A stretch of 62,192 bases of DNA from Flavobacteriales bacterium (GTDB taxonomy: Bacteria > Bacteroidota > Bacteroidia > Flavobacteriales_D > Sanyastnellaceae). Location: NCBI GenBank assembly GCA_016777435.1, contig JADHRK010000001.1, positions 1 through 62,192 on the forward strand, given 5' to 3'. The notes under the pieces are model-generated. The model worked only from the letters and a program-made list of their open reading frames with translations, made no database searches and was not told the DNA's origin. Shown here piece after piece: positions 1 to 62,192 of this stretch (positions are counted from its first letter, which is position 1; each line of letters begins with the position of its first letter). The position numbers and the translations under genes were made by a program.

Positions 1-3000
1 CATTCCATCCAAACCGACGTCTTGCAAATCATAGGAGCCTGAAGTGTTGTCAAAAGCATTGACCACATTGAAGGTTGTGGGATCCGGATAAACACCCCAA
101 ACACCCTCCAACGTGGGCAAGTCCGGATTGTTCGACGAAGGCAAACCGTTCTCGTAAGAAAGCTGGCTATCGTTCAATACATCCTCGGAAACATTCCCCA
201 AATTGATGTAGAAATCGCCTCCAGTGAAGTTTTCCGAATCCTCATTGAACGGATCCATCAACCAAAACTGCATGTACTCAATGTTGGCTGCTTCAAAGTC
301 GGTGGTGGTCAATGCGCGCTGGATTCCACCCCATCGGGATGCGGGATCTTCCAATTTTCCTTCCGGCGTCAAACCCGCTGAAATGCCATTGGCACCTTGG
401 GGCACCTCGTAGTTGTAAGGACCTCGCTCATCCGGTCGCAGCGTAAAATCCAACGTTGGGATGTTGGGCGGTGTTCCCGTCGGCAATTCTCGGTTCGGAA
501 AAACTTCGCCCTCCAATACCTCACGGGTCCGGTGGTCGCTCTTGATTTCCGCACTTACTTGACCATCCTGCAAGCCACTTCCTCTAAAAAATTGCGGGTC
601 TACGGTATACCAGCTCAGTGCAGCTCGGTTGTAATTGTACAACAGGCTGTCTTCTGCGCTTCCCTCTGGAAAAAGGGCCGGTTGCAGTTTTGGCGTCGAT
701 GCCAAGAACCAACGGTTGACAGATCGAATGTCAATCGCTGACTGGCTGCCTTCAAAATCATCGATGTAAGCATTTCCATCCTGCCCAATCGCACGGCTAT
801 GGCCGGGAATCAGATAAGCCGCCTCCGCCGAAATGTCAATGTTGGAACCCGATGACGTCTCATAAAAAGGCAAGGCATCAATCAATTCTGTCAAGAACGG
901 TGCATCATCCTGATAACTAAAGTCCGCACCAAAGATGGAATTGTTCACCGGCTCATTGCCAATGTTGACTTTCTGTGTCAATGGCCGTTCCCGGAGATTT
1001 AGAAAGGTTGCTCCCAAGTTGAACCGCTCTCCGACGGCATAGTCAAAGCGCGTTCCCATCATCGTTTTGGTCTGGATGCTGAAGAGTGAGTTACTCTCCA
1101 AGGAAACCTTGATGTTCCGGCCCGACTCCAGCAGGCCATCGTTGATGATGCGCACACGTCCCAATTGATAATCAACCGTGTAATCTTGGTTTTCAATCAA
1201 ACGCACACCGCCGGCCGTCACTGTGACGGATCCTTCCGGAATGTTCATCGCCTGCAATGCAATCTCACTGCTGGTTTGGCTCTGAAACTCTCCCTTGATG
1301 CGGAATCGGTTAAGCGATGGGATTTGCTGTGCCGCTGTTTTCGTGCTGTCATACAAAGGCTGAAACACAATGCTCTCAATCAGATTTGCCGCCAAATCTG
1401 CGTCGTCAACCCGGTCCTCAATTTCACGTCTCAGATTGGAACCAAAAGGTTCGACGGATGGGAAGAAAATTCGGCCGTTTTGACTGTGAATCGTACCGCC
1501 AGTAGTGGCCGCATTGTCGACAAAATCGAAGACACCATCCGGTTGACTCATTCCGTTAATATCAAGCCGGTCCATCCCCAATAACTGCAATAATAATGTG
1601 CCATCGAGGGGATTGCGCGGGATGTAATTCAGGTCAACACCAGTGGCAGGGTCATTGTACCAAATGTTCAATCGGAAATTTTCCTCACTGAGCCCAAACG
1701 CCTGCATGGAGTAGACGTTTTTCATCATGGTTCGCCATAGCGGAGCCTGCGAACCATCGCTCAAACGCAACTGTGTGATGCTGGATTTGAGCATCTTCAA
1801 AATGAGGGCACTCGGAGCGGTATATCCATCTTGCGATAAAGTTCCTACCTGATGCGTTTCCCCATTTAAGGTGTACTCATACGCCACAGCAAGCACCTCG
1901 GCGTTGTTCAATGCCTGGCGCAACGAAATGAAACCCAATCGGGAGTTATAGCTGAATTCTGTGGGAGCGAGTTTCCGCGCATTACCAACGCGCTCGTAGT
2001 GGATCCCTTGAGTCAAACCAAGTCCCATCGCGCCAATTGCGCCATTGGCCCCGGTAAAACCCATGACGTCTGGGTTGTTCACCATCATGTCGAACAACGC
2101 GTTGTTCGCATTGGTCGGGTTCGCACGGAGCTCATCTGGGTTGCCCGCTAAATCTCCTACGGGTAGGTTGGATGAAATGTATCCGGGGTTTTCCCCCAAA
2201 TCCGTGAAGCCAATCACATTGCGAACGTCCTGTGTATTCGCTTGTGTATTGACCACCCAAACTTCAATCCGGGTTACATTGGCTCCAGAACTCGGCACGG
2301 GCAAACTGCGCATCGCTTCGTCATACGCGTCCAAAAAATACTGCGAAAGGAAATAGTGGCGGTTGGCCTCGTAATCGTCCGCTCGAATATCAAACTCCTG
2401 GGTTTGCGCCCCGCCTTCCACCTCGATCTCCTTTCGCTCGCCTTTTTGCTGAGAAAAGACGGTCGTGTTATACAGTCGACCCCACTGTGTTTCCAGTTTT
2501 ACACCAAAAAGGCTCTGGCTCCCTGTGATCAGGGTCCCGGGCAAGGGCATGGAAATGTGTCCCGCTTCAAAATTCTTGAGTATGTCATCCTCTTCGCCTT
2601 GGAAGCCAATGTTCATTTGATTCTCAAAGTCGAACAATGCCTCGGTATTATAATTGGTTCCTAAGTCGATTTTGTCGCCAATCTTTCCGCCAATATTGAG
2701 TTGAATGCGCTGGTCGAAGTCAAAGGTGGTGATGCGGCGCTGGCGCTCTGGAATTCGCGGGTTTTCGGTGTTTGAAATGTTCACCCCAAATGTCAGCTCC
2801 GCTGAACCTTGCGGTTTTATTTCGATCTCATTGCTCCCAAATATGGTCTCAAACAACTTACTGTCCACGGTGAGCTTCGGAGCAAAAGCCCGTTCCGCTT
2901 CGTCGTCTTCCACTTGCAGTTCATTCCAGTACTCGGTGAGGTTTCCCTCCATGTCGAAATTGAGGTACTCGTCCAAGGTCAAGAATGTTGTAGGTCGGTA

Positions 3001-3291
3001 TTGGATCGTATCACCTACAAGCTGCTGGATGCTGTACATCCCTGTTTCTTCATCAAGAACAATTTCATAGGTGAAATTGCTCGGCCAAGCGAAGTCAAAT
3101 CCAGCAGGAGATTCGATGGGATTGAATGGGTCTTCCCCGCCAAATGGAAAAGGCAGGTTAATGGTCAAGCTATCCCCTTCACTTCCACCATTGGAAGTTT
3201 GTGCAACCCCTTTGAATGCATCGCACGAGAGGGCAATCAACGCCAAGGCTGCTCCCAAAATTCGAGAATGATATGCCGCTGTTTTCAGCAT
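1..3291 (-). CDS. sprA: T9SS translocon / gliding-motility protein SprA (Sov), N-terminal ~1097 codons. The 3' end lies beyond the window start.
   Basis: Absent from the ORF track because it has no stop inside the window. Hand translation from the ATG at 3291 gives MLKTAAYHSRILGAALALIALSC..., then ...TFDFDQRIQLNIGGKIGDKIDLGTNYNTEALFDFENQMNIGFQGEEDDILKNFEAGHISMPLPGTLITGSQSLFGVKLETQWG..., which matches the SprA N-terminal signature as I remember it. No other minus-strand ORF >=60 aa is listed between 555 and 3290, consistent with one uninterrupted frame. Plus-strand ORFs here look like shadows. Confidence 0.75.
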   Translation of the reverse strand, partial: MLKTAAYHSRILGAALALIALSCDAFKGVAQTSNGGSEGDSLTINLPFPFGGEDPFNPIESPAGFDFAWPSNFTYEIVLDEETGMYSIQQLVGDTIQYRPTTFLTLDEYLNFDMEGNLTEYWNELQVEDDEAERAFAPKLTVDSKLFETIFGSNEIEIKPQGSAELTFGVNISNTENPRIPERQRRITTFDFDQRIQLNIGGKIGDKIDLGTNYNTEALFDFENQMNIGFQGEEDDILKNFEAGHISMPLPGTLITGSQSLFGVKLETQWGRLYNTTVFSQQKGERKEIEVEGGAQTQEFDIRADDYEANRHYFLSQYFLDAYDEAMRSLPVPSSGANVTRIEVWVVNTQANTQDVRNVIGFTDLGENPGYISSNLPVGDLAGNPDELRANPTNANNALFDMMVNNPDVMGFTGANGAIGAMGLGLTQGIHYERVGNARKLAPTEFSYNSRLGFISLRQALNNAEVLAVAYEYTLNGETHQVGTLSQDGYTAPSALILKMLKSSITQLRLSDGSQAPLWRTMMKNVYSMQAFGLSEENFRLNIWYNDPATGVDLNYIPRNPLDGTLLLQLLGMDRLDINGMSQPDGVFDFVDNAATTGGTIHSQNGRIFFPSVEPFGSNLRREIEDRVDDADLAANLIESIVFQPLYDSTKTAAQQIPSLNRFRIKGEFQSQTSSEIALQAMNIPEGSVTVTAGGVRLIENQDYTVDYQLGRVRIINDGLLESGRNIKVSLESNSLFSIQTKTMMGTRFDYAVGERFNLGATFLNLRERPLTQKVNIGNEPVNNSIFGADFSYQDDAPFLTELIDALPFYETSSGSNIDISAEAAYLIPGHSRAIGQDGNAYIDDFEGSQSAIDIRSVNRWFLASTPKLQPALFPEGSAEDSLLYNYNRAALSWYTVDPQFFRGSGLQDGQVSAEIKSDHRTREVLEGEVFPNRELPTGTPPNIPTLDFTLRPDERGPYNYEVPQGANGISAGLTPEGKLEDPASRWGGIQRALTTTDFEAANIEYMQFWLMDPFNEDSENFTGGDFYINLGNVSEDVLNDSQLSYENGLPSSNNPDLPTLEGVWGVYPDPTTFNVVNAFDNTSGSYDLQDVGLDGM

Positions 3292-3887
3292 CATAGTCGC
3301 TTCAATGCATATTTAATGAGATCCTCCACCGCATCAACTTCCGGAGATTCTTTTGCAATTTGGTCCAATGTTTTCTCACACCGTCCTCGGTCAAAACCAA
3401 GGGTAGTGAGCGCAACTAACGCATCGTGCCGTGAATTATTGCTCGCGGCACCACCAAGCGATGGCGATCCGCTACCAGCGCTGCTCAAAGCCCCCAATTT
3501 ATCTTGCAAATCGATGATGATTCGTTGCGCAGTTTTTGCCCCGATTCCCTTGACACTTTTCATGGCATTCACATCGCCTTGTTGGATGGCATGTCGCGCC
3601 GTATTCGGATCCATGGCACTGAGAATCATGCGGGCGGTATTCGCACCAACGCCACTCACGCTGAGCAGCATCAGAAACAATTCCCGTTCATCTGGCTGCG
3701 CAAATCCATACAGCAACTGCGCATCCTCGCGCACCACCATGTGCGTGTGCAGCATGGCAAGTTCATCCGTACCTAGTTGCTGGAAGGTGTGCAAACTAAT
3801 GTGCACTTGATAACCGACCCCAGCACATTCAATCACAGCAAACGTGGGGGTTTTCTCTACCAACCGGCCTTTCAGGTGATGGATCAT
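3291..3887 (-). CDS. ruvA: Holliday junction branch migration complex subunit RuvA
   Basis: 198 aa, MIHHLKGRLVEKTPTFAVIECAGVGYQVHISLHTF..., with HhH region VSGVGANTARMILS...VKGIGAKTAQRII. The stop TGA overlaps the sprA ATG by 1 nt, and the start overlaps the maeB stop (ATGA). Confidence 0.9.
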   Translation of the reverse strand: MIHHLKGRLVEKTPTFAVIECAGVGYQVHISLHTFQQLGTDELAMLHTHMVVREDAQLLYGFAQPDERELFLMLLSVSGVGANTARMILSAMDPNTARHAIQQGDVNAMKSVKGIGAKTAQRIIIDLQDKLGALSSAGSGSPSLGGAASNNSRHDALVALTTLGFDRGRCEKTLDQIAKESPEVDAVEDLIKYALKRL

Positions 3888-6169
3888 GGTTGTTTCTTGT
3901 TTTGTGCGTCAACCACCGCAAGCCGCACCATGTCATGGATTTCGCGGACCGACGAGCCCATTTGCAACACGTGGAATGATTTCCTCATTCCCAAGAGCAC
4001 AGGACCCTGCACCTCAATTCCTGCCATCTCTTGCAGGAGTTTGTAAGCAATATTTCCGGAAGCGAGATTGGGGAAGATCAAGGTGTTTACCCGTTTCTCA
4101 TGAAGCGTCGAGAATGGGAACGATTCAGAAAGCAACTCATCGTTCAACGCGAAATTGGCTTGAATCTCGCCGTCCACGATCAAATCGGGGTGCTTTTCTT
4201 TCAAGATGCGGGCGGCCTCGGCCATTTTTTCGGCATCGACTCCACTGGCCGACCCAAAATTGGAATAGCTCAGCAATGCAATCCGTGGCACGATTCGAAG
4301 GCTTCGAACAGCTCGGGCGGTCAGCACAGCAATGGAAGCTATTTCTTCGGCTGTCGGGTTCAAATTGACGGTTGTATCCGCGAAAAACATGGGCCCACGC
4401 TTGGTTTCAAGGATGTACATTCCAGCCACCTTTTCGGCGTCTTCCGCCTTTCCAATCACCTGCAGTGCCGGCCGTATGACGGAAGGGTATGTCCGTGTCA
4501 GTCCTGAAATCAAAGCATCCGCGCGACCCGTTCGCACCATCATTGCCCCATAATAGTTGCGCTGACGCATCAAGCGTTCGCCTTCCCGTGCTGTCAAACC
4601 ATGGCGCATCCGGATCTGAAAAAACTCATCGCCAAACGCCGTTCGATTCTCCAACTCTTCGTTCACGCGGGGGTTTATGACCTCCACACCGTCCAACTCC
4701 AAGCTATGCTCTTCGATCAAGGCTTCGATGACCGATCGACGACCGAGTAAGATGGGGATAGCAATGCCTTCCGCCTTTGCCTGTTCGGCCGCCTTTAAGA
4801 CTTTATAATGATCTCCTTCGGCGAAGACCACTCGTTTCGGCGCTTTTTTCGCACGATCTGCAATGGTGCGCGCAAAACCTGAATCGTATCCAGTTCGATT
4901 CAACAATTCCTTTTTATAAGCTTCCCAATCCTTGATGGGGTGCCGGGCCACACCTGAATCCATAGCGGCCTTGGCCACAGCCGGAGCGACGTACGTGATG
5001 AGTCGGGGATCCAAGGGCTTCGGAATGATTAAATCCCGCCCAAACACAAACGACTGATGCCCATAAGCTTCAGCTACTTCGTCGGGAACATTCTCTTTGG
5101 CAAGCTCTGCAATCGCGCGAACTGCCGCAATTTTCATGGCATCGTTAATCGATGTGGATCGCACATCCAAGGCACCCCGAAAAATGAATGGGAAACCCAA
5201 CACATTATTGACCTGGTTGGGATGATCGGAACGACCTGTCGCCATAATAATGTCATCTCGGACACTCAAAGCTTCGTCATATGCAATTTCTGGATCGGGA
5301 TTGGCCAAGGCGAAAACAATCGGGTGATCCGCCATGGAGGCCACCATTTCCCGGGTTACGAGGCCACCCTTACTCAAGCCCAGAAACACATCTGCTCCTT
5401 TCATAGCCGCCTCTAAGTCTTCAAAAACATTGTCTCCTGCGTATTTCTCCTTCGACTCGACCAGCCCCTCCCGTCGGGTGTTGATGTGCCCTCGGCTATC
5501 AAAAACATCGGCTTGCTCGGGTGACATCCCCAGTTGTTCATACAAATCCAAACAGCTCATCGCAGCGGCGCCCGCGCCACTCACCACAATGCGGACGTCC
5601 TTGATGTCCTTTCCCGCTAATTCCAGCGCATTCAGCAAGGCCGCTGAAGAAATAATGGCTGTTCCGTGTTGATCATCGTGCATGACCGGGATGTCCAGTT
5701 CTGCTTTCAATCGACGCTCAATCTCAAATGCCTCTGGCGCCTTGATGTCTTCCAAATTGATGCCGCCAAACGTTGGAGCAATCGCCTTCACCGTGGAAAT
5801 AAAGTGGTCAATGTCTGTGGCGTCGACCTCAATGTCAAATACATCAATGTCCGCAAAAACTTTGAACAACACCCCTTTGCCTTCCATCACCGGCTTACTG
5901 GCCTCGGGACCAATATCTCCCAAGCCAAGAACGGCGGTACCATTGGTAACAACTGCCACCAAGTTGCCTTTCGCCGTGTATTTATAGACATCTTGGGGGT
6001 TTTCTGCAATGGCCATGCACGGCTCTGCCACTCCAGGGCTATACGCCAAGGACAAGTCATTTTGTGAACTGTAAGGTTTGGTCGGTATCACCTCAATCTT
6101 GCCCTTTCGACCTCGACTGTGGTATTCCAACGCTGCCTTCTTACTGGATGAATGCATTTTGTTGCTCAT
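3884..6169 (-). CDS. maeB: NADP-dependent malic enzyme (malic enzyme domain plus phosphate-acetyltransferase-like domain)
   Basis: ALEYHSRGRKGKIEVIPTKP...LSLAYSPGVAEPC, a Rossmann motif VVSGAGAAA, and a C-terminal PTA-like half. Start is set at the in-frame ATG 6169 (MSNKMHSSSKKAALEYH). The longer track ORF to 6304 would overlap the 3' end of the upstream co-oriented gene (stop at 6223). Confidence 0.9.
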   Translation of the reverse strand: MSNKMHSSSKKAALEYHSRGRKGKIEVIPTKPYSSQNDLSLAYSPGVAEPCMAIAENPQDVYKYTAKGNLVAVVTNGTAVLGLGDIGPEASKPVMEGKGVLFKVFADIDVFDIEVDATDIDHFISTVKAIAPTFGGINLEDIKAPEAFEIERRLKAELDIPVMHDDQHGTAIISSAALLNALELAGKDIKDVRIVVSGAGAAAMSCLDLYEQLGMSPEQADVFDSRGHINTRREGLVESKEKYAGDNVFEDLEAAMKGADVFLGLSKGGLVTREMVASMADHPIVFALANPDPEIAYDEALSVRDDIIMATGRSDHPNQVNNVLGFPFIFRGALDVRSTSINDAMKIAAVRAIAELAKENVPDEVAEAYGHQSFVFGRDLIIPKPLDPRLITYVAPAVAKAAMDSGVARHPIKDWEAYKKELLNRTGYDSGFARTIADRAKKAPKRVVFAEGDHYKVLKAAEQAKAEGIAIPILLGRRSVIEALIEEHSLELDGVEVINPRVNEELENRTAFGDEFFQIRMRHGLTAREGERLMRQRNYYGAMMVRTGRADALISGLTRTYPSVIRPALQVIGKAEDAEKVAGMYILETKRGPMFFADTTVNLNPTAEEIASIAVLTARAVRSLRIVPRIALLSYSNFGSASGVDAEKMAEAARILKEKHPDLIVDGEIQANFALNDELLSESFPFSTLHEKRVNTLIFPNLASGNIAYKLLQEMAGIEVQGPVLLGMRKSFHVLQMGSSVREIHDMVRLAVVDAQNKKQP

Positions 6170-6222
6170 GCAATGGTTCCTTCTTTCCTCTCGCTCCTTT
6201 GTTGCTCTATCTCCTCGATCAT

Positions 6223-7002
6223 TCAGTGGTTTACCACAAATCGTTCGGATATACCGTCGCCATTTTTTGTCTGCAAGCTGATGATATAAATCCCCGCGTC
6301 CCATTGCGCAGCATCGATATAGACAACACCGTGCTGAGCCAAAAGCTGGGTCTCTTCCATGATCCGTCCGCTTCCATCAAAAATGGTCATCGTTGCACTG
6401 GTGGCTCCGTTCAAATGGTAAGGAAACGATGAAATCCCTGTCACAGGCTGCGGGAAAACAGGTTCCGAAGTGATTGCAGCATTCGGCTCGTCTACGTTCA
6501 AGGCACAATTATCTGCATCCAAACAGTACAGCACCATCTGGCACGTGCCCGCATCGATGTCATCCACAGGATGAAAGCAATATTCAAGCGCGGTAACACC
6601 GGCCACCCCCGCAGGATAATAGTCGGCAATGAACGTAGTGTCCGTTTCTTCTGGTGCCAGCGTCACCAAAAATAATTGTGAATCAAATGAGCAAAAAACC
6701 CCATACGGATAACACAATGGTCCCCAGCAAAAGCGGTCGTATGCCCCCTCATTATTCGCGTCGTAAGGCAAGTTGTAAGGACTCACGAGTTGTTCAATGT
6801 TTCGCGTGACTTTCAAGGTCAGGGTGTCCTCCGTCAAATTGGTGACATCCCAGTGAATCGCAATTTCGGCGTTTTCTGGATCGTCAATAGATCCTTCAAA
6901 AACCTCAATAGGATCAACCAGCGTAGGTTGTGCAATTGCATTGTCCACTAGAAAACTCGCACACAGCGCGGCAGCGATTAGGATAGGTCTTAGCTCCTTC
7001 AT
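6223..7002 (-). CDS. Cys-rich secreted hypothetical protein with a T9SS C-terminal sorting domain
   Basis: The internal ATG at 7002 gives the signal peptide MKELRPILIAAALCASFLVDNAIAQ. The C-terminus ...SSFPYHLNGATSATMTIFDGSGRIMEE...AGIYIISLQTKNGDGISERFVVNH resembles a type-A Por_Secre_tail. There are about 7 Cys in the mature part. Confidence 0.6.
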   Translation of the reverse strand: MKELRPILIAAALCASFLVDNAIAQPTLVDPIEVFEGSIDDPENAEIAIHWDVTNLTEDTLTLKVTRNIEQLVSPYNLPYDANNEGAYDRFCWGPLCYPYGVFCSFDSQLFLVTLAPEETDTTFIADYYPAGVAGVTALEYCFHPVDDIDAGTCQMVLYCLDADNCALNVDEPNAAITSEPVFPQPVTGISSFPYHLNGATSATMTIFDGSGRIMEETQLLAQHGVVYIDAAQWDAGIYIISLQTKNGDGISERFVVNH

Positions 7003-7103
7003 GGGGCGAAGATACCGAGATTGGCTTGGAAATTGCGCGTGATAATGACAACCTTTGGACACTTTCCTTTTAATTTGTTGTCCCTTGCACAACCACGAAA
7101 CGC

Positions 7104-7610
7104 ATGAACAGAAAATCACATCCCATTCAAAGCGCATTAGCAGCACTAATGATTGTTGCATTCGCGAGTTATTCAACGGCACAGACCTTGCCCAACGTGC
7201 AATTGAAAAACATGGATGGAGAACCTATCGCCACAAGCGATTTGGTGAAGGAGGGAAGCCCTACCCTCATCTGTTTTTGGGCAACGTGGTGCAGCCCTTG
7301 CAAACGCGAACTCAACAATTACGCCGAGCTTTACGACGATTGGCAAGATGAAACCGATGTCACTATTGTCGCGGTAAGCATCGATGACCAACGAAGCATC
7401 CGCCGTGTTGCTCCCTATGTCAACAGCGTTCTTTGGGATTACGAAATTTTATTGGATCCCAACAAGGATTTTGCGCGAGCAATGCAAGTAATGAATGTTC
7501 CGCATACATTCCTTGTCAACGGAGAAGGGGAAATCGTTTGGCAACACAATAATTACTCTGATGGTGACGAAGAAGAAGTTTACGAACAACTTTTGAAGCT
7601 CGCCGAATGA
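7104..7610 (+). CDS. Periplasmic TlpA-like thiol:disulfide oxidoreductase (redoxin/AhpC-TSA fold)
   Basis: Signal peptide plus LICFWATWCSPCKRELNNY, a CxxC in thioredoxin-fold context. 168 aa. Confidence 0.8.
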   Translation: MNRKSHPIQSALAALMIVAFASYSTAQTLPNVQLKNMDGEPIATSDLVKEGSPTLICFWATWCSPCKRELNNYAELYDDWQDETDVTIVAVSIDDQRSIRRVAPYVNSVLWDYEILLDPNKDFARAMQVMNVPHTFLVNGEGEIVWQHNNYSDGDEEEVYEQLLKLAE

Positions 7611-9289
7611 ATTGGAAAGTCACTGTAGTTGCAACCCTTCTATTCCCAGCTCTTGCATTCGGCCAAGGACAAGAACGGGAGGCCGGAAGCGTTTCTGGAA
7701 ACCTTCAAATGCTGTGGCAGAGTTACAGCGAAGACCCCATCATCGGCGCCATTGTTCCACCCGAACAATCCGGGTTCAATGCCTTTGGCAACCTTATCTA
7801 CCAACAAGGTGGATTCAGCGCCGGCGTGCGCTATGAATCCTACTTGAATGCGGTTCTCGGTTTTCCTGGACGTTTCAAGGGCAGCGGGATTGGCTACCGC
7901 TATGCTCGGTACGCGGATCCCACAGGAAAAGTGGACTTTACCGTAGGCAATTTCTACGAACAATTTGGAAGCGGTATGATTCTCCGAGCCTACGAAGAAA
8001 GGGCCTTGGGCATCGACAACGCACTCGATGGCATTCGCTTGATCCTTCGTCCAATTGAAGGCGTTGAGGTCAAAGCAATTTATGGCAAGCAGCGGCTTGA
8101 CTTCGACAGTCGGCTCATCAATGGATCAGGCATTGTGCGCGCTGTTGACGGATCGATTGATGTCAATGGCCTTTTCTCCGACCGGGGTGGATACGACTGG
8201 AAAACCAAAATTCGGCTCGGAGCTAGTTTTGTGAGCAAGTTCCAAGACGGAGGAACCATCACCAAGGACTCCTTGATTCTAACCCTGCCTGAAAATATTG
8301 GCGCTTGGTCTTATCGGCTCGATCTCCAGCGCAGTGGATGGAATGCGGGGCTCGAATACTCTGGAAAAATCAATGACCCAAGTGCGGACAATGGATACAC
8401 GTACCGAAACGGCGAAGCCCTTTTAGCGAGCCTTGGATACACGCGAAGAGGATTGGGGATCAGCATCAATGCGAAGACGGTCGACAACATGAGCTTCCGT
8501 TCCGATCGCGATGTATTGTTGTTCGACCTGCCTGTCAATTACATTCCGGCGATCACCCAACAACACACCTACAACCTCGCTGCAACACTTTATCCTTACG
8601 CTACCGTGATTTCTGGAGAATCGAGCGCCAGCGCAGAATTGTTCTACAACATCCCCAAAGGCTCACTTCTGGGCGGGAAATATGGTACTTCATTGAGCAT
8701 CAACTTCGCTGCTGCCAATGGACTAGACACCACTCAACTTTCAGGCCAGGATGAACTTGTTTACGGCTATGAACGGAATTCATGGGGTTTCGGCCCAAGC
8801 AAATTCGTTCGTGATTTCAATGTTCAGATTAGCCGAAAGGTCTCCAAAAAGTTCAAGTGGAAATACACCTTCTACAACCTGGAATTTAACACCCTCGCAA
8901 CCCCTGTCACAACTACTTTCAAAGGCATCGTTTATGCCGACATTCATGTGGTAGAAACCCAAGTTAAAACGCGAAAGAGACAAAGCCTCAGAACGGAACT
9001 CCAAGCACTCTTCACCGAGCAAGACAAAGGCGATTGGGCGACTTTTCTCGCGGAGTATACATGGAGCCCACATTGGTTTGTGAGCATTGTTGATCAATAC
9101 AATTTCGGCAACAATGATCCCGATGCACGTGTTCATTATTTGTATGGAGCTGTGGGCCGAATAGATGGCCCTCATCGGCTTTCTATTGGCTATGGAAAAA
9201 GACGAGAAGGAATCTTTTGCATTGGGGGTGTATGCCGCGCAGTGCCGGCTTCAAACGGCTTCGAAGTGAATTTCACGAGCAGTTTTTGA
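7607..9289 (+). CDS. Putative outer-membrane beta-barrel protein (DUF6029-like, name tentative)
   Basis: ATGA overlap with the preceding TlpA-like gene. Signal peptide MNWKVTVVATLLFPALAFGQ. Composition is Gly/Tyr/Asn-rich with an alternating pattern. The C-terminal residue is aromatic (...FEVNFTSSF), as is typical for OMPs. Confidence 0.5.
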   Translation: MNWKVTVVATLLFPALAFGQGQEREAGSVSGNLQMLWQSYSEDPIIGAIVPPEQSGFNAFGNLIYQQGGFSAGVRYESYLNAVLGFPGRFKGSGIGYRYARYADPTGKVDFTVGNFYEQFGSGMILRAYEERALGIDNALDGIRLILRPIEGVEVKAIYGKQRLDFDSRLINGSGIVRAVDGSIDVNGLFSDRGGYDWKTKIRLGASFVSKFQDGGTITKDSLILTLPENIGAWSYRLDLQRSGWNAGLEYSGKINDPSADNGYTYRNGEALLASLGYTRRGLGISINAKTVDNMSFRSDRDVLLFDLPVNYIPAITQQHTYNLAATLYPYATVISGESSASAELFYNIPKGSLLGGKYGTSLSINFAAANGLDTTQLSGQDELVYGYERNSWGFGPSKFVRDFNVQISRKVSKKFKWKYTFYNLEFNTLATPVTTTFKGIVYADIHVVETQVKTRKRQSLRTELQALFTEQDKGDWATFLAEYTWSPHWFVSIVDQYNFGNNDPDARVHYLYGAVGRIDGPHRLSIGYGKRREGIFCIGGVCRAVPASNGFEVNFTSSF

Positions 9290-9355
9290 GCCCTTCAAAC
9301 AACGCTTTGTAACATTTGTTTCTCTTCGCTCTCAAAAAAGCATATTTTTTTTTGC

Positions 9356-9363
9356 TAAATTTG
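9356..9363 (+). promoter_or_regulatory. Bacteroidota-type -7 promoter box (TAnnTTTG)
   Basis: TAAATTTG lies 31 nt upstream of the ATG at 9394. Confidence 0.35.
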
Positions 9364-9393
9364 ACTTGAATAAGAAACTCTAAAACTGCTGGA

Positions 9394-10869
9394 ATGAAAC
9401 ATATTTACACTTTACTTGCTTGTCTGCTTTTCGGAACGGCATCCTTCGCGCAGCTGCCAGACGGCAGCATCGCACCTGACTTTACCGCCACCGATATCAA
9501 CGGTGTGGAGCACAACCTCTACGACCTCCTCGACGATGGAAAGAAGGTTATTCTGGACTTCTCTGCCACATGGTGCGGACCCTGCTGGGGCTACCACACA
9601 AGCGGTGTTTTTGAAGAATTGCACAACACATATGGTCCCGAAGGAACAGACGAGTTGCGCATCTTTTACATCGAATCCGATGATACAACGACAGATGACG
9701 ACCTGAATGGGACTGGCCCATCAACGCAAGGTGATTGGGTAACGGGTACAGAGTACACGATCATCGACAACGCTGCGAACATCTTTGACGATTATGCAGG
9801 TACGTACTACCCTACGATTTACACCGTTTGCCCGAACCGGATTCTCACAGAATCAGGCCAAGCCAGTGTAGAAGCGCACGCAGCGATCTTCCAAGCGAAC
9901 GACTGCGCGGCAGCATCATTGCCGAACGATCCAGCATTGTTAGGCTACACCGGCGGCACTACTGCGTGCCCAGGTGAGCCCGTGAACATGAGTGTGGATT
10001 TGATGAATTTGGGTGTGACCAACTTGCAATACTGCACTATCGCAGTAATGGATGGTGGCACTGAGGTGTTATCGTACGATTGGTCTGGCGATTTGGCAAC
10101 CTACGGAATTACAAACGTTGATCTCGGTTCTGCTGCGTTTGACGCCAGCACGTCCTTCACCATTGAAATCACATCCAGTGACGACAATGATGTCAATAAT
10201 AGCTCATCTGGAGCCGTTGAGTTGGCAACCGAAGGCACATCATTGATCAAGGTTGAAATCATGACTGACAACTGGCCACAAGAGATTAGCTGGGACATTT
10301 CAGATGACATGGGAAATGTCATTGAGTCCGTTGGCCTAGGCGAAGTAGCCGGTGCAGAAGGTGATGTCTTCGTATGGTGGGTAAGCGTTCCTGAGACAGG
10401 CTGCTACACCTTCACCATAAATGATGATTACGGTGACGGAATCGCAGGTGAGCAATGGGGGTCAATCGCTGGATATTGCACCGTCAAGACCTATGACGAC
10501 AACATCACGTTCATTTCTACCATCTTCGATTACGATGGTTCTTATGACTATGATTCTGCAGCTGCTGGAATGTCGGTCACAAGCGTGAACGTCGGCATCG
10601 AAGAGCAAACGTTGAACGAAGTGACTCGTGTATTCCCAAATCCGTTTGCCGAGCAAACAAACTTGCAGTTTAGCACAACGAAGGCTGGAGCTGCCTCGAT
10701 TGTTGTTTACAACCTCGTAGGGGAGCAAATCATCAACGATAACCTCGGTACACTCGCTGCTGGTGAGTACAACCACGTATTGAACTTCAACGGAGTTACC
10801 GCTGGCGTTTACTTGATTCACCTCACTGCAGGTGGTGAGACGACAACCATGCGCGCAACATTGAAGTAA
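9394..10869 (+). CDS. Thioredoxin-fold (WCGPC) protein with a T9SS C-terminal sorting domain (HBP35-like architecture)
   Basis: Signal peptide MKHIYTLLACLLFGTASFAQ, then APDFTATDINGVEHNLYDLL...ILDFSATWCGPCWGYH. A central module reads TDNWPQEISWDISD...GCYTFTINDDYGDG. The C-terminus is VFPNPFAEQTNLQF...AGVYLIHLTAGGETTTMRATLK. Confidence 0.75.
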   Translation: MKHIYTLLACLLFGTASFAQLPDGSIAPDFTATDINGVEHNLYDLLDDGKKVILDFSATWCGPCWGYHTSGVFEELHNTYGPEGTDELRIFYIESDDTTTDDDLNGTGPSTQGDWVTGTEYTIIDNAANIFDDYAGTYYPTIYTVCPNRILTESGQASVEAHAAIFQANDCAAASLPNDPALLGYTGGTTACPGEPVNMSVDLMNLGVTNLQYCTIAVMDGGTEVLSYDWSGDLATYGITNVDLGSAAFDASTSFTIEITSSDDNDVNNSSSGAVELATEGTSLIKVEIMTDNWPQEISWDISDDMGNVIESVGLGEVAGAEGDVFVWWVSVPETGCYTFTINDDYGDGIAGEQWGSIAGYCTVKTYDDNITFISTIFDYDGSYDYDSAAAGMSVTSVNVGIEEQTLNEVTRVFPNPFAEQTNLQFSTTKAGAASIVVYNLVGEQIINDNLGTLAAGEYNHVLNFNGVTAGVYLIHLTAGGETTTMRATLK

Positions 10870-10903
10870 TTCAAAAAACTCTACGAAGGATTCATTCCTT
10901 TTG

Positions 10904-10938
10904 AAATCCGCATCACCTTCGAGGTGATGCGGATTTTT
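10904..10938 (+). terminator. Rho-independent terminator
   Basis: A perfect 14-bp stem, AAATCCGCATCACC / GGTGATGCGGATTT, with a 5-nt loop (TTCGA). It runs into a T tract and begins 35 nt after the stop of 9394..10869. Confidence 0.7.
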
Positions 10939-10990
10939 CATTAAAAATGGTGCATCTTCACCTTCTAGAAATCGCCTAATCCCTCTGATC

Positions 10991-12445
10991 ATGAAACTGA
11001 ACAGTCTACTTTTATCGATAGCCTTCATCTTTACCTTAGTGCAAACGGGTTACGCTCAATTGCCTGATGGTTCCGTCGCCCCTGATTTTACGATCACCGA
11101 CATTGAAGGAGAAGAGCACACCTTGTACAGTTACCTGGACTCTGGCTATTCCGTAATCATTGACTTTTCAGCCACATGGTGCGGACCATGCTGGAATTAC
11201 CACACAAGCGGTGTCTTCGAGGATCTTTATGAAGCATATGGCCCCGATGGATCGAACGAACTGCGCATTCTCTTCATTGAGTCGGATGACAATACCACGG
11301 ATGACGACCTTCACGGAATTGGGACCAATACTTGGGGAGACTGGACAGCTGGTGTCAATTATCCCATCGCGGACAACGGAGGAGCTGTCTTCAATGCCTA
11401 CGAGTGCGCCTTCTACCCGACCATCATGACGGTTTGCCCAAATCGCTTGCTCAAGCAAACGGGCCAAGCCTCATTTGACGCTCACGCCGCCTACGTCCAA
11501 TCCATTGAATGCGCTCCAGCTTCATTGCCACAAGACGTTGGACTCATTGACTACGTAGGTTCGGTGCGAACTTGTCCTGAAACCCCAATTGAACTTGGGG
11601 TAAAGCTCATCAACAACGGCACAGAACCCTTAACTTCCTGTACGCTCGAAGCAACGACCTTGTTCGGAACAGAACTTCTGACCTACGAATGGTCCGGTTA
11701 CTTAGACACCTATGAAATGGAGACGGTAAGCATTGGAGAGGCCATCTTCCCAACAACTTCCATGTTCAGCATTGAAGTCACTTCGGAAGATGGCTACGAA
11801 GGCAACAACAGTGTCTCTGCCACTATGAACCTGAGCCAGGAAACTGCGACTTCTTTGGTGCGTGTTCAAATCACCACAGACAACATGCCAGGCGATAATC
11901 GATGGTCCATTACGGATCTCAACGGGGATGAGATCGCAGGCATTGATTTCGGCGACATGGCTGACAGCAACACCGACTACAATTGGTGGATCAATCTTGA
12001 ATCTTTGGGATGCTTTTCCTTCAATTTGTTTGACCTCACAGGAAACGGTGGGGACCTCAGCTGCTCGTTCTCCACCTACAATGAAGGCGGCTTTGAAACC
12101 AATAATATCTTCACCCTTAATAACAGCGGAAACTGGAACCAACTGGACAAAGGGTTCTCTATCAATGAGGTGAACATGAATGTCGACAGCGACTTTGGCG
12201 CGGCACAATTCGCCCTTTTCCCCAACCCATTGAACGATGAAAACACCTTGCAATTGGCGGGGCTCACAGGCAATGAAACCCAAATAGACTTGCACAGCAG
12301 CACCGGAGCATTGATCCAATCATGGGCTCAACCCAACCACCGAGGAACGCTTTCTTTGCCTATTGGTGCAATCGAATCTGGCCTCTACATCATTTCAGTG
12401 CATGGAGCACATGGCGTAATGTCTCAGCGTTTTATCAAATCATGA
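10991..12445 (+). CDS. Thioredoxin-fold (WCGPC) protein with a T9SS C-terminal sorting domain; paralog of 9394..10869
   Basis: QLPDGSVAPDFTITDIEGEEHTLY...IIDFSATWCGPCWNYH is collinear with the upstream paralog over its whole length. The C-terminus is LFPNPLNDENTLQL...SGLYIISVHGAHGVMSQRFIKS. Confidence 0.75.
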   Translation: MKLNSLLLSIAFIFTLVQTGYAQLPDGSVAPDFTITDIEGEEHTLYSYLDSGYSVIIDFSATWCGPCWNYHTSGVFEDLYEAYGPDGSNELRILFIESDDNTTDDDLHGIGTNTWGDWTAGVNYPIADNGGAVFNAYECAFYPTIMTVCPNRLLKQTGQASFDAHAAYVQSIECAPASLPQDVGLIDYVGSVRTCPETPIELGVKLINNGTEPLTSCTLEATTLFGTELLTYEWSGYLDTYEMETVSIGEAIFPTTSMFSIEVTSEDGYEGNNSVSATMNLSQETATSLVRVQITTDNMPGDNRWSITDLNGDEIAGIDFGDMADSNTDYNWWINLESLGCFSFNLFDLTGNGGDLSCSFSTYNEGGFETNNIFTLNNSGNWNQLDKGFSINEVNMNVDSDFGAAQFALFPNPLNDENTLQLAGLTGNETQIDLHSSTGALIQSWAQPNHRGTLSLPIGAIESGLYIISVHGAHGVMSQRFIKS

Positions 12446-13326
12446 AGAACGAAAGGTCATCTGTTCTGCCAATTGCTGTAGTCGCCTGTGCCTTGCTCCT
12501 GGGCGCTTGCGATGTCATTGAAGACCCGGTCATCCCGGTTACTACGAATTACCTCGAGGCCTTATATGGACCAGCGCCAACTTTTGACGCACTGCCGGCA
12601 AACTCCGCTGTAAAACGCGTACTGATTGAAGACTTCACTGCACACCAATGCGGCAACTGCCCTGCCGCTGCAATCATTGCCGAAGACCTTGCAGAAGTGC
12701 ATGAAGGATTGGTTTCGGTCATGGCAATTCACGCAGGAGACTTGGCCAATACCGACGACGACCATTTTGACACAGACTGGACTACGGAAGAAGGAGATGT
12801 TTTTTGGGACCAGCTCGATTTCCAGGCCAATCCGTTGGGCCGTGTCAATCGGGTGGACGGAACAGGTGCTTTCTGGGCTCCAGCTCAATGGAATGACAAA
12901 GTCACCGAAGAACTTGCCAAAACGCCTCGCGTCGCACTGCAAGCGGAATATTCCTGGGAAGCCGCGAATGAACACTTGAACATGCACGTTCATGGGACTT
13001 TTTATGATGCCATTGAGGGACCTGTCCAGCTGGCATGGCTCGTTTTGGAATCCGACATCATTGATTACCAACTCGACTACTCATCGGATCCTGCCGTCGT
13101 TCCAGAATATGAATTCGATCATGTTTTACGCGGATCAGTGCACGGTGCTTTGGGGCTAGGGTTTGGGGATGTGGCCCAAGGAGCTGAGGCAGGAGATGTC
13201 GCAATGCAGTCAGTCACTTTCGAGTGGAACCCGACCTGGATATTAGAAAACTCCACCGTACTGGCTGTTTTGACCAATGGTGATGGCTATGTTTTGAATT
13301 CCTTGGAAATCCACCCGGGAGAGTGA
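12442..13326 (+). CDS. Thioredoxin-fold lipoprotein, Omp28-related (tentative)
   Basis: The ATG at 12442 overlaps the preceding stop (ATGA). Lipobox in MKNERSSVLPIAVVACALLLGAC. The motif VLIEDFTAHQCGNCPAAA matches the CxxC context I associate with the Omp28 family. The upstream part of the track ORF (12322-12441) overlaps the previous gene. Confidence 0.55.
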   Translation: MKNERSSVLPIAVVACALLLGACDVIEDPVIPVTTNYLEALYGPAPTFDALPANSAVKRVLIEDFTAHQCGNCPAAAIIAEDLAEVHEGLVSVMAIHAGDLANTDDDHFDTDWTTEEGDVFWDQLDFQANPLGRVNRVDGTGAFWAPAQWNDKVTEELAKTPRVALQAEYSWEAANEHLNMHVHGTFYDAIEGPVQLAWLVLESDIIDYQLDYSSDPAVVPEYEFDHVLRGSVHGALGLGFGDVAQGAEAGDVAMQSVTFEWNPTWILENSTVLAVLTNGDGYVLNSLEIHPGE

Positions 13327-13961
13327 AGCGGTTCCACTCCTTTCGAATCATTTTTGGGTTCATCTGGTGTTGTTCGGCCTCGCTATTGACCGTTCAAGCT
13401 CAAGAAGAACCGGTGCGATTTGGAGCGAGCCTGCACGGCGGTTTGTCGACGACACAGGTGCACGGAGATCAAATTTCAGGTTTCAATAAATTCGGTTACA
13501 CGATTGGAGCCTCCGTCGACATGCGGCGGAATTCCAATGCCGGTGTTCAATTCGGTATGTTCTTGACGCAAAAAGGAAGTCGACGTGTTCCCAATCCCAA
13601 AAATGGTGATTACACGACGTGGAGTTACCGATTCACCTACATTGACTTGCCCCTCATGCGGGTTTGGGACACAAGAGACTGGCGGCTCGGTGTGGGCGTT
13701 CAACCGAGCATTCTCATGCAAGGAGAAGAAGACTTTTATGGCAACGGGTTCTCCGAATTGACCTACCTCGAATTGCGCCCTGTCGATTTAGGAGCAGTGG
13801 CTGTCGCAGGTTGGAAAATCAGTCCTTTGGTCTTTGCGGAGGTGCGCCTCTCACAGAGCCTTATCCCCATTAGTGAGCGACCCGATCAGCCCGTTCAACG
13901 ATGGAACAATTTCATGATGAACATGGCCATCCAATGGATGGTAACGCTCTCCTTAGGCTGA
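13323..13961 (+). CDS. Small outer-membrane beta-barrel protein (OMP_b-brl / porin-family type)
   Basis: The GTG start overlaps the preceding stop (GTGA). Signal peptide ...CSASLLTVQAQ. The pattern RFGASLHGGLSTTQVHG...GYTIGASVDM fits about 8 strands. 212 aa. Confidence 0.6.
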   Translation: MKRFHSFRIIFGFIWCCSASLLTVQAQEEPVRFGASLHGGLSTTQVHGDQISGFNKFGYTIGASVDMRRNSNAGVQFGMFLTQKGSRRVPNPKNGDYTTWSYRFTYIDLPLMRVWDTRDWRLGVGVQPSILMQGEEDFYGNGFSELTYLELRPVDLGAVAVAGWKISPLVFAEVRLSQSLIPISERPDQPVQRWNNFMMNMAIQWMVTLSLG

Positions 13962-13970
13962 GAAGTACGA

Positions 13971-16900
13971 TCACTCTTGTTGTCCGGAAGCCTCAAAAAG
14001 CGTTCCAGGCGAGCGATCGACCGATTCCACGGAATCAAGCCAATCTTTCCAAAGGCCTGACATCAATTCGTCAACAGCGGCACAAAATGCCGAGCCACCC
14101 TCCTGCAGCCGCTTCAAAGCACGAATTGCATTACCGCCAGGAGCCATGTCGCCTCCATTGATGGAAAATGCATTCCACATCACAGAACTCAATCGTTCCG
14201 TGACGCTCCCCGTTCCTTTCGCATCGCGCGGTTCTGTGTACAATTCTTCCACTCCGAGCAAGGCTGTTTTCAGCGAGTCGGTCAAGGTTTTCGTCTCTTC
14301 TTTCACCGAATCAGGCAGCCACTTCATCTCCTGTTTGACCACATCAATGGTGGCAAGCGCACGTTGAATCTGGTCCATCGCTTCGACAATTGGCTCCACC
14401 TCCTGCAGCACCAGCCGCCGATGAGTGGAACGTTGTTGGTGCGCTGCAGCATCGAAAGGCACCCGTGGATCCGACTTTACCTCAAAAGACGCATTAGATG
14501 AATGCTCTCCCATGCTCATGGCAATGCGGTATTCCCCTGGCAGGACTTCCGGCCCCCCACCCGATGGGAACTTTTGTTTTTTCTGAATTTCACGGCCCGG
14601 CCATGGCATGCCATTGGCATCAAATCGCCACCACATCGACTGCAAGCCGCCTTCAGCGTCTATTCCCCCATTGCGAATCGTATCGCCTTGAGCATCCAAC
14701 ACGGCCCAAAGGAGTTTGTCCTTGCCGTATACTTCCGCAGAGTCGGGATGAACAAAATATTGAATGCGCGCACCACTGCGGCGGTTTTCACCTTCCCAAT
14801 CGTGATCCGCTGTAAATCGAGCGCCCAATGGACGACGGTAATTGACTTGGTACGCATCGGCGATCTCAAAAACACCCAAGGTTCTGTCAAACATCGCGTT
14901 GCCATCTTTCGCCAGCGCGCGCAGCGGAGCGAGATCATCAATGATATAGGCTGCTCGGCCAAAAGTTCCGAGGATCAAATCACCGTCGCGGGGGTGAATC
15001 ACCATGTCGCGGACCGGCACAGAAGGAATGTCTTTCGTCCAGCGGTTCCAATTCGTCCCGCGATCAAAACTCACAAACAATCCTTCCTCTGTGCCCAAAA
15101 ACAACAGCGATGATGCAACCGGATCTTGTGCAACACTCAGGCAATGTCCGGTGACCTCCCCTCCGTCCATGACCAAGCGCACCCAAGTCTCTCCCCCATC
15201 ATTGGTTCGGTAGAGGTAAGGCTGCCAATTGTTTCTGCGGTAATCATTGACCACTACGTAAACCTCATCGGGATCATGGGCGCTGACGTGAATTTGTGGG
15301 ATCCATGCGCCGAGGGGAAATCGCTTAATTTCCAAAGCATGATCCACCCATGTGGCTCCTCCATCTTGGGTGTGCTGCAATCGTCCGTCATCGGTTCCAA
15401 CCCAAATTTCACCGGAACGCTGTGGGTTCGGTGAAATGCATAAAATGGTGCAGTGATTTTCCGCTTGAGTCGCGTCGATGGTAAGACCACCCGACTCTGC
15501 CTGATTCTGTTTATCGGGATTATCCGTGGTCAAATCCGGGCTGATGACTTCCCAAGTGTTGCCTTTGTCCTCACTGTGGTGCACATACTGTGAACCAAAA
15601 TAAATGCCATCGGTCTCAAAAGGATCCGCAGCGACAGCCGCATTCCAGGCGAATCGCAAGGGCACGGTATCCGGCTGTACGGGCTGAACCCCTGTTTGGT
15701 CACCCGTGATAAGATTGACACGCGAAAGGGATCCGCCTTGGTACATCGCATAAGCGGTATTCAAATCATTGGTGGCCGGTAGTACGTCAAATCCATCCCC
15801 GAAGAGGATCTCTTGCCAATCGCTGTTGCGGATACCTCCAGAATGCCAAGCCTCACTCGGTCCAACCCATGATCCGTTGTCCTGCATACCCCCGTAAATG
15901 CGATACGGAATGGCCATGTCCACGGAGATGTGGTAAAATTGGCCGAGCGGCAAGTTGTTGATGAACGACCACGTCTTTCCTCCATCTCGGCTGATGTTCA
16001 ACCCACCGTCGTTGCCGTCAATGAGGTAATTCGGATCATCGGGGTGGATATAGAATGCATGGTGGTCGGGATGGACCCCGCTGTATGGGAGAATCGTGCG
16101 AAACGTTCGGCCACCATCCTCACTCATGTCTACCATGGAATAAAGATTGAACAAACGTCGTTCATCGGACGGATCGGCATAGATATCTGCGTAGTAAAAC
16201 GGTCGGTTTCCTACTTGATCCCCTTGAAGCATATTCCACGAGACCCCACCATCGGTGCTGTGGTACAAGGCCGTTGACTGCGATTCGATCAATGCGTAGA
16301 TAACATCCGGATTTGCAGGACTAATGGTCAGTCCCATGCGGCCCAATTCACCTGCGGGAAGGCCGTCATCCTCTGTGTATTGCTTCCAATCTTCACCACC
16401 ATTGTGGGTCACATAAAGGCCGCTTCCATCCCCACCACTCGTGAAAAACCAAGGCTCCCTGCGGTGCGACCACATGGCGACCAAAAGCTTATTTGGGTTT
16501 GATGGATCAATGATCATATCCGCCACGCCGGTGCGCTCATCGATGTACAATTGATGCTCCCACGTCTTTCCTCCATCGGTGGTTTTGTACACCCCTCGAT
16601 CTTCGCTGTCACCCCACGCAGTGCCGATGGCACCTATCCAAACGGTTTCAGGGTCTTCCGGATGAATGATGATGCGGTGGATGTTTCGAGTCCCTTCCAA
16701 TCCCATCAACTCCCAGGTTGTTCCGCCATCAATGCTCCGGTAAACACCGCGTCCGCTCGAATGTGAATTGCGCGGATTGCCCTCGCCGGTGCCCACCCAA
16801 ATCACATCGGGATTCGATGGCGCCAAGGCCAAAGCACCGATGCTTTGCGTCGATTGCTCGTCAAACAAGGCCTCCCATTGAACCCCCGCGGATTCGCTGC

Positions 16901-17111
16901 GCCACAAGCCACCGCTCGCCGTGCCGATGTATATAACCTCCGGACGATTCCGTTGGACATCAATGGTGGTGACACGACCGCTCATGGCACCCGGACCAAT
17001 GTGCCGTACGTTCATCTCATCCATGAGGGACTGAACATCTTGGCTTTGAATGGACGGCGCAAAAAGAAGCGCGATGGCAGCGAATACGCTGGTGTGAATG
17101 TTGATTTTCAT
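13971..17111 (-). CDS. Sortilin/VPS10-like BNR (Asp-box) repeat protein
   Basis: About ten SxDxGxTW-type Asp boxes: SIDGGTTW, TTDGGKTW, THNGGEDW, STDGGVSW, SEDGGRTF, SRDGGKTW, SEDKGNTW, TQDGGATW, TNDGGETW, SFDRGTNW. Signal peptide MKINIHTSVFAAIALLFAPSIQSQ. The ATG at 17111 overlaps the upstream stop by 1 nt. Confidence 0.75.
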   Translation of the reverse strand: MKINIHTSVFAAIALLFAPSIQSQDVQSLMDEMNVRHIGPGAMSGRVTTIDVQRNRPEVIYIGTASGGLWRSESAGVQWEALFDEQSTQSIGALALAPSNPDVIWVGTGEGNPRNSHSSGRGVYRSIDGGTTWELMGLEGTRNIHRIIIHPEDPETVWIGAIGTAWGDSEDRGVYKTTDGGKTWEHQLYIDERTGVADMIIDPSNPNKLLVAMWSHRREPWFFTSGGDGSGLYVTHNGGEDWKQYTEDDGLPAGELGRMGLTISPANPDVIYALIESQSTALYHSTDGGVSWNMLQGDQVGNRPFYYADIYADPSDERRLFNLYSMVDMSEDGGRTFRTILPYSGVHPDHHAFYIHPDDPNYLIDGNDGGLNISRDGGKTWSFINNLPLGQFYHISVDMAIPYRIYGGMQDNGSWVGPSEAWHSGGIRNSDWQEILFGDGFDVLPATNDLNTAYAMYQGGSLSRVNLITGDQTGVQPVQPDTVPLRFAWNAAVAADPFETDGIYFGSQYVHHSEDKGNTWEVISPDLTTDNPDKQNQAESGGLTIDATQAENHCTILCISPNPQRSGEIWVGTDDGRLQHTQDGGATWVDHALEIKRFPLGAWIPQIHVSAHDPDEVYVVVNDYRRNNWQPYLYRTNDGGETWVRLVMDGGEVTGHCLSVAQDPVASSLLFLGTEEGLFVSFDRGTNWNRWTKDIPSVPVRDMVIHPRDGDLILGTFGRAAYIIDDLAPLRALAKDGNAMFDRTLGVFEIADAYQVNYRRPLGARFTADHDWEGENRRSGARIQYFVHPDSAEVYGKDKLLWAVLDAQGDTIRNGGIDAEGGLQSMWWRFDANGMPWPGREIQKKQKFPSGGGPEVLPGEYRIAMSMGEHSSNASFEVKSDPRVPFDAAAHQQRSTHRRLVLQEVEPIVEAMDQIQRALATIDVVKQEMKWLPDSVKEETKTLTDSLKTALLGVEELYTEPRDAKGTGSVTERLSSVMWNAFSINGGDMAPGGNAIRALKRLQEGGSAFCAAVDELMSGLWKDWLDSVESVDRSPGTLFEASGQQE

Positions 17112-17575
17112 CACAATTGAATTTTTACGTTTTGTTCGGCTTCTACCGGAACGGACAGGCCAATCCCAAAGGCACTCGCTTTCACGTTGCCTTTGACCCT
17201 TAATTTCACTTCTTCTCCCAACAAGAAATTCATCAAGTTGGCTTCAATGATTTGCAACAATGCCCCGGGCTCCGTCTCGAACGCCAACTGCAGTTCTCCT
17301 CCTTGGCCTTGAGCGATGGTTTGAGCCTGCGGCAAAGAAACACGCCCTACCCTCTCATCATTGACGTAAACATCCACATCGGCTCCTTTGGCCTGAATGG
17401 CAAATGCGTTGGGGTTGTTGAAGACGACCGTACACGTTCCTTCCAAACCAGCGCGCCCGATGCGGATGTCTTCCAATCCTTCAACACCGGAAACTTCTAA
17501 CGGTTTGACCACGGTGCATCCCGCAAGTAAAATGGTCGAAAGCATCGCCATAGCTATATAGACCGGCTGGCTCAT
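17111..17575 (-). CDS. Lipoprotein with a LEA_2 / NDR1-HIN1-like (water-stress) domain
   Basis: Lipobox in MLSTILLAGC. The motif CTVVFNNPNAFAIQAKGADVDVYVNDERVG has the NPN pattern typical of LEA_2. ATGA overlap with the dipeptidase gene. Confidence 0.5.
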   Translation of the reverse strand: MSQPVYIAMAMLSTILLAGCTVVKPLEVSGVEGLEDIRIGRAGLEGTCTVVFNNPNAFAIQAKGADVDVYVNDERVGRVSLPQAQTIAQGQGGELQLAFETEPGALLQIIEANLMNFLLGEEVKLRVKGNVKASAFGIGLSVPVEAEQNVKIQL

Positions 17576-18966
17576 CCTTGCTTGCTGAGGCGAGCGAAAT
17601 TTTCATGAAACAGCGGAATGGTCTCGATTCCCTTGAAATAATTGAAAACGCCATAATGCTCATTGGGCGAGTGAATGGCGTCGCTGTCCAAGCCGAATCC
17701 CATGAGCACGGTTTTCAATCCCAAGATCTGCTCAAAACTGGCAACGATTGGAATCGATCCTCCTCCTCGGAATGGCACCGGTTTTCGGCCAAACGAACTT
17801 TCCATGGCAGCAGAAGCCGCCCTGTATGCTGTCGAATCTGTCGGTGTTACAGCCGGCTGCCCACCATGCATGGGAGTGATTTTTACCGAAACTGATGGTG
17901 GGGCAATGGCATTGAAGTGTTTCTCGAACAATGCCGTAATCGTTTCTGGGCTCTGGTTTGGGACCAACCGCATGGAGATTTTGGCCGATGCTGTGCTGGC
18001 AATGACCGTCTTGGCTCCGTCTCCCGTGTAACCGCCCCAGATGCCGTTCACATCCAAGGTCGGCCGGATGCTCATTCGTTCTGGAGCCGAATATCCTTTC
18101 TCTCCTTCCACCGCTCCAATGGCGATGCTGGATTTATACTCTTCTTCATTGAACGGAGCCTCTGCCATGGCTTCTCTCTCCGAGGCACTCAATTCGACGA
18201 CATCATCATAGAAGCCCTCGACCATGATTCGTTGATCTTCATCCTTCAATGAAGCTATCATTTCACAAAGGATGTTGATGGGGTTGGGCGCTGCACCGCC
18301 ATATAGGCCGCTGTGCAAGTCCCGATTGGGGCCCGTCACCTCCACCTCCACATAGCTCAATCCACGAAGACCAACGGTGATGGATGGGATGTCATTGGCA
18401 ATGATTCCTGTATCGCTGACCAAAACGATATCTGCCGCCAACTTTTCGCGGTGCTCTTCCAGGAATGGTTCCAAATGAGCGGATCCCACTTCCTCTTCTC
18501 CTTCAATCATAAACTTGACATTGCAGTGCAAAGCATCCGCCTGGACCATTGCCTCTAAGGCCTTGATGTGCATGAACATTTGCCCTTTATCGTCGCAAGC
18601 TCCGCGAGCAAAAATGGCTCCCTCAGGATGGAGATCTGTCGTTTTAATGACCGGCTCAAACGCAGGAGAATCCCATAGTTCCAATGGGTCGGCAGGCTGC
18701 ACATCGTAGTGCCCGTAAACCAAAACGGTTGGGGCATCCGGCCCGATAATTTTTTCGCCATACACCACCGGATAACCTCCAGTAGGGATGATTTCCACTG
18801 CCTCCGCGCCGGCGGCACGCAGATGCTCCGCTACAGATTCTGCACATTTGGTCACGTCTCCCGCGAATGCTGGATCCGCTGAAACAGAGGGAATGCGCAA
18901 CAAATCGAACAACTCGTTGAGGAATCGGTCTCGATTCTCTTGGATATAAGTGGAACAAGGTGACAT
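17572..18966 (-). CDS. M20-family dipeptidase / metallohydrolase
   Basis: LVYGHYDVQPADP, ARGACDDKGQ, MIEGEEEVGS, and a C-terminal ...HSPNEHY. 464 aa. Confidence 0.85.
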   Translation of the reverse strand: MSPCSTYIQENRDRFLNELFDLLRIPSVSADPAFAGDVTKCAESVAEHLRAAGAEAVEIIPTGGYPVVYGEKIIGPDAPTVLVYGHYDVQPADPLELWDSPAFEPVIKTTDLHPEGAIFARGACDDKGQMFMHIKALEAMVQADALHCNVKFMIEGEEEVGSAHLEPFLEEHREKLAADIVLVSDTGIIANDIPSITVGLRGLSYVEVEVTGPNRDLHSGLYGGAAPNPINILCEMIASLKDEDQRIMVEGFYDDVVELSASEREAMAEAPFNEEEYKSSIAIGAVEGEKGYSAPERMSIRPTLDVNGIWGGYTGDGAKTVIASTASAKISMRLVPNQSPETITALFEKHFNAIAPPSVSVKITPMHGGQPAVTPTDSTAYRAASAAMESSFGRKPVPFRGGGSIPIVASFEQILGLKTVLMGFGLDSDAIHSPNEHYGVFNYFKGIETIPLFHENFARLSKQG

Positions 18967-19075
18967 GGTCTATTGAATTCGATGAATGATGTCCACGAAT
19001 ATAGTACCAAGTGAAGGACCATTCTACCTCGAGGTGCCCGGGATGAGCATCGTGGGTGCTCGAGAGAAGCCTCCG

Positions 19076-19083
19076 TATATTTG
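19076..19083 (+). promoter_or_regulatory. Bacteroidota-type -7 promoter box (TAnnTTTG)
   Basis: TATATTTG lies 31 nt upstream of the ATG at 19114. It overlaps the TTG at 19081 that the ORF track uses as the start, which argues for the ATG. Confidence 0.35.
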
Positions 19084-19113
19084 CACCCTCGGACAACGTT
19101 CCGTTCAACGAAA

Positions 19114-20358
19114 ATGAGCCCAACCGAACGCACCCCAAACCAAGCCGGAAATCTCCCGGATTTTGAAAATACGGAACAGGCATTTGCACACCTGAATTCA
19201 AGGCAATTGAAAAAGGCGCTCGTGCTCTTCAGGACGGTCGGAAATCCTACTTTGGTCAAGCTGGGCAAATTGCTCATGAATCTTGCTTTGGTACTTCGTA
19301 TTCCTGTTGCCTGGGCCATTCGCCCCACGGTCTACAGCCATTTTTGCGGGGGCGAATCCATTGCGGGGTGCGAATCCACTATTTCCAGTTTGGCCAGCAG
19401 CGATGTAAAAACCATTCTTGACTACAGCGCTGAAGGAAAAGATTCTGAGGCCGAATGGGACCGAACGCACGCGGAAATCATGCGAGCCATTCAGGCAACG
19501 GAGGGCGACGATCGGCATGCATTTTCGGTCTTTAAAGTGAGCGGTCTTGCATCCACCCGCTTGCTGGAGAAGGTCGGGGCTACCTTGCAGCCACTGGCGA
19601 AGATTGAGTCTGTAATTACGGGCTTGAGCCATCATGAAAAAGAGGCTTGGAAACGTGTTCAAGCGCGTTTCTATGGACTTTGCGAACATTCCGCCCGTGT
19701 AGGGAAACCTGTCTTTATCGATGCAGAAGAGAGCTGGATCCAGCCGACCATAGATGCAATGGCTGAATCGGCTATGCGCAGGTGGAATGGTGAAGAGACC
19801 ATCGTGTACAACACCGTACAGTTGTACCGGACCGACCGGCTGGACTACCTGAAAAAATTGATCGAAACAGCGAAGGCTGAAGGATTCAAGGTAGGAGTCA
19901 AGCTCGTAAGGGGCGCCTACATGGAAAAGGAAAGGGAAAGAGCCTTGTCACGCGGCTATCCTTCTCCCATCCAACGGGATAAAGATGCAACCGACCGTGA
20001 TTTCGATGCGGCGCTGGAGTGGTGCGTAGCGCACCTTGATCATGTTTCTCTCTGCGCGGGCAGTCACAATGAAAACAGCAACGCGCTATTGTGCAGGAAC
20101 ATGGATAAACTGGGGATCGCTCGCAACGACAAGCGCGTTTGGTTCGCCCAATTGCTAGGCATGAGCGATCCCGTCAGCTTCAATCTGGCCTGTGCCAATT
20201 ACCAAGTTGCGAAGTATGTTCCTTATGGCCCCATCGCAGAGACCATTCCTTACCTCATCCGACGGGCAGAGGAAAACACCTCAGTGGCCGGACAAACTTC
20301 CCGAGAACTGGAACTGATTCGAAGGGAAAAGGATCGAAGGAATCGAAAGAACCATTAG
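19114..20358 (+). CDS. Proline dehydrogenase (stand-alone PRODH)
   Basis: DFENTEQAFAHLNSRQLKKALVLF..., VQLYRTDRLDYL, KLVRGAYMEKERERA, AGSHNENS, FAQLLGMSD. Confidence 0.85.
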   Translation: MSPTERTPNQAGNLPDFENTEQAFAHLNSRQLKKALVLFRTVGNPTLVKLGKLLMNLALVLRIPVAWAIRPTVYSHFCGGESIAGCESTISSLASSDVKTILDYSAEGKDSEAEWDRTHAEIMRAIQATEGDDRHAFSVFKVSGLASTRLLEKVGATLQPLAKIESVITGLSHHEKEAWKRVQARFYGLCEHSARVGKPVFIDAEESWIQPTIDAMAESAMRRWNGEETIVYNTVQLYRTDRLDYLKKLIETAKAEGFKVGVKLVRGAYMEKERERALSRGYPSPIQRDKDATDRDFDAALEWCVAHLDHVSLCAGSHNENSNALLCRNMDKLGIARNDKRVWFAQLLGMSDPVSFNLACANYQVAKYVPYGPIAETIPYLIRRAEENTSVAGQTSRELELIRREKDRRNRKNH

Positions 20359-22634
20359 AAGGTAAACCGCAACCCCGTTCTCAACAAACGGGGCATTCCA
20401 GCTCGAATCCCAGCAGGGCGGCGCGCCACCACGAATGCTGAATCAAAGACGTTGTTCATGCCCAGATGCCACTGCACGTTTGAGCGCAATTCGCACCGAA
20501 CCACGGCATCCAAAATGATGGACTCATCAGTCGCTTCCTGGGGGTTGATTGATCCTTGGCCTGCCGAAGTTCGCATGGCGGCAACATAACGGGTATTTGT
20601 TTCCAGAGACCACTTCTCATTTTGCATGGCAACTTGCACGCTCAGTTGATGCGGCGACAAGTACGGCATGTAATCGCCATCCACTACAACATCCCATGGG
20701 CCATAGTCACTCTCAAAAGCAGAAGTGAATTGAGCATTTGTGTAAGTGTATGACAATCGTATCGGCATGGCCCATTTGGAATCCGCTGGAAACGCATTGC
20801 ACGCTGCTTCGATCTCAAACCCCTGTGTTCGAGCACTGCCACCATTGAATAAGTCACCTGAACCCAACCCCCCTGTTGCGGCCAAATCTGCTCCCAATAA
20901 ATTTTGATAGATGTTGTTGAATATCACAGCCTGGCCCGACAACAACCCTCCGTCAAATCGAAAACCCAATTCAGCATTGATGCTTGTCTCAGCGGTTGTT
21001 TCATCATTCGAACCTGGAGGAATGAAGCCTCTATGCACTCCGCTGAAGATGTGTGCATATTCAGAGACGGCAAAATTCAAACCCAATCCCGGGAGCCACA
21101 CGATCAGTGGATTGGTGCGCTCAGAAGGCGTTGAACCGATACGATTCAAGTCAGAAGAACCCCAATCGGTTCGACCCATTTCAATATTTTCCATCCTCAA
21201 GCCCGGAGTCCATGTGAATTTTCCAGTGCGAATGGTCCCTCGTACAAATGAGGCCAGTGCTTGGGCACGATCGATGCGATTGCCCGCCGTGCCGGGTGTA
21301 CCAGCATCTGTGAGCTGCATCTCCCCGTCCACCAGCTGATACCCATCGCGCCATTCGAAACGATCCCCATAGTCCTCATGCCAACGGACACCATAAACCA
21401 ACTGACCCAATTCACCAGGCAACTGAATGGATCCACGGTGCTGAATTCCTTTCGCCTCATAAGCGCGATTGTTCGCTTTCATCTGAAGCAAAAATCCGTC
21501 TGGAGTATCTTCTTGCAATAGATTCTGACTCATGCCATCGATGAGGCTTTGCAGTGAAATTGACTGCCCCAATGAATCCTTCGCGCGATCGAGTTTGTAC
21601 CAGTTTCGCTCAAAATTCGTTTGGTAGATGTCCGTTTTCACCGACCAATTTTTCGTGACCTGCCATTCATGCGTAAGTACGGCTTGTGATTGTGCTGATT
21701 TCATCAAATCATTGGCACTGGCGTTGTACCGCTTGAAGGGGTCCGCATTGAAGTCCTCCTCCGATAGTCCCGCATAGGTCTCATTGCTCGATTCCTCTGT
21801 CTCGCTCCACTTGAATTGGATGCTTTGGGGACTTCGCGCCGATTCCTTTGATTTCCAACGCATTTTGAACATCCGGTCTGACTTGTCAAACCCTGTTGAG
21901 CCCCCGTTGGGTAGGGATTTGAATCCATCACTGCCCAAACGCATTCCTTCTGCCATTATGCCCCATGATCCATGCTTCGAATCCCATTTTTGAGTGACTC
22001 GACCATGCTCAAGAAATCCTCCAAAACCACTGGCCTCGTATCGAACCATTCCACCTGACACAATATCGTCAAAACCAGCCGTTACCAAATTGATGGCGCC
22101 ACCTGCCGTTTGCGGGCCAAATGCGATCTGGCTGCTTCCTTTGAGCACCTCTATCGACTGCATTCTGGCGATGCTTGGAAAGAAATAAGCGGCTGGAGCC
22201 GAATAGGCTGCTGGAGCCATGAGAATGCCATCTTCCATAATGGTGATGCGCGCGCTGCGCTCCGTTCCTGATCCACGCATTCCGATGTTCGGTCGCAGAC
22301 CATAGCCGTCCTCCTCTTGGATATTCACTCCACTCACGGTCCGCAAGACACGGAGCGGATCGGTGTACGAATACCGCTCCAACTCTTCTTGGCCAATGAC
22401 ATGCAATGCACCCGGCACTTCATCTACTCCTTTCGCTCCTGCGGCCAATCCAATGGTCTGAACAGAGGCCTCTGGCAAAGAATGCCATTGTTGGATCATC
22501 AAATTCAAGGAGTCGTTTTCCATCTGATTCCCAAGGCTCATTTGTGCAATAGAAAGGCTAGAGATTGAGCCAATTAAGACCATCACAGAAGCAGTCTGCA
22601 GAGCAAAAGATAAGCAAGGGTTATGTCGTGTCAT
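20355..22634 (-). CDS. TonB-dependent receptor, FecA/siderophore-receptor-like
   Basis: The internal ATG at 22634 gives a signal peptide ...LSIAQ. Plug motifs are VSGVNIQEEDGYGLRPNIGMRGSG...ITIMEDGILMAP. A long beta-barrel ends ...LRTGLRFTF. Confidence 0.85.
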   Translation of the reverse strand: MTRHNPCLSFALQTASVMVLIGSISSLSIAQMSLGNQMENDSLNLMIQQWHSLPEASVQTIGLAAGAKGVDEVPGALHVIGQEELERYSYTDPLRVLRTVSGVNIQEEDGYGLRPNIGMRGSGTERSARITIMEDGILMAPAAYSAPAAYFFPSIARMQSIEVLKGSSQIAFGPQTAGGAINLVTAGFDDIVSGGMVRYEASGFGGFLEHGRVTQKWDSKHGSWGIMAEGMRLGSDGFKSLPNGGSTGFDKSDRMFKMRWKSKESARSPQSIQFKWSETEESSNETYAGLSEEDFNADPFKRYNASANDLMKSAQSQAVLTHEWQVTKNWSVKTDIYQTNFERNWYKLDRAKDSLGQSISLQSLIDGMSQNLLQEDTPDGFLLQMKANNRAYEAKGIQHRGSIQLPGELGQLVYGVRWHEDYGDRFEWRDGYQLVDGEMQLTDAGTPGTAGNRIDRAQALASFVRGTIRTGKFTWTPGLRMENIEMGRTDWGSSDLNRIGSTPSERTNPLIVWLPGLGLNFAVSEYAHIFSGVHRGFIPPGSNDETTAETSINAELGFRFDGGLLSGQAVIFNNIYQNLLGADLAATGGLGSGDLFNGGSARTQGFEIEAACNAFPADSKWAMPIRLSYTYTNAQFTSAFESDYGPWDVVVDGDYMPYLSPHQLSVQVAMQNEKWSLETNTRYVAAMRTSAGQGSINPQEATDESIILDAVVRCELRSNVQWHLGMNNVFDSAFVVARRPAGIRAGMPRLLRTGLRFTF

Positions 22635-22686
22635 GGGGCAAAATTGGCGCCGAATTCGAAAACTCACAATCACCCAAAAAAGGTAA

Positions 22687-22703
22687 TTTAGAATCATTCT
22701 AAA
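22687..22703. promoter_or_regulatory. Perfect 8-1-8 palindrome, a candidate operator (Fur-box-like)
   Basis: TTTAGAATCATTCTAAA lies between the cytochrome stop (22726) and the receptor ATG (22634), 53-69 nt upstream of the latter. Confidence 0.3.
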
Positions 22704-22725
22704 CAAGAATGGCTCCAGAAGCAAC

Positions 22726-24708
22726 CTATAATTTCACCCAACGAACCGCTTTCCAACCACCACCAACAAGCTGAATACGAGCGAAGTAAACTCCTGCCGC
22801 CAAATCAGAAATGCGGTGACCGCTCATCGCTTCATTGACCGATGCCTCCCGAAGAACTCGCCCATTCGCATCGGTTAACCAAACGGCCGTGGCCGCTTCG
22901 CCAACGGGAGGAATCAGACGAATGAGTTGGCCCTCAGCCACGGGGTTGGGTGCCACGCGCCATTGTTCAGATTCGCCATCATATCCCATCCATCCCAAAA
23001 CGGTCGTAGACTTCATCAGTACAGGCGTCCGATCCGACGCATTGAACATGGATTCAAACGTTGCAATGGCTTCTGACTGATCCGAATATTCAAACATTCC
23101 ACTCACCCACCTTGCTGGCACGGCGATATATTGCAAGCGAACATGTGCCTGAACAGATGTCGCACCCGAGGCATCGGCAATCCGATAGACCAACCGATCG
23201 GTTCCTGACCCCTCTTCTCCAACGGATCCATCGGCATTGCGGTAGTGGTTGAAATCCACATCCAATTCAGCCATTGGACCAAATCGAACCGTGTCATAGG
23301 CCAGATGATTGGAATAAAATCCACGGGGTGCCACCCGGTTGTCTTTGAGCAAGACCGATGCGCGCTCAAGAAGTTGCGTTGGCGTCCCGGAAACATCGCC
23401 AAACACCGTTTCATATACTTGAACTTGTTCTTCAGAGGAAATCTCATTCCAATGCGGCTCATAGTCCTCGTCCCGCCCAAATACGCCTTCCTCAGGCGAC
23501 CATTTGCCGCTGTGAAACAACGTATCCCCTGAAGAAGATGAAACCAATACAAATTCCAAAAACGCCATGCGCGAAGGGTATCCGCTTGGGAATTTATGCC
23601 CTGCTGCATTTTCAATCTCCACTTCAAACAACCATTCTCCAGCTTGGGATGGGAGTTGCCATGCGTTTAGGTGAGCCGTTTCATTTTGCAACGAGCGTTC
23701 GGTTCGGGCAATGGTGGAATCAAATTGTGCCGGGCTCGCACTTAGTTCCAGTGTGACCGCATTGTCCCGCATCAATTTCAGCATGAATGCATTGCCTCCG
23801 ACCAAATGATGTTTTCCGAATCGTTGTGGAAACAGCCAATTCGGCTGGGTTGCTGCAATTGCCCCCCCTTCCACCAATGGCATGTGACACCCTTGGCATT
23901 GGACATTCTCGGCATTGAATGCAGAATTGACCCACTCGAGGTAAGTCGTTTGCTCGAAGTACACTTGACCCGTTTCTTCCCCACCTAAATCTTGCGTGTG
24001 GACGTAAAGGGAATGGCAACTTGCGCACACTTCGCTGTTGCGCATATGCTCTCCATATACGGGGATGAAGCCTGTCTGCCCGCTCATCAGCCCGTCCCAT
24101 GGGTTTTCAAAACCACCCCATGCTACATTCTCCGGATTGATCGGCAAATCCCCATTCGATCGGCCCGCCAAATTGATATCATCGATGGTATGGCACGCGG
24201 CACAACCCACTCCATCAAGTCCCAACGCGTCGTCTGCCAAATCCTCCATGGTATACCCATTCGGGCCTGCAGCCCCTGTCAAGTGCGCTTCGTGAAAACC
24301 TTGAGGTGCATGGCAAGCCGTGCACACATTTTCAATTGATTCTCGGTGATCGGGATTGACCAACCCCTCGTGTGCGACTTTCGCTTGCCAAAACGGATCA
24401 CGGGCGCTATTGGCCATCATGGTTGCCTGCCAATCCGTCACCGGACTCACCGTGTGGCCCGTTTCGTCCACCAATGCTTCTCCCTCCGGATCTGGCGCAT
24501 GGCAATTCACACAATTTCCGGATCCGGTGAAATAAACGCCTTCTTCAGTACACAATTCACCCATCCGCCAGCGCATCATTGCGGCATCATCGCCCTTGAA
24601 TTTCTGATCCGGATCTTCGGCAGCCGTCAAGAATACTCCTGCGCCAACAGAGATCAGAGGTAGAAAAAATGCAAAAAAAGTGGCGCGTTTCATCAAGAAT
24701 TGATTCAT
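22726..24708 (-). CDS. Pentahaem c-type cytochrome with a T9SS C-terminal sorting domain
   Basis: Five CxxCH motifs: CVNCH, CTACH, CAACH, CASCH, CQGCH. A haem-free domain of about 300 aa follows. The C-terminus WRVAPNPVAEGQLIRL...LAAGVYFARIQLVGGGWKAVRWVKL reads as a type-A T9SS CTD. The second ATG at 24693 (MKRATFFAFFLPLISVGAG) gives a more canonical signal peptide. Confidence 0.75.
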   Translation of the reverse strand: MNQFLMKRATFFAFFLPLISVGAGVFLTAAEDPDQKFKGDDAAMMRWRMGELCTEEGVYFTGSGNCVNCHAPDPEGEALVDETGHTVSPVTDWQATMMANSARDPFWQAKVAHEGLVNPDHRESIENVCTACHAPQGFHEAHLTGAAGPNGYTMEDLADDALGLDGVGCAACHTIDDINLAGRSNGDLPINPENVAWGGFENPWDGLMSGQTGFIPVYGEHMRNSEVCASCHSLYVHTQDLGGEETGQVYFEQTTYLEWVNSAFNAENVQCQGCHMPLVEGGAIAATQPNWLFPQRFGKHHLVGGNAFMLKLMRDNAVTLELSASPAQFDSTIARTERSLQNETAHLNAWQLPSQAGEWLFEVEIENAAGHKFPSGYPSRMAFLEFVLVSSSSGDTLFHSGKWSPEEGVFGRDEDYEPHWNEISSEEQVQVYETVFGDVSGTPTQLLERASVLLKDNRVAPRGFYSNHLAYDTVRFGPMAELDVDFNHYRNADGSVGEEGSGTDRLVYRIADASGATSVQAHVRLQYIAVPARWVSGMFEYSDQSEAIATFESMFNASDRTPVLMKSTTVLGWMGYDGESEQWRVAPNPVAEGQLIRLIPPVGEAATAVWLTDANGRVLREASVNEAMSGHRISDLAAGVYFARIQLVGGGWKAVRWVKL

Positions 24709-24734
24709 AAAATCTCCACAGCAAATGCTATGGG

Positions 24735-24742
24735 TATCTTTG
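24735..24742 (+). promoter_or_regulatory. Bacteroidota-type -7 promoter box for the PQQ dehydrogenase gene
   Basis: TATCTTTG lies 29 nt upstream of the ATG at 24771. Confidence 0.35.
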
Positions 24743-24745
24743 TGA

Positions 24746-24753
24746 CAAAGTTA
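24746..24753 (-). promoter_or_regulatory. Bacteroidota-type -7 promoter box for the cytochrome gene
   Basis: The plus strand reads CAAAGTTA, which is TAACTTTG on the minus strand. It lies 38 nt upstream of the ATG at 24708 and 53 nt upstream of the ATG at 24693. Confidence 0.3.
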
Positions 24754-24770
24754 GAGCCGAAACACCCCCC

Positions 24771-26342
24771 ATGCCATTCACACATGCCCCTCTTTTGAAT
24801 CGAAAGCCCTTCTATCTTGTTGGACTCTGCCTCAGTTGGTTTTTTTCGCTTCACGGCCAATCCGCCCCAGAAGCAATTGTCGGCGAACGATTGGTCGGCG
24901 CCGAATGGCCGGTTTCCGTTCGACCCGCCAGCCATGCGGAAGAGGAAGTCAACTTACTCATTGTCTGCCACAGCGGCTTGGTCATGTGGTTCGATGAATC
25001 CACGGGGGTCGTGCGAGAGGAACCATTCCTCGACCTCAGCTCCACGGGTTTGGACCTAGTGGATTACGGCATCATGAGTGAACAAGGACTGAATGACTTG
25101 ATCCTTGACCCCAACTTTGAGGAGAACGGGCTCTTCTACGTCATCTACAACGGCTACCGGCCGGATGGCACCGGAACCTTCATCGACGAAAGGCTCCTAT
25201 GCTTCGGGACGAATCCCGATCATACCCAAGCCGATCCCAACAATTGGTACGAAGTGCTTGAATTGGTGCAGCCTGCGCGAGGTCACAACGGTGGGCAACT
25301 GCATTTTGGCCCCCAAGATGGATACCTCTATATCAGTACCGGCGATGGAGGAGGCACGGGCACCGGAGAGACCGGCGGCGCGAGCGGAGGAGACGACCAC
25401 GGACCCATTGGAAACGGCCAGAACCTCGAAACACTTTTGGGGAAACTGCTTCGAATTCAAGTCAATGGATTAGCACCGTATAGCATTCCTGAAGACAACC
25501 CGTTCGTCTCCAACCCAGATGCTTTGGATGAGATCTGGGCGTACGGATTTCGCAATCCTTGGCGCTGGAGTTTCGACCGCTTGACCGGAGACAAATTCAT
25601 CGGTGACGTAGGAGAAGTCGATTGGGAAGAAGTCAGCATGGAGCGCGCAGACTCCGAAGGCGGCCTCAATTTTGGGTGGCGGCTCATGGAAGGCCCCATG
25701 TGTTACGAACCGCTCGAAGATTGCGACCCCGACGGCACCTTGGAACAGCCTGTATTTTCCTATCCGCACGAGAACGGATGGTGTTCCGTCATCGGAGGCT
25801 ATCGTTACCGAGGGCAAGACATTCCATCCCTCTACAGCAGCTATGTCTTCACCGATGCCTGTGGTTTTTACGATCATAAATTTTGGACCCTTTCTGAACA
25901 GGCCGATGGGAGTTGGGCCGGAGCACGACTCGACATCCAAGTGCCTGGGGGCTTTGTTCCTTGGGAGGAGACGCGGTTTGGTTTCGGCGAGAACAACCAA
26001 GGAGAATTGTACCTCTGCACCCAACAGTTTGTTTATCGCCTGAGCTACGACCCTGTTGATGCAACACAAACGCCAACCGTGAATGAGGCGCTACGCTTTT
26101 CACCAAACCCTGTGTCCATCGGTTCCGATGTGACACTTGACGTGGGCAGCGAAGGTATCTTAAGTCGCTTGCGAATCACCGACTCCAGTGGCAGGCTCGT
26201 GCACGATGTGAACCTCGAAACAGCGACTACGCCCTATGTCATGAACACCTCTGGGATGAAATCCGGGACGTACATCATTGAAGCTTGGGTCTTGAATGTA
26301 CCCCAACCCAGTCGTGGAAAACTTAGCGTTATTGGTCGCTAA
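24771..26342 (+). CDS. PQQ-dependent sugar (glucose/sorbosone) dehydrogenase-like beta-propeller with a T9SS C-terminal sorting domain
   Basis: SEQGLNDLILDPNFEENGLFYVIY, HNGGQLHFGPQDGYLYISTGDGG, WAYGFRNPWRWSFD. The C-terminus is LRFSPNPVSIGSDVTLDV...SGTYIIEAWV.... Confidence 0.8.
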   Translation: MPFTHAPLLNRKPFYLVGLCLSWFFSLHGQSAPEAIVGERLVGAEWPVSVRPASHAEEEVNLLIVCHSGLVMWFDESTGVVREEPFLDLSSTGLDLVDYGIMSEQGLNDLILDPNFEENGLFYVIYNGYRPDGTGTFIDERLLCFGTNPDHTQADPNNWYEVLELVQPARGHNGGQLHFGPQDGYLYISTGDGGGTGTGETGGASGGDDHGPIGNGQNLETLLGKLLRIQVNGLAPYSIPEDNPFVSNPDALDEIWAYGFRNPWRWSFDRLTGDKFIGDVGEVDWEEVSMERADSEGGLNFGWRLMEGPMCYEPLEDCDPDGTLEQPVFSYPHENGWCSVIGGYRYRGQDIPSLYSSYVFTDACGFYDHKFWTLSEQADGSWAGARLDIQVPGGFVPWEETRFGFGENNQGELYLCTQQFVYRLSYDPVDATQTPTVNEALRFSPNPVSIGSDVTLDVGSEGILSRLRITDSSGRLVHDVNLETATTPYVMNTSGMKSGTYIIEAWVLNVPQPSRGKLSVIGR

Positions 26343-26839
26343 CGCCCTGACATTGCTGGGCAATCGCACTCGGTCGCTGGCAATCCAGATCCGGAAGTGA
26401 GATTTACAACGCCACTTTTCGCACCAAAGCAAACTTCCAATTGCCGCAACGGGCAGCCAGGAGCCGTATCCAGAATGTAGCATGGCGGCTCTTGCCTTGG
26501 TCTGCTTTCCGACCAATTGATCTCAGCGTCCAACAGCCATTGCACCATGGTAGAATTGGATGCCTTGGCGGGGCCATCCGTACATTCCATCCAGCACGCC
26601 AGCGACTCAGACGGCAGGACACCATCCAACTGCATCCGGGATTTGATACGCTTTTCAGGGAGCCAGTCGTTGCAACCACGGCCCTGAAAAAAGAAGATGC
26701 TCAGCAACAGTCCTACGAAGACTCCGATGCCGTAGCGTAAAAAGCGTTGACGAAAATTCACGTTACAAAAGTAAAGCAAAGGACAGTGGTGTGCCCTCCC
26801 TTCGTAAATTCGGGATTCCATGATTGCTTGCAAAGACAT
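26339..26839 (-). CDS. Hypothetical Cys-rich membrane-anchored protein (start uncertain)
   Basis: One TM helix (YGIGVFVGLLLSIFFFQG) followed by a domain of about 110 aa with 7 Cys. The ATG at 26839 would overlap the divergent ABC gene by 20 nt. An in-frame GTG at 26761 (MNFRQRFLRYG...) is an alternative start. Confidence 0.4.
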   Translation of the reverse strand: MSLQAIMESRIYEGRAHHCPLLYFCNVNFRQRFLRYGIGVFVGLLLSIFFFQGRGCNDWLPEKRIKSRMQLDGVLPSESLACWMECTDGPAKASNSTMVQWLLDAEINWSESRPRQEPPCYILDTAPGCPLRQLEVCFGAKSGVVNLTSGSGLPATECDCPAMSGR

Positions 26840-27473
26840 TCAGTTCCAATACCATCCGGAATCCCCCGTGCTCTCGTTTCCGGATTTGGCTTGTTCCCGA
26901 GAAGGAAAGTTGCTTCTTTTGGGCAATTCCGGTTGTGGTAAGACAACTCTGCTGCATTTGATGTGTGGTTTGCTGCACCCGCAGCAGGGGGAAGTGGAAG
27001 TTCAAGGGCAAAAGATCAGCGCGCTGAACGGACCCGCATTGGACCGGTTTCGGGGCGAACAGTTTGGTATTGTTTTCCAGCAAAGTCATTTCATCCAAAG
27101 CTTGAGCGTGATGGAAAACCTCGCCATTCCTCATTTCTTATTGGGTGGAAAATTCCCAACATCGAAAGCGAAAGAGCTGCTTGGCAATTTGGGCATCGCC
27201 CACAAAGCCCATGCAAAACCTCGTGCCCTTAGTGTTGGAGAGCAGCAGCGGGCAAGCATTGCACGTGCCCTCATCCATCAACCGAGCATCGTACTGGCCG
27301 ATGAGCCTACAAGTGCCTTGGATGATGCTTCAACCGCTGCCGTGATTGGTCTATTGGAGGACCAATGCGCTGAAGCCGGCGCAGCACTCATTGTTGTGAC
27401 CCACGACCAGCGGCTCAAGACACGTTACTCCAATCGGGTTGAACTAAATCCGGGAACACCTCAAGCCTCATGA
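26820..27473 (+). CDS. ABC transporter ATP-binding protein (MacB/LolD/FtsE type)
   Basis: Walker A GNSGCGKTTLL, signature LSVGEQQRASIARAL, Walker B IVLADEPTSALD. Confidence 0.85.
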   Translation: MIACKDIQFQYHPESPVLSFPDLACSREGKLLLLGNSGCGKTTLLHLMCGLLHPQQGEVEVQGQKISALNGPALDRFRGEQFGIVFQQSHFIQSLSVMENLAIPHFLLGGKFPTSKAKELLGNLGIAHKAHAKPRALSVGEQQRASIARALIHQPSIVLADEPTSALDDASTAAVIGLLEDQCAEAGAALIVVTHDQRLKTRYSNRVELNPGTPQAS

Positions 27474-28651
27474 GTTGGATCTACCTGGCATGGCGAAACT
27501 TGGGGTTGAAAAAACTTCAAACCACCCTTAGCCTGATTCTGCTAGCCTTTGGAGTGGGAATGGTCAGTTTGCTGATGCTCAGCGAAAAACAACTGAGCGA
27601 TACATTCGACCGAAACATACAGGACATCGACCTCGTGCTCGGAGCGAAAGGCAGTCCCCTTCAATTGATCCTAGCCAATGTCTACCACGTGGACGCTCCA
27701 ACCGGAAACATCCGGCTAGTGGACGCTCAGAAGGTCATTCGCCATCCCTACATAGAAGAAGGAATTCCGCTGGCATATGGCGACAATTACAGAGGGTTCC
27801 GAATTGTTGGAAGCACTGCAGCTTATCTGGATCATTACAATGCTGCACTCCAAGCAGGACGGCGCATTGAAGCGCCATTTGAAGTAGTGATCGGTCGAAA
27901 GGTAGCGGAGACCACCGGGCTCAAAGTAGGCGACACCTTTTTCAGTGCGCATGGATTGCAGGACGAAACCGATGTGCACACGGACAAAACGTTTACGGTC
28001 GTCGGTATGCTTGCGGAAAGTCAATCGGTCATCGATCAGCTTTTGCATTGCACAATCGAGACCATTTGGGCGGTGCACGATGGCCACGGCGAAACGGTGG
28101 ATGAAAGCGACCGTGAAATCACTGCAGTGCTTCTGAAGAAAAGAAATCCATTGGCCGTTCTCACAATTCCCAATGTGATCCGAGATAGCAATATGCAAGT
28201 GGCATTGCCCGCAATTGAAATCAACCGACTGACGCAAAATTTTGGCATTGGACTCAACACCCTCCGGTCCATCGCACTCATCATCATGCTCATCAGCTTC
28301 GCAAGCATCTTCATTTCGGTCTACGACAACCTGATCGCCCGCAAATACGAACTCGCTCTTCTACGCACCATGGGAAGCGGACCATCAGGGGTGTTTTTGT
28401 TGTTGTTGTTGGAAGGTGGATTGCTCAGTTTTGGTGGTGCAGCGCTAGGGCTGGTCTTGAGCCGAGTCGGGTTGCTCGTGCTCGCTGAGCTCGTGCAGGA
28501 CAAGTTCCGCTATGACTGGAGCAGCATTGGACTTCTGCCTAACGAATGGGCTATATTTGGAGTGGCTATATTTGTCGGGCTCATTGCAGCAGCAATCCCC
28601 GGCATTTCCGCTCTGAAAATCGACATCTCACGCACCCTTTCTGAAAAATGA
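27470..28651 (+). CDS. ABC transporter permease, FtsX/MacB type
   Basis: ATGA overlap with the ATPase gene. An N-terminal TM helix is followed by a periplasmic domain of about 200 aa and three C-terminal TM helices (FtsX-like). Confidence 0.8.
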   Translation: MSWIYLAWRNLGLKKLQTTLSLILLAFGVGMVSLLMLSEKQLSDTFDRNIQDIDLVLGAKGSPLQLILANVYHVDAPTGNIRLVDAQKVIRHPYIEEGIPLAYGDNYRGFRIVGSTAAYLDHYNAALQAGRRIEAPFEVVIGRKVAETTGLKVGDTFFSAHGLQDETDVHTDKTFTVVGMLAESQSVIDQLLHCTIETIWAVHDGHGETVDESDREITAVLLKKRNPLAVLTIPNVIRDSNMQVALPAIEINRLTQNFGIGLNTLRSIALIIMLISFASIFISVYDNLIARKYELALLRTMGSGPSGVFLLLLLEGGLLSFGGAALGLVLSRVGLLVLAELVQDKFRYDWSSIGLLPNEWAIFGVAIFVGLIAAAIPGISALKIDISRTLSEK

Positions 28652-29232
28652 ACACTCCAAAAAGACCCCAACAGTTGAAGACGGCATCTTGGATTGGAAT
28701 GCTCGGCTTGATCGCAATGAGCATGACCGACTTAAGCTCCTATTGCCATCCCAGCGAGGGGGCGGAACAACTTCTCAGCCAGGTGAAAGCGGCATCGGAG
28801 GGGCACGCGCTTGCCATGGCGAGCACCGAAGCAAACGCTTTGACGGTAGCGGAAGAATTGACCTGGCGAACATTGGAAGACGTCGAGTTCCAAGATGTTT
28901 ACGTGGAAGAGTTAGACGCATATTATTGGAAACCTACTTTCGGAGGAGGCGTTACGGGGCTGGAAGGAAAAGACGTTTACATCACGGGGTATATGATTCC
29001 GGTAGATCTAGACGAGGACTTCTACGTCTTGAGCCGTTACCCTTTTGCCAATTGTTTTTTCTGTGGTGGAGCGGGGCCCGAATCCGTAGTCGATCTGCGC
29101 TTTCCCGGCAAATCAAAACGCGTGTATCAAACGGATGAACGATTGACCTTCAAAGGCACCTTCCGGTTGAATGCGGATGATGTGTACCAGATGAACTACA
29201 TCCTGGACGGCGCAGTAGAAGATGAACTTTGA
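28648..29232 (+). CDS. Exported hypothetical protein, DUF3299-like (tentative)
   Basis: ATGA overlap with the permease gene. TM/signal segment WIGMLGLIAMSM. The motif KDVYITGYMIPVDLDEDFYVLSRYPFANCFFCGGAGPESVV carries a conserved-looking CxxC. Confidence 0.45.
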   Translation: MNTPKRPQQLKTASWIGMLGLIAMSMTDLSSYCHPSEGAEQLLSQVKAASEGHALAMASTEANALTVAEELTWRTLEDVEFQDVYVEELDAYYWKPTFGGGVTGLEGKDVYITGYMIPVDLDEDFYVLSRYPFANCFFCGGAGPESVVDLRFPGKSKRVYQTDERLTFKGTFRLNADDVYQMNYILDGAVEDEL

Positions 29233-29233
29233 T

Positions 29234-30340
29234 TTACGATTTAGGCCCTGAAGAAGGCCCTTGATCGGAAGCGCGCACCCCGATGGAGCCAGATCGCCCG
29301 CTTTTCAGGTGATCTTGCTTAAGGGCATCCCGCAAACGTGCTTTATTGAAGATTTTAGCACTGTCTTTTACGCCGCGGCGCAACTTCTTTTGTTCTTCTT
29401 CTGGAAGCTGAATGATGCTGTTGCACTTCGAGCTGCACGTCCCTTGGTATTGTTCGGTGCAAGAGGCGCATTGAATGAACAGCAAGTTGCAGGCCACGTT
29501 GAGGCAGTTGGTGTGATCGTCACAAGGCGCACCGCATTGGTGGCATTCGGCAATCACATCCGCTGAGATGCGTTCTGCCCTTCGTTCATCAAAGACGAAA
29601 TTCTTGCCGATGAAGCGATTCTCCAATCCATTCGCTCGGACTTGCCGCGTGTACTCAATGATTCCTCCTTCCAATTGGTGCACATTGGGAAAGCCTTTGT
29701 GTTTGAGCCACGCAGAGGCTTTTTCGCAGCGAATTCCGCCGGTGCAGTACATCACGATATTCTGCTCCTCTTTGCCTTGCAACAAATCCTCTACCAACTC
29801 TATTTCTTCGCGAAAGGTATCCACATCCGGAGTAATGGCACCTTTAAAATATCCAACTTCACTTTCATAATGGTTGCGCATGTCGATGAGGATGGTATCA
29901 TCTTTTGCCGTCAGGGCATTGAATCCTTCCGCGTCCAAATGAACCCCTGTGTCCCGAACATCGAAAGCCTTATCGTTCAAACCGTCGGCCACAATTTTGT
30001 CCCGAACCTTGATCATCAACTTGAAGAAGGATTTCCCATCATCTACCGCAACATTGAGCCGAACGCCGTCCAAGAATGCAACGCTATAGAGGTGTTCTTG
30101 AAAAGCTTCAAAGGCGACGGTGGGCACCGAAATTTGAGCATTGATCCCTTCACGCGCCACGTAGGTGCGGCCCAGCACGCCAAGTTCATTCCAATGGATG
30201 AACAAATAATCTCGAAAGAAGGCGGGGTTGAGAATGCGCGCATATTGGTAAAAAGAAACCGTCGTACGGTCATTTTCTCCATGCTCCATGCGTTCCAACA
30301 ACACCTTTCGATCGACCAAATTGCGCAGTTGTTGCTTCAT
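29234..30340 (-). CDS. trhO: tRNA uridine(34) hydroxylase, rhodanese-domain protein (UPF0176/YceA)
   Basis: VSFYQYARI..., a rhodanese active-site loop MYCTGGIRCEKASAWLK, and a Cys-rich C-terminal tail CHQCGAPCDDHTNCLNVAC. The ATG at 30340 is preferred over the GTG at 30355. Confidence 0.8.
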   Translation of the reverse strand: MKQQLRNLVDRKVLLERMEHGENDRTTVSFYQYARILNPAFFRDYLFIHWNELGVLGRTYVAREGINAQISVPTVAFEAFQEHLYSVAFLDGVRLNVAVDDGKSFFKLMIKVRDKIVADGLNDKAFDVRDTGVHLDAEGFNALTAKDDTILIDMRNHYESEVGYFKGAITPDVDTFREEIELVEDLLQGKEEQNIVMYCTGGIRCEKASAWLKHKGFPNVHQLEGGIIEYTRQVRANGLENRFIGKNFVFDERRAERISADVIAECHQCGAPCDDHTNCLNVACNLLFIQCASCTEQYQGTCSSKCNSIIQLPEEEQKKLRRGVKDSAKIFNKARLRDALKQDHLKSGRSGSIGVRASDQGPSSGPKS

Positions 30341-30501
30341 GCGATTACAAGTCACAGTGCCTCTCCAGCGCGGAGGGTCATTCGTTAGTTACAGGAGCAA
30401 AGATACGGAAACATAAGGGTGTGGGTAAAATCGCTCTCCTTGGAGCAATAAAGAGTGCGCCGTTGAGTTTTGAAAGAGAACCGATCGTCAATGCCACGAA
30501 C

Positions 30502-30687
30502 ATGTTAGAATTCTGCAAGAAAGTCCTCCTAAAAGTGGGCCACAACCGCGAATCGTTTGCGCGGGAACTTGGAAAAGCTGTCCGAATCCTTCAACCTATT
30601 GAAATCAGGCAATTGAAAGCATGGTGTCGCGTGCAATTCGCCCCAGCCTATTCCGACATCATTCGCGGGGCTTTTGCGGGCTATTGA
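30502..30687 (+). CDS. Small hypothetical protein (61 aa)
   Basis: It is the only ORF in an otherwise empty gap. The ATG at 30502 gives MLEFCKKVLLKVGHNRESFARELGKAVRILQPIEIRQLKAWC..., which resembles a small conserved flavobacterial protein from memory. The GTG-extended version (30421) seems unlikely. Confidence 0.3.
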   Translation: MLEFCKKVLLKVGHNRESFARELGKAVRILQPIEIRQLKAWCRVQFAPAYSDIIRGAFAGY

Positions 30688-30706
30688 AGTCGTGGACCCC
30701 ACACCC

Positions 30707-31657
30707 TCATTCTCCGTCATCGCACGGAAAGGCAGCCTGCACGTTGCGCAGAATGCCTTGATAACCTGAACGCTTGACCGCACTCTTCTTGAAAACGGAA
30801 CGAAATACTTCTTCCGTCATCTCCTGCCAATCCGCAGCGTCCAATCCCAGCAAATCCGGATGCGGTTCAAATAACGGTTCATTGTGACGAGTCGCATGCC
30901 GATTCCAAGGACAGACTTCCTGGCAGATATCGCAGCCAAACACCCAAGGCGACAATTGCTGTGCAGCCGGCTCAGGAATCGCTCCACGCAATTCAATCGT
31001 GTAATAACTAATGCACTTTGAACCATCCACCACCTGAGACTGAATAATGGCTCCCGTTGGACAGGCGTCGATGCATCGTGTGCACGTGCCACAATGATCA
31101 GACGAAGGGGCGTCCGGTTCGAGATCAACATCCATGATGATTTCAGCAATGAAAAAATAACTGCCCATGCCTTGGTTCAACAACAAGCTATTTTTTCCTA
31201 CCCAACCCAGTCCACTTTCTGCTGCCCAGGCGCGCTCATGGACGGGTGCTGAATCCACAAAAACCCGACCTTCTACCTCACCCCATTCCCGCTGCATGCC
31301 CTTCATCAGCTCCTTCAGTTTCCGCTTCAAGACGTGATGGTAATCCTGGCCGTATGCATAACTCGCAATCCGAGGCGCATCCGCGGTGGGCTGATCAGGA
31401 TTGTGGTAATTGAAAAGCAGTGAAACAACTGTTTTCGCTCCCGGAACCAACTTTCTCGGGTCCAAGCGCAGATCAAAATTTCGCTCGAGGTAACCCATTT
31501 CTCCATGGTAACCGAGTTTGAGCCATTCTTCCAATCGATCGGCCTCCTCGTCCAAAAATCGGGCCTTGCTCACCCCAACGGCCTCAAAACCCAATGCCTT
31601 CGCTTCTCGAACGAGCCATTCCTTTCGCGTCAAACGTAAATTATTCGCGTGTGCCAT
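30707..31657 (-). CDS. queG: tRNA epoxyqueuosine(34) reductase
   Basis: GYHGEMGYLERN, and 4Fe-4S motifs CGTCTRCIDACPTGAI and CDICQEVCPWN. It abuts the ruvB stop with no gap. Confidence 0.9.
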   Translation of the reverse strand: MAHANNLRLTRKEWLVREAKALGFEAVGVSKARFLDEEADRLEEWLKLGYHGEMGYLERNFDLRLDPRKLVPGAKTVVSLLFNYHNPDQPTADAPRIASYAYGQDYHHVLKRKLKELMKGMQREWGEVEGRVFVDSAPVHERAWAAESGLGWVGKNSLLLNQGMGSYFFIAEIIMDVDLEPDAPSSDHCGTCTRCIDACPTGAIIQSQVVDGSKCISYYTIELRGAIPEPAAQQLSPWVFGCDICQEVCPWNRHATRHNEPLFEPHPDLLGLDAADWQEMTEEVFRSVFKKSAVKRSGYQGILRNVQAAFPCDDGE

Positions 31658-32683
31658 TTACTCGGCAAACAACTTTCCTGAGCGACCATCTGGCTTTCGT
31701 CCCAAGTGTGAATACGCTGCAGGCGTTGCCTGCCGCCCACGCGGGGTTCGAATCAAGAATCCCTCTTGAATCAAATACGGCTCATACACTTCTTCTAACG
31801 TCCCCGGATTTTCTCCAATCGCCGTGGCAATGGTTGATGCGCCAACAGGACCTCCTCCGAACTTATCAATCAAAGCAGAAAGGATTCGGTTGTCCATCTC
31901 GTCCAATCCCTTCTTGTCCACATGCAAAGCATCCAAGGCAAATTCAGTGATGGCTTGATCAATATTGCCCGTGCCTTTGATCTCAGCGAAATCCCTCACT
32001 CGCCGCAACAAAGCATTTGCAATTCGAGGGGTTCCTCGGCTGCGCGAAGCGATTTCGTACGCAGCTGAATGCACAGTAGGTATCTGAAGAATCCCCGCAC
32101 TTCGCTCAACGATGTCTGTGAGCACCTTGGCATCGTAGTACTGCAACCTCAAGTTGATTCCGAAGCGAGCACGAAGCGGCGCCGTGAGCAATCCAGACCG
32201 GGTGGTTGCCCCCACCAAGGTGAAGGGATTTAATTCAATTTGCACCGTTCGCGCATTCGGTCCTGTATCAATGACCAGGTCAATCCGATAGTCCTCCATC
32301 GCACTGTACAGGTATTCTTCCACCACCGGCGACAATCGATGAATCTCATCAATGAATAGCACATCATTGGTCTCCAGATTGGTCAACAAACCTGCCAAAT
32401 CCCCAGGTTTATCTAAGACCGGTCCTGAGGTTGTTCGGATGGAGACGCCTAATTCATTGGCGACGATGTTAGCAAGCGTCGTCTTGCCCAATCCCGGAGG
32501 CCCGTGCAAAAGGGTATGGTCCATGGCTTCTCCCCGTTTCGTTGCAGCCTGCACGAAAATCTCCAAATTCTCCATGGCGGCGCGTTGACCTGTAAAATCT
32601 TCAAACCGTGCTGGACGCAAAACGCGATCCATGTCACCATCAGTGGGCTGCTCAGCTTCGTTTCTCAAATCAAAGTCTTCCAT
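31658..32683 (-). CDS. ruvB: Holliday junction branch migration DNA helicase RuvB
   Basis: [12 protein letters not shown], Walker [37 protein letters not shown]. Confidence 0.95.
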
Positions 32684-32710
32684 ATGCCATGCAAGTTAAT
32701 CCGTCCGTAC

Positions 32711-32749
32711 AAAAAAAGACCCCAAAGCAATGAGCTTTGGGGTCTTTTT
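32711..32749 (-). terminator. Rho-independent terminator downstream of coxI (A/T-flanked, potentially bidirectional)
   Basis: A 13-bp stem, AAGACCCCAAAGC / GCTTTGGGGTCTT (32716-32746), with a 5-nt loop. On the minus strand it is followed by T7. It lies about 22 nt after the coxI stop. Confidence 0.7.
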
Positions 32750-32770
32750 CAAGTAGGTGTATCTATTGAA

Positions 32771-34528
32771 CTAGTGTACCTCTTCGCCAGACAGCGCAGG
32801 CGTGGTCTGAGGCACAAAATCAGCATCATGTACGGGGTTCGAATAATCATATGCCCAACGATGCACTTCAGGAAGCGGTCCGTCCCAGTTGCCGTGAACA
32901 TGGCGTACCGGTGTGGTCCATTCCAGTGTGTTGGACATCCATGGGTTTTGCACGGATTTTTGACCGTAGAAGATGCTGTAGAAGAAGTTGAAGAGGAAGA
33001 ACAGTTGTCCAATCGCTCCAACGATTGCAAAGGTCGATATGAGTGGCTGCAAGTCCATCACGCTGCCTAAGAAATCAAAATTACTGTACTCGTAGTAACG
33101 CCGTGGTGCTCCAGCAATCCCGACAAAATGCATTGGGAAAAACACGCCGTACCCGCATACGATGGTTACCCAAAAGTGAGCAAAACCCAACTTGGTATTC
33201 ATCATTCGCCCAAACATCTTTGGAAACCAGTGGTAAATCCCTGCGAGCATTCCAAAAATCGCAGACATCCCCATAACGATGTGGAAGTGGGCTACTACGA
33301 AGTACGTATCGTGGACATTTACGTCCAACGCTGAGTCTGCCAAAATAATCCCGGTCAAACCCCCTGTGACAAACGTGCTCACCAAACCAATGCTAAACAA
33401 CATGGCAGGCGTGAAACGAATGTTGCCTTGCCACAACGTTGTGATGTAGTTGAAGGCTTTCACAGCAGATGGAATCGCAATCAACAATGTGGTGAACACG
33501 AATACGGATCCCAAGAACGGATTCATTCCGGTCACGAACATGTGGTGACCCCAGACAATGAACGACAAGAATCCAATACCAAGAAGTGAACCAACCATGG
33601 CTTTGTAACCAAAGATCGGCTTGCGTGCGTTCGTGGCAATGACCTCGGAACTAATGCCCAATGCAGGCAACAGAACGATGTAAACTTCGGGGTGACCAAG
33701 GAACCAAAACAAGTGCTGATACAGGATGGGACTTCCACCCGTTACGTCCAATGCTTCACCACCAATGAAGATGTCTGAAAGGTAGAACGCTGTTCCCATC
33801 GTTCGGTCCATCAGCAGCAAAACCACGGCAGAGACCAGTACTGGAAAGCTCAAGACACCGAGAATCGCCGTGACCATAAACGCCCAAATGGTGAGCGGTA
33901 GACGTGTCATTGACATGCCTTTCGTCCGCAGATTGATGATCGTTACAACGTAATTCAACCCTCCAAGCAAAGAACTCACGACAAAAAGGACCATGGAGAT
34001 TAGCCACAAGGTCATTCCCATGCCCGACCCTGGCATCGCCTGGGGCAATGCAGACAAGGGAGGATATACCGTCCAGCCACCCGACGCGGCTCCACCCTCG
34101 GTGAACAAAGACAGAATCATGATAACACTCGAGAAGAAGAAGAACCAGTAGCTCAGCATATTCAAAAAACCGGAAGCCATGTCACGGGCGCCGATTTGAA
34201 GCGGAATAAGGAGGTTCGAAAAGGTCCCCGACAGCCCACCTGTCAAAACAAAGAAAACCATAATGGTTCCGTGGATGGTCACCAATGCCAGATAGGCGTT
34301 GCGATCCAGAACTCCCCCTGGCGCCCATTTGCCCAAGAAGGTTTCCAAGATGGCAAAACTTTCTCCCGGCCAGCCCAGCTGCAATCGGAAGAAAACCGAC
34401 AACATAACAGCTACGATTCCCATTACGATAGCCGTAACGAGGAATTGCTTGGAGATCATCTTGTGATCGTGTGAGAAAACGTATTTCGATACGAAACTCT
34501 CTTCGTGATGATGTGCTTGTGCGCCCAT
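32771..34528 (-). CDS. ctaD: Cytochrome c oxidase subunit I
   Basis: 12-TM haem-copper oxidase signature: WFFGHPEVY-like FWFLGHPEVYIVLLP, WGHHMFVTGM, VVAHFHIVMG. Confidence 0.95.
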   Translation of the reverse strand: MGAQAHHHEESFVSKYVFSHDHKMISKQFLVTAIVMGIVAVMLSVFFRLQLGWPGESFAILETFLGKWAPGGVLDRNAYLALVTIHGTIMVFFVLTGGLSGTFSNLLIPLQIGARDMASGFLNMLSYWFFFFSSVIMILSLFTEGGAASGGWTVYPPLSALPQAMPGSGMGMTLWLISMVLFVVSSLLGGLNYVVTIINLRTKGMSMTRLPLTIWAFMVTAILGVLSFPVLVSAVVLLLMDRTMGTAFYLSDIFIGGEALDVTGGSPILYQHLFWFLGHPEVYIVLLPALGISSEVIATNARKPIFGYKAMVGSLLGIGFLSFIVWGHHMFVTGMNPFLGSVFVFTTLLIAIPSAVKAFNYITTLWQGNIRFTPAMLFSIGLVSTFVTGGLTGIILADSALDVNVHDTYFVVAHFHIVMGMSAIFGMLAGIYHWFPKMFGRMMNTKLGFAHFWVTIVCGYGVFFPMHFVGIAGAPRRYYEYSNFDFLGSVMDLQPLISTFAIVGAIGQLFFLFNFFYSIFYGQKSVQNPWMSNTLEWTTPVRHVHGNWDGPLPEVHRWAYDYSNPVHDADFVPQTTPALSGEEVH

Positions 34529-34531
34529 GAT

Positions 34532-35953
34532 TTAGAGGGATGCAGTTATGGTTTGACTTTCTTTCTGTGCGGAGGCTTGCTCCATCTCTGGCTCCTCAGA
34601 ACCCTCCTTAACAATAAACTCACCTTGCTCCGAAAGCCAGGTGTCGTATGCTTCTTGCGATTCGATCACGATCTTCATTTGCATGTTGAAGTGCGCCGCA
34701 CCGCAAACTTTGTTGCAAAGCAACACGTAATCGAATTCGGGATTTTCCAGAACAGTGCGCATGGAATCCGTGGTAATCGTTGGTTTCATCTTGAACCGCG
34801 TAGGAACACCGGGTACCGTATTCATCTGAGCGCGGAACTGTGGCATATACGCGGAATGAATCACGTCGCGTGAACGGAAAACAAATTCAACTTCTCGCCC
34901 AACGGGCAAGTGAAACTCACCTTTTACAATTTGATCGTCCATTCCCGATTCCCAAGCCGTGAGCTCTCCATCAAAATCGAAGTTCCGAATTTCTTGAATC
35001 CGCTGTCTGTGGCGGATTAGACGGTACAACTTATCCTCTTTCGCCTCAAAGGCAGCCTCCGTTAAGATGTTGACTTTATCCGACTCAAGCATGTGCTCAA
35101 TTTCCGCCATCCGAGCTTCTAGCGCCTGTTTGCCATCGCCGTGATCGTCTGCATGGGCGTCGTGGCCATGGTCGTCATGTCCATGGTTATCGTGGCTGTG
35201 GTCGTCATGTCCATGATCGTCATTCAACTCTGCTTCTATCGCAGCCCACTCTGCAAGCAAATGGCCTTTTTCGTAATTGATTTCCTCTTCGACTTTGGCA
35301 ATTTTTTCCTCGATTTCTGTCAACGCAGCAGCTACCCCGTCTTCTGTCACAATCCCCAATGCGTTCATCGGAGTGATCAGGTTGTAGTTTGCTTGGCCAA
35401 ATTCACCATCCGCACCGGGATAGCGAGCGGTCCAATCGAATTGCTTGGAATAAAGCTCTACGCGCAACGCATCTTCGGAAGCCTCACCGGTCATTTCATT
35501 CCATGTTTGCAGTCCGTAGGCAATGATGATTGCCAAGACAACGGAAGGAATAACGGTCCAGATCAGTTCGAGTCGGTTGTCGTGCGCAATAAAACGCGCT
35601 TTGCGATCCGCACGGTGGTAGTACTTCGCAGAGAACCAAAATAGCAGGGTATTGACGATGAAGAATACCACAAAGATAATGGCCATGTTAAAGTCCATCA
35701 GCCGGTCGACTGCCACTCCGTGCTCAGAGGCAGGAGGAGTTCCATATGAACCATACTTCACCAGAAGTACCACAAATGAAACGTAAAACGCGACCATGAA
35801 GGCCAAGAACAGACCACCGTTCAACCGGTTGTCAGCTTCTGATATGTCCTCTTCCCGCTTTCCTCGCAGTGAGATGGAAAGCTGGTACACTTTGGACAAC
35901 TGCACTGCAGCTACCAAACCAAGGACAACAACGAGGAGAATGAGCAATTTCAT
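34532..35953 (-). CDS. ctaC: Cytochrome c oxidase subunit II with a long helical/His-rich insertion and no fused cytochrome c domain
   Basis: CuA cupredoxin motifs DVIHSAYMPQF and CNKVCGAAHFNM. An insertion of about 130 aa splits the domain and includes NDDHGHDDHSHDNHGHDDHGHDAHADDHGDG. The ATG at 35953 is preferred over the GTG at 35956. Confidence 0.85.
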   Translation of the reverse strand: MKLLILLVVVLGLVAAVQLSKVYQLSISLRGKREEDISEADNRLNGGLFLAFMVAFYVSFVVLLVKYGSYGTPPASEHGVAVDRLMDFNMAIIFVVFFIVNTLLFWFSAKYYHRADRKARFIAHDNRLELIWTVIPSVVLAIIIAYGLQTWNEMTGEASEDALRVELYSKQFDWTARYPGADGEFGQANYNLITPMNALGIVTEDGVAAALTEIEEKIAKVEEEINYEKGHLLAEWAAIEAELNDDHGHDDHSHDNHGHDDHGHDAHADDHGDGKQALEARMAEIEHMLESDKVNILTEAAFEAKEDKLYRLIRHRQRIQEIRNFDFDGELTAWESGMDDQIVKGEFHLPVGREVEFVFRSRDVIHSAYMPQFRAQMNTVPGVPTRFKMKPTITTDSMRTVLENPEFDYVLLCNKVCGAAHFNMQMKIVIESQEAYDTWLSEQGEFIVKEGSEEPEMEQASAQKESQTITASL

Positions 35954-35972
35954 CACTTAACGGGTCTTGCAA

Positions 35973-37232
35973 TCAATAGTGTAGTTCTTTCGACTCTTGT
36001 AACATCGGATGATTCTTAGGAATCAACGGCGCATTGCTCAACGCATTTAACGTGCGGTTGATATACAGGCCAAGGAAACCGAGAAACAATCCTATCTCAA
36101 AAATACCGAATTCATTGTGGTCAAACATCGTCCCGGGTATAACAAGCAGATACACGTCTGCAAAGTGCCCTAAGAAGATGAGCGTCCCCACAGGGACGAT
36201 GAATTTTGAATTTCGTTTGGTATCCCGTGGCAACAAGGTGTAAAACGGAATGGCGAAATTCACGAAGAAGGTGATCATGAAAGGCACTTGATAATCGGAG
36301 AAAAAGCGCTGGGTATAATACGTCACTTCCTCTGGGATATTCGCATACCAGATCAAGAGGAATTGGCTCACCCAGAGGTAACTCCAAAGCATCGATATCG
36401 CAAACATCCACTTCGAAATGTCATGCATGTGGCTTGATGTAACCTCTTGGTAATACCCTTTCCCACGCAACCAAATCAAACCCACATTGAGCATGATCAT
36501 GAAGCTCACCCACATCCCTGAGAACAAATACCATCCGAATAGGGTGGAGAACCAGTGGACATCAATGGACATTACCCAATCCCACGCGAGCATCGAACTG
36601 AAAACAGCGAAAAACACCAAGAATACCGCACTGCGGCGAAATTGCTTGAAGTGTAAATCCAAATCCGGTTTCTCATCCTCGAGCAACGACCATCTTCGGA
36701 ATAAACGAGCGAAAATCAAGAAAGTCGCCACATAACCCAACGTTCTAAGCCAGAAAAACCAAGGGGTGAAGTAAGCCTCTTTGCCCGCAATGATGTGGTC
36801 ATAATTGGGGTTTTCAACCGCTCCTGCCTCAAGGGCATCCAAGTATACCGTCTGGTCCCCGTCCACGACCATGTATTCATGGTAAAGCGTTGAATCCATC
36901 CAATGGTACAAATGGTGCGCATGGAAAAAGTGTCCTGCGGCCAATACAAAGATGATCACGCCCCCACCGATGGGCAAGAAGTGCCACATGGCCTCAAATG
37001 TTCGCTTGATGATGGCTGACCATGAGGCTTCTACCGCATAGTTCAACGCATAAAAGAACAAGGCTGCCAAAGAGATGGAAAACCAAAAGAATCCATTGAT
37101 GAGCAGGTTGGCCCACCAGCGCTGGTGGTGATCCGATCCATCGGTAAAAAAGCCTCCAATCAAGGCAATCAACCCAATTCCCATGAGGATTTGAGTGATC
37201 AGTTTCGTACGTCCTTCGAATTTGAATTCCAT
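35973..37232 (-). CDS. actF: Alternative complex III subunit ActF (quinol:cytochrome c oxidoreductase, second NrfD-like membrane subunit)
   Basis: A polytopic membrane protein of 419 aa in the canonical position after actE. Confidence 0.7.
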   Translation of the reverse strand: MEFKFEGRTKLITQILMGIGLIALIGGFFTDGSDHHQRWWANLLINGFFWFSISLAALFFYALNYAVEASWSAIIKRTFEAMWHFLPIGGGVIIFVLAAGHFFHAHHLYHWMDSTLYHEYMVVDGDQTVYLDALEAGAVENPNYDHIIAGKEAYFTPWFFWLRTLGYVATFLIFARLFRRWSLLEDEKPDLDLHFKQFRRSAVFLVFFAVFSSMLAWDWVMSIDVHWFSTLFGWYLFSGMWVSFMIMLNVGLIWLRGKGYYQEVTSSHMHDISKWMFAISMLWSYLWVSQFLLIWYANIPEEVTYYTQRFFSDYQVPFMITFFVNFAIPFYTLLPRDTKRNSKFIVPVGTLIFLGHFADVYLLVIPGTMFDHNEFGIFEIGLFLGFLGLYINRTLNALSNAPLIPKNHPMLQESKELHY

Positions 37233-37234
37233 GA

Positions 37235-37933
37235 TCAGTTATTCATAGCCATGGCATCATCCATATCAGAATCTGCCGGTTTCACTACGTTGCCATCGTC
37301 GTCAAACTCCGGCATGTCACCTCCATTCTGAAGGACTTTAATGTACTCAATGACCAACCAGCGGTCTTTCTGAGAAAGCTGAGAGGCATGCGAACCCATC
37401 AAACCCTTGCCATAAGTCAAGGTGTGGTACATTTTTCCCTCGGGCAGGTCTTTCAATTTATCACTGTAACTCGGGATGCCTTGGATGTGACCATTGCGAC
37501 TTAGCGCACCATTACCCTTGCCGCCCTCGCCGTGGCACTGGGTGCACATCAAGGTGTAAATCTCCTGTCCCGCTTCTAATTCAGCCTGACCAACTTGCGC
37601 CAATGGCGACGTTAAGTTCATTCCCGCAGCCTCGTAACCTTCCACCGTATTGGCAAAAGCATAGGGCATGACATAATCCATCGCGCTAGGGTTAAATGGA
37701 ATCGTTCCTGCAACCGGCTTCCGAGCCGATTGAACCAAGCGCTGGGCACGTGCCGTCTCCTCACCCACTTGATAAGGGTCTTGGCCATAATCCACATATG
37801 CTTCTACCGCAGGAGAACGGTACATGTCCGGCATGTACTCCAAGCCCGAACTGTCGGGGTCAGTAACACAGCCCGTGGTAGCAAACAATCCCGCTACGAC
37901 TGCTGTCAAAACAATATTCGTTCGGATGTTCAT
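37235..37933 (-). CDS. actE: Alternative complex III monohaem cytochrome c lipoprotein ActE
   Basis: Lipobox LFATTGC and a single CTQCHGEGGKGNG haem motif. The ATG at 37933 overlaps the actD stop by 1 nt. Confidence 0.75.
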   Translation of the reverse strand: MNIRTNIVLTAVVAGLFATTGCVTDPDSSGLEYMPDMYRSPAVEAYVDYGQDPYQVGEETARAQRLVQSARKPVAGTIPFNPSAMDYVMPYAFANTVEGYEAAGMNLTSPLAQVGQAELEAGQEIYTLMCTQCHGEGGKGNGALSRNGHIQGIPSYSDKLKDLPEGKMYHTLTYGKGLMGSHASQLSQKDRWLVIEYIKVLQNGGDMPEFDDDGNVVKPADSDMDDAMAMNN

Positions 37934-38463
37934 CACTTGTAATCTTTGGTGCTGAGCTCAAAAAGGGGTGTCTCCTTGATCGCCGCCTCCAACTCATCTG
38001 CGGAAAGGGCGTTCTGCTCGGTGGTTATCTCCATTACAAACTTATCGTCCGTCGTGCGTGGGTCCGGGTTGGACGCTGGCATCCCGGGCAAGGTGCCATT
38101 GCGCAATAAATACGTGATGGCCATTCCGTGTGCTCCGCAGAGAACTGAAAACTCAAAGGTTACCGGGATGAAAGCGGGCAAATTCTCAATCAAAGAGAAA
38201 CTCGGCTTACCTCCTATGTTCATCGGCCAGTCGGAGATCATGAAGTACCACATTCCCAAAAGGGCCAATGTCGTACCGGTTGTTGCGAACATAAACGCTG
38301 CAATCCCCAGACGCGTGCGTTTCACTCCGATGATGGGATCAATCCCGTGCACCGGAAACGGGGAGAAAACATCCTTGACCCGGATGCCTTTTGCTACCAA
38401 TGCCGATGCCGCATCTTTCAGCGTATCGTCATCATCATACATTACATGGAATACCTTATTCAT
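37933..38463 (-). CDS. actD: Alternative complex III subunit ActD (DUF3341)
   Basis: MNKVFHVMYDDDDTLKDAASALVAKGIRVKDVFSPFPVHG, then two TM helices, in the canonical operon position. Confidence 0.75.
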   Translation of the reverse strand: MNKVFHVMYDDDDTLKDAASALVAKGIRVKDVFSPFPVHGIDPIIGVKRTRLGIAAFMFATTGTTLALLGMWYFMISDWPMNIGGKPSFSLIENLPAFIPVTFEFSVLCGAHGMAITYLLRNGTLPGMPASNPDPRTTDDKFVMEITTEQNALSADELEAAIKETPLFELSTKDYK

Positions 38464-38474
38464 GGCTGTAAGGG

Positions 38475-39854
38475 TCAGTTATTTTCTTGAGCTTTCTTAT
38501 AATTCTCTCCGCTGGACTTCAAAATGGTCTTCAACTCATTCAACGCCAAAACAGGAAAGAATCGGGCAAAACCGAGGAACAGGGTGAAAAAGATTCCTAG
38601 CGTTCCGATGAATACACCGATGTCAATATTCGTGGGGTGAAATTCTCCCCAACTTGAAGGGTCGTAATCCCGGTGAATCGAGGTCACAATAATGACGTAA
38701 CGCTCAAACCACATTCCGATATTCACCACAATGGAAAGCGCAAACGTGGCTACCAAACTCCGGCGGATCTTCTTAAACCAAAAGAGCTGTGGACTGATAA
38801 CGTTGCAGGTCATCATGATCCAATAGGCCCAGCTGTAAGGGCCACTGAAACGATTGATGAATGCATAGCTTTCATATTCGACACCGGAATACCACGAGAT
38901 GAATAACTCGGTCAGGTATGCCACGCCTACAATCGACCCCGTAACGATGATTACGATATTCATGTATTCGACGTGCTTCACATGGATGTAATTCTCCAGC
39001 TTCATGCCCTTTCGCATGATCAATAGCAATGTCTGAACCATCGCAAAACCGGAGAATACTGCCCCTGAAACGAAGTAAGGAGGGAAGATGGTCGTGTGCC
39101 ATCCGGGAATCACCGATGTGGCGAAGTCCATGGATACGATTGAGTGCACCGAGAATACCAAAGGCGTCGCGATCCCTGCCAGTACCAAGGAAACTTCTTC
39201 GAAACGGTTCCAGTGCTTGGCACGACCGCTCCAACCAAAGCTTAACAAGCCGTATACCTTCTTAGCGAAAGGCTTTGTCATTCGGTCACGAATGGTCGCA
39301 AAGTCAGGAATCAGTCCAATGTACCAGAAGACAAGAGAGACTGAGAAATACGTCGAAATGGCAAAAACGTCCCACAACAGCGGGCTATTGAAATTCACCC
39401 ACAACGATCCGAATTGGTTTGGCAAAGGAAGTACCCAATAGCTCACCCAAATTCGTCCCATGTGAATCCCTGGGAAAATCGCAGCCATGATTACGGCAAA
39501 AATGGTCATCGCCTCCGCAGAACGGTTGATGGCCATTCGCCACTTCTGGCGGAACAAGAGCAATACAGCTGATATAAGTGTTCCCGCGTGACCAATTCCG
39601 ACCCACCAAACAAAATTGGTAATGTCCCAGGCCCATCCAACGGTCTTGTTCAATCCCCATACTCCAATGCCTGTGCCCAAAAGATACAGGATGCATCCAA
39701 CGCCGTAAACGGCGATGATGCTGGAAATGGTAATCATTATTTTCCATCCAATGGGAGCGTCCCCTTGAATGGGTCCGACCACATCGTCGGTGATGTCTTT
39801 ATAAGACTTGTCCCCTAGTATCAGAGGTTCCCGAATGGCAGCTTCTCTTTGCAT
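38475..39854 (-). CDS. actC: Alternative complex III quinol-binding membrane subunit ActC (NrfD/PsrC-like)
   Basis: A 459-aa polytopic membrane protein immediately after actB. Confidence 0.85.
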   Translation of the reverse strand: MQREAAIREPLILGDKSYKDITDDVVGPIQGDAPIGWKIMITISSIIAVYGVGCILYLLGTGIGVWGLNKTVGWAWDITNFVWWVGIGHAGTLISAVLLLFRQKWRMAINRSAEAMTIFAVIMAAIFPGIHMGRIWVSYWVLPLPNQFGSLWVNFNSPLLWDVFAISTYFSVSLVFWYIGLIPDFATIRDRMTKPFAKKVYGLLSFGWSGRAKHWNRFEEVSLVLAGIATPLVFSVHSIVSMDFATSVIPGWHTTIFPPYFVSGAVFSGFAMVQTLLLIMRKGMKLENYIHVKHVEYMNIVIIVTGSIVGVAYLTELFISWYSGVEYESYAFINRFSGPYSWAYWIMMTCNVISPQLFWFKKIRRSLVATFALSIVVNIGMWFERYVIIVTSIHRDYDPSSWGEFHPTNIDIGVFIGTLGIFFTLFLGFARFFPVLALNELKTILKSSGENYKKAQENN

Positions 39855-39861
39855 GATCCTA

Positions 39862-42800
39862 TCAGGCTTGGTTAGGTTCTACGTTTCGCACTTTCGTCAT
39901 ATAGAAGATGTTGGGCTTCACTCCAATCTCCTCCAATGCATGGTAAGCACGGTTGTTTTCAGAAATCGCTCGCACTCCAGCAGACTTGTCGTTCAAGTCG
40001 CCAAATGAAATCGCGTGGGTTGGACAAGCCTCTGCACACGCCGTAACGACGGATCCATCCGGTACTGGTGTTCCCGCTTTTTTCGCGTCGAGCTTGCCCG
40101 ATTGAATGCGCTGTACGCACATGCTGCATTTTTCCATAACACCACGGCTTCTCACCGTAACGTCTGGGTTCAATACCATCCGCATAAGGCTGTCCTGCGC
40201 AGGGTTGAAGTTGGCAAACTTCTTATAACCCGGATAATTGAACCAATTGAATCGTCGAACCTTGTACGGACAATTGTTGGCACAGTATCGCGTACCGATG
40301 CAACGGTTGTAAGTCATCTGGTTCAGGCCTTCATTGCTGTGTGTGGTCGCCGCTACGGGACATACCGTTTCACATGGAGCATGATTGCAGTGCTGGCACA
40401 TCATTGGCATGTGCACCGTCTGTGGATTGGCCGATGGATCTTCCATTTTACGGTAAGAAGCTATGACGCTTGTCCCTTCCTCTTCTCCACGCTCCAGGCT
40501 ATAATCCGAGGCAAAGAAGCGATCGATTCGCATCCAATGCATGTCGCGGTGCCTTCTCACCTCATCCTTGCCCACGACGGGAACATTATTTTCAATGTGG
40601 CATGCTGTGACACACGCGCTGCATCCTGTGCAACTTGTCAAATCGATGGTCATTCCCCATCGGTGACCTACTTCTTCTACCGGATGCTCATGCCAAAGAT
40701 CAAAGGCTGAGGTTGGTTTCCCATCCTGTGCATCAATCTCACCATCCCCGGTAACATCTTCATGCACTGCAAGCGTGATCAATTCATTCCATGAAGCCTT
40801 TCCTTTCTTGGCATCTCGCTCGGCGAAATAGCTCGAAAAGTCCGTTTCCTTGACAATGCTTTCACGCCCCATGAACGTGTTTTGGATTTGCGTGCATGCC
40901 AGTGGGTACGTTTCTCCCGTCGCCTCAACCGTCACATCGTACTGCGCATAATCCGTGAAGTCCCCTGATTGCGCCGTCCAAGGGAATACGTTTTTTCCAA
41001 CAGGAGTTGGTTTGCCGTCTGAGTCCGTTTCGAATGAACCGTTTTCTCCGGTCTGGAAAGCTGCCTTTCCAATGTTTTCTCCGTTGCCTCCTCGGCCATA
41101 GCCCAAGGCAATGCCAATGGTTCCAGGCGCCTGGCCTGGCATTGGGAATACAGGCAGCTCCATCGAACTACCGGCGACAGTAACCTTGACCAGGCTTGCT
41201 GGCTTTTCTTGGCCAATGAAGCCGTTCAGCCCCATCGCATCCACATCGGCGTGCGCCATGGTCACGTAATTGTCCCACGTGACCTTTGTCAACGGATCTG
41301 GTGTTTCCTGGAGCATGGGGTTGGCAGCATGCTGGCCCGCACCCATGGTTGTTTTCTGGTATAGTGCCAATTCAACGGCTCCTCCTTTTCGACCGTTCAA
41401 TTCCGAAATGGCTTGCGACGTTCCCACACCGGCAAACGTGACGGCTTGGCCCGGCGTGACATCAACTCCAACGAAGCCATTGTGTACCGCCTTGTTCCAT
41501 GCGGCGTTGGTGTACATCGCATCGGATGTGTAATCGGATGCATGGGTTGATCGCACGAATGTGTACCAATCTTGATTAGCACCAGACCAACGCACAAGGC
41601 TTTCACCCCAAGGTCGTGTGTTGTGCAACGGCGAAATGGTTGGCTGTACCAGGTCAATTCGATCCGCTTCAATCTGCAAATCGCCCCATGACTCTAACCA
41701 GTGGTGGGTCGGAGCAATGACTTTGCACAATGATGCCGTCTCATCCGCTACTGAAGAAGTGCTGACCGTATGCTTCATCGTTGACAGCGCTTCTGCAAAG
41801 GCTGCTGCGTCAGGCGCATCATAAGCAGGGTTGCAGTCCGCCATGATCAGAACCTCAACGGCTCCTGCTTTCATGTCTGATGTCAACTGCTTCAGCGCAG
41901 AAGAACTTCCTTGAAACAAGGTCATCTCGTCATACGAAACCGTTGTTCCAACAGCTCCAAGTGCAGCGTTGATCGCATTCACTACTTGCTGCATAGCCAG
42001 ATCATTGGCTCCAGCCATGACCAAGCCTTTAGATCCCGCTCGCTTCAAATCCTTCGCTGCCGCAGCCACTGCCTTGTTGGCTTCTTCTGAAAGTTGCCCA
42101 GCAGTCCCCTGACCAGTTACCATGGCCAACAATGCGGTTGCAACACGCCCCTGCTCTGATGGCTTCACCATCGTGCGTTGATCGGCGTTTGAACCGGTCA
42201 AGCTCATGTTGGTTTCAAAGGCATGAACCCGGGACATCTTACCCGACTCTGGCTTTCGCATGGCAGCCCAACGCTCCCCGTAGATAACGTTGTCCGCAAA
42301 AGAACCCAAGAAATCGGCTCCGATTGTCACAACTGCTTCCGCCTCTTCTAGGCGGTAAGACGGGAATGAGTTGACCCCAAAGTCGGCTTGTGCAGCCGCT
42401 CGGAAAGCGCCATAATCAATGGCATCATATTGGATGTGCTCCAAGCCGGATTGGGCAATGGCCCGCAAGGCGGATGGCGACAACACCGTGTTCGTCAACA
42501 ATACTTTTCGTCCTTCACCTTGCATCACATTGGATACCGCGGCATCAACTGTCGCCCAATCGCTGGCTTCTCCCGCAATCTGGGGACCATCGAGGCGAGC
42601 GCTGTCATACAGGGAAATCACAGAAGCATTGACCCGTGCATTCACACGGCCGTAACCTGTTTCGGTATTGGACTTGATGAAAATGGGACGACCCTCACGG
42701 GTCTTCACCAACACATTCACGTAATCATGTCCGTCGTAATAGGTACTTGCGTAATGATTGGCCACACCGGGTGTGACTTCCTCAGGTTTGTTGGTGTAGG

Positions 42801-43032
42801 GAATGCTCTTAACGACTGGAGTCTCACACGCCGCAAGAGTGGCAGCCGTAAGACCAAAGCCCATGAACTTCAAGAAGTCCCTCCGCCCGGTATGGGTAGA
42901 TTCGAGGCGCTCGTCGGTTAAAAATTCATCCACCGATTGCGCTTCAGGGAACTCTTGTCCTTGAATCGTCTTAAATGCTTCTGTTTCTCGAAGCTCGTCC
43001 AGTCCGGACCAATAGCGCTTTGTATTTGCCAT
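39862..43032 (-). CDS. actB: Alternative complex III subunit ActB (molybdopterin-oxidoreductase-like domain plus 4Fe-4S cluster domain, Tat signal)
   Basis: Twin-arginine motif [11 protein letters not shown]. FeS motifs are [46 protein letters not shown] and [10 protein letters not shown]. Start is set at the ATG 43032 ([14 protein letters not shown]), downstream of the actA stop. Confidence 0.9.
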
Positions 43033-43063
43033 GTGGCTGCGATAAGGGGTTCGCGATTGATGC

Positions 43064-44488
43064 TTAATAATGGCACTTGGCACACTCCCAGCCGCCAAGC
43101 TCCTTTACAGTAATTTTGTCGTCTTCCATGTACTTCCGAAGCTCTTCATTGCCTCGAAGGTTGTCCTTCAGGCGGTGATGAATATCTTCATAGTACCCAC
43201 TGCTTGCCAAGTCAATCTCGGCTTTGTTATGGCATTCGATGCACCAGCCCATCGGAAGGGTTGGTTTGGAGAGTTCAATCAAGCCGGGATATTTATCCAC
43301 CAGTTGGTTGATGTCTTCCACTTCAGCAACACGGCCGACCGTATATGTCTCGACATCACCGTGGCAATTTTGACACTGCAGGCCTCCTACAACAACGTGC
43401 TGTTGGTGACTAAAGAATACGTGATCAGGCAGATTGTGGACCTTGTTCCAACGAATCGGCTCTCCCTCATATGAATCCTGCGGTGAAGTGTAACCGATCT
43501 TTCCGGTGCCGTCTACGTAAGTTCCCGACGTTGGGTCAAAGCCAATGGCATCGTAAATCTTTCCAATCTCTGTCTCACCATATCGGCGGCCTTTTTTGAC
43601 AGCCTTGTGGCAATTCATGCAAACATTCGTCGAGGGAATGCCAGCGTGCTTGGACTCGTAGGCACTGTGGTGGCAATACTTGCAATCCACTTCATTTTCG
43701 CACACGTGGACACTGTGAATAAACTGAATCGGTTGATTCGGCTTGTAGCCTTCTACAACTCCCACCCGCATCAAGCCTTGGTACCCGAGTACCGCACCAT
43801 ATGCTAAGAAGAACATACCAATGAGCGACACTGCCGCTCGGTTGTCCCATGTCCAATTGCGAATGCGCACCCCGTAAGGAGCATCTTCGAGCAAGTCGCC
43901 TCCGTCTTTTTCGCGGGCCGCATTGGTCAGGCTTCGGTTTACACCTGCAGCGGCCATCGCAATGATCAAAAAGAGCACCAGCAACATTAAGAACCAAGTG
44001 CTTCGTGTATCGGAGGAATCTGCGATGGGCAAATCGTCAACGGTCACACAATCTGAACCCGTATCGGCAATAGGAGCTGCATCGGGCGGATTCTGAACAT
44101 ACGCCATGATGTTCTTGATGTCGTCGGGAGAAACCGCTTGAGCAGTCATCCATCCGTAGGTTGGAACGTAACGGTCCACCAATGATTTGATGTACTTATC
44201 TCCCGATTCAGCTGCACCCTGTGGATTTTGAATCCACTGAACCAGCAACTCGTCAGTGGCACCCCACCGGTCGGCAATTCCAGCGAGCCCCGGCGCAGCC
44301 AGCACCTCGTTCGTTACTTTGTGGCAGGAAGCGCAGTTTGCATTGAAGAGCGCTTGGCCCGCCTCAATGTCACCCTCCTCCCAAATATCAGCAGCCGCTT
44401 GTGTGGCCGTCAACAGAAGGCATGCGGTCAAGATGTTTCTAAAGGCTCTGAAGCCCGTGTAAGCTACCATGGAGTTTGCTTTTCGCAT
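43064..44488 (-). CDS. actA: Alternative complex III multihaem cytochrome ActA with an extra N-terminal class-I cytochrome c domain (6 CxxCH in total)
   Basis: CASCH sits in the N-terminal soluble domain. Two TM helices follow, then CKYCH, CMNCH, CQNCH, CIECH, CAKCH. Confidence 0.85.
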   Translation of the reverse strand: MRKANSMVAYTGFRAFRNILTACLLLTATQAAADIWEEGDIEAGQALFNANCASCHKVTNEVLAAPGLAGIADRWGATDELLVQWIQNPQGAAESGDKYIKSLVDRYVPTYGWMTAQAVSPDDIKNIMAYVQNPPDAAPIADTGSDCVTVDDLPIADSSDTRSTWFLMLLVLFLIIAMAAAGVNRSLTNAAREKDGGDLLEDAPYGVRIRNWTWDNRAAVSLIGMFFLAYGAVLGYQGLMRVGVVEGYKPNQPIQFIHSVHVCENEVDCKYCHHSAYESKHAGIPSTNVCMNCHKAVKKGRRYGETEIGKIYDAIGFDPTSGTYVDGTGKIGYTSPQDSYEGEPIRWNKVHNLPDHVFFSHQQHVVVGGLQCQNCHGDVETYTVGRVAEVEDINQLVDKYPGLIELSKPTLPMGWCIECHNKAEIDLASSGYYEDIHHRLKDNLRGNEELRKYMEDDKITVKELGGWECAKCHY

Positions 44489-44726
44489 CACAAAAATTGT
44501 CGCTCTTTTCGCATGTAAAAATAAGCACTGAAAGCCAATAAAACAGGCAGAAATAAGCCAAACTCATACCCCCTTTTTGCCGAATGATACGATGCTCTCC
44601 ATAACCACCTGTTATACAGCTCGTTATACTTATTATAGCCTCTCGATTTTTTGTGACTTTTCCGTGACAATCGTTCAAACCCAAGCCTGAGTCATTGTCT
44701 AGCTTCATTTCATAACTTTACCGGAA

Positions 44727-45395
44727 ATGCCAGGTTCAACCGAACATCCTTTTCGAGCATTCAGCGCATCAAAAGCGCTATTGTTTTCAATCGCTTTCGC
44801 AAGTGCGTATTCCAATGGAGCGCTGGCTCAGGACAACAACGCTTGGTGGAAGGGCTTGTTCCAACAAAGAAGCGCCGCCTGTGACTCAGCCGCTGTTTCT
44901 TCAGCTGATCCGGGAGAATCGACGCGGCCCGCTCCCATCACAATTGACGAGTCCTACTCCATCATTCCAGCGGAAAGCGGTGCAGCTGACCCAAATTCAA
45001 TCGAATCAGATTCAGCCGTTCAACGCGTTCGAAAGGAAGGAGATTATCAATTGATGTGGGATCCGCGCATGGCCCAATTGGATTCTGCCTGGAAAACCGA
45101 ATCTCATCCGTTGAATGGTTACCGCATCCAGCTTTTTTCAGGGAGCTTGCAGAAAGCGCGCGAATTCAGAGCCGTTGCGCGCCGACGCACAGATCTACCT
45201 GTGTACATGTCGTCGATGCCTCCTAATTATCGCCTGACCATTGGGGATTTCAGGAACAAGTGGGGCGCAGAAAACGTGAAGCAACAATGGCTGGGATTGT
45301 TCCCGCTTGCGCTTGTGATTCCCATGGAAATTGAATTGCCGACGTTTGCCCCTTCGTCAGAAAAGAACATTGGGCCAGCCGGCACCACTGAATGA
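44727..45395 (+). CDS. SPOR domain-containing protein
   Basis: Signal peptide and a low-complexity linker. The C-terminus GYRIQLFSGSLQKAREFRAVARRRTDLPVYMSSMPPNYRLTIGDFRNKWGAE is typical of a SPOR repeat. Confidence 0.7.
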   Translation: MPGSTEHPFRAFSASKALLFSIAFASAYSNGALAQDNNAWWKGLFQQRSAACDSAAVSSADPGESTRPAPITIDESYSIIPAESGAADPNSIESDSAVQRVRKEGDYQLMWDPRMAQLDSAWKTESHPLNGYRIQLFSGSLQKAREFRAVARRRTDLPVYMSSMPPNYRLTIGDFRNKWGAENVKQQWLGLFPLALVIPMEIELPTFAPSSEKNIGPAGTTE

Positions 45396-45399
45396 AGAT

Positions 45400-48234
45400 T
45401 TAGTCTTCGAGCGTTTGCTTTACTTCCACCTCCTCGTACGCCTCAATCACGTCTCCAACTTTGATGTCGTTGAAACGTTCGACGTTCAGACCGCACTCAA
45501 ATCCTTTCGACACTTCTCGAACGTCGTCTTTGAATCGCTTCAATGAACCTAGTGTTCCGGTGTAGGCTACAACGCCATCTCGAATGACTCGGATTTTGTG
45601 GTTTCGATTGATCTTGCCATCCAAGACAAAACAACCTGCAATCGTACCAACCTTTGAAATCTTGAATGTTTCTCGAATCTCTGCAGATCCCACCACTTTT
45701 TCTTCAATCTTCGCTGAAAGCAGGCCTTCCATCGCATCTTTCATCTCTTCGATGGCCTTGTAGATGACGGAGTACAGCTTGATTTGGATGCCTTCTTTTT
45801 CAGCCAATCTCCGCGCCGCAGCGCTCGGGCGGACCTGAAAACCAATGATGATTGCAGAAGAAGCTGAGGCGAGCAAGATATCCGATTCTGAAACTTGACC
45901 AACCGCTTTGTGAATGATGTTCACTTGAACCTTTTCGGTGCTCAACTTTTGCAAAGAATCACTCAAGGCTTCAATCGAACCGTCCACGTCACCTTTGACA
46001 ATCAGGTTCAATTCCTTGAATTCCCCCACGGCAATTCGCCGGCCGAGTTCTTCCAACGTAACTGAACGCTGGGATCGAACCCCTTGCTCTCGTTGAAGCT
46101 GCTGCCGCTTTGTTGCAATGTTTCGCGATTCACGCTCGTCGTCAAAGACATGAAAATTGTCTCCGGCACTCGGTGCGCCATCAAAGCCTAGAATGGACAC
46201 GGGAACCGATGGCCCGGCTTCTTCAACGCGCGTGCCACGTTCGTTGAACATCGCTTTTACCTTGCCCGAATATTGACCTGCCAGCAGGGCATCACCCACG
46301 CGCAGTGTTCCGCCTTCTACCAACAAATTGGTCACGTAGCCGCGGCCTTTGTCAAGGGAACTTTCAACGACCGTTCCAATGGCACGCTTCTTCGGATTGG
46401 CTCGCAAGTCCAGCATTTCTGCTTCGAGCAAGATCTTTTCCAAAAGCTCCTGAACATTCGTTCCGTTTTTCGCAGAAATCTCCTGGCTTTGGAATTTCCC
46501 TCCCCACTCCTCAACCAGCACATTCATTTCAGAAAGCTCCTGCCGAATTTTGTCGGCATTGGCCTCTGGACGGTCCATCTTATTCAACGCGATGACCATC
46601 GGGATGCCTGCGGCCTGAGCGTGGTTGATTGCCTCTTTCGTCTGCGGCATTACTGCATCGTCAGCTGCAACAACAATCACGGCAATATCCGTCACTTGGG
46701 CACCACGGGCACGCATCGCTGTAAACGCTTCGTGACCCGGTGTATCCAAGAATGTCATTTTTCCACCTTGCGGCAACGTGACGTGGTAAGCTCCAATGTG
46801 CTGGGTGATTCCTCCGGCCTCACCGGCAATCACATTGGCACTTCGCACGAAGTCCAACAATGACGTCTTTCCGTGGTCAACGTGTCCCATCACTGTGACG
46901 ATTGGTGGGCGATCCTCCATATCCGCTTCGTCATCTACTTCAATCTCAATGGACTCTTGCACCTCCGCGCTCACAAAGTTCGCCTCGTATCCGAATTCCT
47001 CAGATATGATGGTAATGGTTTCCGAATCCAATCGCTGATTGATGGAAACCATGATCCCCAATGTCATGCACGCCGAAATGACCTCATTGACGTTGGCATT
47101 CATCATGTTCGCTAACTCCGCTACGGTCACAAATTCGGTGAGCTGCAATGTCTTTGCATCCTCCTCTTGTTGCGCCAATTCCTGTTCTTGGCGCTCTTGC
47201 ACCGCGCTTCGCTTTGCACGGCGCAACTTCGCTGAGTTGGACTTCTTTCCGCCACTCAAACGCGCGAGCGTTTCTTTGATTTCCTTTTGGATATCTGCCT
47301 GACTCACTTCTTTCTTCGGCTCGTTGCGTCGACCGCGTCCGCGCGTGTCGTTGCGTCCTCCTCCGGAGGTACGAGCCGTTTTCTCCACATCCACCTTGGT
47401 GATGCGCTTTCGCTTTCGTTTGTTGTCTTCTCCTTTGCCTGCTGGAGTCTTCTTCTTCTCAACCGGCAATTCAATTTTGCCGACGACGGTTGGACCGGAG
47501 AGCTTCTCAATTTTTGTTTGGTGCTTCTCCACCTTCTTGATATCGGGAGCTTTTTCCGCCTTCAACTCGGCAGCAGCAACTTCTTCCGCTTTCAACTTGG
47601 CCTCTGCCTGAGCAGCGGCCTCCTTTTTCGAGATTACCGCTGATTTCGCTGCGAGCATCGCCTTCTCTGCAAGCTTCTCCTTTTTGGTTTTCGGCTTCGC
47701 TTTTTTGGAGACCGCGTCCAAATCAACTTTGCCAAGCACCTTCATAGGCGAATCAGGATTGGTCTTATTCTCCTCAGCCGCCGGAGCTGGAATAAGAGCT
47801 TCCTCAACTGTTTCTTTCGTTTCCACAACCGGCTTTTCAGTAGGTTGTGGAGCAGGCGCCGGGTCGGATTGCCCGTCGTCCGCCGTTTTGAGCCGTTCAA
47901 CAACCGGCTGCTGCTGGCTCTTTTGAAAAACAGAAAGGTCGAGTTCGACCTCAGGCTCTGCTGCTGGCGATGGCTTTTTTCGAGCGGAAGCCAAGGTCAC
48001 GCTGGCGCGCTCCGTTACGGCTCGGTTTGACGAGCTCACTGCTTTTTCTTTCGCCGCTTTTTCATCTTGGAAATTGGCGCGAACAAGCGCCACAGCAGAA
48101 GCCTCGATTTTGGTGTTGGGCTTGGCATCGACTTCGATCCCCTTGCCTGCCAGAAAATCAACAATGGTTTGAATGCCCAAATTAAATTCTCGGGCAATTA
48201 GGTTGAGTCGTACAGGTTTGTTAGCGTCGGCCAT
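45400..48234 (-). CDS. infB: Translation initiation factor IF-2
   Basis: G domain [24 protein letters not shown], with a Lys/Glu/Ala-rich N-terminal region. The ATG at 48234 ([11 protein letters not shown]) is preferred over the TTG at 48240. Confidence 0.95.
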
Positions 48235-48293
48235 TGGCAAAATTAGGGCTTAGAAATGCGAATTTAACAGGGAATGAGGTCTCTCGACAGGAA

Positions 48294-49529
48294 TTAAGAC
48301 AATTCGTCTTTCAAGATTTTCAAGACTTCGCGAATCGTTTCCAATTCAAGGTCGGTACGATTGACCAAAAATTCTTCATCACGGTTCAAAACAGAGCGCG
48401 CTGTTTCGAGTCCAATTTTGACAAATTCCTCCAAGATCCACGCATCGATTTCATCAGAAAATTCGGTCAATTCAACATCATCTGAAGAATCGTCCTCATC
48501 GCGGTAGACATCAATTTCGTAATTAGTCAGGAGTCCGGCCAACTTGATATTGTTCCCTCCCTTTCCGATGGCCAAACTGACTTGGTCAGACTTGAGAAAA
48601 ACCTTGGCCTCACGGGTTTCCTCATTCAATTCTATGGAAGAAATTTTCGCAGGGCTCAGTGAACGGGTCACAAGGAGCTGTTCGTTCTCCGTGAAATTGA
48701 TCACGTCGATGTTTTCATTCTTCAGTTCGCGGACAATGCTGTGAATCCGTGAGCCCTTCATCCCGACGCACGCGCCAACGGGATCAACACGTTCATCATA
48801 AGATTCAACGGCAACTTTGGCTCGTTCACCTGGTGCGCGAACGACTTTCTTAATGGTAATGAGACCGTCTGCAATCTCCGGCACCTCCTGCTCAAACAAC
48901 CGCTCCAAAAATTCAGGGGCGGTGCGGGACAATACAATGCGGGGGTTGTTGTTCTTCATCTCAACGGCTGAAACCACGGCTCGCACGGTGTCGCCCTTCT
49001 TGAAGAAATCCCCAGGAATTTGACTTTCACGCGGCATCACTACCTCATTGTCTTCGTCATCAACGAGCAAAATCTCACGCTTCCAGATTTGGTAAACTTC
49101 TGCAGAAATCACCTCGCCAACCCGCTCCTTGTAGAGCTGATAGATGGCGTCTTTTTCGAGGTCCATGATGCGCCCGGCGAGGTTTTGCCGCAAGGACAAA
49201 ACGTTGCGGCGACCAAACGATTCCAATTTGATTTCCTCTGATACTTCTTCGCCAACTTCGAAATCATCCTCAATTTTCAGGGATTCCGAAAGTGCGATTT
49301 CCTCGTTTTCATCTTCCACCTCACCATCGGCTACGATGACTCGGTTTCTCCAAATTTCCAAATCACCCTTATCCGGGTTGATGATGATATCAAAGTTCGA
49401 GTCATCCCCATATTTTTTGAGGATCATGGCTCGGAAGACATCTTCCAAAATACCCATCATGACCTCGCGGTCGATGTTCTTAAATTCTTTGAACTCCTTG
49501 AAGGAATCTACCAAATTGAGCTGTGTCAT
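48294..49529 (-). CDS. nusA: Transcription termination/antitermination factor NusA
   Basis: An N-terminal domain, an S1 domain and two KH domains (PVGACVGMKGSRIHSIVRELKNENIDVI, ...LAIGKGGNNIKLAG). Confidence 0.95.
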   Translation of the reverse strand: MTQLNLVDSFKEFKEFKNIDREVMMGILEDVFRAMILKKYGDDSNFDIIINPDKGDLEIWRNRVIVADGEVEDENEEIALSESLKIEDDFEVGEEVSEEIKLESFGRRNVLSLRQNLAGRIMDLEKDAIYQLYKERVGEVISAEVYQIWKREILLVDDEDNEVVMPRESQIPGDFFKKGDTVRAVVSAVEMKNNNPRIVLSRTAPEFLERLFEQEVPEIADGLITIKKVVRAPGERAKVAVESYDERVDPVGACVGMKGSRIHSIVRELKNENIDVINFTENEQLLVTRSLSPAKISSIELNEETREAKVFLKSDQVSLAIGKGGNNIKLAGLLTNYEIDVYRDEDDSSDDVELTEFSDEIDAWILEEFVKIGLETARSVLNRDEEFLVNRTDLELETIREVLKILKDELS

Positions 49530-49578
49530 GCTTTCAATGTTTGCTGCTCGCAGTTAATAATACCTGATTGTTGTCTTA

Positions 49579-50052
49579 CTATTTCTTCTTGAATGAAACT
49601 TGGACCTTCGTCCAATCCAATGCTTCCAGTGCGTAGGCGTGATCCTCCTCTACCCATTCCTTGGCCTTCCGGCCTTCAATGCGACGTTTTTCTCGGATTT
49701 GAATGATGATTTCATCCTCCGTCGCAGCAATCAATTTGCCCGCCACTTTTCCTGCATCACGAATTTTCAACTGAACATCGCGGCCAATGTTCTTTTGATA
49801 CTGTCGATGCATTTTCAAAGGCTGATCCAGTCCCGGTGAGCTTACGTCTAGAGAAAAATCCTCTGCATCCCGGTCCAGTTCATCTTCCAAGTGCCGGCTC
49901 AAAGCAATGCACTTGGCAATGCTCGTTCCTTCGTCATCGTCCAACAATATCGAAATCGCATTTCCCTCGCTCACCCGCACGTCCACCACAAAGCCTGTAC
50001 CTCCTTCGAGATAGGCTTTTGCGAGGTTACGAACGTTTTGTTCTTGGATCAC
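49579..50052 (-). CDS. rimP: Ribosome maturation factor RimP (GTG start)
   Basis: FVVDVRV...ISILLDDDEGTSIAKCIALSRHLEDELD...FSLDVSSPGLDQPL. No in-frame ATG is available near the N-terminus. The GTG at 50052 is the first possible start. Confidence 0.85.
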   Translation of the reverse strand: MIQEQNVRNLAKAYLEGGTGFVVDVRVSEGNAISILLDDDEGTSIAKCIALSRHLEDELDRDAEDFSLDVSSPGLDQPLKMHRQYQKNIGRDVQLKIRDAGKVAGKLIAATEDEIIIQIREKRRIEGRKAKEWVEEDHAYALEALDWTKVQVSFKKK

Positions 50053-50106
50053 GTGTGTGCGTTTGGTGAATACTCGGCGATCGAAGGTTGCAGATTTCTA
50101 CAACAA

Positions 50107-50133
50107 AAAAGAGGGGTGTTGGGCCCCTCTTTT
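50107..50133 (-). terminator. Intrinsic-terminator-like hairpin in the rimP-nusA-infB leader (candidate attenuator)
   Basis: The minus strand reads AAAAGAGGGGCCCAACACCCCTCTTTTTTGTTG. This is a 10-bp stem with a GAGGGG/CCCCTC core, a 7-nt loop and a T6 tract. It lies about 50 nt upstream of the rimP start and downstream of a -7 box. Confidence 0.45.
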
Positions 50134-50159
50134 AATTCTTTCGCTTTTTGTTATCCGTA

Positions 50160-50167
50160 CAAAGATA
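50160..50167 (-). promoter_or_regulatory. Bacteroidota-type -7 promoter box for the rimP operon
   Basis: The plus strand reads CAAAGATA, which is TATCTTTG on the minus strand. It lies about 108 nt upstream of the rimP GTG. Confidence 0.3.
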
Positions 50168-50249
50168 GCGCATTCTCATGGAATTCCTCATTCGAAATTT
50201 GCGAAGTGGCACTATTTTCGGCATGACCATTCAATCCAAACCTCGCACC

Positions 50250-50939
50250 ATGTCTTACGTTCTGCAGATGATCGAAGAGGGAGAGCACCAATCCCAAGAC
50301 TTCAAGATGCGGGTGGACGATGCGCGCAAGATTGCTCGAACCATCGTCGCATTTGCAAACAGTGACGGAGGACGCCTGCTGATCGGAGTGAAGGACAATG
50401 GAGGAATTGTCGGGGTTCGTGCCGAAGAAGAGGTCCACGTGATCGAAATGGCGTGCCAGTCGCACTGCAAACCCCCTGTGCCGTTCGAGGCGCAAATTTG
50501 GAAAGCCGAAGGGAGGTCCGTGCTCGAAATCCGCGTGCCACGCTCTGCCGGAAGGCCGCACTTCTGCGAAGACGAGCAAAACCAATGGCGCGCCTATCTC
50601 AGGCAAGATGACCGCATCCACCGAGCCAGTCCTGTTCAAGTGAAAGTTTGGCAATACGAGATGCGCATGGATCGATCGGAGTTCCGCTACGACCAGCACA
50701 TCGGCAAACTGTTCGCTGCATGGCGTAGCGGCCGGCAATTGGGCTTTCGGCAGGTCGCACGAATGGGACGGATGTCTTTCGGTGATGCCGAGGACTTGCT
50801 CTGTCTTTTGGTGGTCTGGGGCATCGTTGAATGGGAGCGCGGTCCGAAAGGGCTCACGTATGCTTTGTCCGATGAAACCGCTCTCGACCAATTGGAGACC
50901 CACGGATCTGAATCGTTTCGTTGGAAAAATTATTCGTGA
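50250..50939 (+). CDS. AlbA_2 (Schlafen-like putative DNA-binding) domain protein with a C-terminal wHTH-like region
   Basis: EEGEHQSQDFKMRVDDARKIARTIVAFANSDGGRLLIGVKDNGGIVGV is the classic AlbA_2 N-terminal pattern. Start is uncertain (ATG at 50178, 50223 or 50250). I chose 50250 because a near-consensus box TATTTTCG ends 30 nt upstream of it. Confidence 0.6.
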   Translation: MSYVLQMIEEGEHQSQDFKMRVDDARKIARTIVAFANSDGGRLLIGVKDNGGIVGVRAEEEVHVIEMACQSHCKPPVPFEAQIWKAEGRSVLEIRVPRSAGRPHFCEDEQNQWRAYLRQDDRIHRASPVQVKVWQYEMRMDRSEFRYDQHIGKLFAAWRSGRQLGFRQVARMGRMSFGDAEDLLCLLVVWGIVEWERGPKGLTYALSDETALDQLETHGSESFRWKNYS

Positions 50940-51002
50940 CTACGAGGCAATATCCCGAACTTTGAGGCGTAACGTTTGAGCCAAGAAGAGCTGAAAAACC
51001 CC

Positions 51003-53510
51003 ATGAACATGTGCCCATTGTATCGGAACATCACCTTGATCTGCATCGCAATCGCAATGCAAGGGAGCACATTGGTGTTCGGACAATTCTCCCCCTCGGT
51101 CGAGGCCGATGGCCAAGAAAATAGACAAACAGGGTCCTGGTCGGATTACTTTCCCTACCACCAAACACAAGAATTAGTCCATTGCCAAAGCGAATCGGAA
51201 GGAACCGCATTTTGGGCAGTGCGCACAGAGCAGGCCTTATTTCTTTACCACGAAAACGACAATAGTCTGCAGCGGCTCACCACCGTAGAAGGCATGAGCG
51301 AAAGCAATCCCACCGCGCTCGCTTGGGATGAGGACGGCGAAATTCTAATGGTCGGTTATGCCTCAGGAAAATTAGACTTGTTTTCCAATTCAGGCGACTG
51401 GCTGTATACGTTCAATGACATTCCACAGAGCAATCTCATCGGTGATAAGTCGATTCTTCAACTGATGTGGGGAGGGCCCAATGACCCTGACATGGTTTAT
51501 GCCGCTTGTGGTTTCGGGATTGTTGCGATGAACATCCGCTCGCTCGATGTCCGGGATACGTGGTACCTCGAAGGACAACAAAACCTCCGTCGATGCGCTG
51601 GAATTGCGGTACAGGATGCAGGAAATGCAGCCCCCATCTATGTTGTTTGGACCGATGCCGGTGTTTTTGAAGCGCCTACAAACCATCCATTTCTGAGTTC
51701 CCCAGAAGCCTGGACCCGGTGGAGTGACATTCCACTCGAGACCGCTTCGTATGCCGACGTGGCATTTGCACCGGACGGGGATGTCGTGGTCCACATGAAA
51801 ACCGGAGATGCTTCAAATCCAGACGAACTGTGGCTATTAAATGACGGTTTGTGGTCTGCTTTTCCAGGTTGGGAAAGCGGTGTTGTATTGGACCTCGAAA
51901 CAACCGAAATCAATGCGAGCAATCCCGACTGGCGGATTGCCATCGCTGACTTTCAATCCATTCGATTGTTCAATGCAAATTGGGAGCAAGTGCAATTGGA
52001 CTACGCAGCGGACGGGATTCCGCTCCGGGTGCGCGACATGGCGTTCAAAAACAAAATCACTGTGGTCGGAGACGAGACGATTGAAAGTTTTCAAGACTTG
52101 TTCATCGCAAACAATGAACAAGGCCTCTTGAAAATGGACATTACTGGCGAAGAACAAGACGACCACTGGGTGTTGGATGGACCGCCTGTGCCTTTGGTCC
52201 GGGACATTGACGCCTGGAATGACCGAGTGTGGATTGCCTCCGGAGGGATCGATGCCACTTGGACCAACATGTACCACAAGCACGGTTTTTATGGCTTTCA
52301 AGGCAATGACTGGCGTTGGATCAACCTCGGAGAAGGTGAAAACAATGTCAGCGGGATCAATGACCCGATGTGCGTTTCAATCGATCCATTGAATCCAAAT
52401 CATGCCTATTTCGGCACGTGGGAAGAAGGCCTCATCGAAGTGCTGGATGACGAGGTTGTCGCCATTTTCAACGCAGCCAACAGCCCACTGCAATCGGCTG
52501 ATTTTGGGGGGTCCCCTCGCATCGGTGTTGGCGGCGTGGACTTTGATGCGTTTGGCAACCTTTGGTTCACCAATGCTTATGCGGAAAACGGCCTGCACGT
52601 GCGTCTTAAAGACGGTACATTCGAGTCCATGGGTTTGGGGAATGCGCTGGGCAACGACGGTTGGCTCGGCCAAGTGCTCGTAGCGCGAAACGGCTATATC
52701 TGGTGCATCATGCCCCGGAACCAAGGCCTGCTCGTTTACGACACAAACAAAACGCCCGAAAACACCAACGATGACGATTGGCGCGTTTTAACTTCGGATG
52801 CAAACCAAGGAGGATTGCCTTCGGATGATGTTTATTCGATTGAAGAAGATTTGGATGGTGAAATTTGGGTCGGAACCGCTGCTGGACCCTGCGTGATTTA
52901 CTTGCCCAGTCTGGTGTTCGATACGAGCAATGAAAACCCTGTTGCCTCACAAATACTGATCCAGCAAGATGGCAATTTCCAATTGCTGCTTGAAACGGAA
53001 GTCATACAAAGCATTTGCATCGATGGTGGAAATCGAAAATGGCTCGGCACGCAAAATTCGGGGGTGTACCTACTCAGTTCCGACGGAACTTCTGAAGTTG
53101 CCCATTTCGAAACCGAAAACAGCCCCCTCCCGAGTGACCGGATTTTTGACATTGCCATCAATCATCGCAATGGCGAAGTTCTGATTGGAACCGACCGCGG
53201 AATGATGGGTTGGCGCAGCGATGCCAATAATTTCGTTGTTGAAATTGATCAATTGCGCGCATACCCCAATCCAGTGACCGCCGATTTCGAAGGATGGATC
53301 ACCATTGACGGGCTGGCTTACGAATCCACTGTTCACATCACAACATCCTCCGGGAGAGTGGTTGCCCAGCTGGAGTCTGAAGGCGGACGCGCAGTATGGG
53401 ATGGATTGGACTGGGGTGGACAACCTGTTGGATACGGGGTTTACCTGGTCTTTGCAACGGATGAAAAGGGTGACTCTGCCGGAACGACTAAGTTCGCCAT
53501 CATGCGCTGA
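51003..53510 (+). CDS. porZ: Double beta-propeller (two-component-regulator-propeller type) protein with a T9SS CTD; PorZ-like T9SS component
   Basis: Signal peptide MNMCPLYRNITLICIAIAMQGSTLVFGQ. The N-terminus is WSDYFPYHQTQ...VEGMSESNPTALAWDEDGEILMVGYASGKLDLF. Repeated propeller blades follow. The C-terminus is AYPNPVTADFEGWITIDGL...YGVYLVFATDEKGDSAGTTKFAIMR. Size and architecture match PorZ as I remember it. Confidence 0.55.
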   Translation: MNMCPLYRNITLICIAIAMQGSTLVFGQFSPSVEADGQENRQTGSWSDYFPYHQTQELVHCQSESEGTAFWAVRTEQALFLYHENDNSLQRLTTVEGMSESNPTALAWDEDGEILMVGYASGKLDLFSNSGDWLYTFNDIPQSNLIGDKSILQLMWGGPNDPDMVYAACGFGIVAMNIRSLDVRDTWYLEGQQNLRRCAGIAVQDAGNAAPIYVVWTDAGVFEAPTNHPFLSSPEAWTRWSDIPLETASYADVAFAPDGDVVVHMKTGDASNPDELWLLNDGLWSAFPGWESGVVLDLETTEINASNPDWRIAIADFQSIRLFNANWEQVQLDYAADGIPLRVRDMAFKNKITVVGDETIESFQDLFIANNEQGLLKMDITGEEQDDHWVLDGPPVPLVRDIDAWNDRVWIASGGIDATWTNMYHKHGFYGFQGNDWRWINLGEGENNVSGINDPMCVSIDPLNPNHAYFGTWEEGLIEVLDDEVVAIFNAANSPLQSADFGGSPRIGVGGVDFDAFGNLWFTNAYAENGLHVRLKDGTFESMGLGNALGNDGWLGQVLVARNGYIWCIMPRNQGLLVYDTNKTPENTNDDDWRVLTSDANQGGLPSDDVYSIEEDLDGEIWVGTAAGPCVIYLPSLVFDTSNENPVASQILIQQDGNFQLLLETEVIQSICIDGGNRKWLGTQNSGVYLLSSDGTSEVAHFETENSPLPSDRIFDIAINHRNGEVLIGTDRGMMGWRSDANNFVVEIDQLRAYPNPVTADFEGWITIDGLAYESTVHITTSSGRVVAQLESEGGRAVWDGLDWGGQPVGYGVYLVFATDEKGDSAGTTKFAIMR

Positions 53511-53526
53511 TGCCTTAAATTGGACC

Positions 53527-54720
53527 ATGGCCCCCTGGAAATCCAAATTGCCCGACGTCGGCACCACCATTTTCACCGAAATGAGCGCCCTTGCTCAACA
53601 GCACGGGGCCCTGAACATGAGCCAGGGTTTTCCGGATTTCAATCCTCCCGCAGTACTTCAAGAATTGGTGCATCAGTCCATGCGAGACGGACACCACCAG
53701 TACGCTCCCATGGCGGGAAACCTCAAATTGCGCGAATGGATTGCCGCTGACACCGAGCAGCGGACGGGACACACGTGTTCTCCGGATTCCGAAATTACCG
53801 TTGGTGCGGGTGCTTCGTCGTTGATTTTTGCCGCCATCCAAGCCATCGTGCACCCAGGTGATGAAGTTGTCGTTCTCGCTCCTTGTTATGACCTGTATCA
53901 ACCTGCCGTACAACTGGCTGGAGGGAAGCTTCGGATCGTCCCCTTGAAAAGCGGCAATTTTCACTTCGATTTTGATGCGCTTGCTGACGCCATTACAACC
54001 GAAACCCGCCTCGTCATCACCAACATTCCCAACAACCCCACTGGAGCAACATGGACGTTGGAAGAGCTGGATCAATTGGCCGATTTGATTCGGGAGACGG
54101 ACGCTTTGATCTTGAGCGATGAAGTTTACGGACCCATGGTGTACGATGGCCAGTCCGCATTATCCATCCTGCACTCGCCAGCGCTTCGCGAACGCAGCTT
54201 GGTCGCTGCGTCATTCGGGAAAATACTGCACGCCACAGGCTGGAAAATCGGGTACATCATTGCACCTAAAAATTGGACCGATGAAATTCGGAAAGTCCAC
54301 CAATACGATGTTTTTTCCACGGGCGCTCCTTTTCAAGAGGGCATTGCTCGGTTTCTATCAAGTGCCTCGGGACAAGCACACCTCAGCGAATTGGCACCCT
54401 TTTATCAAGAAAAGCGAGACCGCCTGCTCAAAGGGTTAGCAGGCAGTCAATGGCGATTTGAGCCGGCAGAGGCTGGGTATTTTCAAGTCCTTGATTACAG
54501 CCCTTTCGATGAACGTGATGATCGCGCAGTAACCCAGTCTTGGTGCAAACAACCAAAGGGGCTAGGCATCGCGCTAATTCCACTTTCCCCATTCTATCCC
54601 GCGCAAGATTCGAGCCTGAAACCACCCCAAAAAGTCCGGGTCTGCTTCGCAAAAAACACAGCCACTTTGGACGAGGGTATCCAACGTTTGCTGCACCTTC
54701 CATCCCTGCAGAAAAAATGA
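53527..54720 (+). CDS. ybdL: Methionine/glutamine aminotransferase (class I/II, YbdL-like)
   Basis: SKLPDVGTTIFTEMSALAQQHGALNMSQGFPDF...HQYAPMAGN...SFGKILHATGWKIGY...KVHQY is near-collinear with E. coli YbdL from memory. The track ORF's upstream extension overlaps the porZ-like gene. Confidence 0.85.
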   Translation: MAPWKSKLPDVGTTIFTEMSALAQQHGALNMSQGFPDFNPPAVLQELVHQSMRDGHHQYAPMAGNLKLREWIAADTEQRTGHTCSPDSEITVGAGASSLIFAAIQAIVHPGDEVVVLAPCYDLYQPAVQLAGGKLRIVPLKSGNFHFDFDALADAITTETRLVITNIPNNPTGATWTLEELDQLADLIRETDALILSDEVYGPMVYDGQSALSILHSPALRERSLVAASFGKILHATGWKIGYIIAPKNWTDEIRKVHQYDVFSTGAPFQEGIARFLSSASGQAHLSELAPFYQEKRDRLLKGLAGSQWRFEPAEAGYFQVLDYSPFDERDDRAVTQSWCKQPKGLGIALIPLSPFYPAQDSSLKPPQKVRVCFAKNTATLDEGIQRLLHLPSLQKK

Positions 54721-55556
54721 AACGAGGCATCACCGACCTGCGCGTAGCCGCGCTTCAAACCTCTCTGCACTGGGAAGATGCAGCAGCGAATATCCAACAC
54801 ATCGAGCACTACATGTCCCTGCAGGTTGGTGAAGTTGATCTGATTGTTTTGCCTGAAATGTGGTCCTCGGGATTTAGCATGCGCCCGGAGCGTGTTGCAA
54901 TGGATTGGGACGATGCCTGGATCAAACAGACCGACCGCTGGCCTGAACCGCTCAAAGCCATGTTGCGCTGGAGCCAGGAAAAAAACGCTGCAATGGTGGG
55001 CAGTATTTCCTGCCGAATAAAATCCGATGGCCGATTCGTGAACCGTTGTTTTTTCGTTTCTCCAACCCAAGGCTTGGAATGGTATGACAAGCGCCACCTG
55101 TTCGGGTTTGCCGGCGAGGACAAAGTGTACACCGCAGGGGAAACGTCAACATCCGTCGCCTGGCGCGGATGGACATTGAACCTCCAAGTTTGTTATGATC
55201 TGCGCTTCCCCGTATTCAGTCGAAATTCGGCGGAACATCCATACGATGTTGTGGTCTATGTGGCCAATTGGCCCGCGGCAAGAATCCACGCGTGGAAGGC
55301 CCTCTTGCAGGCACGTGCCATTGAAAATCAATGTTATGCGGTTGGTGTCAACCGCGTTGGCTCGGATGGGAATGGGATTGAACACAATGGCCTGAGCCAG
55401 GTGTTTCACCCCAAAGGACACGCCTTGGCATCGACCGCCTCGAACGAAAGCACTTGGCTTACCGCCACGCTGTCAGCGAACGAATTGCTAGACTTTCGGT
55501 CTAAATTCCCTGTACTCGAAGATGGCGACTCGTTTGAAATCAAACAAAGGCATTGA
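54717..55556 (+). CDS. yafV: Omega-amidase / carbon-nitrogen hydrolase (YafV-like)
   Basis: ATGA overlap with ybdL. LPEMWSSGF, YDKRHLFGFAGEDKVYTAG, WRGWTLNLQVCYDLRFPVFSRN, YVANWPAARIHAWKALLQARAIENQCYAVGVNRVGSDGNG. Confidence 0.85.
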   Translation: MKRGITDLRVAALQTSLHWEDAAANIQHIEHYMSLQVGEVDLIVLPEMWSSGFSMRPERVAMDWDDAWIKQTDRWPEPLKAMLRWSQEKNAAMVGSISCRIKSDGRFVNRCFFVSPTQGLEWYDKRHLFGFAGEDKVYTAGETSTSVAWRGWTLNLQVCYDLRFPVFSRNSAEHPYDVVVYVANWPAARIHAWKALLQARAIENQCYAVGVNRVGSDGNGIEHNGLSQVFHPKGHALASTASNESTWLTATLSANELLDFRSKFPVLEDGDSFEIKQRH

Positions 55557-56718
55557 GGCCAGTAACGTCCAAACCGGTAATCAATAAGTGAATGTCGTGG
55601 GTGCCTTCATAGGTCACAACGGATTCCAAATTCATCATATGGCGCATGATTGAATATTCGCCGGTGATGCCCATTCCACCGAGCATTTGACGCGCGTCAC
55701 GAGCAACGGTCAAGGCCATGTCAACGTTGTTGCGCTTGGCCATTGAAATCTGAGGCGAAGTGGCTCGGCCCTCATCGCGCAACTGCCCCAAGCGGTGAGT
55801 CAGAAGCTGTGCCTTGGTGATCTCGGTGATCATCTCGGCCAACTTCTTTTGCTGCAATTGGAATTGACCGATGGGGCGATCAAACTGGATGCGTTCCTTC
55901 GCGTAGCGCAGCGCAGTATCGTAACAATCCAGCGCCGCTCCAATCGCTCCCCAAGCAATGCCATAACGCGCAGAATCGAGGCAGCTGAGAGGCGCTCCAA
56001 GACCATCGCGTCCGGGCAAGATGTTCGTCTTCGGAACACGCACATTGTCAAAAATCAATTCCCCTGTGTCCGAAGCGCGTAAACTCCATTTTCCATGCAT
56101 CGTTGGCGTCGTAAAACCATCCATGCCTCGCTCCACGAGGATTCCTTTGATTCTACCTGCTTCATTCTTCGCCCAAACAACTGCAACATGAGCAAAAGGT
56201 GCATTGGAAATCCACATTTTTGCTCCGTTCAAAATGACATCGTCGCCGTCTTCTTTAAAGTGGGTGGTCATCCCACCCGGGTTGGATCCGTGGTCTGGCT
56301 CGGTAAGTCCAAAGCATCCCATCATTTCACCGGTTGCGAGTTTCGACAAGAACTTCTGCTTTTGCTCTTCACTCCCGTATTTCCAAATGGGGTACATGAC
56401 CAAGCTGCTCTGTACCGATGCCGTGGAACGCAAGCCACTATCACAACGTTCAAGTTCCTGCATGATCAGACCGTAGCTGATTTGATCCAATCCGGGTCCG
56501 CCATATTCCTCTGGAATGTAGGGACCGAAAGCGCCAATTTCACCCAAGCCGGGGAGCAGGTGACGCGGAAACACACATTTCTCTGCCGCATCCTCAATGA
56601 TGGGGCTGACTTCTTTCTTTACCCACTCTCGGGCAGTTTCTCGAATGAGTTTGTGCTCTTCCGTGAGCAAATCATCCAAATTGTAGTAGTCGTGGCCTTG
56701 ATAAAGATCCGTGCGCAT
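55540..56718 (-). CDS. gcdH: Glutaryl-CoA dehydrogenase-like acyl-CoA dehydrogenase
   Basis: SYGLIMQELERCDSGLRSTASVQSSLVMYPIWKYGSEEQKQKFLSKLATGEMMGCFGLTEPDHGSNPGGM and the C-terminus YEGTHDIHLLITG. Confidence 0.8.
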   Translation of the reverse strand: MRTDLYQGHDYYNLDDLLTEEHKLIRETAREWVKKEVSPIIEDAAEKCVFPRHLLPGLGEIGAFGPYIPEEYGGPGLDQISYGLIMQELERCDSGLRSTASVQSSLVMYPIWKYGSEEQKQKFLSKLATGEMMGCFGLTEPDHGSNPGGMTTHFKEDGDDVILNGAKMWISNAPFAHVAVVWAKNEAGRIKGILVERGMDGFTTPTMHGKWSLRASDTGELIFDNVRVPKTNILPGRDGLGAPLSCLDSARYGIAWGAIGAALDCYDTALRYAKERIQFDRPIGQFQLQQKKLAEMITEITKAQLLTHRLGQLRDEGRATSPQISMAKRNNVDMALTVARDARQMLGGMGITGEYSIMRHMMNLESVVTYEGTHDIHLLITGLDVTGLNAFV

Positions 56719-56747
56719 GATTCAATCCGTTATTTCGTTTGAGCCAA

Positions 56748-56755
56748 CAAAGATA
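56748..56755 (-). promoter_or_regulatory. Bacteroidota-type -7 promoter box for gcdH
   Basis: The plus strand reads CAAAGATA, which is TATCTTTG on the minus strand. It lies 30 nt upstream of the ATG at 56718. Confidence 0.35.
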
Positions 56756-56793
56756 AGGCTCGAGGCACGAAGAAATCCCCCCATCCGAACGCT

Positions 56794-57258
56794 TCATGCG
56801 CCGTTGAGTGCTTCGTATGCCTTGTCAACCTCCAGATGGCCGGTTTGATAAGCCTGCACAGCAAGCCGATCCACCAATTCGTTGTTGGGATTGCCCGCGT
56901 GGCCTTTGACCCAATGGAACTTGACACGGTGAAGGCGAAATGCAATCAAGAATCGCTTCCACAAATCTGGGTTTTTCTTGTCCTTGTAATTTTTCTTCTC
57001 CCAAGAAAATACCCAGCGCTTTTCCACGGCGTCCACGACGTATTTGGAGTCGGAATAAATATCCACTTCAAAACCCGGCTTTTTCAGCGCTTCTAAGGCA
57101 ACAATCACGGCAAGCAACTCCATCCGATTGTTGGTGGTGCGGCGAAACGCTCCGCTCATTTCTTTCCGGTGCTCACCTGACATGAGCAATGCTCCATATC
57201 CTCCGGGACCGGGATTCCCACTCGCTCCACCATCGGTGTATACCACGACTTTACCCAT
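56794..57258 (-). CDS. rnhA: Ribonuclease HI
   Basis: MGKVVVYTDGGASGNPGPGGYGALL...NNRMEL...SDSKYV...WVKGHAGNPNNELVDRLA. The ATG at 57258 overlaps the purN 3' end by 8 nt. Confidence 0.9.
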   Translation of the reverse strand: MGKVVVYTDGGASGNPGPGGYGALLMSGEHRKEMSGAFRRTTNNRMELLAVIVALEALKKPGFEVDIYSDSKYVVDAVEKRWVFSWEKKNYKDKKNPDLWKRFLIAFRLHRVKFHWVKGHAGNPNNELVDRLAVQAYQTGHLEVDKAYEALNGA

Positions 57259-57856
57259 GCTGCAATGAAGTTTGCTCCGCTGCATCCTGAATCAATGCAT
57301 CAATGGCTCGGGCATAATAACGATGTTCCAGTTGCGCTACTTTCTGAGCAATCTGTTCGGGCTCATCTTCGGGCTCCAGGGCGCACGAAGCTTGAAAAAC
57401 AACATCGCCCTCATCATAGGCTGACGTCACCCAATGAACCGTCATTCCAGATTCTACGCAACCCGCTGCTTTGACCGCTTGGTGGACATGCATTCCATAC
57501 ATGCCCTTGCCGCCAAAGTCCGGCAGCAATGCCGGATGAATGTTCACCATTCGACCTTTAAAATGCCCCACCATTGCTTCCGGAATGCGCAAAAGAAAGC
57601 CTGCCAAAACCACCCAATCCACTTGGGATGAACAAAGCATATCCAAGACCGCGCCGTTCCTCAATTCCGACGCCTGAAACGGTGTTGTTTCCAGTCCTAG
57701 CGACCGCGTGCGTTTGTATATCCCCGCATGCGTTTCTGGACGATTGCAGCCCACCCAGACCACATCGGCCAATGCGCTGTCCTCAAAATACCGAAGAATC
57801 GCTTCAGCATTCGACCCAGAACCAGACGCTAAAACGGCGATGCGTTGTTTTTCCAA
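57251..57856 (-). CDS. purN: Phosphoribosylglycinamide formyltransferase
   Basis: IAVLASGSGSNAEAI, VVLAGFLLRIP, MVNIHPALLPDFGGKGMYG, GMTVHWVTSAYDEGDVV. Confidence 0.9.
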   Translation of the reverse strand: MEKQRIAVLASGSGSNAEAILRYFEDSALADVVWVGCNRPETHAGIYKRTRSLGLETTPFQASELRNGAVLDMLCSSQVDWVVLAGFLLRIPEAMVGHFKGRMVNIHPALLPDFGGKGMYGMHVHQAVKAAGCVESGMTVHWVTSAYDEGDVVFQASCALEPEDEPEQIAQKVAQLEHRYYARAIDALIQDAAEQTSLQHG

Positions 57857-57860
57857 AGCG

Positions 57861-60800
57861 TTAAAATTCGAAGGCGCCCATGGAAGCGATGCGTTGCTCC
57901 GCGGCGGCCATCATCGTCTCCAACTCAACCATTTGTGCTTCCAGTTCTGGCCCGAGGGAATCTTCCGGCAAGTAGAGCGTTGCGGTTTGGACCATCACTT
58001 GTGCGACTTGTTTTGCAATACGCCGTTCTTGAGATTTCGAACGGAAACGCGCCGGGTCCAATGAGTGGTAATATTCCAAATCATCAGCTTGAATCTCAAA
58101 CAATCGACGTGTCAGGTCTGACCCCAACCTTTTGGCCAAGGCTCGTCGTTCATCCGTCAGGTCAAAGACCTTTATGCCAGGGGCGGTGGAGGTAGATGCC
58201 AATTCCAAAAGACTTCCTTGAATGCTCACCAATACTCGGCTCATTGGAACGTTCTTCTCCGGCATTCTCACCAAAACCTGCTCAATAACATCCAATGCCC
58301 GATCCGGATCTCCTTCCTTCATGAGGGTTTCCGCTAAAATGGAAAGCTGCAGCCTAAAATTGGTGACCATTCGGCGATTGTTCTCATCCATGTAGATCCC
58401 GTCTTCGACATTGTCCATTCCTCCCCACGACCATTTGTCCATGACATTCTCGTACATCGTGTTCGCGGCGACACCGCCATATGCATTCGGATTATCATTT
58501 TGAGGGTAACGAATTGGGACCAATCGGTAAGCCAATCCCTCCAAGCGGAAGAATGATTGCAATCCCATATAACTGTCAGGGCCAGTCGTTACCGCAAAGT
58601 AGATGGGACGTTCCCAATTGTTGCCCCGAATCATGTCAAGCACCGCAAATTGACTTTTCAAAATGTAGCCTTTGGGCTTTCCATTCGATCCTGATAACGT
58701 AAACTCCAAGGCATCTAGCCGTTCGGGCATTTCTTCCGGTGAAAGGACGTTGTGCGCCACCAATGCCGCGCTATCAACCGGGATGCGCAAGCTATGCGAA
58801 GGCAATACCGCGTATTTCTTCCCACCGCCAAATGCCCTTGTTTTGGAATCATCGAGCGCGAATGCCATCGCAGATTCAAGGTCCATGTAAGGTGCCGAGG
58901 AGTTCGAAGGCCGGTCCAAAACGACCACATCACGTGTACCTTGCCGATAGCTTTCTTCGTCCATCAAGATGGGCAATGGTGCACTCTCATACGCTTGTCG
59001 TTTCATCTGATCGATGTACCAGTCCGTGTTGAGCAAACTCAAGTTGCAAATTCGAACATCCGTCCGGTAGCCTTCCACCTCTTGGACATACCAAAGCGGG
59101 AACGTATCGTTGTCTCCGTTCGTGAACAGGATGGCATTTTCCTCCAATGAATCCAAATAATTCTTGGCAAAGTCCACCCCGGTTCGTCGGTTGGCCCGGC
59201 TGTGGTCGTCCCAGCCCTCCGTTGCCATGAGGCACGGAACGGACATCGCGAGCAAGACCATGCATTGGGCCCGAAGCGATTCTTTCAGCGACAAAGCGTT
59301 CAGTAACCATGCGATTCCAAGCACCAAAGCCACCACTCCCGCCATGAACGCAATCGAGGCACTCAATGCATGTGGGCCACCCGACACCTGTTCCAAGCCA
59401 TACAGCACCACTGCAGCAGTGGCGCTGCCACCCAATACCTGAACAAATTCCCGGACATCCGCCTTCCTTGCCCATTCGAAAAGGGCATAAACCCCCAAGC
59501 CAATCCAAATCGCAAAAGCGTAAAATGATCCCACAAATGCATAATCCCGTTCACGGGGTTGAAACGGATATTGATTGAGGTAAACCACGATGGCCATTCC
59601 AGTCAGAACGAACAACGCGGCAACGACCAAAAATTGCCTTGGATCTCGAATCGCGTGGAAAATCAATCCGATGAGTCCGAGCAGCAGTGGCAAATAATAA
59701 AACCGATTGTATGCCTTGTTGGCCTTGGCCACCTCGGTCAATTTTGATTGATTCCCCAAGCGCTGTTCATCAATGGAAGCAATGCCCGAAATCCAATTTC
59801 CTTCGGAGAAATTTCCATGCCCCTGGAAGTCGTTTTGTTTCCCCGAAAAGTTCCACAGGAAGTAGCGGAAATACATCCACCCCATCTGATAATCTTTGAA
59901 GTAACGGAAGTTTTCAGCTGTGCTGGGAACCAAATCGGCTTGGATTCGGTCGAGCATTCCTTCCATTTGACGCACACGACGGACGTCTTCTTGAGAGCCA
60001 CTGCGATTTGCCTGCACCGTTGCTGAACGGATCTGGCTTTCCAATTGCGCTTTTTCGCCCTCCAATCGGCTGACATAGGCCTGGCCTGAAGTCAATCCAG
60101 ACTGCAAATCGTTCACCATAAAGTTGACGAGGGTTTCTAAAATCCCATCGTCATCGAGTGGAGCGCGTTGCATGTTTCCAGACTCAAAATCACGCACCAA
60201 AAGCTCAGTTGCTGAGGCCACTTCGTACCGCTCGTCGAAACGCAGGTTATACGATCGGTATAGTCCATTGAGCGCGCGGCTCAGTGCTTCCTTGGACATT
60301 CCTGCTTTCAAATAGTCTGCTGCAATGTGCGCTTCAAATTGTTGGGCATTCATGGCCGAATCGTTCAGAGGACTCGTGAAAGAAGCAACCTGATTGTATC
60401 CCTTGTAATTGCTCCAACTCTTGTACGCTTCAATGTGATTGGCCTGCGTAGAATACATGCGAGGAAACTTCATCGTGAAACGCTCATCATAATTGGGGAC
60501 GTTCGCTATGCGGTCTCCACTGTCGACGTATTCTTCTTGAATGCGCATCCGTTTCGTGCCATTCGCTGCTATCCAAGACTCAGCACCTCCTTCCGTTCGG
60601 AACGATTTTATTCGTTTGTCGGTGCCGCGGTCTTCCATGATGCTGAAGCTTTTCACGAAACTTGGACGGCCGTCTGTGTAAGGCTGCTGCTTCTCCGTTG
60701 GGCTCCCCCAGTATTCTCCCGTGGCGAGCGGTCGATCGCCATATTGCTCGCGGTTCAAATAGGAGAGCAACGCAAACAAATCTTCTGGATTGTTCTCGTC

Positions 60801-61748
60801 CATGGGTGGATTCGCGGCACTGCGAATCACAATCACGGCAAAAGTGGAGTAGCCAATCAACACCATGACCATCCCCAAAACGAAGGTGTTGGCGGCAACC
60901 CAATTTTTCATCTGCGTCCACCAAATGGCAAACGAAAGGAATCCAATGAGCACGGCTGCATAGACCATGACACCCGTATTGAACCCCATCCCCAAGTCAT
61001 TCACAAAAAACAACTCGAATTTGCCAGCCAAATTCACAACGCCTTTGATCAATCCTTCTTGAATAAAGCCCAAAATTCCTACGGCGACAGCAGCTGTAAT
61101 CAACAACCCTTTCCAAGAAAATTCATGCCGCTTGAAATAGTACACCAACGCAATGGCAGGAATGGCCAACAGATTCAACAGGTGAACCCCAATGGATAAC
61201 CCCATGAGGTAGGCGATGACTAAAATCCAGCGCAAATTGCCCGGTTCGTCTGCTACGGACTCCCACTTCAAGATGGCCCAAAACACCAAGGCGGTGAACA
61301 AGGATGACAAGGCATATACCTCTCCTTCTACTGCAGAAAACCAAAAACTGTCGCTAAAGGTGTAGGCCAAGGCCCCGACGGCACCCGAGCCTAAAACGGC
61401 CCACGTCTGCCCCTTCGAAATCTCCCCCGATCCGCCGCCCGTAAATTTTTTAGCCAGGTGCGTAATGCTCCAGAAGAGAAAAAGAATCGTAAACGAACTG
61501 CTCAATGCAGAAAGTGCATTTGCAAAGACTGCCGCCGTTTCTGGCGTGGAGAATACCATGAGAAAACGAGCCAGCAACATGAAAAAAGGTGCCCCGGGAG
61601 GGTGGCCTACTTCCAACTTGTATGCCGAGGCAATGAATTCGCCGCAATCCCAGAAACTCGCCGTTGGCTCAATGGTCGACAGGTATACAATGGTCGCTAC
61701 GGCCCAGATGCCCCATCCCGTCCAATTGTTAAGTTTTCTATAGCTCAT
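57861..61748 (-). CDS. Large DUF2723 (TMEM260/GT-C-like) polytopic membrane protein, a putative glycosyl/mannosyltransferase
   Basis: The N-terminus is WTGWGIWAVATIVYLSTIEPTASFWDCGEFIASAYKLEVGHPPGAPFFMLLARF. More than 10 TM helices are split by a large soluble insert, with a helical-repeat C-terminus. 1295 aa. Confidence 0.7.
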   Translation of the reverse strand: MSYRKLNNWTGWGIWAVATIVYLSTIEPTASFWDCGEFIASAYKLEVGHPPGAPFFMLLARFLMVFSTPETAAVFANALSALSSSFTILFLFWSITHLAKKFTGGGSGEISKGQTWAVLGSGAVGALAYTFSDSFWFSAVEGEVYALSSLFTALVFWAILKWESVADEPGNLRWILVIAYLMGLSIGVHLLNLLAIPAIALVYYFKRHEFSWKGLLITAAVAVGILGFIQEGLIKGVVNLAGKFELFFVNDLGMGFNTGVMVYAAVLIGFLSFAIWWTQMKNWVAANTFVLGMVMVLIGYSTFAVIVIRSAANPPMDENNPEDLFALLSYLNREQYGDRPLATGEYWGSPTEKQQPYTDGRPSFVKSFSIMEDRGTDKRIKSFRTEGGAESWIAANGTKRMRIQEEYVDSGDRIANVPNYDERFTMKFPRMYSTQANHIEAYKSWSNYKGYNQVASFTSPLNDSAMNAQQFEAHIAADYLKAGMSKEALSRALNGLYRSYNLRFDERYEVASATELLVRDFESGNMQRAPLDDDGILETLVNFMVNDLQSGLTSGQAYVSRLEGEKAQLESQIRSATVQANRSGSQEDVRRVRQMEGMLDRIQADLVPSTAENFRYFKDYQMGWMYFRYFLWNFSGKQNDFQGHGNFSEGNWISGIASIDEQRLGNQSKLTEVAKANKAYNRFYYLPLLLGLIGLIFHAIRDPRQFLVVAALFVLTGMAIVVYLNQYPFQPRERDYAFVGSFYAFAIWIGLGVYALFEWARKADVREFVQVLGGSATAAVVLYGLEQVSGGPHALSASIAFMAGVVALVLGIAWLLNALSLKESLRAQCMVLLAMSVPCLMATEGWDDHSRANRRTGVDFAKNYLDSLEENAILFTNGDNDTFPLWYVQEVEGYRTDVRICNLSLLNTDWYIDQMKRQAYESAPLPILMDEESYRQGTRDVVVLDRPSNSSAPYMDLESAMAFALDDSKTRAFGGGKKYAVLPSHSLRIPVDSAALVAHNVLSPEEMPERLDALEFTLSGSNGKPKGYILKSQFAVLDMIRGNNWERPIYFAVTTGPDSYMGLQSFFRLEGLAYRLVPIRYPQNDNPNAYGGVAANTMYENVMDKWSWGGMDNVEDGIYMDENNRRMVTNFRLQLSILAETLMKEGDPDRALDVIEQVLVRMPEKNVPMSRVLVSIQGSLLELASTSTAPGIKVFDLTDERRALAKRLGSDLTRRLFEIQADDLEYYHSLDPARFRSKSQERRIAKQVAQVMVQTATLYLPEDSLGPELEAQMVELETMMAAAEQRIASMGAFEF

Positions 61749-61862
61749 ATTCGTAGTGGCAATCGCTCTTGATTGGCCAGCACGAAGTTAATGCACCTCC
61801 CGCGATGAATCACGCTTAATTCGGGGGTGAATCCCCGTCGTTTTCAACTGTTTTTCCAACGT

Positions 61863-62192
61863 TCAGCGGAGAATTCTGAGCTTGGTGTGCACAGGTTCAC
61901 GGCTTTTAACGGCCCAAGTAACAACGTACCATCCTTCGGGCAATTGAGCAACATTCATTGAACCTGATGCGCTGAACACCTCTTGATTCATCACCATGCG
62001 TCCATCAAGTGTATGAATGAGCAATGTTGTGCCGCCTGCGAAGTCAGTTTCTTTCCAGAACAGAGCACTGTTCGTTGGGTTCGGCCAAACTTCGAATGAC
62101 GCTGCTGACGCTGCCGTTCCGAACAAATCAGAAGTCCCCGTGCAGTCCGAACAAATCTCCACCTCGGCAAAAACCCCTGCCGGACATTCCGG
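61863..62192 (-). CDS. 3' end of a T9SS CTD-bearing secreted protein (5' part beyond the window end)
   Basis: The frame stays open upstream of the track's GTG start through to the window edge (...PECPAGVFAEVEICSDC...). The C-terminus is FEVWPNPTNSALFWKE...LPEGWYVVTWAVKSREPVHTKLRILR. Confidence 0.55.
   Translation of the reverse strand, partial: PECPAGVFAEVEICSDCTGTSDLFGTAASAASFEVWPNPTNSALFWKETDFAGGTTLLIHTLDGRMVMNQEVFSASGSMNVAQLPEGWYVVTWAVKSREPVHTKLRILR

Follow-up and report, generated by a model that had tools for sequence, protein, structure and literature searches.

The pentahaem cytochromes known as the PHC family (c552/ExtKL/GSU2801; named in PMC11976967) have as their founding structure cytochrome c552 of Thermochromatium tepidum (PDB 5ZE8), and they take in MccSep/ExtKL of Geobacter sulfurreducens (GSU2937-2936; PDB 9WT8), a polysulfide reductase (bioRxiv 10.1101/2025.11.18.688581). 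Six-bladed PQQ dehydrogenases have been reported adjoining c-type cytochrome partners, Bacteroidota included (bioRxiv 10.64898/2026.07.10.737718), and the PQQ pyranose dehydrogenase of the fungus Coprinopsis cinerea is reported to be joined to a cytochrome domain (PMC4133262). Here we describe a locus within a 62,192-nt stretch of DNA (the window) of a marine Flavobacteriales bacterium in which a PHC-family cytochrome and a PQQ-type dehydrogenase, both tagged for cell-surface export to judge by their sequences, probably make up a small extracellular electron-transfer pair. The open reading frames and coordinates of these two genes, and of the TonB-dependent receptor next to them, stand as the first-pass annotation gave them (Table 1).

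Table 1. Features of the locus, by position in the window.
Feature	Position (nt)	Strand	Basis
Pentahaem c-type cytochrome, PHC (c552/ExtKL-like) family, predicted T9SS type-A CTD, 660 aa	22726..24708	-	translation, AF2, Foldseek
Putative N-terminal Sec signal peptide of cytochrome, aa 1-28	24625..24708	-	hydrophobic helix 2-29 in AF2 model
Alpha-helical pentahaem domain, aa 50-300	23809..24561	-	CxxCH motifs, conservation, AF2 model
Haem-free beta-sandwich (Ig-like) with inserts and two helices, aa 301-575	22984..23808	-	DSSP of AF2 model
Family signature loop G370-H-K-F-P-S-G-Y377-P-S-R380	23569..23601	-	alignment and 151 representatives
Second family-wide motif K455-D-N-R458	23335..23346	-	conservation among representatives
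Predicted T9SS type-A C-terminal sorting domain of cytochrome, aa 585-660	22729..22956	-	TIGR04183, structure match
Six-bladed GSDH/sGDH-type (HHIP-like subfamily) putative PQQ dehydrogenase, signal peptide and predicted T9SS CTD, 523 aa	24771..26342	+	PF07995
Predicted T9SS CTD of dehydrogenase, aa 438-523	26082..26339	+	conserved pattern, local CTD HMM
62-bp divergent intergenic region common to cytochrome and dehydrogenase	24709..24770	.	sequence
6-1-6 palindrome CTTTGTGACAAAG in shared intergenic region	24738-24750	.	sequence
Small Cys-rich single-helix membrane protein, no family assigned, convergent with dehydrogenase	26339..26839	-	
TonB-dependent receptor, Plug and 22-strand barrel, siderophore/FecA-like by best match	20355..22634	-	domain models, PDB match
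Perfect 17-bp palindrome TTTAGAATGATTCTAAA, 5' of receptor gene	22687..22703	.	candidate operator, Fur-box-like layout
PorZ-like T9SS component	50976..53510	+	PF21544 59.1 bits; CTD-like tail

The cytochrome carries five CxxCH motifs, starting at C66, C129, C169, C228 and C271 (nt 23884-24513), and because all five are invariant among 151 family representatives, chance occurrence is excluded. Six His/Met residues are conserved in the family, enough to ligate all five haems, and M98, M208, H221 and H300 are conserved candidates for distal ligands in the window cytochrome; outside the ten CxxCH cysteines, no conserved Cys was found among the 151 representatives. After the haem region comes a haem-free stretch of about 300 aa (residues 276-580), and thus both the number of haem motifs and the long haem-free region noticed at first reading were borne out. 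In the signature loop, G370, H371 and P374 are invariant across the 151 representatives and K372 and R380 are invariant bar one substitution or gap, while residue 377 is Y in 78, F in 46, I in 22 and H in 4. A database twin of the protein (P0001, 655 aa) is 100% identical to it and starts at its Met6.

With a single-sequence search for solved homologues the cytochrome found no match. Its AF2 model (pLDDT 94.4, pTM 0.90) has 5ZE8 as the sole meaningful PDB match by Foldseek (E 1.4e-15; TM 0.71, normalised to the 385-aa target), and a profile search of the PDB returned 5ZE8 (E 4.5e-4) and MccSep 9WT8 (E 0.023), with an aligned span that takes in the GH..P.G loop. The region that aligns with residues 301-575 is the Ig-like stem of both structures. 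More than 2129 homologues were found; 57 of 71 matched the ExtKL model weakly, and the window cytochrome itself scores 27.1 bits on NF040886 (equivalog cutoff 250). We place the cytochrome in the PHC family, in which a helical cap with five haems precedes an Ig-like beta-sandwich, as a member exported by the T9SS. It is not an enzyme of the peroxidase, nitrite-reductase or hydroxylamine type: models for NrfA, HAO and OTR fail (PF02335 21.8 against 24.1 bits; PDB profile E >= 0.078), and it belongs instead to a named family.

Both solved relatives are close in layout and distant in detail. Like the window cytochrome, c552 places its five CxxCH motifs in a helical N-terminal domain ahead of an Ig-like beta-sandwich, shares the H..P.G..R loop and has a role that is likewise not established. 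The two are, however, only 16% identical, and the window protein exceeds c552 in length by 275 aa; its sandwich contains inserts, and it has two additional helices and a T9SS CTD. Whereas c552 is periplasmic and comes from an anoxygenic phototroph, the window cytochrome is export-tagged and comes from an aerobic heterotroph (the window encodes ACIII and a caa3 oxidase). MccSep/ExtKL has the same pentahaem cap and Ig-like stem, and its active-site loop (GHSIPDG-U325-PT) aligns with the signature loop of the cytochrome. The catalytic Sec325 is nevertheless replaced by Tyr377 in the window cytochrome, and family-wide by Y, F, I or rarely H; no counterpart exists for the distal Cys239 ligand of haem 2; and MccSep is periplasmic, in contrast to the T9SS export tag found here. 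Given that both Sec and Cys are absent, Se/S chemistry is not expected, and for the same reason we read the cytochrome as an electron carrier. An MccSep-type polysulfide reductase was therefore rejected as an identity, on the strength of the Tyr at the Sec position, the missing distal Cys and the NF040886 score.

That both proteins are T9SS cargo, as proposed at the outset, is also what their sequences suggest, and neither tail clearly fails the T9SS models. Residues 585-658 of the cytochrome pass TIGR04183 (31.2 bits, cutoff 23) and fall below PF18962 (17.6 bits, cutoff 27), and the first AF2 model matched the solved T9SS CTDs 8glk_D (TM 0.71) and PorZ 5m11. The tail of the dehydrogenase lies just under both cutoffs (TIGR04183 21.6 against 23; PF18962 20.4 against 27), but its PNP...G...G pattern is retained by all relatives, and an HMM made from the CTDs of the cytochromes detects it with E 1.3e-7. 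The N-termini of both proteins are hydrophobic and Sec-signal-like. The organism can be taken to have a T9SS, as the window holds a PorZ-like component and, elsewhere, three further CTD-bearing ORFs. The tag is widespread in this branch: species-representative genomes contain 591 relatives of the cytochrome, and 66 of the 71 sampled match TIGR04183, although a literature search found no paper describing a T9SS-tagged branch of pentahaem cytochromes. In members of the family from outside Bacteroidota there are dockerin, Calx-beta, He_PIG or F5/8-C domains, all of them characteristic of proteins found outside the cell.

The presence of a PQQ-type dehydrogenase 62 bp away and transcribed divergently was likewise upheld, with PF07995 scoring 94.9 bits against a cutoff of 25. 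Its relatives in the PDB are HHIP (the best), 3A9G, 2G8S and 1C9U. H172 (in HNGG) and R261-N262 (in GFRNP) do not vary within the clade and also occur in the fused homologues discussed below; they are candidate equivalents of sGDH His144 and Arg228-Asn229, and the RN pair is absent from HHIP. No pqq genes were found in the 62,192-nt window. A small Cys-rich membrane protein sits beside the pair in every related locus for which there is upstream sequence.

An important question is whether the proximity of the two genes has a functional meaning. Related loci retain the divergent pair without exception (11 of 11), even where cytochrome identity has dropped to 44%, and the gene downstream differs among them; in two of these loci (L011 and L012) the pair is still together despite different flanking genes. 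In an unrelated lineage (L046), a T9SS-tagged GSDH, a T9SS-tagged FG-GAP protein and the cytochrome lie on one strand; this GSDH is about 29% identical to the window dehydrogenase (24% by tblastn), and the cluster has arisen independently of the window pair. In addition, GSDH and PHC cytochrome are fused in at least three architectures: in the fusions P0262, P0269 and P0270 the GSDH domain shares 34-40% identity with the window dehydrogenase and the PHC domain 35-37% with the window cytochrome, and P0189 and P0184 are two more architectures with other GSDH subfamilies. Across 1.38 Mb of flanking DNA, all true GSDH genes lie within 2.2 kb of the cytochrome. Adjacency, independent cluster and homologous fusions all back the dehydrogenase-to-cytochrome step that the first-pass annotation had proposed, and all speak against the alternative that the adjacency is without function, in which the cytochrome would be a general surface redox protein with partners encoded elsewhere (e.g., a T9SS FG-GAP/ASPIC propeller or a T9SS cupredoxin) and the dehydrogenase would use another acceptor. 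What favours that alternative is that 67 of the 80 loci examined have no GSDH neighbour, which means that the pairing is clade-specific and that the cytochrome has other partners elsewhere. An FG-GAP/ASPIC T9SS protein adjoins the cytochrome in 18 loci, on either side and strand and in otherwise shuffled contexts, and a T9SS cupredoxin is nearby in 11-13 loci of one sub-clade. In the window clade, moreover, the pair is embedded in a wider conserved synteny (ABC/FtsX, proline dehydrogenase), so its adjacency there counts as roughly one evolutionary event; the two genes, being divergent, form no operon; and few representatives are fused to a GSDH (3 of 150), with both families fusing promiscuously with other domains. 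On balance we consider a meaningless adjacency quite improbable. A second alternative, which we regard as unlikely, is that the cytochrome is itself an enzyme, converting small extracellular S, N or O species at a haem beside the GHK..P..R and KDNR loops, with the dehydrogenase an unrelated neighbour or one possible donor. The cytochrome has the fold of MccSep, and its loop lies at the position of the MccSep active-site loop (bioRxiv 10.1101/2025.11.18.688581); H371, K372, R380, K455, D456, N457 and R458 are near-invariant in the 151 representatives, which span several phyla; and outside Bacteroidota the gene contexts are varied (multicopper oxidase/NosL/MerR, Moco-related genes, RND efflux). 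From its sequence and position, this polar loop could mark a catalytic site. Against an enzyme, there is no conserved equivalent of the MccSep Sec and distal Cys, neither CxxCK nor any other known catalytic-haem signature occurs in the cytochrome (all five motifs are CxxCH), the models for NrfA, HAO and OTR fail, and the conserved His/Met suffice for five six-coordinate haems. Fusions to dehydrogenases, class-I cytochrome c and binding domains are what one would expect of an electron-transfer module.

The third gene invites a different interpretation, in which all three form one iron-acquisition unit: aldose oxidation would feed the cytochrome, the cytochrome would reduce extracellular Fe(III), and the FecA-like receptor would import the mobilised iron. 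In favour of this, the three genes adjoin one another, siderophore/FecA-type models are the best matches of the receptor, a Fur-box-like palindrome lies 5' of its gene, and Fe(III) reduction is within reach of multihaem cytochromes. TonB-dependent receptors, however, import Fe(III) chelates and not the reduction product Fe(II). The description of a FecA-like receptor 91 bp downstream is right about position, with Met31 of the longer ORF as the start, and FecA is indeed the best solved relative, by the plug only (E 8.6e-14), but identity as the FecA ferric-citrate receptor fails (NF041676 equivalog 67.3 against 1100 bits; no N-terminal STN-type signalling domain in Pfam), as does membership of the TonB-dependent siderophore receptors (TIGR01783, 122.3 against 223.5 bits). 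By sequence, it is a generic Plug and barrel TonB-dependent receptor. More importantly, just 3 of the 12 related loci (L002-L004) have it; in the other 9, proline dehydrogenase or another, unrelated gene comes after the cytochrome, and none of the other 67 loci examined has a receptor adjoining it. The palindrome, whose core is conserved at this position in L002 and L003, is a candidate operator of the receptor gene, which presumably also has its own promoter. Because of this narrow distribution and the separate candidate operator, the receptor is a lineage-specific insertion outside the conserved unit. Its proposed membership of the module therefore has to be abandoned, and with it the synteny of the whole trio, of which only the dehydrogenase/cytochrome pair is conserved; an iron unit of three genes appears very unlikely.

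We consider the most convincing explanation of the whole, and one with somewhat better than even chances, to be a T9SS-exported PHC carrier that is fed by a GSDH-type PQQ dehydrogenase and reduces an external acceptor, with the receptor outside the unit. The cytochrome would enter the periplasm by its Sec signal peptide, be loaded there with five haems and cross the outer membrane folded by means of its T9SS type-A CTD, ending, as its tags imply, at the cell surface or in the medium. There it would serve as an electron-transfer module and not as an MccSep-type enzyme. Its divergently encoded, T9SS-tagged six-bladed partner would oxidise a substrate outside the cell, the likeliest being an aldose or a reducing sugar end. 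While the linkage of the genes is observed, the passage of the two electrons of PQQH2 to the haem chain is what we infer from it. The cytochrome would in turn reduce an external acceptor, for which a copper protein, O2, a metal oxide or a quinone are candidates.

On a broader scale, we would tentatively suggest, at well below even odds, that T9SS export of haem-loaded pentahaem cytochromes is routine among aerobic Bacteroidota of marine and fresh waters (Flavobacteriales, Saprospiraceae, Lewinellaceae), which would thereby build an extracellular electron-transfer chain, from T9SS dehydrogenases (GSDH-type PQQ enzymes and possibly FG-GAP/ASPIC propellers) through the cytochrome to secreted copper proteins (cupredoxins, oxidases, LPMO-like enzymes), metals or O2. 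If true, bacteria would have a counterpart to the CDH/PDH-LPMO redox system of fungi and a route of extracellular electron transfer without a porin-cytochrome conduit.

Such a chain would differ from each of the systems that it resembles. With the periplasmic PQQ six-bladed dehydrogenases that work with cytochrome c4/c551 (bioRxiv 10.64898/2026.07.10.737718), the locus shares the superfamily and the neighbouring c-type cytochrome acceptor. Those partners, however, are periplasmic class-I cytochromes with one or two haems, from which electrons enter the respiratory chain, whereas the partner here is a pentahaem PHC protein, and because both window proteins are T9SS-tagged, electrons would be delivered beyond the outer membrane, with no obvious way back. 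MtrC and OmcA of Shewanella are likewise surface multihaem c-type cytochromes, but they have ten haems in four domains, are exported by T2SS and dock on a porin-cytochrome conduit. Membership of that family was rejected for the window cytochrome (TIGR03507 17.3 against 209 bits; TM about 0.15; five haems), which narrowly passes PF22113, the model for MtrC domains II/IV, through one haem pair (31.4 against 30 bits). In fungi, a six-bladed PQQ (or flavin) sugar dehydrogenase passes electrons to a dedicated cytochrome domain and on to external partners. The analogy with these extracellular enzymes (the AA12-AA8 PQQ pyranose dehydrogenase of Coprinopsis cinerea; cellobiose dehydrogenase), first drawn for the AA12 type, is apt as a functional one only, namely the combination of a sugar dehydrogenase with a cytochrome, and the bacterial GSDH-PHC fusions P0262, P0189 and P0184 parallel the fused fungal layout. 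Fungal AA8 is a single b-type haem domain, while the window cytochrome is c-type and pentahaem and the cytochrome parts have no sequence kinship; and where the fungal enzyme is fused, the window encodes two separate proteins, each apparently destined for export by T9SS.

The pentahaem cytochrome is, with high probability, a T9SS-tagged member of PHC, the pentahaem cytochrome family that includes Thermochromatium tepidum c552 and Geobacter ExtKL/MccSep. The first-pass annotation had proposed that it forms a cell-surface redox/iron module with a FecA-like receptor and a PQQ dehydrogenase, and its three ORFs and five haem motifs (CxxCH starting at C66, C129, C169, C228 and C271, nt 23884-24513) are present exactly as described. 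The cytochrome has a hydrophobic N-terminus and its haem motifs are followed by ~300 aa without a haem motif and then by a C-terminal domain. Both dehydrogenase and cytochrome had been credited with T9SS sorting domains (CTDs), that of the cytochrome of type A. For the cytochrome the NCBIfam model TIGR04183 agrees (31.2 bits vs a cutoff of 23), with a score under the Pfam T9SS cutoff (17.6 vs 27). The dehydrogenase tag falls just under both (21.6 vs 23 and 20.4 vs 27, respectively), and we accept it as a CTD because all relatives keep its PNP...G...G pattern and because an HMM built solely from cytochrome tails matches it (E 1.3e-7).

Features of the window and of loci (L-numbers) that hold relatives of the cytochrome
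Feature	Sequence	Position (nt)	Strand
ORF of 319 aa, C-terminus matching the T9SS CTD HMM (E 3.9e-8)	Window	6223-7182	-
DUF6029 gene, then two tandem T9SS-tagged thioredoxin/AhpC-like proteins	Window	7607-12445	+
The two thioredoxin/AhpC-like T9SS-tagged proteins	Window	9394-10869 and 10991-12445	+
TonB-dependent receptor (plug and barrel), downstream of cytochrome	Window	22634 (likely start, Met31 of ORF)	
Perfect 17-bp palindrome TTTAGAATGATTCTAAA, 7-1-7, between cytochrome stop and receptor start	Window	22687-22703	
Pentahaem cytochrome, 660 aa (translated ORF)	Window	22726-24708	-
6-1-6 palindrome CTTTGTGACAAAG in the 62-bp divergent cytochrome/dehydrogenase region	Window	24738-24750	
GSDH/sGDH-type propeller (PF07995, 94.9 bits), divergent from cytochrome	Window	24771-26342	+
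Small Cys-rich single-helix membrane protein, convergent with dehydrogenase	Window	26339-26839	-
Respiratory block: caa3-type oxidase subunits I and II, alternative-complex-III-like set	Window	32771-44491	-
PorZ-like gene, T9SS component	Window	50976-53510	
T9SS-tagged FG-GAP/ASPIC propeller	L019, L021, L028, L030, L035, L040, L046, L047, L050, L056, L058, L061, L063, L064, L066, L068, L073, L078	~10001-11900	
T9SS-tagged cupredoxin	L014, L023, L027, L042, L044, L051, L052, L054, L069, L077, L080		
Molybdenum-cofactor-related genes	L086; L088; L037; L062 (c90)	8037-9089; 2353-5802; 2500-3297; none	

Relatives of the cytochrome are numerous, with more than 2129 matches in a word-indexed database, none bearing a label more specific than 'T9SS type A sorting domain-containing protein' or 'hypothetical', and 7019 clusters at 50% identity and E <= 1e-3 (1064 at E <= 1e-30). 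A collection of species-representative genomes holds 591 confirmed relatives, mainly from Flavobacteriales, Saprospiraceae, Lewinellaceae and Cryomorphaceae MAGs. Since 66 of 71 species-representative homologues match TIGR04183, the tag is stably kept in the Bacteroidota branch. Tandem cytochrome paralogues occur at two loci, L007 (7960-11869; 52% and 62% identity to the window protein) and L034 (7662-11815). Among cultured bacteria, Sanyastnella coralliicola has a homologue, P0088, at 44% identity. The MAGs of L007, L010 and L017 are labelled Comamonadaceae/Gammaproteobacteria, yet are syntenic with Flavobacteriales loci (proline dehydrogenase, M20 peptidase, ABC/FtsX), and seem to have been misbinned or misnamed.

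A PDB search with the single cytochrome sequence gave no match, and the fold was approached by profile and structure model instead. An AF2 run on 16 sequences modelled the haem domain poorly (pLDDT 58.8) and was replaced by one on 119 sequences (pLDDT 94.4, pTM 0.90), whose sole meaningful PDB match was 5ZE8, the T. tepidum pentahaem cytochrome c552 (E 1.4e-15; TM 0.71, normalised to the 385-aa target). The family profile matched 5ZE8 (E 4.5e-4) and, weakly, 9WT8 (E 0.023), the structure of MccSep, a newly solved Geobacter selenoprotein with the alias ExtKL. From these structure and profile matches it follows that the fold family of the window cytochrome is a known one, of which it is a remote, enlarged member with a T9SS tag. 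The family is grouped as PHC by its pentahaem cap and Ig-like stem (PMC11976967); a marine 'PtdA' of the same layout has been noted (bioRxiv 10.1101/2023.11.21.568154).

Kinship with a polysulfide reductase raises the question of whether the cytochrome is itself an enzyme. In MccSep, polysulfide is reduced at haem 2 with the help of Cys239, which is distal, and of Sec325, which an Ig-like-domain loop supplies (bioRxiv 10.1101/2025.11.18.688581). That loop, NHAGHSIPDG-U-PT, aligns with N367..G370-H-K-F-P-S-G-Y377-P of the window protein, placing Tyr377 at the Sec position, which is Y/F/I over 151 representatives; Tyr377 was therefore rejected as a catalytic residue. Whereas MccSep has its distal cysteine, the only conserved cysteines in the window family are the ten of the CxxCH motifs, so that both features that define MccSep fail. 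Placement in a characterised peroxidase, nitrite or hydroxylamine-type family, named in the first-pass annotation as damaging to its proposal, finds no better footing: NrfA-, HAO- and OTR-type models, like MtrC-type ones, fail or barely register on the cytochrome. Six His/Met residues are conserved family-wide (M98, M208, H221, H300, H371 and H419) and, judging from sequence, would suffice for five six-coordinate haems. We keep the enzymatic reading as an unlikely rival because a G370-H-K-x-P...P-x-R380 loop and a K455-D-N-R458 motif, nearly invariant over the 151 representatives, might still line a binding site.

The role towards which we lean, if only slightly, is that of electron acceptor for the neighbouring dehydrogenase, a PF07995-type, putatively PQQ-dependent six-bladed enzyme (GSDH). 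Eighty loci of cytochrome relatives with 10-kb flanks were searched with the window neighbours, all ORFs were clustered and recurrent clusters were annotated. Among the related loci of the window clade, the divergent pair is found in 11 of the 11 whose upstream side is available, with cytochrome identities as low as 44%, and is intact in two (L011 and L012) where other flanking genes have changed. Within the clade, conservation extends to this pair, not to the whole trio. The small Cys-rich membrane protein, which has no family match and whose ORF end overlaps that of the dehydrogenase by 4 bp, adjoins the pair in all 11, and CTTTGTGACAAAG may be a shared regulatory site. The pairing is embedded in wider synteny and amounts to roughly a single evolutionary event; a GSDH neighbour is absent in 67 of the 80 loci. 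The single exception beyond the clade, L046, carries a T9SS-tagged GSDH (PF07995, 176 bits; ~29% identity to the window enzyme by alignment, 24% by tblastn), a T9SS-tagged FG-GAP/ASPIC protein and the cytochrome, in that order on one strand. All genuine GSDH genes in the 1.38 Mb of flanks lie within 2.2 kb of a cytochrome.

Linkage also takes the form of fusion. An N-terminal GSDH is joined to a PHC domain in three of the 19 longest representatives scanned (150 are listed in all). One architecture (signal peptide, GSDH, PHC) is that of P0262, P0269 and P0270 (1189-1226 aa). Their GSDH parts are 34-40% identical to the window enzyme and keep the HNGG and G-x-RN motifs; their PHC parts have the full set of five CxxCH motifs and share 35-37% identity with the window cytochrome along ~520 aa; Por_Secre_tail proteins surround the P0262 and P0270 genes. 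Since P0189 (GSDH, F5/8-type-C, PHC) and P0184 (GSDH, PHC) use other GSDH subfamilies, the fusion probably had more than one origin. The cytochrome family also has dockerin, DUF642, Calx-beta, He_PIG and class-I cytochrome c as accessory domains, all typical of extracellular or electron-transfer proteins.

Neighbours are otherwise clade-specific: the clustered ORFs of the 80 loci offered no universal operon partner, recurrent housekeeping genes (DciA, M3/M28 peptidases, DnaB, DUF2461, Rce1-like) are kept by synteny, and seven contexts of non-Bacteroidota members share no common theme. A T9SS-tagged FG-GAP and ASPIC/UnbV (CRTAC1-like) beta-propeller adjoins the cytochrome in 18 Saprospiraceae/Lewinellaceae-type loci, and its persistence on whichever side or strand, in neighbourhoods that otherwise differ, suggests a second functional partner. 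In one Flavobacteriales sub-clade, a convergent T9SS-tagged cupredoxin of ~210 aa (PF00127 and Por_Secre_tail) lies 0.1-1.5 kb downstream; a role as extracellular electron acceptor is possible, as is simple retention by synteny. In L082 (3153-7695), from a Thermodesulfobacteriota MAG, 8 bp separate a multicopper oxidase (MCO) gene from the untagged family member downstream of it, in a MerR-NosL-MCO-cytochrome-ABC-RND cluster that looks like copper homeostasis. Cupredoxin, multicopper oxidase and FG-GAP/ASPIC propellers may hint at the acceptor; nothing was found that links the cytochrome to Fe(III), the acceptor originally suggested. Several unrelated loci have molybdenum-cofactor-related genes (Oxidored_molyb, MOSC, MoaA/MoaC) beside family members.

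The receptor, cast as the iron importer of the module, very probably has no part in the cytochrome/dehydrogenase system. With its start at Met31, the 91-bp gap to the cytochrome is as originally given. Among related loci it is confined to L002-L004, whose cytochromes show 69-72% identity; the remaining nine for which the downstream side is available have proline dehydrogenase or an unrelated gene after the cytochrome. The core of TTTAGAATGATTCTAAA recurs at the same spot in two of these three receptor loci (L002, 11969-11981; L003, 7645-7657), with no other occurrence in the window or loci, and its 7-1-7 layout resembles a Fur box; it is a candidate metal-responsive operator. The limited distribution and the conserved palindrome mark the receptor as a lineage-specific insertion with its own putative operator. 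A sigma-70 promoter and terminator scan of 20000-27000 did no better than shuffles. The receptor scores 67 bits in the FecA equivalog model, which requires 1100, and 122 bits in the siderophore subfamily model, which requires 223.5, and has no signalling domain in Pfam. TonB-dependent receptors, moreover, take in ferric chelates, not ferrous iron released by reduction. Import of PQQ or lanthanide, an idea prompted by TonB-dependent transporters described elsewhere (bioRxiv 10.64898/2026.07.10.737718), was set aside: the best solved relatives (FecA, BtuB, PirA, PhuR) match in the plug only and no substrate is assignable.

The wider window bears on export and respiration. Because it holds a PorZ-like gene and three more CTD-bearing ORFs, the organism clearly uses T9SS, and the tandem thioredoxin/AhpC-like proteins are predicted to be further surface-directed redox proteins. 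The alternative-complex-III-like set (NrfD-like, Fe-S/molybdopterin-like and multihaem ActA-like) and the caa3-type oxidase mark an aerobe, and point to active c-type cytochrome maturation. Tags, fold and gene linkage or fusion are observations; the steps that we infer between them would run as follows. Both proteins would fold and load their cofactors in the periplasm and then be carried over the outer membrane by T9SS, which transports folded cargo; the dehydrogenase would oxidise an extracellular aldose-type substrate, PQQH2 would pass electrons to the haem chain, and the cytochrome would reduce an external acceptor.

T9SS cargo is usually viewed as hydrolases, adhesins and proteases, and extracellular multihaem cytochromes are usually tied to anaerobic metal reducers with T2SS and porin-cytochrome conduits. 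Neither the PHC fold family nor the dehydrogenase family is new, nor is the pairing of dehydrogenases with cytochromes; what appears new is the predicted T9SS delivery of a multihaem cytochrome, of which, as for any c-type cytochrome, we found no description in the full-text literature, its apparent breadth in aerobic Bacteroidota, and the GSDH linkage or fusion. The size of the T9SS-tagged family, together with this linkage or fusion in some lineages, points to extracellular redox chemistry in abundant aerobic bacteria that degrade polysaccharides. Should this be confirmed, T9SS would be seen to transport multihaem proteins with their cofactors in place, a large protein family that lacks a name would gain a function, and bacteria would have a counterpart to the dehydrogenase-cytochrome systems with which fungi drive the oxidative breakdown of polysaccharides. 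In fungi, an AA12 PQQ dehydrogenase is fused to a cytochrome b domain. Bacterial six-bladed PQQ dehydrogenases are found beside periplasmic cytochrome c4 or c551 partners (bioRxiv 10.64898/2026.07.10.737718). Unlike the c4/c551 pairs and the AA12 fusions, the window pair has a pentahaem PHC partner, predicted to lie outside the outer membrane.
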